DNA from: Hamiltosporidium tvaerminnensis FI-OER-3-3
Lineage: Eukaryota > Fungi > Microsporidia
Length of the DNA stretch: 64,000 nt
NCBI GenBank assembly: GCA_022605425.2
Contig: JAKIMF020000011.1
Coordinates: forward strand, 744,001 to 808,000
Reading direction: 5' to 3'
The notes below the pieces were generated by a model. The model was given only the letters and a program-made list of their open reading frames with translations. It made no database searches and had not been told where the DNA came from. Both the position numbers and the translations under genes were made by a program. Of this stretch, positions 1 through 64,000 are shown in pieces (the first letter of the stretch is position 1; the number at the start of each line of letters is the position of its first letter).

Positions 1-163
1 CGTTTGTTTTTACTTTTACAAGCCAATGATATTTTACTCCTATTATTATCACTCCTTTATAAAAAAAACAAACCAATAAAATATAAAAAACCTATCGATT
101 TCTTATTTATCAACCAATGAATACATTTCTGAATCTTTTATAAACGACCCTGTAAAAAAAATT

Positions 164-2467
164 ATGCATAAAAATCCAAGGCACTTGTTTCAATTTCTTT
201 CAAAATTAAACGCGCAACTTGTACTTCCACTACAAAATATGAACTTAGAATATTCAGTACAACACAAACTTAGTTACAAAAAATATGATACTTCTATTTT
301 TGAAAATATATCTTTTAGTATTTTATTTGGTCATTCTATTGATGTGCCAGACGAATTTCTAACAGATTTTTTTCAAAAAATATTTTATTCTTCTGATTTT
401 TCATATAGAAATATAAAATTTATATTTCAAAATCATGTTTTTTACAACAATCTTATTATTTACAACGATGAAAATATTATTTCAGAGTTTTGTAGTAAGT
501 TAAATCATAAATTATTATATTTTTTACCTTCAAAGGATTTATATGAAACAGTTACACAGAATTTACATGAACATAAAAACGGTTTCATCGGGAATATAAA
601 TATTCCAAATTTAGAAATAAATATATTGAATGAAGTAAAAAGTATAAAAGTAAAAATAAAAAATTCATTTTCACCATCGTATTTTGAATTACCATTGACA
701 AATTTGAAAGAGAAAGGAATGAAAAAAGTTAAAATTGATATTGTTACACCATTTAGAACCTATAAAAAAGAAATACCTTTAAAATATAATAGAATGTATA
801 AAGAAGCAGACAATGAAATTTTTAGTGAATTTTGTTTAAAAAATGTGAATAGAAATTTAAAAGATATTTTTTGTCAGATTTATTCTTTTACTTTATCTAC
901 AATAAATGATAAGTTATATTTCAAAAGTAATGAAGAATATATTAAAAATGATATATTTGAGGAAAATAAAATAAAAGAATGGAAAAAAGAAGAAATTTAT
1001 AAACATTTAAATGAAAGTTTGGTTTTTAATCCGATTGAAATCAAAACAGAGAATATGAAGGGAAAGAAAATGATTGGAAATAGATTAGAATATAAAGAAG
1101 AATTACGTAGGACGAAGAGCTCAATATTTGTGAAAAAGCTAGAAAAAAATGTTTTTGATTTTATTCACACACAATATACACTTTTCATTTCAAATTATCG
1201 TGTTTCTACTCGTTCTTTGTGCCATTCAATTCTATTTTTTTCTATATTTTTTGGTCACACAGATAAAATTATGTTTCTTGTAGAAAGTCTTAAAGAATTC
1301 TTAGAAAACAAAATAAACGATTTGGATGTTTGTCCGAGTCGTACCGAAGATTATTTGTTTTTATACGAGACCATGGTTTTTCTTATAAAATTATTTAGTC
1401 GCGAAATAAATGTACAGTCTATACAGAATGAATCCGAGAAAAAAGACAAATTAACGAAAAATCCAAAAAATGAACAAAAATATAATTTAATGGAAATCAA
1501 AACATTGAATTTTACTTCCGTAAATGGAAACAATCTTTTAAAAGATTTGAAAGTAAGTTTTACGAATATTTTACTTGAAAACGAAGGTATTAAATTGAAA
1601 AATACAGAAATTTATCCAAGAATGCTACGTATTTATAATAATTTACTTAACTGTCACAAAAAAGGACTTTTAAAATTACTTGAAAAAGAAAAAATAAAAT
1701 TTGAATTACAAAATTTGTATGAAAATGCAAAATTAGACTCATTAGAAATTTTACCTGTTATCTCCATATTTTCATACATAAAAAACTTAACAGAAATAGA
1801 TTTTCAAATAGAAAAAAATGTAAGCAAAATGATTGAAAAAAACGTCGATTTGTTTTATACTTCTATTCTCAATGAAGTCAGATATTCAGATGTTAAATAC
1901 GATTTAGAAAGTAAACACAGTGTTCTATACATTGTGTTTTCAGTATTAGAAAAATTTTTATACAATATTTCCATAAATACTGTCATAGATAAGAAATATA
2001 TGAAAAAAACCTTGAAAGAAATTAAAAACAAAATAGAAATTTTAGGTATTTTTTGTTCAAATAAAATCGAAAACAGAAAATCAAAAGCATTTGACAATAA
2101 AAACGTGTGGTACTTAAAATTCAATCGCGCCATATTTAAAATGATTAATATTTTTATAGACAAGTATAATGACTATTTAGAAGATCCTATTAATATGAAA
2201 TCTACTCTTCTTATTATCGAGAAGAAAACCATGTATAGTTTATTTGAAAAATATAAAAATGAAATAGAAGCATCTTTACAAAAGAGTAGAATAGACATTA
2301 ATATGCTTATAAAAATGTTACAATATGAGAATATGGTAGGAGATCTAGCAAGAAGTTATAAAATGAATTTATATGCATTCGTTATCGATATGGTCAAAAT
2401 AAAATACGGAGAAGATTTAGAAGAACCTTTAAAAGTTGTAGGTGAAGTTTTTATGAGTCGTATTTAA
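164..2467 (+). CDS. Hypothetical alpha-helical protein (767 aa); family not recognised; 5' end uncertain
   Basis: Long ORF in AT-rich DNA; CCC at 148-150 before the ATG. The frame is open upstream to 80 and another frame is open over 1-120, so the gene might begin outside the window. Confidence 0.7.
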   Translation: MHKNPRHLFQFLSKLNAQLVLPLQNMNLEYSVQHKLSYKKYDTSIFENISFSILFGHSIDVPDEFLTDFFQKIFYSSDFSYRNIKFIFQNHVFYNNLIIYNDENIISEFCSKLNHKLLYFLPSKDLYETVTQNLHEHKNGFIGNINIPNLEINILNEVKSIKVKIKNSFSPSYFELPLTNLKEKGMKKVKIDIVTPFRTYKKEIPLKYNRMYKEADNEIFSEFCLKNVNRNLKDIFCQIYSFTLSTINDKLYFKSNEEYIKNDIFEENKIKEWKKEEIYKHLNESLVFNPIEIKTENMKGKKMIGNRLEYKEELRRTKSSIFVKKLEKNVFDFIHTQYTLFISNYRVSTRSLCHSILFFSIFFGHTDKIMFLVESLKEFLENKINDLDVCPSRTEDYLFLYETMVFLIKLFSREINVQSIQNESEKKDKLTKNPKNEQKYNLMEIKTLNFTSVNGNNLLKDLKVSFTNILLENEGIKLKNTEIYPRMLRIYNNLLNCHKKGLLKLLEKEKIKFELQNLYENAKLDSLEILPVISIFSYIKNLTEIDFQIEKNVSKMIEKNVDLFYTSILNEVRYSDVKYDLESKHSVLYIVFSVLEKFLYNISINTVIDKKYMKKTLKEIKNKIEILGIFCSNKIENRKSKAFDNKNVWYLKFNRAIFKMINIFIDKYNDYLEDPINMKSTLLIIEKKTMYSLFEKYKNEIEASLQKSRIDINMLIKMLQYENMVGDLARSYKMNLYAFVIDMVKIKYGEDLEEPLKVVGEVFMSRI

Positions 2468-5400
2468 GATTAACAATTTAATATTTTTTCATCTGTATTA
2501 TCAGTTAAAGGTTTCTTAAATGATTTATTTTTTTATAAATATTTTTATTTATGAACACCAATCTTTCTTTACTTCTTTATAATTTATAATTTATATTAAG
2601 TTTAAAGGAATGTTCAAATCTTATTTAATATTTTAATTAAAAATCTAATATTAGATTTATCATTTTAAAAATATTTTAATCTTGGTTCGTTTTTGATACC
2701 ATTTAAATTTTAAGAATTAAACTGTAAGTTTTTTTTAGTATCGATACAAAAGTGTGAAAAGAGAATGTTAAATTATCTTAATCGATTAAACGAAACAGTC
2801 TACTGTATTAAAAATAAATTAAATATTAATTGATCCTTTAAACCGTTTTAAAACAATATAATCTTAATTAGAATTAATATTGTTTTCTCTTTAAGATTAA
2901 TACGTTAAATTTATATTTTAAAATAGAAAGTCACTAATTTATTGGCTAACGAATTTGGCTATAAAACTAGAATTATTACTTGTTATTAATATATAATTAA
3001 AGTGCCTAGTATTTTGCATTCTACAAATATACTTATAAATAATGAAATTTAAACGTAAAATACAAGATCTTTTAGTTTATTATAAGTAACAATTTTAATA
3101 CAATTAACAGAAATATACCAAATTAATTTTAATTTAATTTATAAATATTTTGAGATAAATGATGAGTTATGTAAACATAAATGAATTGAGCTAAAAACTT
3201 TAAAAAGATAAATGAATAATTTGTGGGGAATACCTTTCATTTGCCAAAACTCTAATTCACTTGGGAATTGCTTATTGTGGGAGAATGCTAAAGCTTTAAT
3301 AAACTAAAAAATTTACGTTTTATTACTTAATTATTCCCTGGTCTACATATCACACTGTAGATTTAATATATAAAATGGAAATTAAGTAAAATGAATTGAG
3401 TAGACACGTGTCGATTTTTTTAATAGAATTCATAAATACAAGATTTATGCTTTTTATTCTGAAAGATAAATATTTTGTAGTTTATCGTATAGATTGAATA
3501 AGTTTATAACTGTATTATTTAGGTAGACATACAGAAGTAATATATACAAAGAAACATAAATTTAACAATTAATGAATTCGAATTACAAACAACGTCTTTA
3601 CTTTTAAAGGTGTATGTAATTTTAAAAAATTACCTTTCTTGGAAATTATTTGCAAAATCTTTTATTAAGTTTTGCATTTAAGTTAACTAATAAACTGATT
3701 CATTTTAAAATTTATTAAGTAAAACAGTTTTTTTAATTTTTACTTTGTTAAAATAATATAATTAATGTACAGGCAAACGCTAATTGTTAACTTTATTTTA
3801 ACTAATCGAAACCTTATTGAGTTAGAACAAAAAATGTCATAAACTCAGTTAGATCTAAATAGATTTTTTATGTCTTAGTAATGAGCTACAGAAGTAAAAA
3901 TAAGGCACTTCTGAAGATATAAAATGTCTTTTTATAAAATAAAATTCATTTAAGTTTTACAACCTTGATGAATTAACTAGTTTCAATAGTAAGGTTGGCT
4001 TTTGAGATTCCACAGGATTAAAGATATGTATTTCTTTTTTTGGAAGCTTTTACTTTTTTTAAAAATTATTATAATATGAAATGTATACGTATCTATAATG
4101 GATGTATAGTCAAATTATTTAACTTGCATCAAAAATTATTTTAATTAGGTTATTAGACGATGTATTGTCTATCAAAAAAATATATACAAATATACAGTAA
4201 ACAATTAATCTCTAATAAAATCAGTAGATAAAATAATTTTAAAAAGGAAACACGCCTGCATAAGCTTATTAATAGCTTATAAATACAAGATATTTTATTG
4301 CTGTATGGTTTCTTGATAAATTGAATATTTAAAAACATAGTATTAACAATATATTAGCCTTATGGTAAAATTTCGAGAGTATGATATATTATAGTTGGAC
4401 AGAATGCTTTGCTATTCGGTTTCTATTCAAGCCGGTAAATGGGAGGGGGAAGCCAAAATTTGCGATTTTTATGAGAAATTTCACTAATTTGTTGTAAAAA
4501 ATAAGATAATATGCCAGAAAATGTTTTTCCCAAACTTGTCGATTTGAGTCCTAATACTCACTATATACCGAATTATTACAATATTTGTAAAGAAATTCTT
4601 AATAGAACATAAAATAACAGATTGTGATGATTATAGGTCTAATAAAATCAAATTTGATATGGTTAAAATCAAAAAGGCTCGAAATTTTTCCATCATCAGT
4701 AAATTAAAACTGGACATTTAAAAAATGCAAACAGATTTGGATTTATTTTTGAGTAATTCATTTTTCTTTTTCATGGCTTAATTCGTAAATTAAAGATTTT
4801 ATTTGTGTATTTAAAATTTGAAGCTCTCTTCTATATTTAGCCCCGGTAAATCGTTTTTTTTTGAAATATTAGTACATATAAACAAAATTCTGTTTATGAT
4901 CCTTTAAATACTTATAATTCGTCAATTTATTGTAATATGAGTAGAGTTTTCTGTGGGAAGTCGAACATACAAATAAGCTGCTAGTTGCAGCAATAAAGCC
5001 TGTAAGTATAAATTCTAAAAATATTATTTTTGCCCGCTGTTTAGTTTATTACTGTTACTAAATATCTTTTCATGTATTTAATTTACAAAATATATATTTT
5101 CTAAATATTCAAAACCGAATGTTTTAAAATTCCCTATTAGCCAATTTGATTATCATAAACTGATGCCACTCTTTGTTATGTATATCTAAAGAGTAAAAAT
5201 CAACGATATCAATGCATAGAATACCTCTTTGCTTATAGAGCTTCTCAATGAAATTTGTGTTTAAAATTGAATTATTAAGCAAATTAGCTGTTTTTCAGTC
5301 ATCAAAATCAGAATAAAAACACAAATTCTGATTTAGAGAAAAAAATACTGCAATCAAAAATTTTCATGCTAATTTGGTTTGATTGCTACTATTTGAAATA

Positions 5401-7396
5401 CTAATAGAATATAGTCTAAATCGGGGATTTTATTTGCATTGTACAAGATAAATAAACATTTTTTTGTAAAAGAACTGAAATACAATTAAAATATAGTCAG
5501 AGTAATTTTATTTCTAAACTCATATTTTTATATTTTAAGACTATTTAAATTTTTGTGCTTACGATATAAAAAATTTAACGAAAAAGAATTCATGTAATTT
5601 TATTATATTTTATAATTGAGTAATGTAACGTAGAGAATGACTCGCCTAGAAATGCTTATCGTACGAAAAATGGCATGCTAAAATATTTTGCCATTAAGAA
5701 TATGGCGCTTAAATGCGTGCGTGAAACTTATACACCACATAATTAGACATAGGTAAAAAATGCGAATTCTAAAGGTTTCAGAGATTTGCAAACCATATTT
5801 GCATTAAATATTATACATATTCATTTCTAGATTCTGGTATATTATAATATAAGTGTTAGAACCATGTTGTTTTTACTTTTTCAAGGTTTTAATGGTAAAA
5901 TAGCACTAAATTCAAATCCTCTTGTAAAGACATTGCTTCGTATAATCTTTACCTGTATGAAAAAAGGCAAAGCAGAATTATTTTTAAAAGCCTTTTTCTC
6001 ATTAGTTTATTTGTATTCCAAATGATAGCTCAATAAAAAAATTAATCCTTCGAAAGGTATCATGAAATCTTCTATCACTTATATTAAATATTTTTAATAT
6101 AAATATCAAGGAATTTATATGTGAATGAATAAAGCAATGTATCAGCTGATATAGAAAAGCTTTTTATTTAGAAAATTAAAACGCTTCACAGAAAGAATAC
6201 AAACAAAAACGAAATCGGAGGGCTATAAACCTCAGTTGAAATTTGAGATAAAATGAAAATAAACCGCCAAAGATCTAAAAAATTCAAAAAAACCATAAAA
6301 AAAAACACAAAATATTTTGTTAAGATCTTGAAATTTAGTATTACTTCTTAAATTTGCAACTCGGTTAATAATAAGCCCAAAACCTCCAAATCAGATATGT
6401 TTATCAAAGCCTAACTCACTAGATTAAAAAATTATCATTTTATATATAAATTTTAGGAATGAAATCCACGTTATCTGCATTTTTTCTGTTGAATGTAAAA
6501 ATTAGTCGGTTTAAAAGCTCCTAAGGAACAGGGATTTTATAAAATAAGATCGAAGAGTAAAAGTCTATAGTCAAAAGGATGTAAATAAAAAGTACTTAAG
6601 ATTAGAAAAAACAGAAAATCTATATTTAATTTAGTTAATGAATTCCATTTAATAAATTTATTGTTTATAACGTCTAATTGTTCAGGATTCTGATTTAACA
6701 ATAAGGCGATATAAATTTTATTAGATATTTTAAAAGAAACTGAGAAAATTTTCTACCGATAAAAAAAAACTGAAAATTGATTCGAACAATCGACTTAATC
6801 TGGATTCCTTTCCTAATTAGGAATTACCAGAACTAATTAAAATATATTTTTTTAAGATTTTTAAGTGTATAAAATAAATTTAAGGATATAAGACAAAATT
6901 GTAAAATAAATGTTTTTAAATGTGGTAATATAAAATATATGAGTTGGATCTGGTTTTAATGTTAATATTTCAAAAAATATTCATGTAAACTTAATTACAC
7001 TGATTTCTGTAGAGCGAATTCAAAACCTATGCAAAAAACAATCTAGAGATCTTTCGGCGAGGAAATAGGCGTTGAGAATCTAAATAGACATACATAAACA
7101 TCATAAAAGTAGCTCTTAAGAAGAGATACTAAAATTACAATCCTTTTAATTTATTTTAAAATTTCAAAGTTAAAATATAAAAGAAAAGTCTGTTTTCTTT
7201 TTAAAATACGCATCGGTTTCTTTTAAAGAGATGCATAAGACCAAATATATATCTCTAAGCCCGAAAATAAGTTAGACAATAAAATTATAATCCAAGATTT
7301 TTTTTATCATAAATTAAGATAAAAGCTTGAGTGATAGGCTATCTGATTAAAAAGTATAAACCAGTATATATAAGATTAATTAAATTGGCCCTATAC

Positions 7397-9352
7397 ATGG
7401 ATATGAATAGGCAAAATAAATATATTGATTCACTTATTTTTCCACTCAAACAAGAACTAAAATTTCTAGAGAGAGAAGATGATGTCTTAAATTTTTACAG
7501 GGCAAAGGTTATGAAAAAAGAAGAGTCTACACATGGTGATATAATTACATTTATAATTGTTCAGGCGTTCGATCACAATAAAAATCCTATTTTAAGAAAA
7601 TTTGATTTTGAAAGAATTTTTAAAGAAGATGAATCTATTAAAGTACTTTTTGATTTAAAAAAAACCCCTTCATTTTGCTTTCAGACCAAAATTCTTTCAG
7701 TAAATGAAAAACGTTATACATTTCTCACAATTATTGAATCACTTCCTAGAGAATTTTATCTAAGACTGGATGGATCAATTTTTACAACCTATAAGACATT
7801 ACAGAGATTAAAAAAGATTAGGAAAGATGGGAAATATTTAGATGTGAATATTTTAAACATCATAAATAGCATTGAAGAAACAACCCGTGAAGATTATCAG
7901 AAATCAGATTACAATGAAACCGAAAATTTTTCTTCGAGTCCCTTGAAATACTCTGAAGACTTTGTTGATATATTTAAAAACTTAAAATTAGAAGATAAGA
8001 ATCTAATAAGCATGGAAAAAGAATATAAAGATTTTATCAAAAAAATAAAAAAACTTGGATTTCTGATCGAATACAATAAGCTCAATAATTCTCAAAAAGA
8101 ATCTTTATTATTTTCAAAAAAAAATAAATCGTATCGTATCATAGGCCCACCTGGTTCTGGTAAGACTAAAGTTGTAGTTGAAATAGTAAAAACATTGCTT
8201 TATGCCAAAAAATCGGTTCTCGTATGTGGACCAAGCAATATATCTGTTGATAATATTTTGTCTTCTATCATCGATTCTGAATACTACAAGAAAATCAAAC
8301 CAAAACTCTATAAATTAGGAAGCTTTCTAAAAACATCAAAGACTTTATCTTGTTATCATATAGAATCCATGGCAAACGAATCTGTTCTTCCTTTATTGGA
8401 GAAATTAAACCAAGCTATCGATAATAAATCTGACCAAAAAACAATTAAGGCACTGCGAAAAAAAGTATCGGAGAAGAAAAAAGAGTTTATAATGAGTACC
8501 ATTAGATGTACTGATCTTGCGTTTGCAACTCTTTTTAGTTCGTACAAAATGAAAGATAATAAATATTTTGATTGGATAATAATAGATGAAGCGTGCCAGG
8601 CACGTGAATCTGAATCATTCTTAAGTGTTTTGCTTGCAAAAAAGTTCATTCTTGTTGGGGATCCTTATCAGTTAGGACCCACAGTAAAATCTGAGACAGT
8701 GGAATTAAAATCAACATTTTTTGATAGAATCTGCAACACACCAACTTTCTTTCTAAATGAACAATACAGAATGAGTAAATTGCTAATATCATTTTCAAAT
8801 TCATACTTTTATTCGAATAGAATAATTTCTTCCAAGAAAACTAAATTTAAATTTTTCAATCGTTCAGAAATTCTTTTTATTGATACTTCGAATCATAACT
8901 CAAAAGAGAGCAAATTAAACTCTTCTATTAAAAATACATTCGAAGCTGAAATCACAATAAAGATAATAAAATATCTTGAATCGAAACAAAATATTTATGA
9001 TGTTGGAATTATAACTCCATATTCGCAACAAGCATTTCTGATTAAAGATATTCTTCCAAAGGTATCATTTCCAATCCAAGTGAGTACAGTTGACGCATTT
9101 CAAGGTCAAGAAAAAGGAATAATAATTTTAAATTTTGTTCGAGCAAACAAACAACAAGAAATAGGATTCTTATCGGATTTAAAAAGAACCAATGTTGCTT
9201 TAACAAGATGTATACATGGATTAATAATTGTTGCTAATTCGGCTACCTTTTTGCAAGACGAATTTTATATCAAACTATTTGGGCATTTACATGCTTACGC
9301 TTATTGCATTAATCCGGCTATTTTTGACATTATTTTATTTAAAGCTAAATAG
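7397..9352 (+). CDS. SF1 Upf1-like (DNA2/NAM7, Hcs1/IGHMBP2-type) helicase
   Basis: Motifs GPPGSGKT, IIIDEACQ, LVGDPYQLGP, QYRM, TVDAFQGQEK, NVALTR. Start moved from GTG 7331 to in-frame ATG 7397, preceded by CCC at 7389-7391. Confidence 0.92.
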   Translation: MDMNRQNKYIDSLIFPLKQELKFLEREDDVLNFYRAKVMKKEESTHGDIITFIIVQAFDHNKNPILRKFDFERIFKEDESIKVLFDLKKTPSFCFQTKILSVNEKRYTFLTIIESLPREFYLRLDGSIFTTYKTLQRLKKIRKDGKYLDVNILNIINSIEETTREDYQKSDYNETENFSSSPLKYSEDFVDIFKNLKLEDKNLISMEKEYKDFIKKIKKLGFLIEYNKLNNSQKESLLFSKKNKSYRIIGPPGSGKTKVVVEIVKTLLYAKKSVLVCGPSNISVDNILSSIIDSEYYKKIKPKLYKLGSFLKTSKTLSCYHIESMANESVLPLLEKLNQAIDNKSDQKTIKALRKKVSEKKKEFIMSTIRCTDLAFATLFSSYKMKDNKYFDWIIIDEACQARESESFLSVLLAKKFILVGDPYQLGPTVKSETVELKSTFFDRICNTPTFFLNEQYRMSKLLISFSNSYFYSNRIISSKKTKFKFFNRSEILFIDTSNHNSKESKLNSSIKNTFEAEITIKIIKYLESKQNIYDVGIITPYSQQAFLIKDILPKVSFPIQVSTVDAFQGQEKGIIILNFVRANKQQEIGFLSDLKRTNVALTRCIHGLIIVANSATFLQDEFYIKLFGHLHAYAYCINPAIFDIILFKAK

Positions 9353-10380
9353 GAAAATCGAATCTGTTAAAATTAAAAGTATTTATTTAAAGTTAAATAT
9401 TTAATTTTTGTGGTTTAAATTTTTCACGTATTTTTATTAAAGTGAAATATGTTATATGCTTGAAATTATATTAAGGCGATTCTGGCTTCGTCATAGGTAA
9501 CTTTAAAACGTTAACTGTATTCCCTGAACATCTAAATTCCTAAACTTTCGCGGAAGATGACACCACGTATTTAATCAAAAAGTTTTGGCAGAACTGGATT
9601 ATGCTTGTTATATGTATGAGATTTCGGATAGAACCTGCCCTTTGGAGACCTCATTTCCCCTCGAACCAACTTCATTTTATGTATTATATTATTCCTGCCC
9701 CGAATTTACGTCAATTAAAATATATTTCGGAGATTTATATTTAGTAAATTCAATGTGGCAATTAAATACCAATAAGTATTCTTTACTTGGGTTTTTTGAC
9801 TTTTCAAAAATATATTCTTTTGTGTTTTCCAAATGGCACGCCTTCTAACCCTAAACAGTAAGATTGGGTTTTATATATTTTTTGGATAATAACGGTTAAG
9901 TTTAATCTTGTTTTATGATCTCGCTAGTAAAAAAATCCTTACATAAACTTTATAAAAAAAACCATTTTTTTGCATTCCTTCTCCTTCATATAATTATCAA
10001 GAAAATCCTCAATCTAGTCTAATTTCCATACTTCCATGAATCAAGAGAATGGTTTCTGTTTTGTACACCCTATTTTTTGTCGTATCCATAATTTAATATG
10101 CTCTCCATTAATTATCATAGGGCGTTTTATGGCATTTGAAGCAAAATAAAGTACAAAAACGCCACAAATAACACAAATTAAAGCTATTTACATGGTTTCA
10201 GAATGTCTCCTAGCTTCCGAAAATTCGTTAAAAAAAGATTAGTAAACAGAGCAGAAAATTTAGAAACTATTTGATTAGGTAATAAGACCGATCATTTATT
10301 TCAAATTAATATCAATTAATTGTATTTTGTGTTCTTTCTTTGTATTAATTTATTTTTTTGCAATTTTTTAATTTATCAAT

Positions 10381-11166
10381 TTTATTTAATAAAATTCTGG
10401 GTTAAAATATTTTTTACCATTTTTACATGTTTTCTTCTACCTCTTTGACCACTTTTGTCTCTTCTTCCAAATCCGACTCTTCATTTATGTTATTGGTCGG
10501 TTCCTCTAAAGTGGTTCCTCCTTGTAAAATAGAGGGGGCTTTATATTTTGGTTTAAAATTTTTGGCACCATCTTCCTCTGTTTTCGCTTCTTTTAAAGGG
10601 GGTATTGGTTCCTCATGCATCTCTGATCTCATAATAACACCCATTGACGCTCTCTCCCAGCTCTCTTCGGCATTTAGTCCTGACTCAAGTCCTCTTCGAC
10701 GATCAAAGGAAATACTTTCGACTGTCTTTTTAAGTACTATAGACTGAATGTATGCTTCTACATTCATGGGTATTTCTAGTCTTTTAAGATGAGATTTATG
10801 GTATTTTGTCACAATACCGTCCCAGGTCATCACATAAGGGATTATCTCAACACTACACTTATAAATAAGGCCCAACTCATTGGCTAGCAGGTCATACTTC
10901 CTAAGTTTTTCAGTTTCAACTATTTGAAGTGAATCTTGGGAAGTGATTCCTACTTCAATGAGTGTTATCTTATTCTTCTTCTTATCTAAAATAAATATGT
11001 CCGGTCTGTTATTCCGAATTTTAACATCAGTTTTAATTCTGGTGTCCACTCTTATCTCTGCATACTCATTATCAAGAATTTCTTGAACTGAGTGGCTCCT
11101 TATTCGTTTTGAAGACTTAAACTTATATCTATTTAGAAGGAGAAGGTGTAGGCATCTAACCACTTC
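10381..11166 (-). mobile_element. 5'-truncated non-LTR retrotransposon (R4/Dong-like, RLE endonuclease end plus 3' UTR)
   Basis: EVVRCLH..., RPDIFILD, LIEVG and KLRKY RLE motifs, nearly identical to the C-terminus of ORF 30162-31973; shared 3' end AACCCAGAATTTTATTAAATAAAA. The ORF-track N-terminus beyond 11166 is flanking DNA. Confidence 0.9.
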
Positions 11167-11216
11167 AAAATTATTTGTATAAAAATATAAATACTTATTA
11201 TTTTTACAAAATAAAT

Positions 11217-11398
11217 ATTTATAATTCATACAATTACGTTTCTTATTTGATATATAATTTATTATACACATCTTCACATTTCTAATTTGATATATAATTT
11301 ATAATTCATACCATTACGTTTTTTATTTGATATATAATCTATAATCCATATCTTCACATTTCTAATTTGATATATAATTTATAATATATCTTTACATT
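11217..11398. repeat. Tandem repeat, about 40-bp units (ATTTGATATATAATTTATAAT core) in an 80-bp higher-order pattern
   Basis: Four to five visible copies. Confidence 0.75.
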
Positions 11399-11521
11399 CC
11401 TTTCTGGAGTTAAAAAAGTAGAAGAAAATATATAAAAAGTGTGAAAATCATTCTAACTCAAAATTATTTTAAATTAAATTTAAATTCTCTTTAGATAAAT
11501 TATTTGTAATAATTTGTAAAA

Positions 11522-11719
11522 AAAATTATTATATTAAACAACAAACCCTCTTATTTCGCAATCTTAAGCATAATAGAAAATTATTATATTAAACAACAAA
11601 CCCTCTTATTTCCCAATCCTTAAGCATAATAGAAAATTATTATATTAAACAACAAACCCTCTTATTTCTTAATATTTTAAAGCATATAAAACAATTTATA
11701 AATTTAATAACAAACCCTT
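11522..11719 (+). promoter_or_regulatory. Tandemly amplified core promoter (3 units of about 56 bp plus a final copy, each with AACAAACCCT)
   Basis: AAAATTATTATATTAAACAACAAACCCTCTTATTTC occurs three times; a fourth AACAAACCCTT directly precedes ATG 11720. CCC-like motifs mark microsporidian starts. Confidence 0.65.
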
Positions 11720-12247
11720 ATGTTTCTTATATTCTTAAACAGTATTCTAATACTGCTTGGTCTTATAGCCACAATAATAGGATTAGCTGTTGGTTTATAT
11801 AAGGCAGTACAGTTCATAGAAGATAAAACATATGCAGCAAAAAAAAGAATAGAAAATATAATTACAGCTGTTTCTATTTTTCATATATTTTTAATACTCA
11901 GAAAATTTTCATTATTTTTGGTAGGATTTAGTTTATGCATACAATTTTTATTTTATAGTCTTTTAGATATTTATCCTGCTATATTACCAACTAATATATA
12001 TTTTGTTGTTGGTTCTTTAATGGCAGTAATAAATCATTTTTTATTTTTACGTGCCTTGGTAAAAGGTGATCATTATATTTTAGAAATGATATTTTATTTT
12101 ATAGTAGTTGTATGGTTAACACCCTTCTGTTTCTTTTTAAGTCTTAGTGCTAATGATGAGACATTACCTGTAAAAGGTACGAAAACAAAAACAAGGGCAG
12201 GAGAACTTATAAAAAGATTGTTTGATTTTAGTGAATTTAGAAAATAA
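11720..12247 (+). CDS. SVP26: Erv26/Svp26 (TEX261) transmembrane COPII cargo adaptor
   Basis: Several TM segments, N-terminal LAVGLY..QFIED and C-terminal VWLTPFCFFLSLSANDETLP family signature. Confidence 0.85.
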   Translation: MFLIFLNSILILLGLIATIIGLAVGLYKAVQFIEDKTYAAKKRIENIITAVSIFHIFLILRKFSLFLVGFSLCIQFLFYSLLDIYPAILPTNIYFVVGSLMAVINHFLFLRALVKGDHYILEMIFYFIVVVWLTPFCFFLSLSANDETLPVKGTKTKTRAGELIKRLFDFSEFRK

Positions 12248-12278
12248 TAAATAAACAGATTTTCTTAGTTTATAATTG

Positions 12279-12588
12279 TTTTATTATTTTACTATTTTAC
12301 TATTTTACTATTTTATTATTTTACTATTTTACTATTTTACTATTTTACTATTTTACTATTTTACTATTTACTATTTTACTATTTTACCATTTTACTATTT
12401 ACTATTTTACTATTTTACCATTTTACTATTTACTATTTTACTATTTTACCATTTTACTATTTTACTATTTTACTATTTTACTATTTTACCATTTTACTAT
12501 TTTACTATTTTACTATTTTACTATTTTACTATTTTCTATTTTACTATTTTACTATTTTACTATTTTACTATTTTCTATTTTACTATTC
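12279..12588. repeat. Microsatellite (TTTTACTA)n, about 39 units, with TTTTACCA variants
   Basis: Directly visible 8-bp periodicity. Confidence 0.97.
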
Positions 12589-12591
12589 TTT

Positions 12592-12660
12592 AAAGAGTTA
12601 AAAGAAAACATGTAAAAAAAATGGTAAAAATATTTTAACCCAGAATTTTTTAAATAAAAA
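12592..12660 (+). mobile_element. About 70-bp 3'-terminal fragment of the R4/Dong-like retrotransposon
   Basis: AAAGAGTTAAAAGAAAACATGTAAAAAAAATGGTAAAAATATTTTAACCCAGAATTTTTTAAATAAAAA matches the reverse complement of 10381-10446 (last codons, stop and 3' UTR). Confidence 0.85.
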
Positions 12661-13012
12661 CCATTTTACTATTTAATTGTTTTATTATTTGTTTAATTAA
12701 TTTATTATTTCATTATATTATTATATTACTATTTTAATATTTTCTTGATTACTTACATGTTTTTTTGATATTCTTTCTTATAGATTCTTATTTAAATTTT
12801 TATTTTCATTTTTTAAAATAGTTTATTCATATTCTTTATTATAGATTCTTATAAATTCTTATTTTTATTAAATTTTGATTTAAGTCTTTGAATAAAAAGA
12901 ATTTGAATTTAAAATATTGGATTTTTTAGTTTTTTTTGTAATTATAGAACCTGAAATTAATTATTAAAATGAATCAAAGACATATTTTTTGCCCCTTTTT
13001 GTCTTTATATAA

Positions 13013-15568
13013 ATGAGTCATCGTATAAAAATTTGTTTTAACAAGTTGTTTTGTAAGTTTAATGGATCCAAATATATTTTTATAGAAATGTTATATTTGT
13101 GTGGAATAGTTGGTTTGAAATTTGATATATTGATATATGATGAAAATGAATGTATAAAAGGTAATTCCTCTAATGATAAATGTGATATAATAAATGAGAT
13201 GAATGAGAAGTGTAAATATGGAATCGATAGGGATGTTTGTATTGGTAATAATACGTGTGATGCAACGGAGAAAAACGAGAAGTGTAAATATGTAAGCGAC
13301 AGGGATGTTTTTATTGGTAATAATACATGTGATGCAACGGAGAAACGTACATATGTTAGGGCTATGGATGTTTGTAGAGATAATGAGGTATGTGATGCAA
13401 TAAAGGAGACGGAGAAATGTATATATGTGAGCGAAAGTGATGCTATTATGAATTATGACACATTTAAAGAATATTTGAAAGAGAAAAATATTTTAATTGA
13501 GAATATTTTAGTGTGTAATATGGAATATCCAAATAAACGTTTTATTGAGTTTGAATTGCTAGAGAGAAATAATACAAATGTATTTTTCTTTATTGGAAAG
13601 GTACGAAAGAGAGATATAGAAATGTTTAATGGTGTATTACAGGAAGAATTTTTAAATAATTCATGGGAAAATTTATTTGGTGAAGATTTTTTTAAAATAA
13701 TGAATTTTTTAATGATTTTTAAAGCAAAAAAAGGTAAGAAAAATTGTAAATTTTTAGAAGAAATAACTTATACGTTTATAAATGGCAAATATAACAATTA
13801 TTTTGGAAATTTATTGTTTAGTTCGGATTTTGGTCCTTTTAAAATTGATAATTGGTTACTGATTAATATATTTAATTCTGCGTATGTATTATTTTCTATT
13901 AAAAGAAATTCTTGCACTGAAATATTTTCTAACTCATCAGAAAATTCAGATACATTAAATATAAGATATAATGAATCTAATATAAATGATATTGATCTGT
14001 TCATATGTAAAGATTTATTTAAATTTATTTCTGGTGAATACAATGGTTTGAAACTAAGTTACTTCATATTATTTATATTTAAATCTATAAAAATATCTAC
14101 ATGTACTATACTTAAGGATGTAAGTGAAGGCTTATGTAATTATTATAAATTTTCAATTTATTTTCCAGAAGATGTCGAATCGCTTTTTATAAATACAAAA
14201 TATTTTTATACCGAATTCTTAGATTTTTGTATGAATTTTTCATTTTGCAGGAATATTAAAAAGATATATGTAAAATCTGAGTATTTTACGGATGAAATAT
14301 GTATTATTTTACGAAAATTTTTAGGATTGCAAAAAGTAATATTTAATATTCAAAATATGAGATATATTGATATTGATCCAATTTTATTTTTTTCTATTTA
14401 TAGAAAATTAACATATTTGGAAATAAAATGTGTTCATATCGTAGATCCTATATTTCCGCTTTCAAAAATTATTTTAAGTGACAGTTTTGAGCTTAGAATT
14501 CAATGTTACGAATTTGTTACTTGCGAGGATTATAATTTCAGAAAGAAAAAAAGACTATTAAAAAATGTTTTGTCGAATATGAATGTTGAGGTAATGAATT
14601 TTTCTATTAATGATTTAATATCTTCTCTTAAAGAATTTTCAAATTTAAACACTATTAGAGTAAAAAATTATGGAATATCGAAAGTTTGTATTATTTCTAC
14701 TGAAACAATTGATATAATAAAAAAATTGAATGAAATAAGCCTCTACGGATTTTATATTTGTAGCGATTTTTTTAAATGTTGTATAGAATCGCGGAAAATC
14801 ATTCAAATAAGATTAATTTCATGTCTAATTGAATTTACAGAAAAAAATTTGGATTTGAATGAATCTTTAAATATACTAGCCATTCAAACTTGCAAAATAA
14901 ATAATTGCAAGTATTTGTTAAAGAATATATCCAAATTCAAAAAGTTAGTCTGTTTAGAATTTAATAAATGTGGATTATTGAAAGAAAATATTGTATGTTC
15001 CAACAAGGATATAGAAATCTCGAATTTTCAAACTATAAATACTAAAAATGATAATTCATCCGATCTCATACCTTCAATAAAAGAGCTTAAAATAATTCAT
15101 ACGTGTTTATCCTTAGAATATTTGCATTCAAATTTAAATATATTATATCTATCAAAAATATCTCTTGAAAAGGTAGATTTAAGTTTAGAGGATATGAAAA
15201 TATTAAATAGATTCAGATTTCTTAAACATATAATTTTAATAAAAATAAATTTGAAAAGAAATGACATTAAAGATTCAAATGAAAGTATATTTTTATCGAA
15301 TAGTGTTTTAAATTTAAATGTTATTGTTTTTAAAAATATTGTATTAACGAGTAGAGATATCTATTGTATTTCAAAAATGAAAAATTTAGAACATATATCT
15401 TTTACAAATATTAATTTTAGAAAGTATAATGTTTCATTGCGAAATATAAGTCTAAGAGTAATGAAAAATCTTAAATCCATTTGGATTACAAAATGTGATC
15501 TGCTTGATGAAGAATATTGGTATCTCGTTGAGAATTTTTCGGGCAAAAATATTTATCTTTATCGTTGA
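13013..15568 (+). CDS. Leucine-rich-repeat-like protein (851 aa) with N-terminal Cys-containing repeats of about 24 aa
   Basis: Repeated LxxLxI/L motifs (KLTYLEI, NLNTIRV, KLVCLEF, NLEHISF, NLKSIWI); CCCC about 20 bp before the ATG. Confidence 0.75.
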   Translation: MSHRIKICFNKLFCKFNGSKYIFIEMLYLCGIVGLKFDILIYDENECIKGNSSNDKCDIINEMNEKCKYGIDRDVCIGNNTCDATEKNEKCKYVSDRDVFIGNNTCDATEKRTYVRAMDVCRDNEVCDAIKETEKCIYVSESDAIMNYDTFKEYLKEKNILIENILVCNMEYPNKRFIEFELLERNNTNVFFFIGKVRKRDIEMFNGVLQEEFLNNSWENLFGEDFFKIMNFLMIFKAKKGKKNCKFLEEITYTFINGKYNNYFGNLLFSSDFGPFKIDNWLLINIFNSAYVLFSIKRNSCTEIFSNSSENSDTLNIRYNESNINDIDLFICKDLFKFISGEYNGLKLSYFILFIFKSIKISTCTILKDVSEGLCNYYKFSIYFPEDVESLFINTKYFYTEFLDFCMNFSFCRNIKKIYVKSEYFTDEICIILRKFLGLQKVIFNIQNMRYIDIDPILFFSIYRKLTYLEIKCVHIVDPIFPLSKIILSDSFELRIQCYEFVTCEDYNFRKKKRLLKNVLSNMNVEVMNFSINDLISSLKEFSNLNTIRVKNYGISKVCIISTETIDIIKKLNEISLYGFYICSDFFKCCIESRKIIQIRLISCLIEFTEKNLDLNESLNILAIQTCKINNCKYLLKNISKFKKLVCLEFNKCGLLKENIVCSNKDIEISNFQTINTKNDNSSDLIPSIKELKIIHTCLSLEYLHSNLNILYLSKISLEKVDLSLEDMKILNRFRFLKHIILIKINLKRNDIKDSNESIFLSNSVLNLNVIVFKNIVLTSRDIYCISKMKNLEHISFTNINFRKYNVSLRNISLRVMKNLKSIWITKCDLLDEEYWYLVENFSGKNIYLYR

Positions 15569-15847
15569 ATTTCTTTAAAAAAGCCAAGAAACTTAAGTTT
15601 AATTTTTAATAAATTATTTATTATTTATTTCTACTGATTGTTGGAATGAAAATACTATAAATAAATGTTTTAATCAATTTTTTTTCATTTTTTGAAGTTA
15701 ATTAGATCTTATTCATAGTATTTGCTAATGCCCAAATTTATTCATTTTCAATTTTTGTACAGGTCGAGATTTAAATAAATAATGAAGTAATTATTTATTT
15801 GATTTTAAAACACATCATTGCAATTCACATAGCAGTTTAATTTAATA

Positions 15848-16787
15848 CTAGACGTTAATCCCGTAGAAACGAACATTCTTTTACATTCCTAAGAAAAGAA
15901 ATCCCGAAAATAATCTTAAACTTTACGATCTGAGCCATAATTTCTGAATAATTTTCAATAAAAATTATATTCACCTACCTAGTCTGTTTTTCGTATATTT
16001 TTAAGTCTTTCATTTTTTTGATTATTTGCCGCTTAAGCATTTCCTCAATAAAATTTAGACTATTTTAATAGCATATTCTCCTTCTTTTATTTTATTTACT
16101 TTCAATTTTTCAGAGCTTCAGCTCGGCATTTTATGTTTTGCCTGTTCCCTTTCCACCTATTTCTATTCAATTCTGTCTTTTTTCTCGAAGAAATTTACCT
16201 AGACATTGAATTTTCTTTGTCTGAAAACACTGTTCTTTTAAATAAATGCTGTATTATTTAATTTATTTATTCTATAAATTCTTAATCATTTTTATTAAAA
16301 ATCTTTTGATTTAATCAAATATAACGTTATTTAAAGCTATTCAGCTAAATTTGAGCTATGCAATTATTATTGAGAATAGAAATATATTATACAGAAAAAT
16401 CATAGGATAAGATAATTGTATCATAAAATTTTTTATGCAACTGTAAATTCTTAGAAAATAAATCTTAACAAATAATTTAATTTTTTTTTAAACAGAATAC
16501 TTTAGAAAATGAGAAAAAATATATTTATGTGTTTTCCTCCACGTTAATACAGTCTTAGAAAATATTTTTACAAATTCAATCACTAATATTTTCTCCAACC
16601 AAAGGAATATTTTCAATTGTTTTATGCTCAGTTCTACTCACAATTATTGGTTGTGTAAGTTTTATGAACAAATAGGACGAGACATATCCAAATTGGAGCA
16701 CACTTATTGATGTCTTAAATTCTTTTAACCAATTTAACATTTCGAGGTGAGACGTCGTCGCCGGGACATTCTGAATTATATAAATGA
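15848..16787 (-). mobile_element. Non-autonomous Helitron (deletion derivative, 940 bp)
   Basis: Minus strand starts TCATTTATA (16787) and ends ACGGGATTAACGTCTAG|T (15848). 16445-16787 is homologous to 25642-25987, and the 3' end is homologous to 19844-19866. Confidence 0.8.
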
Positions 16788-16889
16788 CTTAAATTCTTTT
16801 TTCTACCTTTCCTAATACATTTTTTCATATTATAAATAAATTCGATTTTTTATTTAATTAAGAATTTATAATGTTATTTCCTTTATTAA

Positions 16890-17601
16890 GTGGAGGGAGG
16901 ATAACCACATAAAAAACTTTCTGCTTGGCAATGAGTTGTGAAACTGGTGCGAGATCATTGTTTGGATTTTTGGTGGGAATAAAACCACATTACCTCTTCG
17001 GTTATTCTTTGGGAGTTGTTATGAGGAGGAGAGGTCTAAGAAATGGAGAAACTTTTTCTACAAATTTATTTGTAGTTTTTTATGTAACCAGATTGCAGAC
17101 CGCAGCTGAACATGTAGGTAATTGCCATGTAAAAGCATGGAAACCTAGCCTTGCACACTCGGGTTAGAAGACTTAGCGCCTGAGAGATATAAAAACAAAA
17201 ACCATTTAAAGCCAGGAGAGCTAAGTAGCAGGTTATACCTGTTGGTATGACATTGCACTGTCTAGGTGGACCCCTGTAAATCACCGAAATATATCTTAGC
17301 TAGAAGTTTATTAGATTCAGAAAGTGTAGAGTAAGTGGGAATGTTGCATAGTCTTGGGGGAGCCCAGGGGGGCTTCGGCCTTCGATCACACTCCATGCAA
17401 CGGACATTAACGAACCCAGGGCAACTGCTTCGCCTATTTATTAGGTTCTACACACCTGGTAGATGAAAGGCTTTGGGACGTAGGTATCGCAGGGGTTACA
17501 GATGGAGTGTTGGGGTAGCAGTTATTTATGTTAAACCTAGAACTGCGTTAATGTCATGAAAACAAATATAACACTTGCCACTGTTTTAAAAAGATGTGAT
17601 A
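16890..17601 (+). ncRNA. Dispersed structured non-coding repeat, family A, copy 1 (about 700 nt)
   Basis: GC-richer island homologous to 36136-36847 (-), 26150-26752 (+) and 50253-50545 (+); many stems with covariation. Repeat status is certain; RNA function and strand are inferred. Confidence 0.55.
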
Positions 17602-18149
17602 CTTTTAAATAAAGTTTTATTTTAATTTCCTTTATTCATTCACATTTATATTTCTTTTATAAATTTTTTATATTTCAATTTTATTTTTTATAGTTTAAAA
17701 CGAATCATATTTCTATTATTCTAATAAACTGTAAGATGGGAAGAAATTTGGATTTTTTCATTTAAACTCTAATTCTAATTACAATTCAGTGTGTTATAAA
17801 CCCAGGGGTAAATTTAATTTATCATCGTTTTTTCTAAAATTCTAGTTTCAGATTTCTTGATCTTTATATTATTATATATTTATTTTATAAATCTCTGATT
17901 CTTCCCATTAAACAAAATAAATAATTTTAATTCTCTCTTCTTCAAAAATTATAGATTAAAAACCTTTTTATTTGTAAATTTATTAAAAAACTTTTGCATC
18001 TGTGAAATATCAATACCTTCTAACTCATAAAATTTCAATGCTAAATAAATCTATAAAAAAACTCATTTGTAAAAAAATAATAATTTTTAAACTACTCTAT
18101 AAACTAAAATATTATTTTGAATTCTTTATATTCTAAAATCTATAAAATA

Positions 18150-18332
18150 TAACATTTCTCAGTCTCACTACATTTAAAATACAAATTATTCTTCTAATTC
18201 TCAGTAAATTTAAAATATTTCTCAGTCTCATTAAATTTAAAATATTTCTAAGTCTCGATAAATTTAAAGTACAAATTATTTTTCTCAGTCTCACTAAATT
18301 CCAAATATTTTCCTAAGTCTGATTAAATTTAA
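18150..18332. repeat. Degenerate tandem repeat (TTTCTCAGTCTCA..AAATTTAAAATA) upstream of the epimerase gene
   Basis: About six imperfect units of 28-40 bp. Confidence 0.6.
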
Positions 18333-18354
18333 AAAAAACTACCCTCAACAGTCT

Positions 18355-18996
18355 ATGGTACAAAAAATTACACAACTTGAGGCTAAAAAAATAGATTCTG
18401 ATCTTATTGAAATGGGATTTTCTTTAAACTCATTAATAGAAATAGCTGGTTACTTAGCATACAACATAATATCAGACATTTTAAAAAAAGAAAATTTAAA
18501 AAATATTTTAATACTGATAGGACCTGGCAATAATGGAGGGGATGGGTTAGTTATATCTAAATATCTAAAAATAGAAAATTATAATGTTAAAATATGGTGT
18601 AATAAGACAGTACATCCAGATTTATTAAAAATTTGTAAAAATTTGGAAATTGAAAATGTTTTAGATTTTGAAGTATCTAATTTTGATTTAATTATTGATT
18701 CTATATTTGGATTTTCATATAAACCCCCATTAAGAGAACCGTATTTGTCAGTAATTAATAAAATTAAAAATCATAAAAAAATTATTTCTATTGATGTTCC
18801 TACATCATATGTGGTAGATAAAGAAAATACTGATTGTATTTTTAAACCTTTATTTGTTATATGCTTTGTTGCTCCTAAATTCTGTTGTGTTGGTTTAAAT
18901 GTTTATGTTGTTAAATGCTTTGTTCCAAGAAGTATTTGTAAATATCTTAATGATTTGAATTATGATAGTTATAGGTATTATGAATCTTTGAAATAA
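18355..18996 (+). CDS. NNR1: NAD(P)HX epimerase (YjeF_N / NNR1 / NAXE family)
   Basis: AKKID..L, LIEIAG, GPGNNGGDG, IIDSIFGFS and SIDVPTS motifs; CCC 11-13 bp before the ATG. Confidence 0.92.
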   Translation: MVQKITQLEAKKIDSDLIEMGFSLNSLIEIAGYLAYNIISDILKKENLKNILILIGPGNNGGDGLVISKYLKIENYNVKIWCNKTVHPDLLKICKNLEIENVLDFEVSNFDLIIDSIFGFSYKPPLREPYLSVINKIKNHKKIISIDVPTSYVVDKENTDCIFKPLFVICFVAPKFCCVGLNVYVVKCFVPRSICKYLNDLNYDSYRYYESLK

Positions 18997-19843
18997 AAAA
19001 ATTATTTTTAAGAATATATTTCATTTTTTAATTTAATATTTTTGTTCTTAATATTATATTTGGATTTAATATTATACTTTCTATTTTAAGATTATATTTA
19101 TTTTTGATTTAATATTTTTTATTTTAAGAATATATTATATTTTTAATATTGTACTTTCTCATATTTAAATTTATACTTTTCTAGTTTCTAATTTATATTT
19201 CATTTTAATATTAGACTTTCTATTTTCAAATTTATATTCTCTGCTACACAATATTTTTTAAAAAACGGTAAAAATTTTTGTTTTTGGAAACAAATGAAAT
19301 ATTGTTTTAGGAAAATGTTTTACATATAAAAATAAAATAAGAATTTATTTTTTGTTAAACTTACTTTTTTTGAGAAATTACAAATTTATATTCAGAATTT
19401 TATCTAAATAGTTATCTAAATATAATTTTAAATAGTTATCTAAATATAATTTAAAATATTATTTTTAATATGTAAGAATAAATAAGGATTGCATTTATCT
19501 TTCTGTGTAAATATCCATCAATTGTTTATCGATTCGTTGGTTCTTTTTACAGGTAGCAGTTTATAATTACTTATTTACTTATAAACGTAATCTTTATATA
19601 GATAATTGTCTAATTATAATCTCTTGAATTACAATTTAATTTTTGAAAATATATTTTTAATAATATATCATAGAATCAGACAATTCTTTTAAAATTTTAT
19701 GTCGGAATTTATACGTAAATAAATAAAAAAAATTAATTTATTCTACATAATTCTTATTCAATATTTAATTTTCTTATAAGTAAATTACTATAAAAATATT
19801 TTCTTTTTTTTTATTATATTCTGAGATTATTATTATATCTTAA

Positions 19844-22800
19844 CTAGCCGTTAAACCCGTGGAAACAGACTCAATTATATATCAAAAAATCTTAAATATG
19901 AAGTGAATTAAAGCATAATATAGAGATTTGCTTTTATCTTCTTTATATTGTTAAAATTCCTGCTTATTGAGCATATTTTAAAAATTAGAAAAGGTTTTCA
20001 TTTCTATAAGAAGCAGTTAAGAATATTGAAAATAATTGAAGAGAACCAAGGAATTTTAATTTACAAAGATATTGCATATATATTCTACTTCGAACCAAAA
20101 ATATTAAAAAATTACATAAGTAATTAAAGTCATTTATTTATCTATGAATTTCTGTTTTTGAAAATAAATTTTATCAAACCTGGAACAAATTAATTTTTAT
20201 ATTGTTTACATAAAAAGAATAAGATTTTAGACTTCTAAAATATTTTCATAAAAAAAAATAGGACTTGTAACTTATATTTACTCAGTTTTCAAAAACCGCT
20301 TTATACACAACATTTTTTGTAAATATTTTGTCACTTCCAGGCAAAATTTTACCTTGCTCAGCCGTATCTTTAATATAAACTTTAACATCATTTAAACTTC
20401 TAACCCTAGAAAAGGCAACATAGAGTTGCCTATGGCCAAAATCAGGTGTTGGTAGAAAAATACCAACCTTGTATAGTGTTTGACCTTGAGCTTTGTTTAT
20501 TATCATAGCGAAAGCCAACCTGATTGGGAATTGTCTTCGTTTAAGTTGAAATGGAAGACCTGCATCTGATGTCAAATCGATTCTTTGAAGAAATATATAA
20601 TCTTAATTTTCACAATCGGTAAAATTTAGCCAAAATGAGATTCGGCTTCATTTCACATACAATTAGCCTAGTCCCGTTAAAAAACCCGCTTTCTGTATTT
20701 AAATTTCTAAGAAGCATAATAATAGCGCCTTTTTGAAGATAAAGAGCGTGAAGAGGTGTTCCAAAAGGTGTAAGAGAATTTAAAAACTCAATAGAATAAT
20801 TAGTTACATCATCAGTATCATCACTTATAAGACTATCTGTACTTAAATAAGTTTTTTCCTCGCCCTAAAGAATATCAAAAACACTTTGATTGATTTTATC
20901 AACTTCTTCATTTGTATGCGTTAGAATTACCTTCTTGGAAAATTTATAGATCGTATTTACGAATTGTACTTCGCCAAAAATATCTTTAGAAATCATATGA
21001 GATGGGATTTCTATTAAGGTTTCTTCTAAACCATCAGTATTCATAAGCTTCCATTGCCAAGTTTAATGAGCCATTCACTATACGGCTTGTCTTTTGCCTG
21101 CATATTGTTACGGAGTTTCAATATTTTAAAGTCATTCCACAAAGAGCAATTCTTCAAGCTGGATTGAACAACATCTGATGCTTGAGCTCCGGGTATCACG
21201 AGCAAACACTGTCTATAATCACCACCCTTAATTATTACTTTTCCACCAAAACTTACTCGCGATTTATATTGAATGTCTCTCAATAATCTATCTATACTTT
21301 GCAGGGCGAAAGCTGGAGCCATGGTAGCTTCATCTTAAATAATTAGAAAAGAATCATGAATTTTTCGCCCTTCGCTCGAGTTTGGTTTAACACCACAAAC
21401 AGACGTTTCATTAAGAATCAGTGGAACTTTAAATCTTGAATGATATGTTCTTCCTTTATGTAGTAACTTTGCTGCTATTCCTCTTGAGGCAACTAAAATA
21501 TTAGTTTTTCACTTCGTTTTATTGTATAATACAATGCTTTATAAAGATAAGTTTTTCCGCTACCTCCTAGTCCGTCTAAAAAAAAACTTTTTTCGTTATT
21601 GCTGTTATTTAATGTGGTCATAATTTGTTCGAAAGCAATTCTTTGCTCTTCATTTAATGTTTCTTCATAGTTAAAATTTTCTTCTTCATCAAATGTAGCA
21701 CATAGTGGTAGAAGACTAGTCAGAGGGTCTTCTAATCCAAAATCTCTACAGCGTTTTCCGTGTGTATTCAAAATCCTACTTATATTATTCAAAGCATAAC
21801 TAACAGATAATTCGAAAAATTCCTCAACAGGATGGCGGTGAAAATGGCAATAATCTTCGATAAGATTATCTTTGTGATTTGTCATAAATTTTGAAATGTC
21901 AGTAACATAAGTAAAAAGATATATATATGCGAATAAATCTCTTATATTTTTCGGTATTTTCATTGTTACTGCATCATTTAAAGTTTCGTTCCAAACGTTT
22001 TTATCAGTTGTCAACCCTTTTGCTCTAGCTGCTTCAAAATAATTTTTATAAGTTTTTCCGTCCACTGTCCTCAAATATTCGAAAGAAATGGCTCACGGTA
22101 TATGCAATAACAAAATTCTTAAGTAATATAACTCAGAATTCATATACTGATAGTTAAGATTCTTCCGATACAGTTTTTTGCGTTTCTGATTCGACGTAGC
22201 CACATGTGGTCTTTCAGACAAAGTTGTCGGGGATTTCGACATATTTCAATTGACAGTACTGACTATATTCCCTATTTAGTTTGAATCAAGCTATATAAGT
22301 GCTGTCTATATGTATAGATATAGATTCTTTTATTCTTTGTTCATCTGATGAAAAAATATATTTTGTTCTCCTTCAAGATGAACTGCTAGTCTTTTAACAG
22401 TGTGGCTTTGTTCATGTGTAGGAAATTTAAAAATTCACCAGGCGGCTTCATGAGGACTAATATACCCTGAATCTATATAAGTTTTTATTTCGTCGAATTG
22501 AAGACTATTATTTGCGCGATCGGATCCTTTATAAGCATAGCCAAATAGTTATTTTACAGTTTTAAATGAAGCACATATATCAACATTTATATGGCATTTA
22601 TATTTCGGAAAGATATGGATTATAAGGAACCACCCAGCTATTATCAACATGATTTTCCCCAATTTTAACTGGATTCCTTTTTCGTCTACGATAAAGAGGG
22701 TATCTGTCAGATTTTTAAACAATGTATTCTTGAAATTTTTTTGGAATTTATTTACTACATATATTTTCAACCATGCAAGGTGAATATGACAAAAATCCAC

Positions 22801-25800
22801 AGGGTCCATGGATCATATTTTTAGTTATTATACTAAATAATCCAGGGTGTGTATTTTTATCATGAATTTCTGCCCAGACCATCTTATCAATTAATGCTGC
22901 ATCGCGTGGCTTAGAATTGCTTCTAAAGTTATCAAAATATGAGCATGAGGTAATCCTCTATTTTGAAATTCTATGACATAGCAATATGCTTTTACTTTTC
23001 CGAAAATTTTATTTTTTATAATATCTGCCATTAAGGCCTTATGTTTTTCTCTAAAGACTCTATCTACTAAATCAGGCCTATTCTCACGTTTTTCATTTGC
23101 ATCTAGATTTTCAGATATTTCAGCATAGTTTGGATTGCAAGTCATAGTAATGAACAAATCGGGTTTCCCATACTTTCTAACTATTGCCATAGCATCTTGA
23201 TATTTCTGTTTCATGTTTCGAGGACTGCTTGAAAATGTTAAAGGCAAAATTATTCTCTTTCCTACTGGAATGTCTTATTTAGCATCTTGATTCTCAATCT
23301 ACTAAATTAAATCATTATATTTTTCGGCTCGCAGCTCTTTTTGATCTGTTCGAGCATAATTCAAATCATTTGCTTCAGTTTTGCAATATGCCTTTACTAC
23401 ATACTGTTAAGTCAATCTCCCGGCTCTTAAAAGGGGGTTGAATTCATCTCATAATTGCAAGTAATAGGAATAATATTGTTTTAGCGTAACATTTTTATGA
23501 GCATGGCGCTTTCTCTTGCATTATAAAGTTTTATGTTAACCCCGCAAGGTTGTTTTCCATATAGAAACAACAGTGGATAAGATAAAGCATGTGGATTTAT
23601 ATGTCTGTGGCCTATACGGCGAGTTTTACTAATTAGAGTATCTTATGGCCTAAGATGCATCAATAAGTCCTTATCAATAAGAGGTTACCCGTTTTTACCC
23701 AAGAAAACCATGGCTACTTCATTACGGTGTTGTGCATTATATCATCTCGGATCAGTTTTTCTATTTTGCACTATTTCCATTACAATTTGTGTTTCTATGT
23801 TAGGCTTTAAATATTTTTGGGCTTCTTCAACTCCATACATCATTTTGAAAGCACACGCAAAAGGATTAGATTTCATAACATCAGATATTTTTTCCATTAG
23901 TCTTAAGTAACACGTTTTATTTGCTGGCTCGTTTATCCTTTCGTTATTTGCTACATCTTCATCAAAAATGTATAATTGGGCATATTGTCTGCTATGATTT
24001 TTGTCTGGATGCAGCGTACCCGAAATATGATACATTTGTCCATGAATACGGTAACAAAATGGACCGGACCCTTGAGGAATTTTAATATTTGCTCCAATCG
24101 AGACAAAAGCAAAAGCACTATTAGATGATCTTATATTTTTTGAAAAATTTAAATGAATCGGCATCCTCGCCGCTCATTAATTTTTTAAGCGTCTCGTATA
24201 TTTTAATACTTGGTAAGTTAATAGATTTTTGATTGCAACATATATTAAAGAGTTTTGATGCTGGTCTTTAACTTTGAAAAATTTAGCTTGGCAGCTGTGG
24301 CAGGTTTTTTCTAGTCTGCCAAGTTGATGTTTAAATATTTGTTTTATATTACATTCTGTCAATTCCTTTAATGCAATACATAAAGAGTGCTCTGTAATAA
24401 GTCGTTCTCTAGAAATTCTATGTGAATTCTTATTTCATCGTGTTTTCCTGCTAGAATTTTCAGCTGTTCTATTTTTCCTTAAATCTTGTAGCCTTAGTCT
24501 TTCTAAATGTCTCTCTTCGTCTGATTTATTTTCTCTCGAAGCTTTAAGTTGTGTTAACTTTCCCTTCCTCCTTTTTACTTATTTATTTTCTCTAAGATCC
24601 CTCATCCTTAAAATTTCTGCATTCCTCGCCTCCTCAGATTTATTTTCTCTTAGAGCTTTTAGCCGAGCTATTCGGATATTCTCTCTTCTTCTGATATATT
24701 CTCTCCCGATATTTTAAGTCGCAATAATTCGGAATTTTTTTCATCTTCTGATCTATTTGCTTTGAATGTTTCAAGGTGCTCTAGATTTTTATGTCTGTTT
24801 TGTGCTGAAAGATTTTTTCTTTTAGATCAATCAGTTTCTGCTTTTTTTTGTTTAGCTTTTAAGACATGTGCAGATTTTTCTTCGTCTGAATAAACTTGCT
24901 TTTTTCGTGGCATTATGTAGCACTTAGTGAGGTAATTATATAACTTTATATTTTCTGGAAGCGTTTTAGTTTAAACAAATGTTATTTTTTTAGTATATTA
25001 ATCGAAACAAAAATATTTAATGGTTGCTTTTCGGTTCATCATACTCTCTATGGCTATATTCAAGTCCTGGTTAGATCTCTTAATCGCCTTATGAAAAAAA
25101 ACTTCATTAGGTTAGTGCTACCAACAACCGAGGATTTTATGTTTTAATTTAATTAAGTTATAGATCATGAAAAATATAAACTATCCTTAACTTTATAGAT
25201 TTATTGCGTACTAATAAGATTTTTTTAAAGTAATATTAAATGAAAATTCGCAAAAAACATTTATCTCATTCGTCAGCTAGCTTGGATTTACTGCTTTTTT
25301 TGACTTATAATATTCTTTATTTTGCATTTTTTGTTTATATTTCGAGACAAAGCTTCATTTCTATTCATATAGTTTCGATACTTTGGATATATAAATATTA
25401 CATTTGATTACTTACTGAGGCCTTCTCATCACATTAATGTGTGTTTAGAGCAAGTATTCTTTAGGTTCATGAATTATTTTATATCCACTCGTTCCTAATT
25501 CCGTAGTATTTTCCTTCGATTCGAAATTTTTCTTCGTGTATAATAAAAGATTTTAATAATTTTTGTGTACTATTGAGTGAATAAATCATCCCATTAGCTA
25601 AAGTTTAAATATATGCATTCATTTATAGTTAATCTATACTTAAATTCTTAGAAAATAAATCTTAACAAAATAATTTAATTTTTTTTTAAACAGAATACTT
25701 TAGAAAAATAAAGTTGAATATATTTTGTTTTTCTTAAATATTAACACAGTCTAGAAAAGATTTTTACAATTTTTATTATTTCAAATATTTTTTTGAAACA

Positions 25801-25987
25801 ATAGAATTTTTTTAATCTTTTTATGTTCACTTCTACTCACTATTATTGGTTGTGTAAGATTTATGAACAAATAGAAAGAAACATATCTTAATTGGAGCAT
25901 TCTTATTGGTGTCTTATATTTTTTTAACCAATCAAAGATTTCGAGGTGAGTCGTCGTCGTCGGAACATTACTGAATTGTATAAATGA
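19844..25987 (-). mobile_element. Full-length decayed Helitron (6.1 kb)
   Basis: A|TC 5' end at 25987 and CTAG|T 3' end at 19844 with a degenerate subterminal hairpin CCCGT-GGAA-AC; contains Rep-PIF1 helicase fragments. Confidence 0.9.
20282..24913 (-). pseudogene. Helitron Rep/PIF1 helicase pseudogene (many stops and frameshifts)
   Basis: Ordered fragments: ATG CCA CGA AAA at 24913 with charged repeats; IHGQMYH and YAQLYI; SPRNMKQKYQDAMAIVRKYGKPDLFITMTCNP; IEFQNRGLPHAHIL (HUH); DGLGGSGKT (Walker A); GGDYRQCL; RRQFPIRLAFAMIINKAQGQTL; QLYVAFSRV. Confidence 0.93.
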
Positions 25988-26149
25988 TAATCAGTAAAGT
26001 TAAAATTCTTTAAGCAAATCTCTAGAAAGTAGTAGAAAACTATCTTTACGTTTTTAAATACAATCTATAATATTTTTAAAGTTCGCAATTAAACATATAA
26101 TTTGAATTAAAAAAAATATAAGCAAAAATATATTTCTTATCTTATAGTA

Positions 26150-26752
26150 TGGTGAGAATAAAACCAAAGTTCGTTTTCAGTTGTTCTGTTGGTGTTTTTG
26201 CAAAGAGAATATATTATAGTAGAAGATATTTTTTTTTACTCAGAAGTTTTAATTTTTTATGTAATTATATTAAAAATTGTGAATGAACATTTGTGTAAGT
26301 GGCTATAAAAGAGTCAAACCTAGCCTTAATTGATTTGCTTAGATTACTTTGAGGCAATGAGATACAAAAGTAAAAACATTTGTAGAGCCGAAATGCTAAG
26401 CTGGGATTGTTCTCAGTTGGTATGGTATTTCACTTTCTAGGTGAACCAAATGTAAGTCACCGAGATATATCTTAGCTGAAAGTTTAGAAGGGTTCAGAAT
26501 GTGTTGAGTAAGTGAATGCTGAATATTCTTGGTGAGGCCGAAGCAGGTTGTGACCTACGATCGAACACCATGGAACAAGCATTAACAAACTCTGGATAGC
26601 CACCTGCTCATGCAATGAAGTTTTAAACTTCTCTAACATGAAAATATTTGGGATATAAGTATCGAAGAGCTACTGATTGTGTTTTTGTGGAACAATTATC
26701 AATTTTACACTTAGAACTCCACTAAGGTCATAAAAACAAATAACTTGGCTAC
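26150..26752 (+). ncRNA. Family A structured repeat, diverged copy 3 (lacks first about 80 nt)
   Basis: Colinear blocks AAACCTAGCCTT, GCTAAG, CTAGGTG, TCACCGA.ATATATCTTAGCT, GAGTAAGTG, TAGAACT and AAAACAAATA match copy 1. Confidence 0.5.
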
Positions 26753-27941
26753 ATTAATGAAAAAAAATTTATATATATCAAATAAGATTTCTTTAAATGT
26801 AAGCTATTTGACAAATACTTTAATAATATTAAAATCTATACTCGGTTTCAGTGGTTTATAGGCAAATATTTTGTTTATTGTTTTTTTTTGTGAATTATAT
26901 TTAATTGCGTAGAGACTTAAGAAGAATTAAAAATCCTAATCATTTGCGCCGTCATAGGCAATGAAAACGATTTTGAAACATTTTAGAATTTAAGCATCAT
27001 ATTATGACTTAATAATTAGCGAATTTACAAATAAATAAAGGAGAAAATGAGGTGGAAATAAGAAAAAATCTTAGCAATAAGCAAAAATAAGAAGTAAATT
27101 TCGTGTTCGAAAGCGCGAGTCTTCGTTCAAATCAGAATTTGAAATGTTAAAGCATACTAATGCTTTATGAGATGCACATTTTATCGACACAAGTTGGCAA
27201 AATTACTAAGTATAGAACACTTAAGAATAATTAGAAACAGAAATGTTTCACAATAGTAGCATTGAAAGATTTTTGTTGAAAATTTTGTTAGTTTACCAAT
27301 ATTTTTGGATGTAATTTGGATTTGGCAAAGATACTTTATAAATTTAAAAAGGCGAAATTGTATTTTATTAAATTATTGGAGAAGTGGCTGTAAATAAAAG
27401 ATCATTAGCAAGAAAAGTAAGAAAAATACGAAAATGTAAATTTATTGGTTTCTTTGGTTGATTGTATTATGAAGTAATTTATGGAATAAACAAGAAATCG
27501 TACATCTTTAGATTGAGCAGAAGATCTTTTTAGGGAATATTACGTTGAAAAAATCATTTGTTAGAAAAATGAAATAAAAAAATTTTTGATTTATAGTTTT
27601 GGTTGGGATGTATAAATTTCATAACAAATTTGAGCTGGTTGCAAATTTATATGAAATTATCGAACTAAGTATAAATTTATTTTCCATACAAAGAATCATA
27701 AAGTAGATTATACATATAATGAAAGGAGAATCACGGTTTTTTTGATATAAGCATGTTTTTTAGCTATACTAATTACAAGTTCGTTATTTTTGTTAATTAT
27801 AACAAAATATCTTATCTATAACAGTTTGGGTGCAGAAGATAAGAAAAATAGACTTTGGAACAAATTTATATTTTTAAACAAATTTCATTGGTGAAATGAA
27901 AAAAGGAGTAATTTTTAATTAGAAAGTTTCTTTGACCCAGA

Positions 27942-29471
27942 ATGGGAGATAAACAATTAAGTAGAAGAAGAAAAAGTATTAAGATTGTGGAAAAAGACAG
28001 AACTGAGCAAGAAATTGATAAGGTTCCTGCTGCAAAACCGAAGGAAGAAGTGAAAAAAGAAATTGAGGACACTACAAAAAATGCGATTGGTATGGTGGAA
28101 GGTGAACAACCTAAAGAGTCTGAAAAGGAAAAGACTGATAAAGAAAGTGCTAAAGATGAAAAGTCTAAACCAGAAGAAATTACTAAACCCGATGAAAAAG
28201 ATAAAAAAGTGGAAGATGGAATAAAAGATGCTAAAAAAATTTCTGAAACCAACGAAGAAGAGAAAGATTCTTTCGAAAAAGAAAAATCTAAAATAGATGC
28301 GGACAAGGTAGAAGAAGAAAAGGACAATTTAGATAAAGAATCTAAAAGCGCGAAGCCCGCAGAAGAAAGTGGAAAGGCTATTTCACAAGAAAAAGAAAAA
28401 GCGGAAGATACCATCAATAAAGAAAAAGATGAAAAGCCTCCTAAAGACGAAGATAAGAAAGTCGAAGAAGACAAAATGATGAAAGAAAAAGAAGAAATGC
28501 CTCTAAAAGATGAAGATAAAAAGGAGAAAGAAGATAAAATGAAAAAGGAAGATGAAGAAAAGGAGACAGTCAAAAAAGAGGAGTCAAAAAACAAGGATAT
28601 CAACAAAGATGTCAAAGAAGGTACCAATATAATTTCTGATAATAAGGAGAAAAAAGAGGAAATGAAAGCGCACAACTCATCTGAAGAAATGAAAACCGAT
28701 GAAAAGGAAGCTAAAGATAAATCCGAAGCAGCGACAGCAATGAAATTATCAGAACCTTCTGAGGAAAAAAGGGACAAAGAAGAAAAGGGGGCTGCGACCA
28801 CACCCGAAAAGAAAGTTATAATTTCCGAGGATAAAAATAAAGAATACGCAGTCGAAAAGGACGAGAACAAGGCGATAGATGCCAGCGAAGAAGAGGAAGC
28901 ACTTGCACAGGAGGGAATCAAAAAATCACAAGAATCGGCCAAGGATAAGTCTAAACAAGGAAAAGAAAAAAGAGCCGGATATCTTGCAGGAGGATTATTA
29001 GCAGGTGGTGGTACGACGGGTGAAAAAGAAGTGAAACCTTTGGTAGATAAAAAATTGTTGGAAAAAGATTCAGGGGGAGAAAAGCTTGATAAAAGGCCTT
29101 CTGATCCAGGAACCCAAGTTCTTGATCCAGGTTCGGAACTTCAGAAAGAAAGAGATGATAACAATGTTTCATACGAAGGAGAAGTCTTCAAAAGAAGATT
29201 TTTCTGTTCCTGTTTTTGGCATTCTAGACATTTCGTTTTAACAAAAACTGGAACATTAAAATATTATAGAGATCTTAACAATAAAGGAAAAGGCAACATT
29301 CCAATACTGACAATTATGGATATGCAGAGACTTGATAATATGAGTTCTAGACACCCTTATCAAATCATCCTTCGCTTTGCAGATGAAGAAAGTGTAATGG
29401 CATTTGATGACAAAGATACTAGAGACACATGGGCTCTTAAATTGGCTTCTGTTCGTGGTAAACTCACTTAA
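27942..29471 (+). CDS. Lys/Glu-rich low-complexity protein with C-terminal PH domain (509 aa)
   Basis: YEGEVFKR..FWHSRHFVL..LKYY..KGNIPI..AFDDKDTRDTWALKL fits the PH fold pattern; CCC just before the ATG. Confidence 0.85.
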   Translation: MGDKQLSRRRKSIKIVEKDRTEQEIDKVPAAKPKEEVKKEIEDTTKNAIGMVEGEQPKESEKEKTDKESAKDEKSKPEEITKPDEKDKKVEDGIKDAKKISETNEEEKDSFEKEKSKIDADKVEEEKDNLDKESKSAKPAEESGKAISQEKEKAEDTINKEKDEKPPKDEDKKVEEDKMMKEKEEMPLKDEDKKEKEDKMKKEDEEKETVKKEESKNKDINKDVKEGTNIISDNKEKKEEMKAHNSSEEMKTDEKEAKDKSEAATAMKLSEPSEEKRDKEEKGAATTPEKKVIISEDKNKEYAVEKDENKAIDASEEEEALAQEGIKKSQESAKDKSKQGKEKRAGYLAGGLLAGGGTTGEKEVKPLVDKKLLEKDSGGEKLDKRPSDPGTQVLDPGSELQKERDDNNVSYEGEVFKRRFFCSCFWHSRHFVLTKTGTLKYYRDLNNKGKGNIPILTIMDMQRLDNMSSRHPYQIILRFADEESVMAFDDKDTRDTWALKLASVRGKLT

Positions 29472-30124
29472 ATAAAGATCTTTAGAAGTATTCTTTAAAA
29501 TTTTATTATATTTTGGATTTTTTTTAATTTTCGTTAAATAAACCGTTACGATCATCATTTGAGCACGCAGTTATTAGAAAATCAAATTTTTTTAATTTTG
29601 ATTTCGAATAATTCCGCTAAAATAATTTCATTAATAAATGTTTTATTATAGTTTAAACAAGCCAAAAACATCTTATCCTTTGTCTATATATTTTAGTCAT
29701 ATATTATTCATTGATTAAAATTATATTTGATTTTAATTTCTTTGTAATATATTTTTTTGCAATTTATTATGGATTAAAGAAATATTAAAAACACAATCTT
29801 ATAATTTTCTAATCATTTGTTAGCAAACTCATACTTTGGTGTAGAATCGTAAATTGTCAAAGTTTGTTTTGAATTGAAGTAAATTCGGTTCAATATTACA
29901 AATAGCCAAAAATATAATAACTTAAATTATAAAAATATTTTTTGATAATCTGAAAGAATTTTTTTATTTTAGCATATTATTTATTTCAGATTTTATAAAA
30001 AAAATAAATCTATATACAAAAAAAATCTGAATTAAACATATTTTTAAATATATATAAGTACTTAAACTTCTAAACTCACTTTTACAAAAAATAAATATTA
30101 GATAATAAATTTTAGATCATTTTA

Positions 30125-32084
30125 TTTAATAAAATTCTGGGTTAACAAATTTTTCTCTTTTCTAAATAATTCTTTCCACCATTTCAACCACTTCTATCTC
30201 TTCCTCCAACTCCAACTCTTCATTTGTATTAGTTGTTGGTTCCTTTGCCGTGGTTATACCATCCAAAATAAGGGGTAAAATATTTTTTGTATTTTCCTTT
30301 TTAACATCATCTTCCTCGTTGTCTACTTGCTTTAAAGGGGGTATTGGTTGTTTATGTATCTCAGCTCCTAAAATAACACTTAATGATGCTCTCTCCCAGC
30401 TCTCCTCGGCATTTGGACCAGACTCAAGTCCTCTTCGTCGATCAAAAGAAATTGTTTCGACTGTCTTCTTGAGTACTATGGATTGTATATATGCCTCTAC
30501 ATTCATGGGTATTTGCAGTCTCTTAACATACGTCTTATGGTATTTTGTCACAATACCGTCCCAGGTCATCACATAAGGAATTATCTCTACGCTGCATTTA
30601 TAAATAAGACCTAACTCATTTGCTAATAGGTCATACTTCCTAAGCTTCTCTGTTTCAACTATTTGAAGAGAGTCTTGGGATGTGATTCCTACTTCAATGA
30701 GGGTTATCCTATTCTGTCTCTTGTCTAAAATAAATATATCTGGTCTGTTACACCGAATCTTGACATCAGTTTTTATTCTGGTGTCCACTCTTATCTCTGC
30801 ATATTCGTTATCAAGAATTTCTTGAACTGAGTGGCTTCTAATTCGTTTCGAAGACTTAAACTTATATTTATTCAGCAAGAGTAAATGAATACATCGTACC
30901 ACTTCATTATGTCGTCTAGAATAGTCATGACCAAGCATTTTTTCACATCTCGTTGCTAAGTGATCAACTGTTTTCCTAGACTGGTTGCAGTGTTGACACA
31001 TACCTTCTGCACCCCAGAATACATTTCTATCCTGGATATAACAGAACACTGCTTCATCACGTGGTCTTACACTTCCTTTCTTTAACCATCTTGAGGTGTC
31101 ATTTACACTTACCAGCTCGTTATTTCTAGCGCTATATAACTTTGAATGTAGTTTTCGGTTTTTGATTTCGTTATATAGGTTAGCATGTTGAGCTTCTTCC
31201 AATTTCTTTTTTGTGACTTCCTCTTCCAACCCGTATTTTATTTTTAAAAAGTTTCTAATTAGTGAAAGGTGGGTTTTATTATTATTCTCAACCTTTAGGA
31301 TTGCTGCTCTTCTGGTCGATGTATCTTTATGTTTTTCCAGACAATCCAAAAGTTGCAAAAGCATATGTTCGCTTTTGAACTTGACACTATGTAAACCTCT
31401 TCCAAGTTCTTTACGTGGAAGGTATAGACGTTCTTTGCATCCTGGGCGTAGATGTATTTTGTTCTTTACTAACACTGCACGCACCGCATCATCTAACTTA
31501 GAGAAGTCAGCCGGTTCTAGTCGGAGTACACCTATATGATAGTTTAGTAAAGAAATTGCATGTTGATTAATGGCTTGAAATAAATTTCTTGCATTTAATC
31601 TCGTGCGACAAAGTCTTTCTACTCGTGCTATAAGTTTAGTCTGTACTTCCTCAAACGACTTACTTGTTGGAATTCCTCTGCTATCTTCTATAATTCCAAG
31701 GTATTTATAAACACCTATTCCTTCAAGAAGAGTAGCAGTATCTTCACAACATGGATCATTAGTGGCTGACTTCTCTTTGTTAATTTCCAATTCTATATTA
31801 TTCATAAACTTTTTAACCTCCTCCGTCATTTCTTCCAATGTTTGTCCATCTTCGGCAAGGAGCTTAAGATCATCAATAAACAAGAGATGATTAGTCGCGT
31901 GGGATTCTGCATCTGTCTTTATTGTCACTTTTGTGTATTTCTCATTAAGCTTTGGCTCAATGGATCCATACACAACACAAACAATAATGGTGACAAACTA
32001 TCTCCTTGCAGAATCCCTCTATCAATCTTCTTACTCATGATTTTTTCAGGCCCTACTGATGTATCAATTTTCCATTTTGATATA
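30125..32084 (-). mobile_element. 5'-truncated R4/Dong-like non-LTR retrotransposon (RT, CCHC, RLE) with 13-bp TSD
   Basis: RGILQGDSLSPLLFVLCMDPL (separate frame, 1-nt frameshift near 31955), FIDDLKL, YKYLG, LYLPRKELGRGL, CQHC..H...C, RRHNEVV, RPD, IEV. Flanked by TTAGATCATTTTA at 30112-30124 and 32085-32097. Confidence 0.93.
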
Positions 32085-33749
32085 TTAGATCATTTTAAAT
32101 AGTTAAATATAAATTAATGGTGTAATAGAAATAGAGATATAAATAATATGAAAAGTTAAATCATTATTCAAATGATTATAAATCCCAATTATAGCTATAT
32201 TTGTTCTATAAGGAACCTTATAGAATTTAAAATAGTAAAACAACCTTCTTTAAATACTTATTTTGATTTTATTGAATTGATATGAATCATATGAATATTT
32301 ATTTACAATTTTAACTGAAAAACGATCACAATATATTAATTCTCTAATATTTGATCATTAAATTTTAATTAATATTGTTTTTTAAAAACCACAGACACTA
32401 AAAAATTCAATTATAATATTATAGATGTTAACAAATTATATTGTAAATTTCTCGGATTGTCTAAAAAGTTATATTGATTATAATACATTTTAATATTCTA
32501 AAAATATCGAAACCAATCAATTGATTATAAATAGAATTATATCTTAATATCAAAATTAAAAATAATACAATCAGAATAAACTTTATATTTTGAATTAATA
32601 GTGATGAAATTGAAAATAAATATGGAATTAAAAAAATATGATTGAATATTGAAATTTTACAGATTGTACTTATAATTTGATATTCTTCTATAATATTGGA
32701 AGCACGAACTGTTTTTTCATTTCAATTACATATGGATATAGATTATTGTATATTACTGGCAATTTTTTGGATGATTATTTTAGATATTAAGGTTTTTGTA
32801 CGGCGCCTTAATATGTGTATCTTGAACATAATTATCTTTATACTAAAATTAAAAGATTTGATAAATAGGAATACGTTTCATTTACATTTATTTTCTGAGT
32901 TTATTGTCTAAGTATATTATTTGGAATTTTCAAACCTGTAATTTTATTAAATTTATTTTTCATTATTTTACAAATCTATTTTTAGTAATTTGATTTACAT
33001 TTCATACGTGGGTTCATTTCATTTTTGATAAGAAAATTTCTCAATGAAACCCAGATTGATTAAATATATACCTCATTTTTAAATATGCTCTCTGGATGAT
33101 GCCTTTCTCTATCAAAATGTATTCGATATTAAATGAGAATAAAACAAAAATACTTTGAGAAAAAATTATAACATAAACGTACTATATAGCTTAGTTAAAT
33201 AGGTAAGTTATGGTTTGGAGTTTATAATTTCTGAAGTTAATAAGCCTTTAAAAATTATATTTTTAATCGAAAAATGTTTGTTTTGATTTTTATCAATTGC
33301 ATCTTTTTCCAGATCTTTCATCTATATTATTGATATACGATTTGTCTGTATTTTGTAAAATATTAGGAAAGGTTTTTTTGCTGATATTTTATCTATAGTA
33401 GTTATGACTAGAAAAAACAGTATTATGTAACAATAAACTTTGAATGAAAAACTTGGAGTTTGGATTAATCATTAATTTGTATCATTTATTTATTATTGAT
33501 CAACTATTTATTAGATTGTTCAAATTTAAAAGTTATTTTATATTTCTAAGTAAAAATATGATTATATGAAGCAGCATGATTTTTTGAATTAATTGGGTTA
33601 ATACTTACAATTATAGTTAGAACTCTTAAAGAATTCGATTTTATTTATAATTTCAAATGTACGAAGATAACTGAGATGAAAGTTAATATACAAATAAATC
33701 AAATCAATTAAAAATATAGAGAAGAAAGAAAAATAGACAAACCACTTTT

Positions 33750-35645
33750 TTATTTAGATAACTTGAACCGCATATCTGGCATCAATCTTATACCCAGAAA
33801 TAGGAAAGACAGCAAAGTGTAAACAGAGGTCGTGACAATAAAAAATGAAAACATTTGCCATATTTTTACGGAATCAAAAAGATACGAAGTAAAAAATTTT
33901 TCAAGTGCATCTGTACATTCTTTAAGACGTGGGAAAGTTTCAAAAAGTTTAACACCCTTTCTACTCAATTTATAGGCAACTGCAACACACATGGTGTTAT
34001 AATGTAATGGCGGGAATAATGAAACGATGTATATAAAAGCATGTAAGGAGTTTAAATCATATTTTACAGCTGTAAAGTATAATCCAGTGTAAATAGTGGG
34101 CGGTAATATCCATGTCAAAGCCAGAAAACTGATTAAAACATATATCGTTTTTGTTCTTTTTGTCAACGAACCGAAAAACAAAATTGTAGGCAAATAACAG
34201 AACATTCCTCCAAAGAAAAACAAATAGAATTCCCACTTGATATATGTATATCCAAACTTGAAAAACACAAACAAAGCTGAACAGAAAAGCATTGGTAAAT
34301 AGCACAATGCCTCAAATAGAAAGACAGAAAGGTAATAAGAGGTAATTGAAAACGTAGCCACACCTAATTCTCTCATTATCATTTTGTACTCTTGTGAAAA
34401 TGAACCCGTAGATGCAATCATCGAATACGCAAAGAAGAAACTTAAGAAGTTCATTGCAAGTGGGCGCGAGAAAACATTTTTCATTTCCTCTATATTACTC
34501 AGGACCTCTCGGATAGAATTTTTTATATCTGTATTACTGATATAAAATGTATACTGATTAAAAATTGCAGTTATAATATCCTTAACAGCGGTAGAATCTA
34601 AAAGAGCGGATACAAATTTGCAGAATATATAGAAAAAGAATGTAAAAATAAAGATACTGAAAATTATTTTCTTTCTTGAAAGACTTACTTTATATCTCCG
34701 GTGCAAAAGTATGATTATGTCTTTGAAACTTGGTTTAAGATCGATGATAAAGGCATTCTTTGTGGAAATAATAGCGCCGAACTGCTTGTTACAACTTTTT
34801 TCATTATCATTTATCATTTGCGACATAATGGCTTGATTTTCATGTGATTCAGTATATTTCTTTTTTACCTTTAAAACGTCTGCGAGGAATTCAGGAAACG
34901 AAGACAAGTCTCGTTTCTTGAGACCATATTTTGCGAAGTGATCTTCAGCGCTCTTAGCCTCGCCAAAATATACAGTATTTGAATCCGAAAGTAAGACTAA
35001 TGTATCAAATATGCTAAATATTTCAGCAGAAGGCTGATGGATTGTAAATATGACACTCATGTTATGTGATTTTGATAATTTCTTGATTAGATATATCAAA
35101 TTTAATGCCGTATGAGCATCTAGACCACTTGTAGGCTCATCCATAAATAATATTTTTGGTTGTGTGACAAGTTCAACAGCTATCATTACTCTTTTTCTTT
35201 CACCACCAGAGACGCTACACATTCTTGTACCAGATATATCATAAATATCAAGTTCATTCAACAATTGTTCTACCTTCTGATGAATATCAACATTTTTGTC
35301 TTTTAATCTAAACTTAGCAGCATAAGTAATAGTTTCAAGAACGGATAACTGTTCGTAAACACAATCATCTTGATCAACATACCCTACGTTTTTGCACCAA
35401 TTCCTATAACTTCTCTCATGTCCATCTGCAAGAATTTCCCCTTTTGTTCTTGCACCAGATGAGACTCTACCTGCTAAAGCTTTAATTAATGTTGTTTTAC
35501 CACTTCCACTTGGTCCCATAATTGCACAAAGAGAACCTTTCGGTACAACGCCATTCGCATTTTTAATCAGCTTTACATGACTACCAGCCATATTCTTATT
35601 TTTATTTCGTAATTCTATATCGACATTCCTCCATTCAAAATTCAT
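33750..35645 (-). CDS. ABCG (White-family) half ABC transporter, NBD-TMD
   Basis: GPSGSGKT, VSGGERKR, LFMDEPTSGLD, IHQPS and C-terminal TM helices. Start set at the first in-frame ATG (MNFEWRNV, 35645) rather than TTG 35696. Confidence 0.93.
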   Translation of the reverse strand: MNFEWRNVDIELRNKNKNMAGSHVKLIKNANGVVPKGSLCAIMGPSGSGKTTLIKALAGRVSSGARTKGEILADGHERSYRNWCKNVGYVDQDDCVYEQLSVLETITYAAKFRLKDKNVDIHQKVEQLLNELDIYDISGTRMCSVSGGERKRVMIAVELVTQPKILFMDEPTSGLDAHTALNLIYLIKKLSKSHNMSVIFTIHQPSAEIFSIFDTLVLLSDSNTVYFGEAKSAEDHFAKYGLKKRDLSSFPEFLADVLKVKKKYTESHENQAIMSQMINDNEKSCNKQFGAIISTKNAFIIDLKPSFKDIIILLHRRYKVSLSRKKIIFSIFIFTFFFYIFCKFVSALLDSTAVKDIITAIFNQYTFYISNTDIKNSIREVLSNIEEMKNVFSRPLAMNFLSFFFAYSMIASTGSFSQEYKMIMRELGVATFSITSYYLSVFLFEALCYLPMLFCSALFVFFKFGYTYIKWEFYLFFFGGMFCYLPTILFFGSLTKRTKTIYVLISFLALTWILPPTIYTGLYFTAVKYDLNSLHAFIYIVSLFPPLHYNTMCVAVAYKLSRKGVKLFETFPRLKECTDALEKFFTSYLFDSVKIWQMFSFFIVTTSVYTLLSFLFLGIRLMPDMRFKLSK

Positions 35646-36135
35646 AAAGCCGTTATAAATTTTATTTAAATACTTTTTTACGTCCAAATTTACCAAAAAG
35701 AGAAAAATTAATTATATTTTTATTAAAATATTTTATAATTTAATCTTCCATTAGAAAACCAATGAAACCCTTCTCAATATTTTTTTTCCAAAAAAAATTA
35801 TATTTTTGATTTTTATCTTCTGATAAAAAGAAAAATACCAGCAATTTTTCTAATTTAAAACGTTTAATCTATTCGATTAAAATATTTTATTTCTTCTAAG
35901 AACACAAATTTGATTTTAATTGATTCGAATGTTTTAATTACTTACTGATTTAATTTAAATCTTCAAGATTTATAAATTTTTATTTTTTTTGCTATTTTTC
36001 TTGCTAAGAAAGCATTTCTATTATTTTTTTTATAATTTATTGTAAAAATATAATAGATGATCCTCAACTTTTGATTAGACCGTAATATGCACACAAGCTA
36101 TTTTTTAATACCTAGAAAATATTTTTATTTAATAT

Positions 36136-36847
36136 TATCACATCTTTTTAAAATAGTGGCAAGTGTTATATTTGTTTTAATGACATTAATGCAGTTCTAG
36201 GTTTAACATAAATAACTGCTAACCCAAAACTCCATCAGTAACCCCTGCAATACCTACGTCCCAAAACCTTTCATTTACCAAGTATGTAGAACCTAATGAA
36301 TAGGCGAGGCAGTTGCCGGAGTTCGTTAATGTCCGTTACATGGAGTGTGATCGAAGGAAGAAGCCACCCTGGGCTTCCTTAAGACTATGCAGCATTCCCA
36401 GTTACTCTACACTTTCTGAGGCCAATAAACTTATAGCTAAGATATATTTCACAGACTTAGACGGGTCCACCTAGACAGTGCAATGTCATACTAACAGGTA
36501 TAACCTGCTACTTAGCTCTCTCAGATTTTAATGGCTTTTGTTTTTATATCTCCCAAGCCTAAGTCTTCTAATCCTAGTGAGCAAGGCTAGGTTTCCATGC
36601 TTTTACATGGAAATTACCTACAAATTCAGCTGCGGTCTGCAATCTGGTTACGTAAAAAACATCAAATAAATTCGTAGAAAAAGTTTCTCCATTTCGTAGA
36701 CTTCTCCTCCTCTTAACAATTCCCATGGAACAACCTAAGATGTAGTGTGGTTTTATTGCCATCAAAAATCCAAACAATGATCTCATACCAGTTTCACACA
36801 CTCATTGCCAAGCAGAAAGTTTTTTATGTGGTTATCATTTCTCCACT
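36136..36847 (-). ncRNA. Family A structured repeat, copy 2 (inverted)
   Basis: Reverse complement is colinear and highly similar to 16890-17601 over its full length. Confidence 0.55.
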
Positions 36848-38419
36848 ATACTCAGAAAATATATTAATATTTAAAATAAACATTAGTCAAACGTAGTACC
36901 TTTCATCGTTTCATAAAAACAACATGAAATAATTTCAATCTAAGTACTTATTTCTTTAAAACTCATTGATATGTAGTTCAAATCTTTCATTCTTGATTTC
37001 GTTATAGAATTTCATAGTTTGTAATTAGAATAATTTTAATATTAGGCTTATCAAATTTATATTATGCAAATCGAATTGGTTTTTGTTCTTTTTAACCTTT
37101 AATAGCTCAGTTGGTATGACATGTTTAAAATTTATATTTTGAAAGCGAACTATTTTATATCGCTACTAATTTAAACGTAATGAAAATAAATTTACTGTTT
37201 TTTAACTCCAAATAAGCTATATCTACCGGATTACCAAACGAATAACATATTTAAATTAAAATTATTTATTAAAATAAAATATTAAAATCATATTTTTTCA
37301 ATGAACATATTTCTAATTCATTCCACCAAATACAAATAATAAAAGATAGTATAAGTTACTGTTTTTTAATTAATGTAGGTTGTATGGGGAAATATTGGTT
37401 GTATACCATGAAAAAATCTAATTATAAATTCAAAATAACGAAAAAATATTTATATCTAAAAAAAATTAATAAAATAAGAGTTACCGAGCACTGAATCAGT
37501 TCATAAGACTTACTTCAAACTTCTGAAAATGTAAAACCGAAAAAAAAAAGTATTTGAGCAAATGATACAAGCCTTAGAACCAAATTAGTGCTGAAATAAT
37601 TCTTCATATGTTAACCTGGTATGATATTGTGTGTAAAACCATAAATTGTTTCATAAAAAATTTTTAAAATGATTTTTAAATTTCTGTAGAAATATAAACA
37701 TACATTCGGTTGGCAATATAAGGAATCCATTTTTTTCTAGAAATCAAGAAGATTGGGTGAATATTAAACGTTTATAATGGCATTATTGAAATCAGACAAG
37801 AAGCTGTGAGATAAGTACAGTTCATAGTTTTGTAATAATATTTAGAAACAAGAAATGAATGTTTTGTAATTAAAGATGTGAAATATTCTGATTAAAAAAG
37901 TGAGTAATAAAATGGAATCAAAGCATTTCCTCAGAATTTAGAAGAAGAGTCAAATATAAAGAGACCAAATCAAACAATTAAAGATATAGAATATTAAATA
38001 ATATCACTTAAGAAACTAATCATAAAAAATATTTTTTCATCTTTAAATTGGTATTCTTCATAAGACGAAAAATAATTTAGGATTTGAAAACAGTAATTTA
38101 ATTACCGTATTTACAGGCAAATAGAAATATAATTATTTTAATTAGAAATTTATTTTTAATTTAAAAAATTCATTTAAATGCGCGCTTAAGTGTATTCCAG
38201 TCTTTCTTTACTTATTATTTAAATACAAAAATATTAAATATTTTTTAAAGATTGAATGACCAATAAATTTTATTTAACAGAATAAAAAAATTAATAAATT
38301 TTCTTTTTAAAGAATAAAAAAACTAAAAAAGACATAAATTTTTTGATTTGAAAAATGTTGTAAAAAATATCTATAATTTAAATGGGTATTTTGAATATTT
38401 TTTTTGCGCAATAACCCCC

Positions 38420-38893
38420 ATGGATGAGCTTGAATGCCATATAAATTCTTTACATAAAGAGTCACTTATTCCACCAAATGAAATAAAAGAAATTTTAAAT
38501 TTAGCAGTAATGAAGGGATTATTGACACAACAGGACATTACTGTTATACCAACATCTCCTATTTCTTCTTCTTCACTAATTCATTATATACAACTGGCCA
38601 GAAGAAATTTTCTTTATAGTAATAACGATACATTGAAAGAGTTTAGTATACTTCAAGATTTAAGAAATACGACACGAAAAATTATTGAGAGAAATGAGAT
38701 GTCTGAATTTACAAAAATGGCAGTTGATAAAACCAATGAGTTAAAGGAAATTGTTAATGGGTATATACAGTATGAAAGAAAGTTTCAAAAAACAACAAAG
38801 GTATCAAAAGTACGTGTTTTTGGTTCATTTTTTTTATTATTTGTAATTATTCTCATTTTTTACGTTTTTTTTGCCATTGAGAAACCATTTTAA
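38420..38893 (+). CDS. Small tail-anchored membrane protein (157 aa), possibly a SNARE
   Basis: ATG 38420 directly after CCCCC; helical body and C-terminal hydrophobic segment FGSFFLLFVIILIFYVFFA; AATAAA after the stop. Confidence 0.7.
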   Translation: MDELECHINSLHKESLIPPNEIKEILNLAVMKGLLTQQDITVIPTSPISSSSLIHYIQLARRNFLYSNNDTLKEFSILQDLRNTTRKIIERNEMSEFTKMAVDKTNELKEIVNGYIQYERKFQKTTKVSKVRVFGSFFLLFVIILIFYVFFAIEKPF

Positions 38894-39171
38894 ATAAATT
38901 ATCTACACTTTTCTGAAAATTTTGTTTTTAAGATTTTTTGGATTGAAATGTTTAAACTTTTTTCTTAATCCGTCACATTATGATGTATTAAATTTAATTT
39001 TGGATTTATTTGTAAGGCCTTGACATATAAATATTTTTCGAATAAGCAAAACAATGATAAATTGATGTTGTTTTTTTAGAATTTTATCAAATAATAAATG
39101 AAACTTGCGTGGAATTCGTATTAAATTTGTTGTTTAGTTAAATAATAATTTAAATGTGAATTGAAATATTA

Positions 39172-39590
39172 GGTAGAGAGAATAAGCCACATTAAAAATT
39201 ATCTTTTGACAGTGAGTGTGTAAAATAAATGTGATAATCACTTTACATCTTAGTGGGATATAAAACACATCGGATCTATGAGAAAATCAACTATAATCTC
39301 GAGACAACAGATTAACGAATATAAATGGAAGAATAACGAAATGTCTCAAAAACAAAGATCTATGTGGAAATCGGACTAAGAGTAATGGAACTTAAAAGGT
39401 TGAGATTTGGCATGGAAAATAGAAGAACCTGTGAATGTTGAAATGTTTTTATTCGGAAAACTGAGTTCATGTGAAAGAAAAATAGAAACCGGAAATACCA
39501 GAACATGCCCAGCGACAGAATATGTTAGGTTCATTTGTTCATCCTCGGCACCGAAAGATATGAGGGAATTGGAATAAGTATGTAAGTATT
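39172..39590 (+). repeat. Family B non-coding repeat, long form; 5' about 110 nt related to family A
   Basis: CCACATT.AAAA..., TGAGT.TGT, GGATATAAA.CACA, GGATCTAT, CAACAGATTAA, ATTTGTTCATCCTCG and AAGTATGTAAGTAT are shared with the reverse complement of 50558-50786. Confidence 0.7.
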
Positions 39591-40962
39591 TAAATGATTT
39601 AAAGAATAGGAAGACAAAGTAAAAATTTACTGCAAAATACAAAAAAAGCGCAAAAAATTATAAAATATTCTTAAACAAAGAAATTCTATCCAGCGAAAAA
39701 CCTGGCTTTTATATAAACAAAACATATATCAATCCAAATCTGTATAATGTAGCCCTATATAAGGTTTAACATAATGGCCTAGGTCCGCTCATGAGTTCAT
39801 CGTAGAATTACCTGATATACTGACTTCCCCTTCTTATACTTAATTCTCTGTCTCAAACAATCTAATGGTAAGAAAAACCGCATATTGGATAATTTAAGAA
39901 GAAGGTTTTAAATAGCTCATTTTTCGTACCTTACATAGAAGAATCTGAAAAAATGAATGCTTCATATCTGTGCTTCTATCCGTTCTCACAATTTTATTAA
40001 GGATGCCAAAAACAAGCTCAATCATGGATTTTGTTAAATTGCAGATCTCTGAGGTACTGCTTCCCCAACTTGTAATAAAATTAGCAACCAAGAGGGCAGA
40101 AGAGAACCAGAGGCGATGTATAGTTATAATGGTGTATTTTATTTATGTTGCACGGCAAATCATACTCTCAAATAGCCTGAAGAGAAGTAAATGTTTGAAA
40201 TCAAGGCAATCTCGGAAATTTTTCGATGATAGAATAGTTTCTAAGTCAAATTGGCTAGCTTGATTTATTGATAACAAAGTTTCTATAACATAATTCAAAT
40301 AGTCTATGATTTGCTAACTCTCATTTATGAAGATATTACATTTAGCACGTATAATTCGTGCAGTGCAGGTATAATATTCAAAGCAGTAGAAAGATTAGTT
40401 TTGATTTAAATGAAAGCAACAAATATAATTGTAACCCGCTGACATTATATTTTCAGTAATCTTTTTGAAAAATTAAATGTGCGCAATAATCTTAAAATTC
40501 CTTAAAAAAAGATTTTGAGTCGGTTTGACTTCAATAGCATAAAAAGTTTTGTTCTAAGCTTCGACCAAATGAATGAATATCTGTTTGTTAATCTTAAAAA
40601 ACCAACAATAGAAAAAACTACAAGCGATTCTAAGAACTACAGCTACATGCTTGAGCTGTCTAGTCTTAAATAATTATTAATGTTATCTTCTCCAAAGAGT
40701 TTGATTAATAGTGGATTTAGATGAAATTTTACAGTTTTTGGTATATAAAATTATAAAGAATACAAATTTAACTTTTTTATGACACCTTTTGAGATTTTTA
40801 GCTTTGCATTGTTTTGCGCCATTCTTCTTTCGCTTGATGTATTTTAAATACTTATAAGTGGCTTTTTCTTATAATTTCGTCTTAATATTAATATTTTACC
40901 TAATATCATAGATCCATATCAGATTAACCATGAGTATGTTATAAAAAACTTATATTTTAGAC

Positions 40963-41702
40963 CAGGTGTCTTGCAACTACGACCTACCACCACATTTTTC
41001 TGGCCGCCAGGATTTTTCTTAAACGTAGATTTTTTTTAATTAACGAAATAAAATAAAAAAATACAGATATATCATACAAAAAGAATTGTAATTATAGATA
41101 ATATAGGCGTTAGATTGTAATATAAAGAAGATCCATAGAGTTTCCAATATTTTTAAACTAGCAGATAGTTTATTATCATTTTGTACTCTAAAAAATCAAA
41201 ATAGAAAAGCAAGAACTATATGTCAAATTTTTATTAAAGAGATTGATTTGGTAAGATTTTTACGTGATAATTTGTTTAAATATTAGGTTGAATTTACCAG
41301 TAGAAATTACTTCTAACGGATTGAAGTGCTTTCTGTCAGTTTAGATCTGTAAACGTTTTTTGTATACTTCTTTTTTAGAGAATGTTTCTTCGCAAAAATA
41401 GGTAGAGCCGAAAGCGGAAATTTCGCTTCAGTAAATATATAAACGTGATTAAATTACGTGGGTGGAAGACAGTTATAAAAATTCATTGATTTATCTGTCT
41501 ATTTTTACATAGAAAAACGTTAATATATATGTTTATTTTTCCAAACATCTATATAAAACTATAAAAATTTGATTTAAAAATATTAATAATTAAATTTCAG
41601 AAATATTTTTTAGTATGGTGGAATAAAAATTATTGAGTTCTTAGCGCGCGGAACTTTTTTTAGAGTTCAATGTAGCCTGCGGAAAAAAGTTTGGAGACCC
41701 TT
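40963..41702. mobile_element. hAT (Buster/Charlie-type) MITE, 740 bp
   Basis: Left end CAGGTGTCTTGCAACTACG and right end AGTTTGGAGACCCTT(G) are imperfect TIRs resembling CAGGGGTCTCCAAACT; 8-bp TSD TTTTAGAC (40955-40962) / GTTTAGAC (41703-41710) with central TA. Confidence 0.8.
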
Positions 41703-43554
41703 GTTTAGACGAATTGAATAGAACAGATTTTATCTTAAGTCGGAATATTTGATTTTTAATGAAATATTCTGGTGAAACGTTTAATTTATATAAGTGATCT
41801 GTAACAGAAGCCCAAAAACGTCGATTTTTAGGATTTTAAAAGTTATTTTTAAACCTAACGAATGTGAAATTCTACTAAGAAGGTATTTAAAATGATGATG
41901 ATAGTATATTCCAGAAGGAATCAAAAAAATTCAAACAAAAATTACACATTGGATAAATTAAAAAAACCCAAAAAATATACGTGAATTTATTAAAGATGTC
42001 ATTTAATACTATAAATGATGCTGGCTTTATTAAAAATTTTAGATTTATAAAACAAAAATATATTATATAAATTAATTAATTATTGAAATTGTCTATGTAT
42101 CGCAGATTTTCGCTTGTGTTCTTGTTTAATAATCAGGGAATAACCCGATATGCCATAAATTATATCAGAAAAGGGATTAGATACACAAAACCTTGCTCTA
42201 TTTTACGGATATCTTAAAATTATAATTTAAAATATATAAAACACATTTTATGTATAAAGGAAGAAAACAACTTAATCAGAGTTGTGAGTAATTTTGAAAT
42301 TATTTAAAAACTACAGACATGTATAAAAGCTTTTTAAAGTTTCTAAAACATTTACATTTAATAACATTTCCAAAATAAAGTTCTTCCCGGAAACTAATAC
42401 TTTAATTCAAAAGTAAAATTACGCACAAAAAACTAAAAATATTAACCTGTTTTTATTTCTAAGCAAATGAACTTACTAGGAAATGTTAAAAATCAAAAAA
42501 AAAAATTACTTAAATATAAATAATTATCATTTCATACATGAATAGGAGATATCGCTATCACAAGCCATCATGTAAGCGCATTTATACTTGAAAAACTACT
42601 TTAGTCTATTTAACTTTAGTCAAGTTTGTTTCTTTGAAAAATACATCAAATGTTATATCATGATCTACGAAAATTATAATTCTCAAAAACCAAAACCAGT
42701 AATTGGTCTAAGATGCGCTGAAAATTACTATAAATATACAATTTTTTGACAATGATTATACAAATGAAAATATAAAAAATTAAAAGTAATAACAATAATA
42801 GGCTTAAAGTTCCAGAGATTTGAGAAACACAGAATGGTATATTATTACAAGACCGTTTAAAATAATATGAAAGGATTATAATGTTTTTTGTAATATAACA
42901 AATATAAGATGCAACAAGTATAAAATATAAATTTAATACGATAGAACGGGTAACTATGGCAAAATTCACCATTTACAATAGTAGAATCATAAAATGAGAT
43001 AAAAAATAAAATTTTATTGTACACATATCATTGACATTTACCGAGTTATAGAAAACAAATTGCATATCAGAAAATTATAAAACGTGATATAACATGTCAC
43101 AAAGTATTTTGAAAAGAGATTTATTGAGCCAACTGACTAAACTTTTACATTTAATAGGTTAAATATCACATAGAAATTTTTAAAATATAAAATTTTGACT
43201 CCTTTAAAAATACAGAGTAGTTCTCTTTAGTTTAGTCTCCTAAATTAGTTAGCGAAAATGTAAACATTCTTTTTTTTAAATGACTTTTAATGATAAAATT
43301 TGGGAGTATTCATATATATAAGTATAATGAAGCCTTTTTGACTGTTTGATACTTCAATCAAGAAAAATGAAAATTCTGATTAGTCTGAACTACTTTAAGT
43401 ACAATTATAGGGCGAATTTCGTATATTCTTTGATTAGGAACACCTGTATATATTTTATAAAGCAAATTATAATTTGTCTTGTGAGATATAACACAGATTA
43501 TGGAACGCAATGTTTTTTTTTCTTTAAATCAGACTTAATATTTTTTGATCAATG

Positions 43555-43745
43555 AAAAGATTCAAACAAAGGTACAATATTCAAAGAACTAGAAAAACCG
43601 TGCACCTTTGTCTTATTCGCTCATACAGGTAGATTATCTATACTAATTATTTTGCAAGGATGAACGGCCTGGAAGAACGGCCACAATATTAGATGCTGAA
43701 AATGCAAATTTCGAGTTAGATTTGAAATCTATGACAAATTATTCA
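43555..43745 (+). pseudogene. Possible Tc1/mariner transposase remnant
   Basis: Fragments translate KRFKQ and DERPGRTATILDAEN, resembling the mariner linker (RF..G...D.PRSGRP). Short and degenerate. Confidence 0.3.
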
Positions 43746-44158
43746 TAAAAAACAACAGAATCATTAAACACATCTATAGTTTTCGTAGAGTTACAAAGAG
43801 TGTTTTAACCAACAGAATCGATAAAATATACAGAAAATCGATTTTCGAATTAAAAAACCTATGGATAAAAATCTCTTTCTAACTTTATTACTTTTTTTCT
43901 AATGAATTTAATTCAATATAAATTAAAACCGAAATTAAAGCGATAAAATCATTCCTATATAGATTAAATTTTCTAAATTTAGAATAGCTTATATTATATA
44001 TAATTCTTGCGTTCTGCGATTGTGTTCTATTTTTTCATCTGTTTTCAATTTCATTGCTTTATTTATATGTTTAATTTATTATATTTTATATCTAGGTTTT
44101 TATAATCCAAAAAAACATTTTAAATCAATAATTTAAATAATTTAAATTTTGTATCCAT

Positions 44159-46504
44159 ATGCCAATCTTCTATTTTAAAGGGCAGTTGCATTCATTATTT
44201 CTTTGCTTGAATATATATTTTCTACTGGTTTTTTGCCAGAATGTAATATTTTATTCGATTGAGAATGCAAATATTGACATAGATTATGTGGAAAACGGGA
44301 AGATTGATAGTTTCAAATTCGAAATAAAAAGTATGTATATATTGAACACATTTAAATCGGTATATCTTTTGCAAAACCAATATTTGAAATGTGTATACAT
44401 AAATAATTCTTACAAATATTATATTCCAAATATTGTAGAAATTCCTGGACATGAAAATATTATTCTGAACTTTTCAGCTCTTGATGATGAACAAGACAAT
44501 GTCCTAACAAGTAAAATTTTTATGGGTCAAATTTCATATAAATTTCTTCTTAGGTTTATAAAATATTCTACAGAAGAAGATGCCTTTATAAATGCTTTAT
44601 CTTTTATGGAATTCATTAATATTTTGACCGTTTTGGAAATTTTAGGATTTAAACGAACTAAGAACAATAATACATTTTTAAAACATTTGTTAGTAAGTAG
44701 TATTATGAGTAAAAATTTTGATTTTCATTTGTCAGATATGTTTCTAAAGTTACCAAACTCTGATTACGATAGATTTCAGTTGAACCTAGAATATTTATTC
44801 AGTGTATTTTTAAAATTTGTATTTATCGATAAAATCTCGAATTATACTTTTTTATATTTCAAAAACAATTCTTCCTCTAAAGACCCCCTAAAAAATTTGT
44901 CTTACCGAGGTTATATACGTTACAAAGAAAGGCTTGGGAACGATAATATTATTTTTCTTGAATCTCATATCTGTTCACACCTTGAAAAACTTCTAAAATA
45001 TTCATGGATTAAAAATAGTATTATTTTCTTTATCAGACACTGTAATGTTGATTTATATTTGATTGCAATGAAAATGGGAAAACTTAAGCCTATGATATCC
45101 AATTTTATCGATTTAATTAAACCTGATAGTCTCAAAAAACTTATTATAACCGATAATGTAATCAATAAACCTACTTTAAAAGTACTTATACACTACGGAT
45201 ATTTTCCTATTACCAAATTTGTAAAAATTATTTGCAATTTAGATATCGAAGAAATCCACTTGATCCTTAGACACAGTCAAAACATAAAAAGATTAATAAT
45301 AGAGAGTAAAGAAGCATGCTATAATATTTTTTTTGAACTTAAAAAACACGCAATTATTCACAAAAATTTAAATATAAAATACAAATGTAATATTCTTATA
45401 ATGCAATGCCAAATGAATGATATCTTTCAAAATCTGCCTGAAAATTTATCTTTTTATATAAGAAAATTTCATATTTCCTTTACACATTGTGAATTTTGCA
45501 TGATGAAATCATTAACTTTTTTTAGAAAAGTTTTGATTAAATACAACACAAAAAAGAAATTAAAAAAATATAAAAATCAATTTTACAACTGCATTAACAC
45601 AAAAGAAGTTTATATTTCTACTAAACAGAATAAACCAGAAAAAATACATCGAAAAATTTTCAAATATATTTTTCGGATGGAAAAATTAGAAAGCATTCTG
45701 TTATAAAATATTATAATCCCTGAAATATTGATATGGCATATTTTAGAATCCAAGAATTTGATTTCTATAAAATTATACAATTCTTGTATTCCTACTCATT
45801 TTTCTCATGATTATAGCATTCTTAATTATATTCTTCGAAGTATAACGATAAAAGAATCAAAATACACTTTGAATGATAATTTTTTTAAATTTTTATTATT
45901 GTTTAGAAATCTTACATTTTTAAAATTATATATTAAAGATATTGATTCAGATTTTGAAATGAGGAACAAACATTGTACTTCTAGAATAATAAATACACCA
46001 AATGATAATTTAATCGTTAAATTAGAATATTTGAAAGTTAATATTAAGGAAGAGACTATTATAGATTGGTCAATATTATTTGCCTTTTCGAATTTCTTTG
46101 ATATTTCGAATTTAAATATACTCATTTTACAAATGCCTGAACTTAATGAGAAGGATGCGTTTATTATTTCTAATTTAAGGAGTTTAAAAGAAATCTGTTT
46201 GAGTATTTATAGACAAAAAACTGAAATTATGTTAAAGAGATTAACTAAAATTTTAGAAAATAAATTTATAAAGCGTATTAGGCTTGATATTTGTAATTTA
46301 AACAACTATATGTTTGAATATATCTATAAATTTAAGAATTTTGACATGGTTTTCATTCATTTTCAATATTTTGAAGCATACGATTTAAATTCTCTTCATA
46401 GAATTAGATGTAACTATCCTAATAGTGTCATTTTTCTCTACGAATACAACCGTCTTGTTTCCTCTGAAGTTAAATGCTTTTTAAAAGAACATAATATTGG
46501 ATAA
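44159..46504 (+). pseudogene. Secreted LRR-like gene of about 781 codons interrupted by one in-frame TAA (45704-45706)
   Basis: ORFs 44159-45706 and 45728-46504 are in the same frame with an open 21-bp gap; hydrophobic N-terminus; LxxLxI repeats continue across the stop. Confidence 0.75.
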
Positions 46505-48650
46505 TTTCGAATCTTTTAAATGATTTAGGATTTAGAAATATGGTTTGTGGTTCTCATACTACTTAAAAAATTTTTAAAATAAAAACTTGTATTTAGAATA
46601 ATATTGCTATCTAAATTGTTTTTTCTAAATATTTTGATATTTGAATTTATTTTTATTTGACAATTTTAAATTCATGACTATTATTACAATTCTCTAAAAA
46701 AAGAAATACTTTTGAATATAAAAACACTTCTAAGATTCAATTATTTCTTATTCACAAATAAAAGTCATATACTTGTAGTTTCGTAGATAAAAAAAATGGA
46801 CAAATAAAATTTTATGCTTAAAAAAACCAATTGAACACTAAAATATAAAACTTGGATGTTGTTCGCTTGTATTAATTCTGATATAAAAAAATCTTTTTCA
46901 AATATAAAGGAAATAAAAGTTAGAGTTGGTTTACTTTGTATAATTTCCTCCTAATTTTACATTTTATAAGCTCTAACTACCAAATATGGCTTATTATGCA
47001 ATAAACCAAATATTTCTATTCAAATGTATTATCTCAAGGTATGATTGAGATGAATATGATCTTTATTTTAAGAATTTCTGATTTAACTACTTAAATATAA
47101 TGCATTATATCGATATTTGTATCGAAAACAAAGATTGAATGACCGGGGTAACGGTTTTGCGATTTAAAGACTATAATAATTACCCAAAATCCAATATTTG
47201 ATAACTTTTATTTTTTATTATCCGGTAATTTGATTCAGAATACACATATATTTTTATTTTAAGACTTAATTTGTTAATAGATAGTATAATTGTATAATAT
47301 TGTTTTAATTCTACGATTTACATTTTCTTTTTAAATTATGCTTCATTTTATAAACCTAACTGATTGCATCTTACTCTGAAAACAAAATTTTTCATTGATA
47401 AAATATAAGACATAATTTTTATACTTTTTTTTTTGATTTTATTCATTTAAGAATTTTATTTTTGATAATTTCGTTATAAATCATTAAACTTTTTATCATT
47501 TTTATAGTATTTAATTTATTTTAGAATATCTTATCTTATCTTCATTTAATATGAGCTAAAGACAAGTTTTTTCTTTGTTATTTGGTTTAACGAAATAAAA
47601 AATACAATAAGAAAATATTGAAAACTTTGTAAGAATCTGCACAAATATTAGATGGAATCAACATGCCAAATTTGATATTATGGATAGCACTTTAGACATA
47701 TTTACAGTGAATTTAGAATTGTAAAAATCATTTTACTTTTATAGTTAAAAAAAATTCACGAATAAATTATAATTTTTCTTTTTTCAGTTTTTACGCGGTC
47801 TTCTGATATTTTTTTTGATTAATATAGATCTGAGTCTAAAAATCTTTTCTTATAATATAAGTTAGATTTCAAGCAAAAATGTGTGCTCTTTCTCATTTCG
47901 ATCTATAAATCAATTCTGAAGTGTTTTTATAAAATGTTCTTGTATTTTTATAAAATGATCTCATATTTATATAAAATGATCTCATATTTATATAAAAAAC
48001 TAAAATATATATTTAGAAACCGATTTCCAAAAGAAAAAAATCTTATACTGTATAAATAATAGATATCGTAGTCTGGATAAATATATTTTGAACTTTTCTA
48101 AATTAAGATTCTCCTATAGCTTTCATATACATCCAAATTCAAAAAACTATAAATATATTTAATTATATGTTATAATATACTATATAAGCATTGATTTAAT
48201 AACATACCTTAAGTGATCTATTTTACAATTGTAAATTCTAAATAAATTTATTTTTAATTTATTTCTATAAATAAGTCTTCTAAACCACAATAGTAGTTTA
48301 TTCAACATATACTTCATTTAAAATTATAATAGTTCGAATAACGTTTATTTCTGTGAATTACTGTTCTTATATCAAATTTTCAGCTATAATTTTACTTTTC
48401 TGAATAAAGAACCATATATCATTTCCGTAAAAAGTTTTTAAACACGAGAATTTATTTTATTTGGTTACATGCCAATTGTTTTTCTTTAGAATTAAATTTA
48501 TATTTAAATAGCTTTTATGTTAATATAAACTATAATTTTCAGTGTCTTTAATGTATAATAATACCTCTGTATATTTCAATTTATTAAGAATATAAACTGT
48601 ATTTAAACCTAGGCTTATTTATATGTATCAATCTATAAAATGATAAGTTA

Positions 48651-48831
48651 TTACTTTGTAGTATTTCTTAGATTAAAATTTACTGCTATTTTTTTTCTTC
48701 GTAGTATTTCTTAGATTAAAATTTACTGCAATTTTTATTACTTCGTAGTATTTCTTACATTAAAATTTACTGCTATTTTTATTACTTCGTAGTATTTCTT
48801 ACATTAAAATTTACTGCTATTTTTTTACTCG
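48651..48831. repeat. Tandem repeat, 4 units of about 45 bp (CTTCGTAGTATTTCTTAGATTAAAATTTACTGCTATTTTT)
   Basis: Visible near-identical units without spacers. Confidence 0.9.
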
Positions 48832-50252
48832 TATTTTAAGCTTTTTCAATTTTGATATTTCTATATTATCTTGATACTGTAAAAACTTGTAGTTTTCAAT
48901 TACAGAACATTTGAAACAAATTTAATGCTTCGAAATTATTTTTATTTAATTCGAGAACCTAATAGGATAATAAAAATTTTAAATTATTGTAGTTTAACCT
49001 GTTAAATGCGCAACTAAATTTGAAGTTTCTTGACAAATGACTAAAAACTTCCATCAATAACGAATGAACATGTCAAGCTCGGGGTAATTAAAATTTGTAT
49101 CAGCGTTTATACTCGTCAAATGCAGATAAAGAGTTAAAATGTAAACAATTTGAATATTTAAATGAGATAAAGTCAATAATGCTTCACCATGTGCGTTTGA
49201 GAATCGATATTTCTATCTCATTTTATATTTTTTTTATCGAAAATAGGTACAAAGTATTTATATACTCGACAAAAAAAATAATATTTTAGAATTATTTTAT
49301 AATAAAATTATCTTTTTTGATCTTTAAAAGCAAAATATACTTGAACTTAATTTAGCATATAGTTTAAAATTTTATTATTATTTTTTTTGTTTTTGAACTA
49401 AAAAACAATTATTATATTAAGTTCTCGTCTTCGATTTATATAGAAAAATATTCATTGACATGTTTTTATTTATTTTTGTCTTTTTTTCATATAATTTTTG
49501 TATACAAAGTTTAGAAAAGTTATTTTATGTTTACTTGCATTTTTCTTGATAATTCTTATTGTGATCATTGGTTCTGGTACTGCAGTAAAAAGAATCTTTT
49601 GAACATTAAGTTTCTAAAAGATCCAATTATAAACTATTTACGAGTCATCTTGTAAAATTTACTTAAAGACGTATTTTTCTAACATAACCGAAGGAAAAAT
49701 ATACTTGATCTATTCTTTTTAAACGTAAAAAACATTTAATAGTCAAAATATTTGATATTTGCAATTAAATTTATAAAAAATCTTCAAATACTAGTAAACT
49801 TAAAGATTTAAACTCCTAAATAAGTCAGTGATAGTTATACATTTATAACGATAAACTATAAAATATGAATATGTCAATATAAAAGATATATGAATCATCT
49901 CATGAGAAGATTGATTTGTTGGGTATGCTAAAAGTAGCAAAAAAACCTAATATTAATATGATATTAAGTATTTTCTTAAGATTTTAATTTCCAATGGCCC
50001 ACAAAATCATAGCACGATGAAAAGGCAAAAAAATATGCTTTTATAATTTGATTTCCATAAATTTTAAAAATGACAAATTTCTACGTATATTTTACCAGAC
50101 TCTTCGCCGAACCTAATTTCGGAAATTTTTTATAGATTTAAAAAAACCATATAATCTTTAAGAATATCCCCTGGAAATAAAAGAATTTTATGTATGAGGA
50201 ATATCCGGAATATATTTCGATTAAATATACGTTTCTTTTTACATTTATTTAT

Positions 50253-50545
50253 TGGACGGAAGAATATAACCCAACAAAAAAGAATCTGTTGGGCAATGAG
50301 CATGTGAAATCAACCGCAAAGGATTGCATGGGTTTTTATTAGGTAGGAACATAAAATTTCTGGTTGCTCCATAAGAATTTTATGAAGAAAAAGATGTCTA
50401 CAAAGTGATAATAAAATTTCTATAAACTTAATTTGTGTCTTTTATGTAAGTAAATTCAAAACCATGGATGGTCATGTAGGTAATTGCTATGTAAAAGCCT
50501 GGAAACATTGTCTAAATCACTCGGGTTAGAAAAATATGCGCTTGC
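50253..50545 (+). repeat. Family A partial copy 4 (5' about 290 nt, diverged)
   Basis: GGCAATGAG..TGTGAAA, CATGTAGGTAATTGC.ATGTAAAAGC.TGGAAAC and CACTCGGGTTAGAA match copy 1. Confidence 0.8.
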
Positions 50546-50557
50546 GAAGTCCAAAAT

Positions 50558-50786
50558 AACATACTTACATACTTTTTCCAGTTCTCTTCCACCTTTCAGT
50601 TTCGAGGATGAACAAATACAAGTTTTCATTTGTTTCTTTTAATCTGTTGTAATTCGGGATTATAGGAGATCGGCTTATAGATCCAGTGTGGTTTATATCC
50701 TACTAAAATGTCAAAAATTATTTTCACACCAATTCTACATACTCATTGCTAGGTATATAGTTTTCAATGTGGTCATCTTCCTTCTT
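50558..50786 (-). repeat. Family B repeat, short form
   Basis: Reverse complement matches both ends of 39172-39590 with about 200 nt missing internally. Confidence 0.7.
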
Positions 50787-51752
50787 CTCGAAATGCATCA
50801 ATACCATGAAATAATATAAAATGTACCATTTCTCATAAAGTGTAATATTCATTGAATTAAACTTAATCAGTAAGAATTATAGATTTTATTGAGTAAGCAG
50901 AATATATTCTTACGTTCCTTTGTTGATAAAAAAATGATTTCAGATTTTCTTTGTACGTACAAGCTTAAATCCATTTTTTAGTTTCATAATATAGAAATTC
51001 CTATGTATTCAATATTTAAAAAATTAATTTAAATAAATTGTTGAAGATATTTATATTTTTGCCAAATAGTTCTACATATTTAAATATAAATTTAGATTAT
51101 ATATCTTCTACGATCAAAATATATTATCCGATTAAGATATAATAATTATCTTTATTTTGATCTCTCAAATCTTCATCATTTAGAAAACAAATATAATCTT
51201 TAATTAAAGTTTAGGTTTGTAAATTATTCCAAACTAAAATTTTTCTTCCTAAAAAATATAAAGGCTAAAGTTTATAATTCATATCAAGGGAATTATTAGA
51301 TTTATGCACAAAAGGATTTTTTTGAATAAATTAACCACCATTTCAATGATGGTTTGTATATTAAATCCTATATAAATAGAAAATCAGGAAAAATAGTCTA
51401 AGAAGGAAATTTCATATTTTACTTCAAATTTCCATTTTATTGTCTAAAAGACATGAACTTTATAAAAGCTTTTATAAAAAGAGTACTGTATGTGTTAAAA
51501 TTCAATATTTGTATTTCGTAGAAACTTAGCATTGTTTAATTGGTTTGAAAAACTTTATGTATAAATTCTTCCGACCAGGGTCATCAAAAAACGACTTTTA
51601 AATATTTTAATTATAAATCTTCTTTAGATTTCTTTATAAATTCATCCTCGTCAGATTCATATAAAAAAAAGAAATATTTTAATTATAAATCTTATTTTCT
51701 ACTTCAGTTATTTTGTTTTTATATAAAATGTGGAAAAATTGAAGGGTCCGAA

Positions 51753-51923
51753 ATGAAAATAAAAACCCAGGGATTTAAGAATGCATACGAAGCTCTTTTG
51801 TTGAAGATAGATGAATTAATTCAAAAAAAAGACTCACAATTAGCAGAAATGATTGAAAGAATTGAATTTGAAGTCGTAAAGATTGTAGAACGTGTTGAAA
51901 ACGAAGAAGCTTTTATAGATTAA
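51753..51923 (+). CDS. Small coiled-coil-like protein, 56 aa (MKIKTQGFKNAYEALLLKIDELIQKKDSQLAEMIERIEFEVVKIVERVENEEAFID)
   Basis: GGG motif at 51744-51746 before the ATG, purine-rich coding-like composition, AATAAA about 45 bp after the stop; below the ORF-track size cut-off. Confidence 0.6.
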   Translation: MKIKTQGFKNAYEALLLKIDELIQKKDSQLAEMIERIEFEVVKIVERVENEEAFID

Positions 51924-51975
51924 AAAAATTATAATTTCTTTGTATTCGTTATTTTTTTATTTCCAGAATAAAAAA

Positions 51976-52214
51976 AATATTATTTCTCAATATATTTGTA
52001 TTTTTACCTATAAGAATATATATCAGTGTTTCTCATTATATCTTCAAAAGAATTACACTTCAATATTATTTCTCAATATATCTGTATTTTAACATATAAG
52101 AATATATATCAGTATTATTATTATATCTTCAAAAGAATTACACTTCAATATTATTTCTCAATATATCTGTATTTTAACATATAAGAATAAATATCAGTGT
52201 TTCTCATTCTATCT
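51976..52214. repeat. Tandem repeat, about 3 units of 85 bp
   Basis: AATATTATTTCTCAATATAT.TGTATTTT..C.TATAAGAATA.ATATCAGT occurs three times. Confidence 0.85.
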
Positions 52215-52607
52215 TAAAAATAAATCTTTCTTGTAATTTAGTTGTAATTCACATTTTTTTTAAAAAATATTCAAATCTCGTAATGAAATAAAATACCACT
52301 CTTACTTAATAAGAATTATTTTATAAATTTTAAAACATATAACAAATTGAATTTCATTCCTTAAGTACATTTATATTATAAAGTCCCGGTTTTCATTTAT
52401 TTTATAAATTATTGTTTTAACTTTAATTTTATTATTGGTTCTTCAAATTACAAATCACAACTTTATAACTTAAATTTTAAATTTCATAAAAAAATATACA
52501 ATTTTAAACAAAACTTACCACATTACAAATTATTTTTAGAAAATAGAATTTCAAAGTAAATATTAAAAGGCTGAAAGATTAAAAGATTCAGAAGGATACT
52601 TTTCTAT

Positions 52608-52824
52608 ATTTTCACAAACAAATCTATAAAATTAAAATTTATTTAAATTTTTATAATAATCTATGAATATTCACATCAATTCTAAATTTTTCACAAACAA
52701 ATCTATAAAATTAAAAGTTATTTAAATTTTTATAATAATCTATGAATATTCACATCAATTCTACATTTTTCACAAACAAATCTATAAAATTAAAATTTAT
52801 TTAAATTTTTATAATAATCTATGA
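52608..52824. repeat. Tandem repeat, about 3 units of 79 bp
   Basis: TTTTCACAAACAAATCTATAAAATTAAAA.TTATTTAAATTTTTATAATAATCTATGA occurs three times. Confidence 0.9.
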
Positions 52825-53325
52825 GTAATCATTATACTTGATATCTTATCTAAAGCTAATATTATATTCCTGAAACCTAAATTAAAGTTTTTTAAATTTG
52901 TTTTTCAAAGTGCAGAATAGTAAAACAAGTAATAAATTCTTGTTTTATACTAGATTTAAAGACATAACACGTATATAATATAATATATAACTCGAATAAA
53001 TAAATAAAAGTTATATATTAGATTTAACGACAAGACATCTTTATAAATCAAATATATCACTCGAATACATAAATAAATAAAAGTATTTTTATTTCTTGTT
53101 AAAATATCGTTGTCTAAAAAATATATATTTTTACTTTTAATTCCTATAATTATTAAAGATAAGACAAATCTCAAATAAATAAAATAAATCAAAGATTTAA
53201 ATATTTATTTAAAAAATTTACGAAGTATTACTTGTATATTTAATTGTGTAACCATAATAAAACATCATCCAGTACATAAAATGCAAAAAACCATTAAACA
53301 TTGATAATATTTCATACATATTTAT

Positions 53326-53640
53326 TCAAATTCCCAAGAAATTTATAATTTCGATTTCATTATTCAAAATTATAGAGAAAATATAGGCTTGAAATAGCAA
53401 TAAATTGAAAAGAATTTGCGCATATTCTGGCATAGCATATTTTATACTGTGAAATGACATTATGATGGAAATTAATACTAAAATAATGTTTGCACATATC
53501 ATGAATACCTTAAATATTGTTTCGATATTTTTGTTTTCAAATCTAACAGATTTCTCTGTTTTACTTCTACTGTCTCTTCTATCTGGAAAATTAGATCTGA
53601 TCGGATTTGAATTATGATTGCTTGTTGCTATTTCCTCCAT
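53326..53640 (-). CDS. Small putative membrane protein, possibly truncated
   Basis: GGG immediately upstream of ATG 53640; hydrophilic N-terminus followed by two hydrophobic segments. Confidence 0.45.
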   Translation of the reverse strand: MEEIATSNHNSNPIRSNFPDRRDSRSKTEKSVRFENKNIETIFKVFMICANIILVLISIIMSFHSIKYAMPEYAQILFNLLLFQAYIFSIILNNEIEIINFLGI

Positions 53641-54250
53641 TTCCCAATTCATTTATAATTTTAAAAAGTATATATTTATGTAGTAAATCATAGTTCTGGT
53701 TCAAATTCTATTCCAGTCACAGAATCAAAGAATAATTGAAAGTCTGTTATAAATTAAATTTTATTAAATTAAACTATTTTGGGAAATTTCTTAGTTTTTA
53801 ATATTTTTTTAAATCAGGAATTGATTGTTTGATTCTGATTTCATATATATTCTAAAATATTTAATATTTTTAACTAAAAAAAATTAATTCTTAATAAAAT
53901 TGTGATATTACACTTGTTCAGGATATATTCTTAAAATATCTTAAAAGGAAATAAAAAAAATAACCAGCAATCTTTATATTGTAATTTCTATTCAAAAATT
54001 TCTTTTTGATGTTCTATTATAAAAATTGATTGGATAACTCTAAATCTAAAATTTTTATATTTTGTTTATTTAAATATCTTATCTAATATAAGTAATAATT
54101 ATACGAAATTTCTCTAACGTTAATCAAAAACACTTGATAAAGAAAACATTTATTGCCTTTGCAAGCATAGATATATAATTTATTAGTCAAGATTATGAAT
54201 ATTTAAAAAATTATATTTTGTTAAATAAATTTAAAATTCGATAAACTTTT

Positions 54251-54492
54251 CATTTTTTATTTTTTTTTGGCACTACAGCCCCGCACAAGCCTTGGTTGCC
54301 CTCAGTAATACCATCTACCTATCTTTTTCCAGTGAGTTTGTTTACTATTTCAGGTTTCGTAAAAAGTTGTTTTAAAAGGTGGGTTTTTGGCGTTACGCCT
54401 AACTCCAACTTAGAGAACCAGAACTTTTAGTCGCCTCTTACAATAAACAGAAAATACAAAAGTTAATTCTGCTCCTAGCATTTTGGAGAAGC
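54251..54492 (-). mobile_element. Short bipartite RTE-type non-autonomous retroelement with A-rich tail
   Basis: Minus strand has GTAAGAGGCGACTAA and GTTGGAGTTAGGCGTAA (RTE 5'-UTR-like) and ends CCAAGGCTTGTGCGGGGCTGTAGTGCCA plus A-tail (RTE 3'-end-like); possible TSD AAACTTTT at 54243-54250 and 54493-54500. Assignment is from recalled motif similarity. Confidence 0.6.
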
Positions 54493-54611
54493 AAACTTTT
54501 TATAGCAAAAATATTTTTTTTGTAATTAGTTTATTTTACTGAATTATATAAATTAAGATAAAAATGTTGATTTGAAATACATTCTCACTTATTTCATTTC
54601 TTCTTTACTCT

Positions 54612-54680
54612 TGAATGTGAGAATGAACAAATGAAAGTTTTTCATTTGTTTGATCTAATCTGTTGCAACCGGGATTACAG
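54612..54680 (-). repeat. Family B internal fragment (hairpin AACAAATGAA-AGTTT-TTCATTTGTT)
   Basis: Matches 50603-50665. Confidence 0.6.
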
Positions 54681-55314
54681 TTTATTTTAAGAGATCAAAT
54701 TAAATTGTAAAACAAAATAACCGTAAATTTTTTTAGCATTTTTACAGTTTTTTTTTTTTCATAATAAGAAATACTTTAGATTTATCTCAACAAATAATTT
54801 TACATTATTTATGAATATTTATTAAGAATAGTTTTGCAAAATAAAAGCTTGTTGATATTGTCTTGAGTTGCGGGTTTTCATTCTGGATATTAGGTTTTTA
54901 TTTTATTTACGGTGATTTATAATGTTTTCATAATTTATTAACAAATATTCTATATGTTATTTCCTACTTTAATTCTAAGAAATTAAACTTGTTGCAATAA
55001 ATTTCTTTGAATTTTTTTATCAAAAAAGAGTTCTGTTTGCTTATGAGACATTAACTCATAAGAAACGAAAAATTTATAAAAATACCTTAGTACAAAACAT
55101 GTGTAAATTTTGTATTAAATAATATTTTGATGGCTTATAAAAAGTTTTGAATAAAGCTTAATCAATATAACTTCTGCCTCTGTCTAAAATAGATTGTTTC
55201 TTTCAATTTCAACCAATTTGAAATAAAAAAAATAGAGTTTTAAATTACGAGAACATTTTATTTACAAAAGCATCACTTTCAACTACAAGTAAGTACCACC
55301 TGATTCTAAAAAGC

Positions 55315-55789
55315 CTAAGAAGATTTCAAGTAACTCAAAGATGAATAGTATATTATAGGCCTTCCTTTATATTTATCTGGCAATTCAAATCCAAATATTT
55401 CGGTCGGCTCGACTTCGTAATATTGCAAATTTTTATTACTACACTCTTTTCGCATAACACAATCGCACTTAAAATCATATTCTAAGCACATACCATAACT
55501 CATAATCTTAAATTTATGTGCAGGAATATATCTTATATTGAAAAGTTGGGAATAACTTCCTGATTCTGGAAATGTGGCAATATAATTTCCATTTTCTGGT
55601 ATATCAAACACCTTTTCGGAACCGGCCAGATGAATTTAAACCGTATTGTTCTAGAAAAATAGGCCGAGCATTATTTTTTTTACAAAGAGTTAACAGAATT
55701 CCATTTTCAACACATAAATATAAGTCATGGCCAAATATTTTGACTAAATGTAAAGAACAACTTACATTTAGAATAAATAATAATATCAT
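55315..55789 (-). pseudogene. Frameshifted ricin-B-lectin-like secreted protein
   Basis: Signal-peptide ORF 55604-55789 switches frame near 55638 to IHLAGSEKVFDIPENG..SQLF..GMCLEYD..C...LQ, aligning with paralogue 57351-57935 (LHVNGRNKVLDYEGNG..NQIF..GMCMQYD..C...NQ). Confidence 0.75.
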
Positions 55790-57350
55790 GTGTTTCTTAA
55801 ATTATAGAATATTTATATTATGAAAGTTTGATCTGTCACATATATCTTTTTCGTAACATAGTAATACATGCGATAGAATGGCATCCTTTAAAATTCAGGT
55901 TTTCAATCCGTGAAACATATAGGATAAAGGTTTAATTTAAAAAAATACGACACAAAATAGATAAGTATTTTATTAAAATCTTATATTTATCTTCAAAAAA
56001 ATTGTAACTTTTTTAAAATATTAACGAATATCTAAATATTCATTTATTAAAATTCTCAAACAAAGTATGAAAATATTAGCCATTTGATTATAATATTTTC
56101 CTATGGTTTAGAAGAAATTCTTATAATCCTGCATTTTGTGCTAAAAAGATTAAAAGTTTCAATTTAAAATGAAAAATGTGTTTATTTAAAAAGAGAAGTA
56201 ATACAAAATAAAAATAGCTATTAAATATAGATTAATTGCAAAATTTCGCGTTCTTTTTTAGTTTTAAAATAAATAAAAGAAGTTTACAGTTCAAATCACG
56301 AATTCGGATTCCATAAAAGTTTTATTAAACCCAAATTTTTTAACTATATATTATATAATTAAATTAGGCGGCGCGCAAATATTTGAAAAAAAATTTCGCT
56401 TTTTTTTTGTTATTTTTCGGATTATTTATAGTTATGAGAAAATAAAATAATACAAAATATTGATACAAATCTAATTTATTTACTATTTGAAGTAATCATT
56501 ATTTATTAAATTTAAATCTAAACTATATTTATCCGATCGGCTGGATATAATTTAAATTTTGAGAATTTCAAATTTAGAATGTATATGAACTAATTTAATA
56601 AAGAAAATTACAATGTAGGTGTATACATTTCTAAATTATATTTCGATACAGGGTTATGAGTAGATAAAGTAGGAGTTTAAATGTTTCTAATAAAATTTTT
56701 GTTTTTAATTTCTTTAGAAATTTATTTTGCGATAATATTGAAATATATAAGGAACACAGATTATTTTTACTAATAACTATTATGACGAAAACAAAAATAT
56801 CAATTAAAACAGTTTGGATTTGAAATTATCAGATTTGAATTATAATTAATTGTTGTTTTTACTTGGCATTGAATAGAAATAAAGCTTTTATTTGAACATT
56901 CTATATATTTCAGTCTGCTGGAAGTAATAACATTTCTATAAAAATCATTTAACCTTTTTTTAGAAATATTTATTTTTAATTATAAAAATTAAGATTGATT
57001 GATTTGATGAAGAGTGTACATACTCGTTACAAACACCAATTTTTAGTATTTTTTAATTCATTTTCCAAGAATATTAATTTTTACAGAAAATTGCCGTATA
57101 GATTCAAAATTTAGAATAAATTTATTTTTAAAAAATATTACATGCTACTATTTGTTTTCAAACCGCAATAAGTTTCTAAAAGCTTCGTATGGGTTTTAAA
57201 ACTTTCTTTTTTAACGCTGAAAAACGAGGATGAAATCAAAATTTTTACGTCTTTGAAATATTTAAATTTACAGAAATTTGCATATTAGTACAATTAAAAC
57301 AAATTGAATTAAACTAGAAAATGTTAAATAATACTTTTAATAATTCTTAA

Positions 57351-57935
57351 TTAATATGAATAACTGTAACTCCATGAATTACTTGGTTTTTCGTTCCTAT
57401 ATTTAAATGAACGACTGTAGGATTCGGGTTGACAATTTAAATTATTTCGAACTTCGCGATTATAAAAACGACCGTATAAAATTGTTGCTTTGCATCCCAA
57501 GGCTTTATTTACTTCAAAAGTTTCATGTGGATCAATCATATTAAAAAGTTGATTTGGTTCGTTTGTGCATATTGCTTTCATGAATGAGCTAGTAGGCAAA
57601 TCATATTGCATACACATACCTTGATTTATGAGTCTATATGCTCCTGAATGATCAAGTTTTATTTCAAATATTTGGTTTTTCATACCATGTGCGGGATAAA
57701 TAATCACTCGCTTTCCATTTCCTTCATAATCAAGCACTTTATTTCTTCCGTTGACATGTAATAGAAGTTCAGATGATCCCTCTGATTTTTGTTCGGTTGT
57801 TAATATTGCTGCAAGCGATCTACTAACTATGGTAGGAATTATAGACACTGGACTTACTCCAAAATAATGCTCGGTTCCTATAAGCTTGAGGGAAAAATCG
57901 CATGTGCTAATAAATGCAATAAAGAAATATAACAT
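57351..57935 (-). CDS. Secreted ricin-B-lectin-like (RBL) protein, 194 aa
   Basis: N-terminal signal peptide; KVLD, HG..NQIF, CMQYD and C....NQLF motifs are QxF variants of beta-trefoil QxW repeats typical of microsporidian RBLs. Confidence 0.82.
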   Translation of the reverse strand: MLYFFIAFISTCDFSLKLIGTEHYFGVSPVSIIPTIVSRSLAAILTTEQKSEGSSELLLHVNGRNKVLDYEGNGKRVIIYPAHGMKNQIFEIKLDHSGAYRLINQGMCMQYDLPTSSFMKAICTNEPNQLFNMIDPHETFEVNKALGCKATILYGRFYNREVRNNLNCQPESYSRSFKYRNEKPSNSWSYSYSY

Positions 57936-59599
57936 TTTTGGATATAAAATTCTACATATTTATTCATTTTTGAGAACGTTTTATGTGTCAATCTAGATAA
58001 ACAGACCAAGATTTTCATTCTAGGCTTTGATAAGCGATTGATTTTTTTAGTTTTTCTCATGTCGAGTTTAAGATTTGCTACATTAGATTAGACATTAAGA
58101 AATTTTTAGAATCGTATGATTATTCAAATTTATAATTTATTAAAAATATGAAAAGGTTTTTTTCGTAATTGAATTTAGGCTAAATCATATTTTATTCTTC
58201 ACATAGTTGAAGATTTCATAAAGTTTTTTAAATCGTATATTTTATTGACTTATATAAAAGATCCGAGAAGTCATGCTTCTACATGAAAAATATAAATTAT
58301 ATTCGACACGTGAGAACTAAGGTCTAACAATCAAATACAACATATATTTAATTTTAAATGAGGAATGATCCAAGACAAAATTTCTTGTGAAATTTATTTT
58401 ATTTATTATTTTTCAAAATTTAATACAATTTAATTTTATATTTTTATACTTTAAACTCATCATTGATTCTTTTCACTCTATTGATTGATTGTAAAGCCCA
58501 AAGAAACAGCTTCAAAATAAATCTGCATTTATAATAAAATTCATTTTACCTTCGAAAATTATGATCTTATACCCTGAACAAACATATACGTTTTTTCTTT
58601 TTTTATACATTGGTGGATCTTCAGATATTTCTATTATATAAATTCTCAAACGAATTCAGACTTTTATTGCTCAATAATCGTATTTCGTAGAATTTAGAAC
58701 TAAATTTCAAAAGATAAAATCATAATCGTTAATATAAAAAAATAAAACTTTTAATTATTTTAAAATAGGTTTAATAGATTCGATTATATTATATTTTCGA
58801 TTTTCAAAACAGCCATATTTTCTAGAAAAAACCTCGGATTCTAATTGAACAATGCGACTCTTTGCACTTTAGATTTTTTTCAATTCTTTTACAAAACTTC
58901 TATTTTATTTGAAAAATTTTTTATAAGACCTTACTTCTATATTTATTCTAAGTTTCATTTATAGTTTTTTTTTATCTATAATTAAGATTTAATAATATAT
59001 TTTTCTGTTTGACTGACGCCTACTTTTTTACCTAAATTTGTTTTTCAGACAAGATTGGTTTTTTTTCGGTATAAAGTTTGCTTCTATTACCTTTACCTAT
59101 GTATTGTTAGCTCTCGAGCCAGATTTTCTTTGGCCATATTCCTCTAAAACATAAAAAAAGAAAAATTAAAGAGTTTTTTTAAACCGAATAAATTTATTTT
59201 TTCATTTTTGCTTTTATTTCTACATTTTTAATGCATTTTTGATCTTTTCTGGAATCTAAAAGTCTAATTATTAAATAACGAAACAATGTACATATTAGAT
59301 CCTTTGAACAAGAGTTGTCTCATTAGCAAGAATTTACAATCCTTATTTTTCCCATTCTAGATTAGTTTAAGCGATTTAAACGAAGCAATTATTATATTAT
59401 TGAATGTAATTATGTTCATATTTATTCACAAAACACATACTTTACGTCTAAAATATTGATCCTTTTATAAGTTTCAATTTCAAGGCTAATCATAGTCCTT
59501 TAGATATTTTCAGAATTATCCAAACATTTAATCCTAATTGTTTTTTAGATTTAAATTTATATTTCTTTATAGAGCTAAAGTTATATACATCATTCTTGC

Positions 59600-62500
59600 G
59601 CTTTGCACTATAACCAGATATTTCAAATGCTGAATCTTAAGTTTGTCTTGATTTTCCAATTTTTATAAGCTAACATAGTTTTTCGGTATTCTACAGACAT
59701 TTTCCAATTTATAATTCAAACAGCATCATTTTTCTTTATTTTGCTTTCTGAAACAATTTCAAAGGCATGTAATGCTAGAGCTCGAGACCTTGGATATTTC
59801 AATATCATTTTTGTATTTTTTATAAATTTAAAGAATTTATTTCCGATTATTTCTTGATAACCAATGTTCAATTCTATTTTAAAAAGTTATTTAAACTATT
59901 ATCAATGTAATTTAGGTTTTAGATCATTTTTAAATTTATAATACCTGCTATTTGGTTAAATTTTTTTTTTGAAACTGAATCAAAATGCTACAAATGTTTA
60001 TCATTGCTTTAGCAATTAACACAAATCGAATTTTTAAGTTCATGTTTACATCTATACAGATCAACCTCATATTTGCTGAAGATGCCCATTATTTAAAAAT
60101 ACTGTTATAATCCACATAATATATTTAAAAAAAAACAGTATTTAAATTAAAGTATTCATTGAAGGTATGTTAATTCAACATATTCTATTCCGATAGAATT
60201 ACCTATGTTTTTTTGCGCTAAAATTGTTTGATAAAAATTTTCAATTTTAACTAGAAGCTTTTTGTCTGCCACCATAATTGAGAAAATTTAAAATTTTTTG
60301 CAATCTTATACTATTACTAAGTATTTCTAGCGCCAAATTTCTTTTCGATTGAAAGTATTGCTTTTAAGCAACATATCCTTGTGGCTGATTTTTATTTTTT
60401 TTAATTCACAGGTATAATTTAGACGAAATATAATTCCAAAATTTCCCAAAAGACTATAGATTTACATTGACTTAAAATTAAATATTAGAGGTAATAGAAA
60501 AATGGTTTATATTGCAAAAACTTTTCTGTTTGTATTAGTTTGTTTTTATATTTCTTGTTAGGCGGGTTATTCAAAAAATTGATATACAATAGAACAATTG
60601 AAAGTGGGATATTAGTAAAATTGTTTTAAAATATTCTTTTACAGTTCTTATTTGCACATTGATCTATTAATATTCCATTTTATATAGCTGATGAAACAAA
60701 TTTCATAGATAGCCAGAATGATCAATTTTCACTTCTCGTTATAAAAGAATCAAGATTTAAAAAAATATTTTTGATGCCAGTTGGTTCATGTTATGTCTTT
60801 TCTCATTCGTTTGTAACCATAACATTAAGAGCCTGGTTTTTTTTTATATATATCTCACTACTTTTGGCTGATTCCCCGTAGAAAATCTATATTCGTTCTC
60901 TATGATCTAATCGAACTTGTAAAATACCTTTTGCAAATTTTGAAAAACCTGTTATAAAATGCAATCTTTCTTTATCAATATGTTTCTCTAATCCGATCTT
61001 TGAAATCAGGTATCTAAATTCAAAGTAAAATGAATTAGCATAAGGTTTTAGGCCATAATATATGCATTTACTAATATTATAAATATATAAACAGCGTGGG
61101 TTCTTTTAAAACAAGAAATCTATTATTTCAAGCAGTTTTAAGCTCTAAAGGCTAACATATAATTCTTATAAATTTATCTATGAATATAAATAATTCGAGA
61201 TACCCGAAAAAAATCATCTGGTATTCATCATACTCAGATATTGCAGGTTATTTTTACATAGTAGTCTTATAGTGTTTTCTCGAATAACTTTGTTTGAATC
61301 AATTCCTTCTTAAACTAGAGAAATAGAGTTTCTGAAATAGTACAAATAAAGTTTGGGTTTTATAGATATTTCGTTCTTTTATTCCCAGTAAGCTTCTATA
61401 CTAATATTAATAGATTAGGAATTTCTTACCTAACACTGGCTAAAAAACACTTTTTCGGTTGGCTTTGAATTAAAAAAATCAGTTTTGATTATAAGCTTTT
61501 GTTACAGAAGGAAAGATTTTTACATATTCAAGGGCCTTTTGATAGACACCCCTGCAAATTAATTTGCTCTTTCTATGTTTTACTATAAGGAAAATCCGGA
61601 TTTCATTTTACAGGTTTCATTAGCGTAAAATACTCGTTCAATTCGTTTGAGTCGCAATGTGTATAAAATTTTCTGCCGTAAAGCAGAATAATATTAGAAT
61701 ATATAGTATTAGACCATAATATTAACTTTTAAATTTTTAACTTGGAGTTCTCAACGAATGATACCCTGTTTTTTCGGTTTCATCTCTTATTTTTTTTCAA
61801 TCTTAAAGTATATATCTTCATAAGTTAAATATTGGCTGATGTCGATCTAAAAACAATAGATCGGTTAGAAATGTAACGATTCGACTCTTCGTTCCATCAT
61901 ATTCAGGTCTATCAGTATCTACCACCCCATTTGTAACCAAAAATTTTAGCTTATCGAAAGTAACGGTACATGAAAATTTTATAAAGTACTAACGAAGCCT
62001 ATCCGTGCTTATTTGACGTTATTTCAAATATTTTTTATTTTGCAAAAAAAATAAGTTGAGATTATTGTAGCTAGAATTTGAATAGATTTGAGTATGACTA
62101 GTGGTGTTTTGATCTGTTTGTATAAAAATGTATTATATAAATTTTAAAAGCTATCTAAGGCTTCTTCACATGCAGATATACATCACCGAAAGAAAGGCGG
62201 TGTGTTGAGACCGAAAAAATTCTTTACATACAAGTATAATGTTCAGGTTTTTTCTCCTTGGGCTTTGTTTTTTGATAATTAAATAATGAAGGGGATAGGT
62301 TTCTAGTAATCTTTTAAGTTCTTTTTCACGCAATAATATCCATATTTATACATTTAGAATTGATTCAGGTTTTTCTATAATTAAAATATTTAATGGTGAG
62401 AATAAACATTTTTTAATCATGCACATTATGTTACGTAATTTCATGACTCTTTCACTTTCCTCGTAATAGCTCGAGTCTTATTAACGTCCTTCGTCATTTC

Positions 62501-63300
62501 TTTATGGTTCTTCATAAAAATTAATAATTCAGCTATGGGTCTATTCTTCGTTCAGTTTTGCTTGCTTGAAATATGGTTTTGTAGCCAGATTGTTCGCCTT
62601 TATTGAATATTTCCAATTTAAAAGAATATAGACCATAAGATAGTAGACAAGCACGATTTATACAGTTTTACAAATCTAATAACAAAAAGTAGTATTAATC
62701 ATAAATCAACCATAGTGCCATAAATATTCTGTAAATTGTTCGGGTTTGGTTAACGGTATGCAAAAATCAAAGCTTCGGGTGGTTTTAAAATCAGTAAATA
62801 AAGAAAGATTTAGAACAAATTAATCATATTTTCAGCATGTTATAATGCAGCTTCTAGATAAATAACTAGACTATGCAAGGAAAGTCTTCTGCGTTTCCAA
62901 GGAATTTATTATAATAATAGTTCCCTTAAATATATTTATGGAAGACTATGGCCTTTTTCTACTGCAATTTGTATAATAAATGCTTTAACTCAGTATCACT
63001 AAATATAAATATCATGTTTATTGCATAGCTCGCTCCTTTCCTACGGATGGAACACAATGCAACGATAAATCAAAGCTTCGCCAGATTCTAGGCTTTCCAA
63101 AGAAATTTTCTTTAGATTGGTTAGGTTGTCAGCCTCACGCAAACATTCCAAACGAAAGATACAGTGTGCACATAACCAGGATCAAACATGGTTTTTCGGA
63201 AGCAAATTCCGATATTCCCACCACTAGATCATTGGCATATAAACATCATATCTTTGCACAAAGGTAGCACATGTTATATTTTGAAATAGCATTGATGCTT
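59600..63300 (-). mobile_element. Probable highly decayed Ty3/gypsy LTR-retrotransposon remnant
   Basis: Short minus-strand fragments in gag-RT-RNaseH-IN order: CYLC (about 63265), HTAFL (about 62200), KLKFL (about 61945), LIIKTD (about 61490), VDY..KW (about 60110), AY..SAFEI.G (about 59650). Each is weak; no LTRs located. Confidence 0.35.
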
Positions 63301-64000
63301 TTCTTTGTTTTACATACCTAACTTTCGAAGAACTGTATCGACATCGTTTGAATCCGAAAGCCCAATTCTTTTCATAAAAACCATGTCTAGAATCCAAAAA
63401 ATAACCCGCACAGTATTCGTTTGTTTCTACTAACCCCTAGAGCATTTCAGGGCTAAACACATCTTCTTATTTTAGGCTTCAGCAGCATCTCTATTTAACC
63501 AAAAATTTTGCAACCCTACTATTTTCTCACACATAAAGGTGTTCTTCTCAGAAGTTCAATTCTATTATTAATGTTATGACTAAGGTTTCCTCTCCTAGCT
63601 GTTTAAAGAGTGTTTTTTGTTTTTGTACTCTTTTAATGCTAAATCGTTTGCCCCTTGTTATACAAAATAGATTTGCACGCTTTTACCCGACAAATATTAA
63701 CATTTTCAACCGTTGATTAAATAAAGATTATAAAAAACTGCGAAATATTAATTTAGAAAAATATTTATTATTTTTAGACCTCTAACTTCACATATAAATC
63801 TCCGCAGGAAATAAAATGCAGAGTTTTTTTCATCAGACCCAAAATTTGAACACGTAAGATTCACTTTAATTTTTTGAAATTTCTTCTCGAAAATATATTT
63901 TTCGATTTGGTTATCTCTTTTCGATCAATTGTCCGAAATAAATCTCGAATTTAGGAGATTTGTGCCTTTTCAAGGTAGAATGAGCTAATGAAATATAATT

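Follow-up and report, generated by a model that had tools for sequence, protein, structure and literature searches.

What kind of element is a multicopy, apparently non-coding repeat of about 700 nt that carries dense pairing potential? The question is raised by a 64,000-nt stretch of the Hamiltosporidium tvaerminnensis FI-OER-3-3 genome (contig JAKIMF020000011.1, positions 744,001 to 808,000), termed here the window. An earlier note described the repeat, family A, as a pseudoknotted RNA spreading as a mobile unit, whether as a ribozyme-bearing non-autonomous retroelement, a guide or scaffold RNA, or a viral or viroid-like RNA domain. The reading favored here, at a probability of roughly 0.65, is that family A is a non-autonomous retroposon copied via RNA by the reverse transcriptase (RT) of a LINE of this genome, most likely of the R4/Dong type.

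Copies of family A and its sister family

The window is about 25% G+C, and its genes are sparse, intronless, and use the standard code. Two long open reading frames (13013-15568 and 44141-46504, the latter with one in-frame stop at ~45704-45706) have no Pfam match and resemble leucine-rich-repeat-type secreted proteins.

Family A is represented by two full-length copies: copy 1 (c1), 737 bp and 41% G+C at 16888..17624 on the + strand, and copy 2 (c2), 725 bp at 36123..36847 on the − strand, which are ~89-89.7% identical. At 725-737 bp, the full-length element is a short (<1 kb) interspersed repeat as SINEBase defines the size. Copy 3 (c3; 26138..26769, +) is diverged, with ~68% identity to c1 in the search, and its head is decayed or lost. 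Copy 4 (c4) spans 50254..50865 (+) and consists of a 315-nt 5ʹ part (50254-50565) and a 3ʹ end at ~50786-50865. All four copies in the earlier note lie where it had placed them, with matches at 16889-17614 (+) for c1, 36847-36124 (−) for c2, 26149-26744 (+) for c3, and 50254-50557 (+) for c4, and the family is commoner than it reported: two further, strongly decayed copies, c5 (63238..63926, −) and c6 (9408..10109, −), bring the count in the window to six. A profile search matched c5 at 63851-63240 (−) with an E of 2.6e-10 and c6 at 9870-9415 (−) with an E of 7e-5, and the reversed window gave zero matches at E<=10. Copies other than c1 and c2 are 47-64% identical in the multiple alignment. 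Compared with c1, each of the five other copies has G>A as its most frequent substitution, and C>T and G>T also stand out. Together, the six copies lie on both strands and occupy 3870 of the 64,000 bases (~6%); extrapolated from six per 64 kb to 21.6 Mb, the family would number ~2000 copies.

A 350-bp repeat (16444-16790 and 25641-25987, 83% identical) lies ~100 nt upstream of c1 and c3. Either it belongs to a repeat family of its own, or it was part of a segmental duplication and later underwent conversion; it is better conserved than the element itself. Because c1 and c3 have this repeat in common, at least one copy of family A may stem from DNA-level duplication. In c6, positions 9845-9854 (−), homologous to 17158-17167, read TTAGGGTTAG where c1 and c4 have CTCGGGTTAG. 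The telomeres of H. tvaerminnensis are reported to consist of TTAGGG repeats (PMC10542269), and the complement of the c6 TTAGGG would be a template of the telomerase type, although it lies on the other strand from the retroposed RNA; the likeness is probably due to chance.

Family A has a sister, family B, with the same head and a different body. The common head (16889..16996, +; ~110 nt) contains a 5ʹ GTGG/CCAC hairpin, an A-run, and the GCAATGAGT block. Family B is present as a copy at 39172..39595 (+), as a 3ʹ fragment at 54680-54577 (−), and as an inverted, internally shortened copy (50786-50557, −) that replaces the middle ~330 nt of c4.

Target-site duplications and element ends

The two full-length copies are each flanked by direct repeats. 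Those of c1 are exact and 12 bp long (16876..16887 and 17625..17636, +), and those of c2 are 15 bp long with two mismatches (36848-36862 and 36108-36122). The homology of c1 and c2 begins at 16889/36847, and the direct repeats abut that 5ʹ end, whereas the flanks of the two copies are unrelated (scores of 28 and 29 vs a null of 36.9±7.9). The homology boundary was used to fix the 5ʹ ends of the duplications, and in scoring, the left repeat was constrained to end no more than 2 nt from the 5ʹ end of the element. Under this constraint, c1 scores 15, c2 scores 13, and a LINE in the same window scores 13; 31 of 3000 random A+T-rich pairs reach 13 and 9 of 3000 reach 14. The probability that c1 and c2 both show such duplications by chance is ~0.003 x 0.01. 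A clear duplication is confined to these two of the five family A copies scored, with chance-level scores for c3 (9), c5 (5), c6 (6), and the family B copy (5); c4 gave no duplication when scored before its 3ʹ end was located. Such scores are expected for old copies, yet they limit the retroposon claim.

That family A is instead a DNA-level repeat, such as a non-autonomous DNA transposon, a Helitron derivative, a solo LTR, or a segmental duplication, whose flanking repeats arose by chance in A+T-rich DNA, is very unlikely. Besides their low joint chance, the duplications are not of one length and exceed the target-site duplications of 4-6 bp made by LTR elements; Helitrons are not known to make any, and terminal inverted repeats are absent from family A (best scores 12-13). 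What speaks for such an origin is the upstream sequence common to c1 and c3, a decayed Helitron with Rep and Pif1 helicase fragments in the window (~20285-23274, −), and the reported abundance of MITEs, at 56-61% of Hamiltosporidium mobilomes (PMC7313128 supplement 5).

Near the 3ʹ end of c1 is TAAATAAA (17606..17613, +), which contains the poly(A)-signal hexamer. The same octamer, found in the window once per 2064 strand-bases, also lies close to the 3ʹ end of c2 and to each of the two LINE 3ʹ ends in the window. These eight A+T bases are the only 3ʹ likeness of family A to the LINEs, and the AACCC motif that precedes them in both LINE ends is absent from family A.

Co-resident LINEs and a chimeric protein

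The candidate partner of family A is a 5ʹ-truncated LINE at 30125..32084 (−), which starts abruptly within its RT domain. It contains an RT, a CCHC motif, and a PD..E restriction-like endonuclease motif, the layout of the R4/Dong type. The LINE is flanked by a 13-bp duplication (32085-32097 and 30112-30124) and has thus made the same kind of insertion as c1 and c2. Its RT (30162-31997) has its closest relatives in H. tvaerminnensis and H. magnivora, with up to 88% identity, and a second LINE 3ʹ fragment in the window (10379..11167, −) is 82% identical to this LINE. Two more heavily decayed R4/Dong LINE remnants are present at 37399-37637 (+) and at ~62426-60938 (−), the latter downstream of c5 and including an N-terminal region. 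Dong-R4 is reported as the main LINE class in Hamiltosporidium, making up 12-24% of the mobilomes (PMC7313128 supplement 5). RTE-BovB LINEs, reported as the second class (7-10% of the mobilome; PMC7313128), are a possible alternative partner.

Family A and LINE sequence are joined in P0123, a hypothetical (predicted) protein of H. magnivora. When the longest frame of c1 was compared with 1.84 billion proteins, three matches were obtained, P0123 and two repetitive proteins; the latter two were judged to be chance. Residues 1-28 of P0123 match the sense-frame translation of 17009..17092 (+) with 22 of 28 identical, and residues 27-116 match the LINE coding region with 73 of 90 identical, on the same strand as the family A part. 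Only the first ~200 nt of family A precede the LINE. This arrangement is that of the template-switch chimeras described in PMC2104539 and PMC3414825, but the protein would look no different had part of the unit been deleted internally or had a LINE landed in a copy of family A. A further, weak search returned no second chimera of family A and a LINE.

Relatives of the LINE were located at 2 loci in genome contigs, 0 in viral contigs, and 45 in metagenomes. In one of these (L007), positions 61-115, in the 5ʹ flank, repeat the 3ʹ end of the same LINE relative in inverted orientation. Two others (L001 and L002) are microsporidian-type LINE sequences in contigs of bacterial metagenome-assembled genomes (Clostridium and Nitrospira), which is likely binning contamination.

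The P0123 junction also bears on the possibility that family A is itself LINE-derived, either as an extended 5ʹ untranslated region or as a derivative with an internal deletion, like the R2 SIDEs of Drosophila, that now moves alone. Family A lies 5ʹ of the LINE coding sequence and on the same strand in P0123, and c5, which has no TAAATAAA tail, is followed on the same strand by a decayed LINE whose projected start (~62426) lies ~810 nt beyond the end of the copy. The head common to families A and B, together with the internally shortened copies of family B, fits such a derivation, as do two short colinear, same-frame likenesses to the LINE protein (E 0.3-0.4). Those two likenesses, considered as traces of a decayed coding origin, failed the profile test, in which six-frame translations of 11 element pieces gave no match to a profile built from 120 LINE proteins (best E 0.27). 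No homology to the LINE was detected at the DNA level either. Across 48 fetched loci, of which 47 are LINE loci, the best match of the family A DNA profile was only E 2.9, and the family A DNA pattern was found in none of the 48. The near-complete relatives L004 and L007 have A+T-rich sequence without the head motif directly before the open reading frame. As for c5, at one copy per 10 kb a neighbor no more than 1 kb upstream is not rare (an estimated ~6%). A LINE-derived origin is therefore unlikely.

The duplications of c1 and c2, their unrelated flanks, a co-resident LINE with a 13-bp duplication, and P0123 instead point to a retroposon inserted by target-primed reverse transcription. Hence, the mobile-unit and non-autonomous-retroelement part of the earlier proposal is supported by the duplications and the LINE junction; its ribozyme-bearing, guide or scaffold RNA, and viral or viroid-like variants are without support, as the searches below indicate for the first and last.

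Coding capacity, transcription, and database searches

The longest stop-free frame of family A is 84 amino acids; Pfam gave no match, and no hidden protein was detected. ARAGORN found no tRNA gene in family A, and the tRNA, 5S, and 7SL families of Rfam gave no match at E<=5-10 in c1-c4. With the A and B box consensus given in PMC5499648, a B box was found in 0 of 8 element pieces and an A box only once, in the middle of c5. Since family A has no tRNA gene, no B box, no A box in c1-c4, and internal T5-T6 runs, transcription by RNA polymerase (Pol) III is unlikely. The absence of boxes is no proof against Pol III, because the U6, P, and MRP genes of microsporidia are also reported to have no recognizable boxes (PMC5499648). 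The putative poly(A) signal AATAAA at the 3ʹ end suggests transcription by Pol II.

The earlier note recognized no rRNA, tRNA, group I/II intron, or hammerhead pattern in family A. In Rfam, no family reaches its gathering score anywhere in the window, and RNase P, MRP, SRP, U3, snRNA, 5S, and rRNA families have no match in c1-c4. One weak match recurs, to the Rfam family DUF805 on the 5ʹ head (16885-16945; E 2.4 and 2.0 in c1 and c2); it scores 18 bits vs the 51 needed, and no paper on this family was found. Likenesses noted by eye to group I intron P7, RNase P P4/CR-V, 5S loop E, an 11-nt tetraloop receptor, and group II domain 5 served as leads only; they have no Rfam support and are not kept across copies.

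Beyond the Rfam result, a descriptor of HDV-like ribozymes, which a divergent ribozyme could escape, found none in 8 pieces on both strands, and the hammerhead core pattern occurs once, only in c5. The suggestion of a ribozyme-bearing element thus has no support, and nothing indicates catalysis by family A RNA. A viral or viroid-like origin fares no better. The core pattern of family A has 0 matches in viral and metagenome contigs, and the sole viral match to the head pattern lies within an apparent coding sequence unlike the element beyond the pattern and was judged to be chance.

Pairing and covariation

All 13 helices listed in the earlier note are present in c1, although the CTACAAAT helix, given as 8 bp, leaves a 2-nt loop and can therefore be at most 7 bp. 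Whole-length folding z scores, from 20 shuffles each, are -1.98 for c1 sense, -0.46 for c1 antisense, -1.99 for c2, and -1.23 for c3. Results for 150-nt windows are mixed, and a LINE open reading frame used as control also reaches -2.9. Copy 1 contains 25 Watson-Crick helices of at least 7 bp vs 14.6±3.9 in shuffled sequence, with 0 of 100 shuffles reaching 25; five of six helix counts, all except this one, are not significant.

The statement that c3 changes its sequence and keeps its pairing holds in part. The three compensations quoted for it are visible, but 32 of 88 pairs are broken. The breaks extend to both crossing helices of pseudoknot 2: GACATTAACG/CGTTAATGTC loses 6 of 10 pairs and AACTGCT/AGCAGTT loses 5 of 7. 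By a pair-count tool, 34 of 90 listed pairs have double changes vs 20.5±3.2 (0 of 500 shuffles), falling to 13-17 when the structure is slid; this shuffle ignores relatedness, and both controls favor a structure read from c1. In a second test, substitutions were permuted within each copy. Here, c3 has 12 double changes vs 7.0±2.4 expected (p ~0.04, and p 0.011 vs decoy helices), whereas c4-c7 are at chance (24 vs 22.3±4.2), as is the total for all copies (36 vs 29.8±4.9, p 0.13). Copy 2 has 0 double changes and 11 of 90 pairs broken. Moreover, in c3, c5, and c6, conservation is no higher at paired than at unpaired positions, and a screen of all 253 c1 helices gives 11 at p<=0.05, which is the chance expectation. 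Because the covariation excess is confined to c3, the source of the claim, and the crossing helices of pseudoknot 2 are broken there, the double pseudoknot is not established.

Other tests gave similarly modest signals. RNAalifold on five copies yields a weak consensus of -16.9 kcal/mol with a covariation term of +0.8. A shift-tolerant helix test found 16 common helices vs 10.5±3.0 (reached by 2 of 60), and a segment test found 6 vs 2.8 (reached by 2 of 50). With 300 permutations, the segment test was reached by 24/300 for c1-c3, 43/300 for the antisense strand, and 184/300 for c2-c3, and only two of nine pairwise segment tests have p<0.1. Alternative helices with double changes are offered by c3 at 17367-73/17427-33 (three doubles) and 17420-24/17575-79, and these fall short of significance at 300 permutations. 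A GAAA loop at 17460-17473 is present in all five copies that cover it (c1, c2, c3, c5, and c6); there, both bases of the pair 17462/17471 differ between c1 and c2 (G-C to A-U), and this pair is outside the helices listed earlier. Overall, a pseudoknotted fold of family A is weakly supported. It is plausible that the master RNA folds in some way, and the strand that would fold is also the one retroposed.

These observations bear on another possibility, that the copies are retro-pseudogenes of one functional, structured host RNA gene whose transcripts the LINE machinery often captures, as has been proposed for the WEIRD RNA in Magnaporthe. A host RNA gene would fit the 41% G+C, the G>C skew of the sense strand in all copies, the better folding of the sense strand, the GAAA loop of the five copies that cover it, the double changes in c3, and the excess in the pair-count tool; additionally, LINE chimeras are reported as typical of stable RNAs (PMC2104539, PMC3414825). 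It is nevertheless quite unlikely. None of the RNase P, MRP, SRP, U3, snRNA, 5S, or rRNA families matches c1-c4, the within-copy total is not significant and vanishes into chance once c2 and c3 are set aside, the all-helix screen is at chance, and a 6% density together with a sister family bearing the same head fits a self-propagating family better.

Comparison with known retroposons

The retroposon reading places family A beside several non-autonomous elements, of which the closest in its working are the EhSINEs of Entamoeba. The likeness is one of features and not a sequence comparison. EhSINEs have ~70-80 nt of their 3ʹ end in common with their LINE. Unlike them, family A has only TAAATAAA in common with its presumed LINE, and it is G+C-richer than its genome. 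EhSINE1 and EhSINE2 of Entamoeba histolytica, which move with EhLINE1, are like family A non-coding and dispersed in the A+T-rich intergenic DNA of a parasite; both have variable target-site duplications and a partner LINE whose restriction-like endonuclease has no fixed target. EhSINEs are reported as 450-700 bp long with duplications of 6-29 bp (PMC2996970, PMC3716655, PMC1635306). They differ from family A in having internal repeats of 20-27 bp and in having been shown to be transcribed and polymorphic between strains.

The R2 and R2/R1 SIDEs of Drosophila are likewise non-autonomous, not of Pol III type, and moved by a non-LTR element, and compensatory changes are described within their structured 5ʹ part; R2 is also reported to jump onto small RNAs as templates (PMC3414825). 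SIDEs have an HDV-like ribozyme (PMC3414825), of which the descriptor search found none in family A. They are also 64-87% identical to the ends of their partner and insert in 28S rDNA, whereas family A is dispersed and has no measurable identity to the LINE. In the MINE of Magnaporthe, a fungal non-coding RNA, WEIRD, is fused 5ʹ of a 5ʹ-truncated LINE, which matches P0123, and the chimeras have duplications of 10-20 bp; WEIRD is 1.1 kb and described only as fused and full length, whereas family A is mostly found alone (PMC2104539).

Family A also resembles the SINEs of SINEBase in being short and interspersed, in its head-body-tail modules, in a head common between families, and in its presumed LINE dependence (PMC3531059). 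The head of a SINEBase SINE, however, is at least 60% identical to tRNA, 5S, or 7SL and is accompanied by an internal Pol III promoter (PMC3531059); neither was detected in family A. Without a tRNA, 5S, or 7SL head and without Pol III boxes, family A is therefore not a SINE by the SINEBase definition; it works like the EhSINEs.

A proposed route of amplification

As a retroposon, family A would be transcribed from a master copy by Pol II on the c1 + strand, perhaps from a promoter in the head common to families A and B. The master RNA probably folds somewhat, which may aid its stability or its capture by the LINE protein. That protein would bind the RNA and nick A+T-rich DNA, reverse transcription would be primed at the 3ʹ end of the RNA, and a staggered second nick would give rise to the target-site duplication. 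Inserted copies would then decay towards A+T. A bolder version is doubtful: family A would come from a large undescribed structured RNA, ribozyme-like or a microsporidian housekeeping RNA, of Pol II type, that hijacks the R4/Dong LINE without copying its 3ʹ end and whose subfamilies keep their fold by compensatory change.

Implications for microsporidian genomes

Family A appears to be undescribed for microsporidia. No report of SINE-like elements in these organisms was found within a limited coverage of the literature, and the repeat libraries of PMC10542269 and PMC4202319 may list it by a different name. SINEs do not appear as a class in the table of the mobilomes of 47 microsporidia (PMC7313128 supplement 5), and ~25% of the H. 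tvaerminnensis genome is reported as unclassified repeat (PMC10542269). If the structured-RNA reading is true, no SINE-like element would have been described in microsporidia before family A, and it would make up a large share of their unclassified repeats. Moreover, family A would be the second case, after Entamoeba, of a restriction-like-endonuclease LINE with a non-Pol III passenger. A LINE-dependent family that occupies 6% of the window would also account for some of the expansion of the larger microsporidian genomes.
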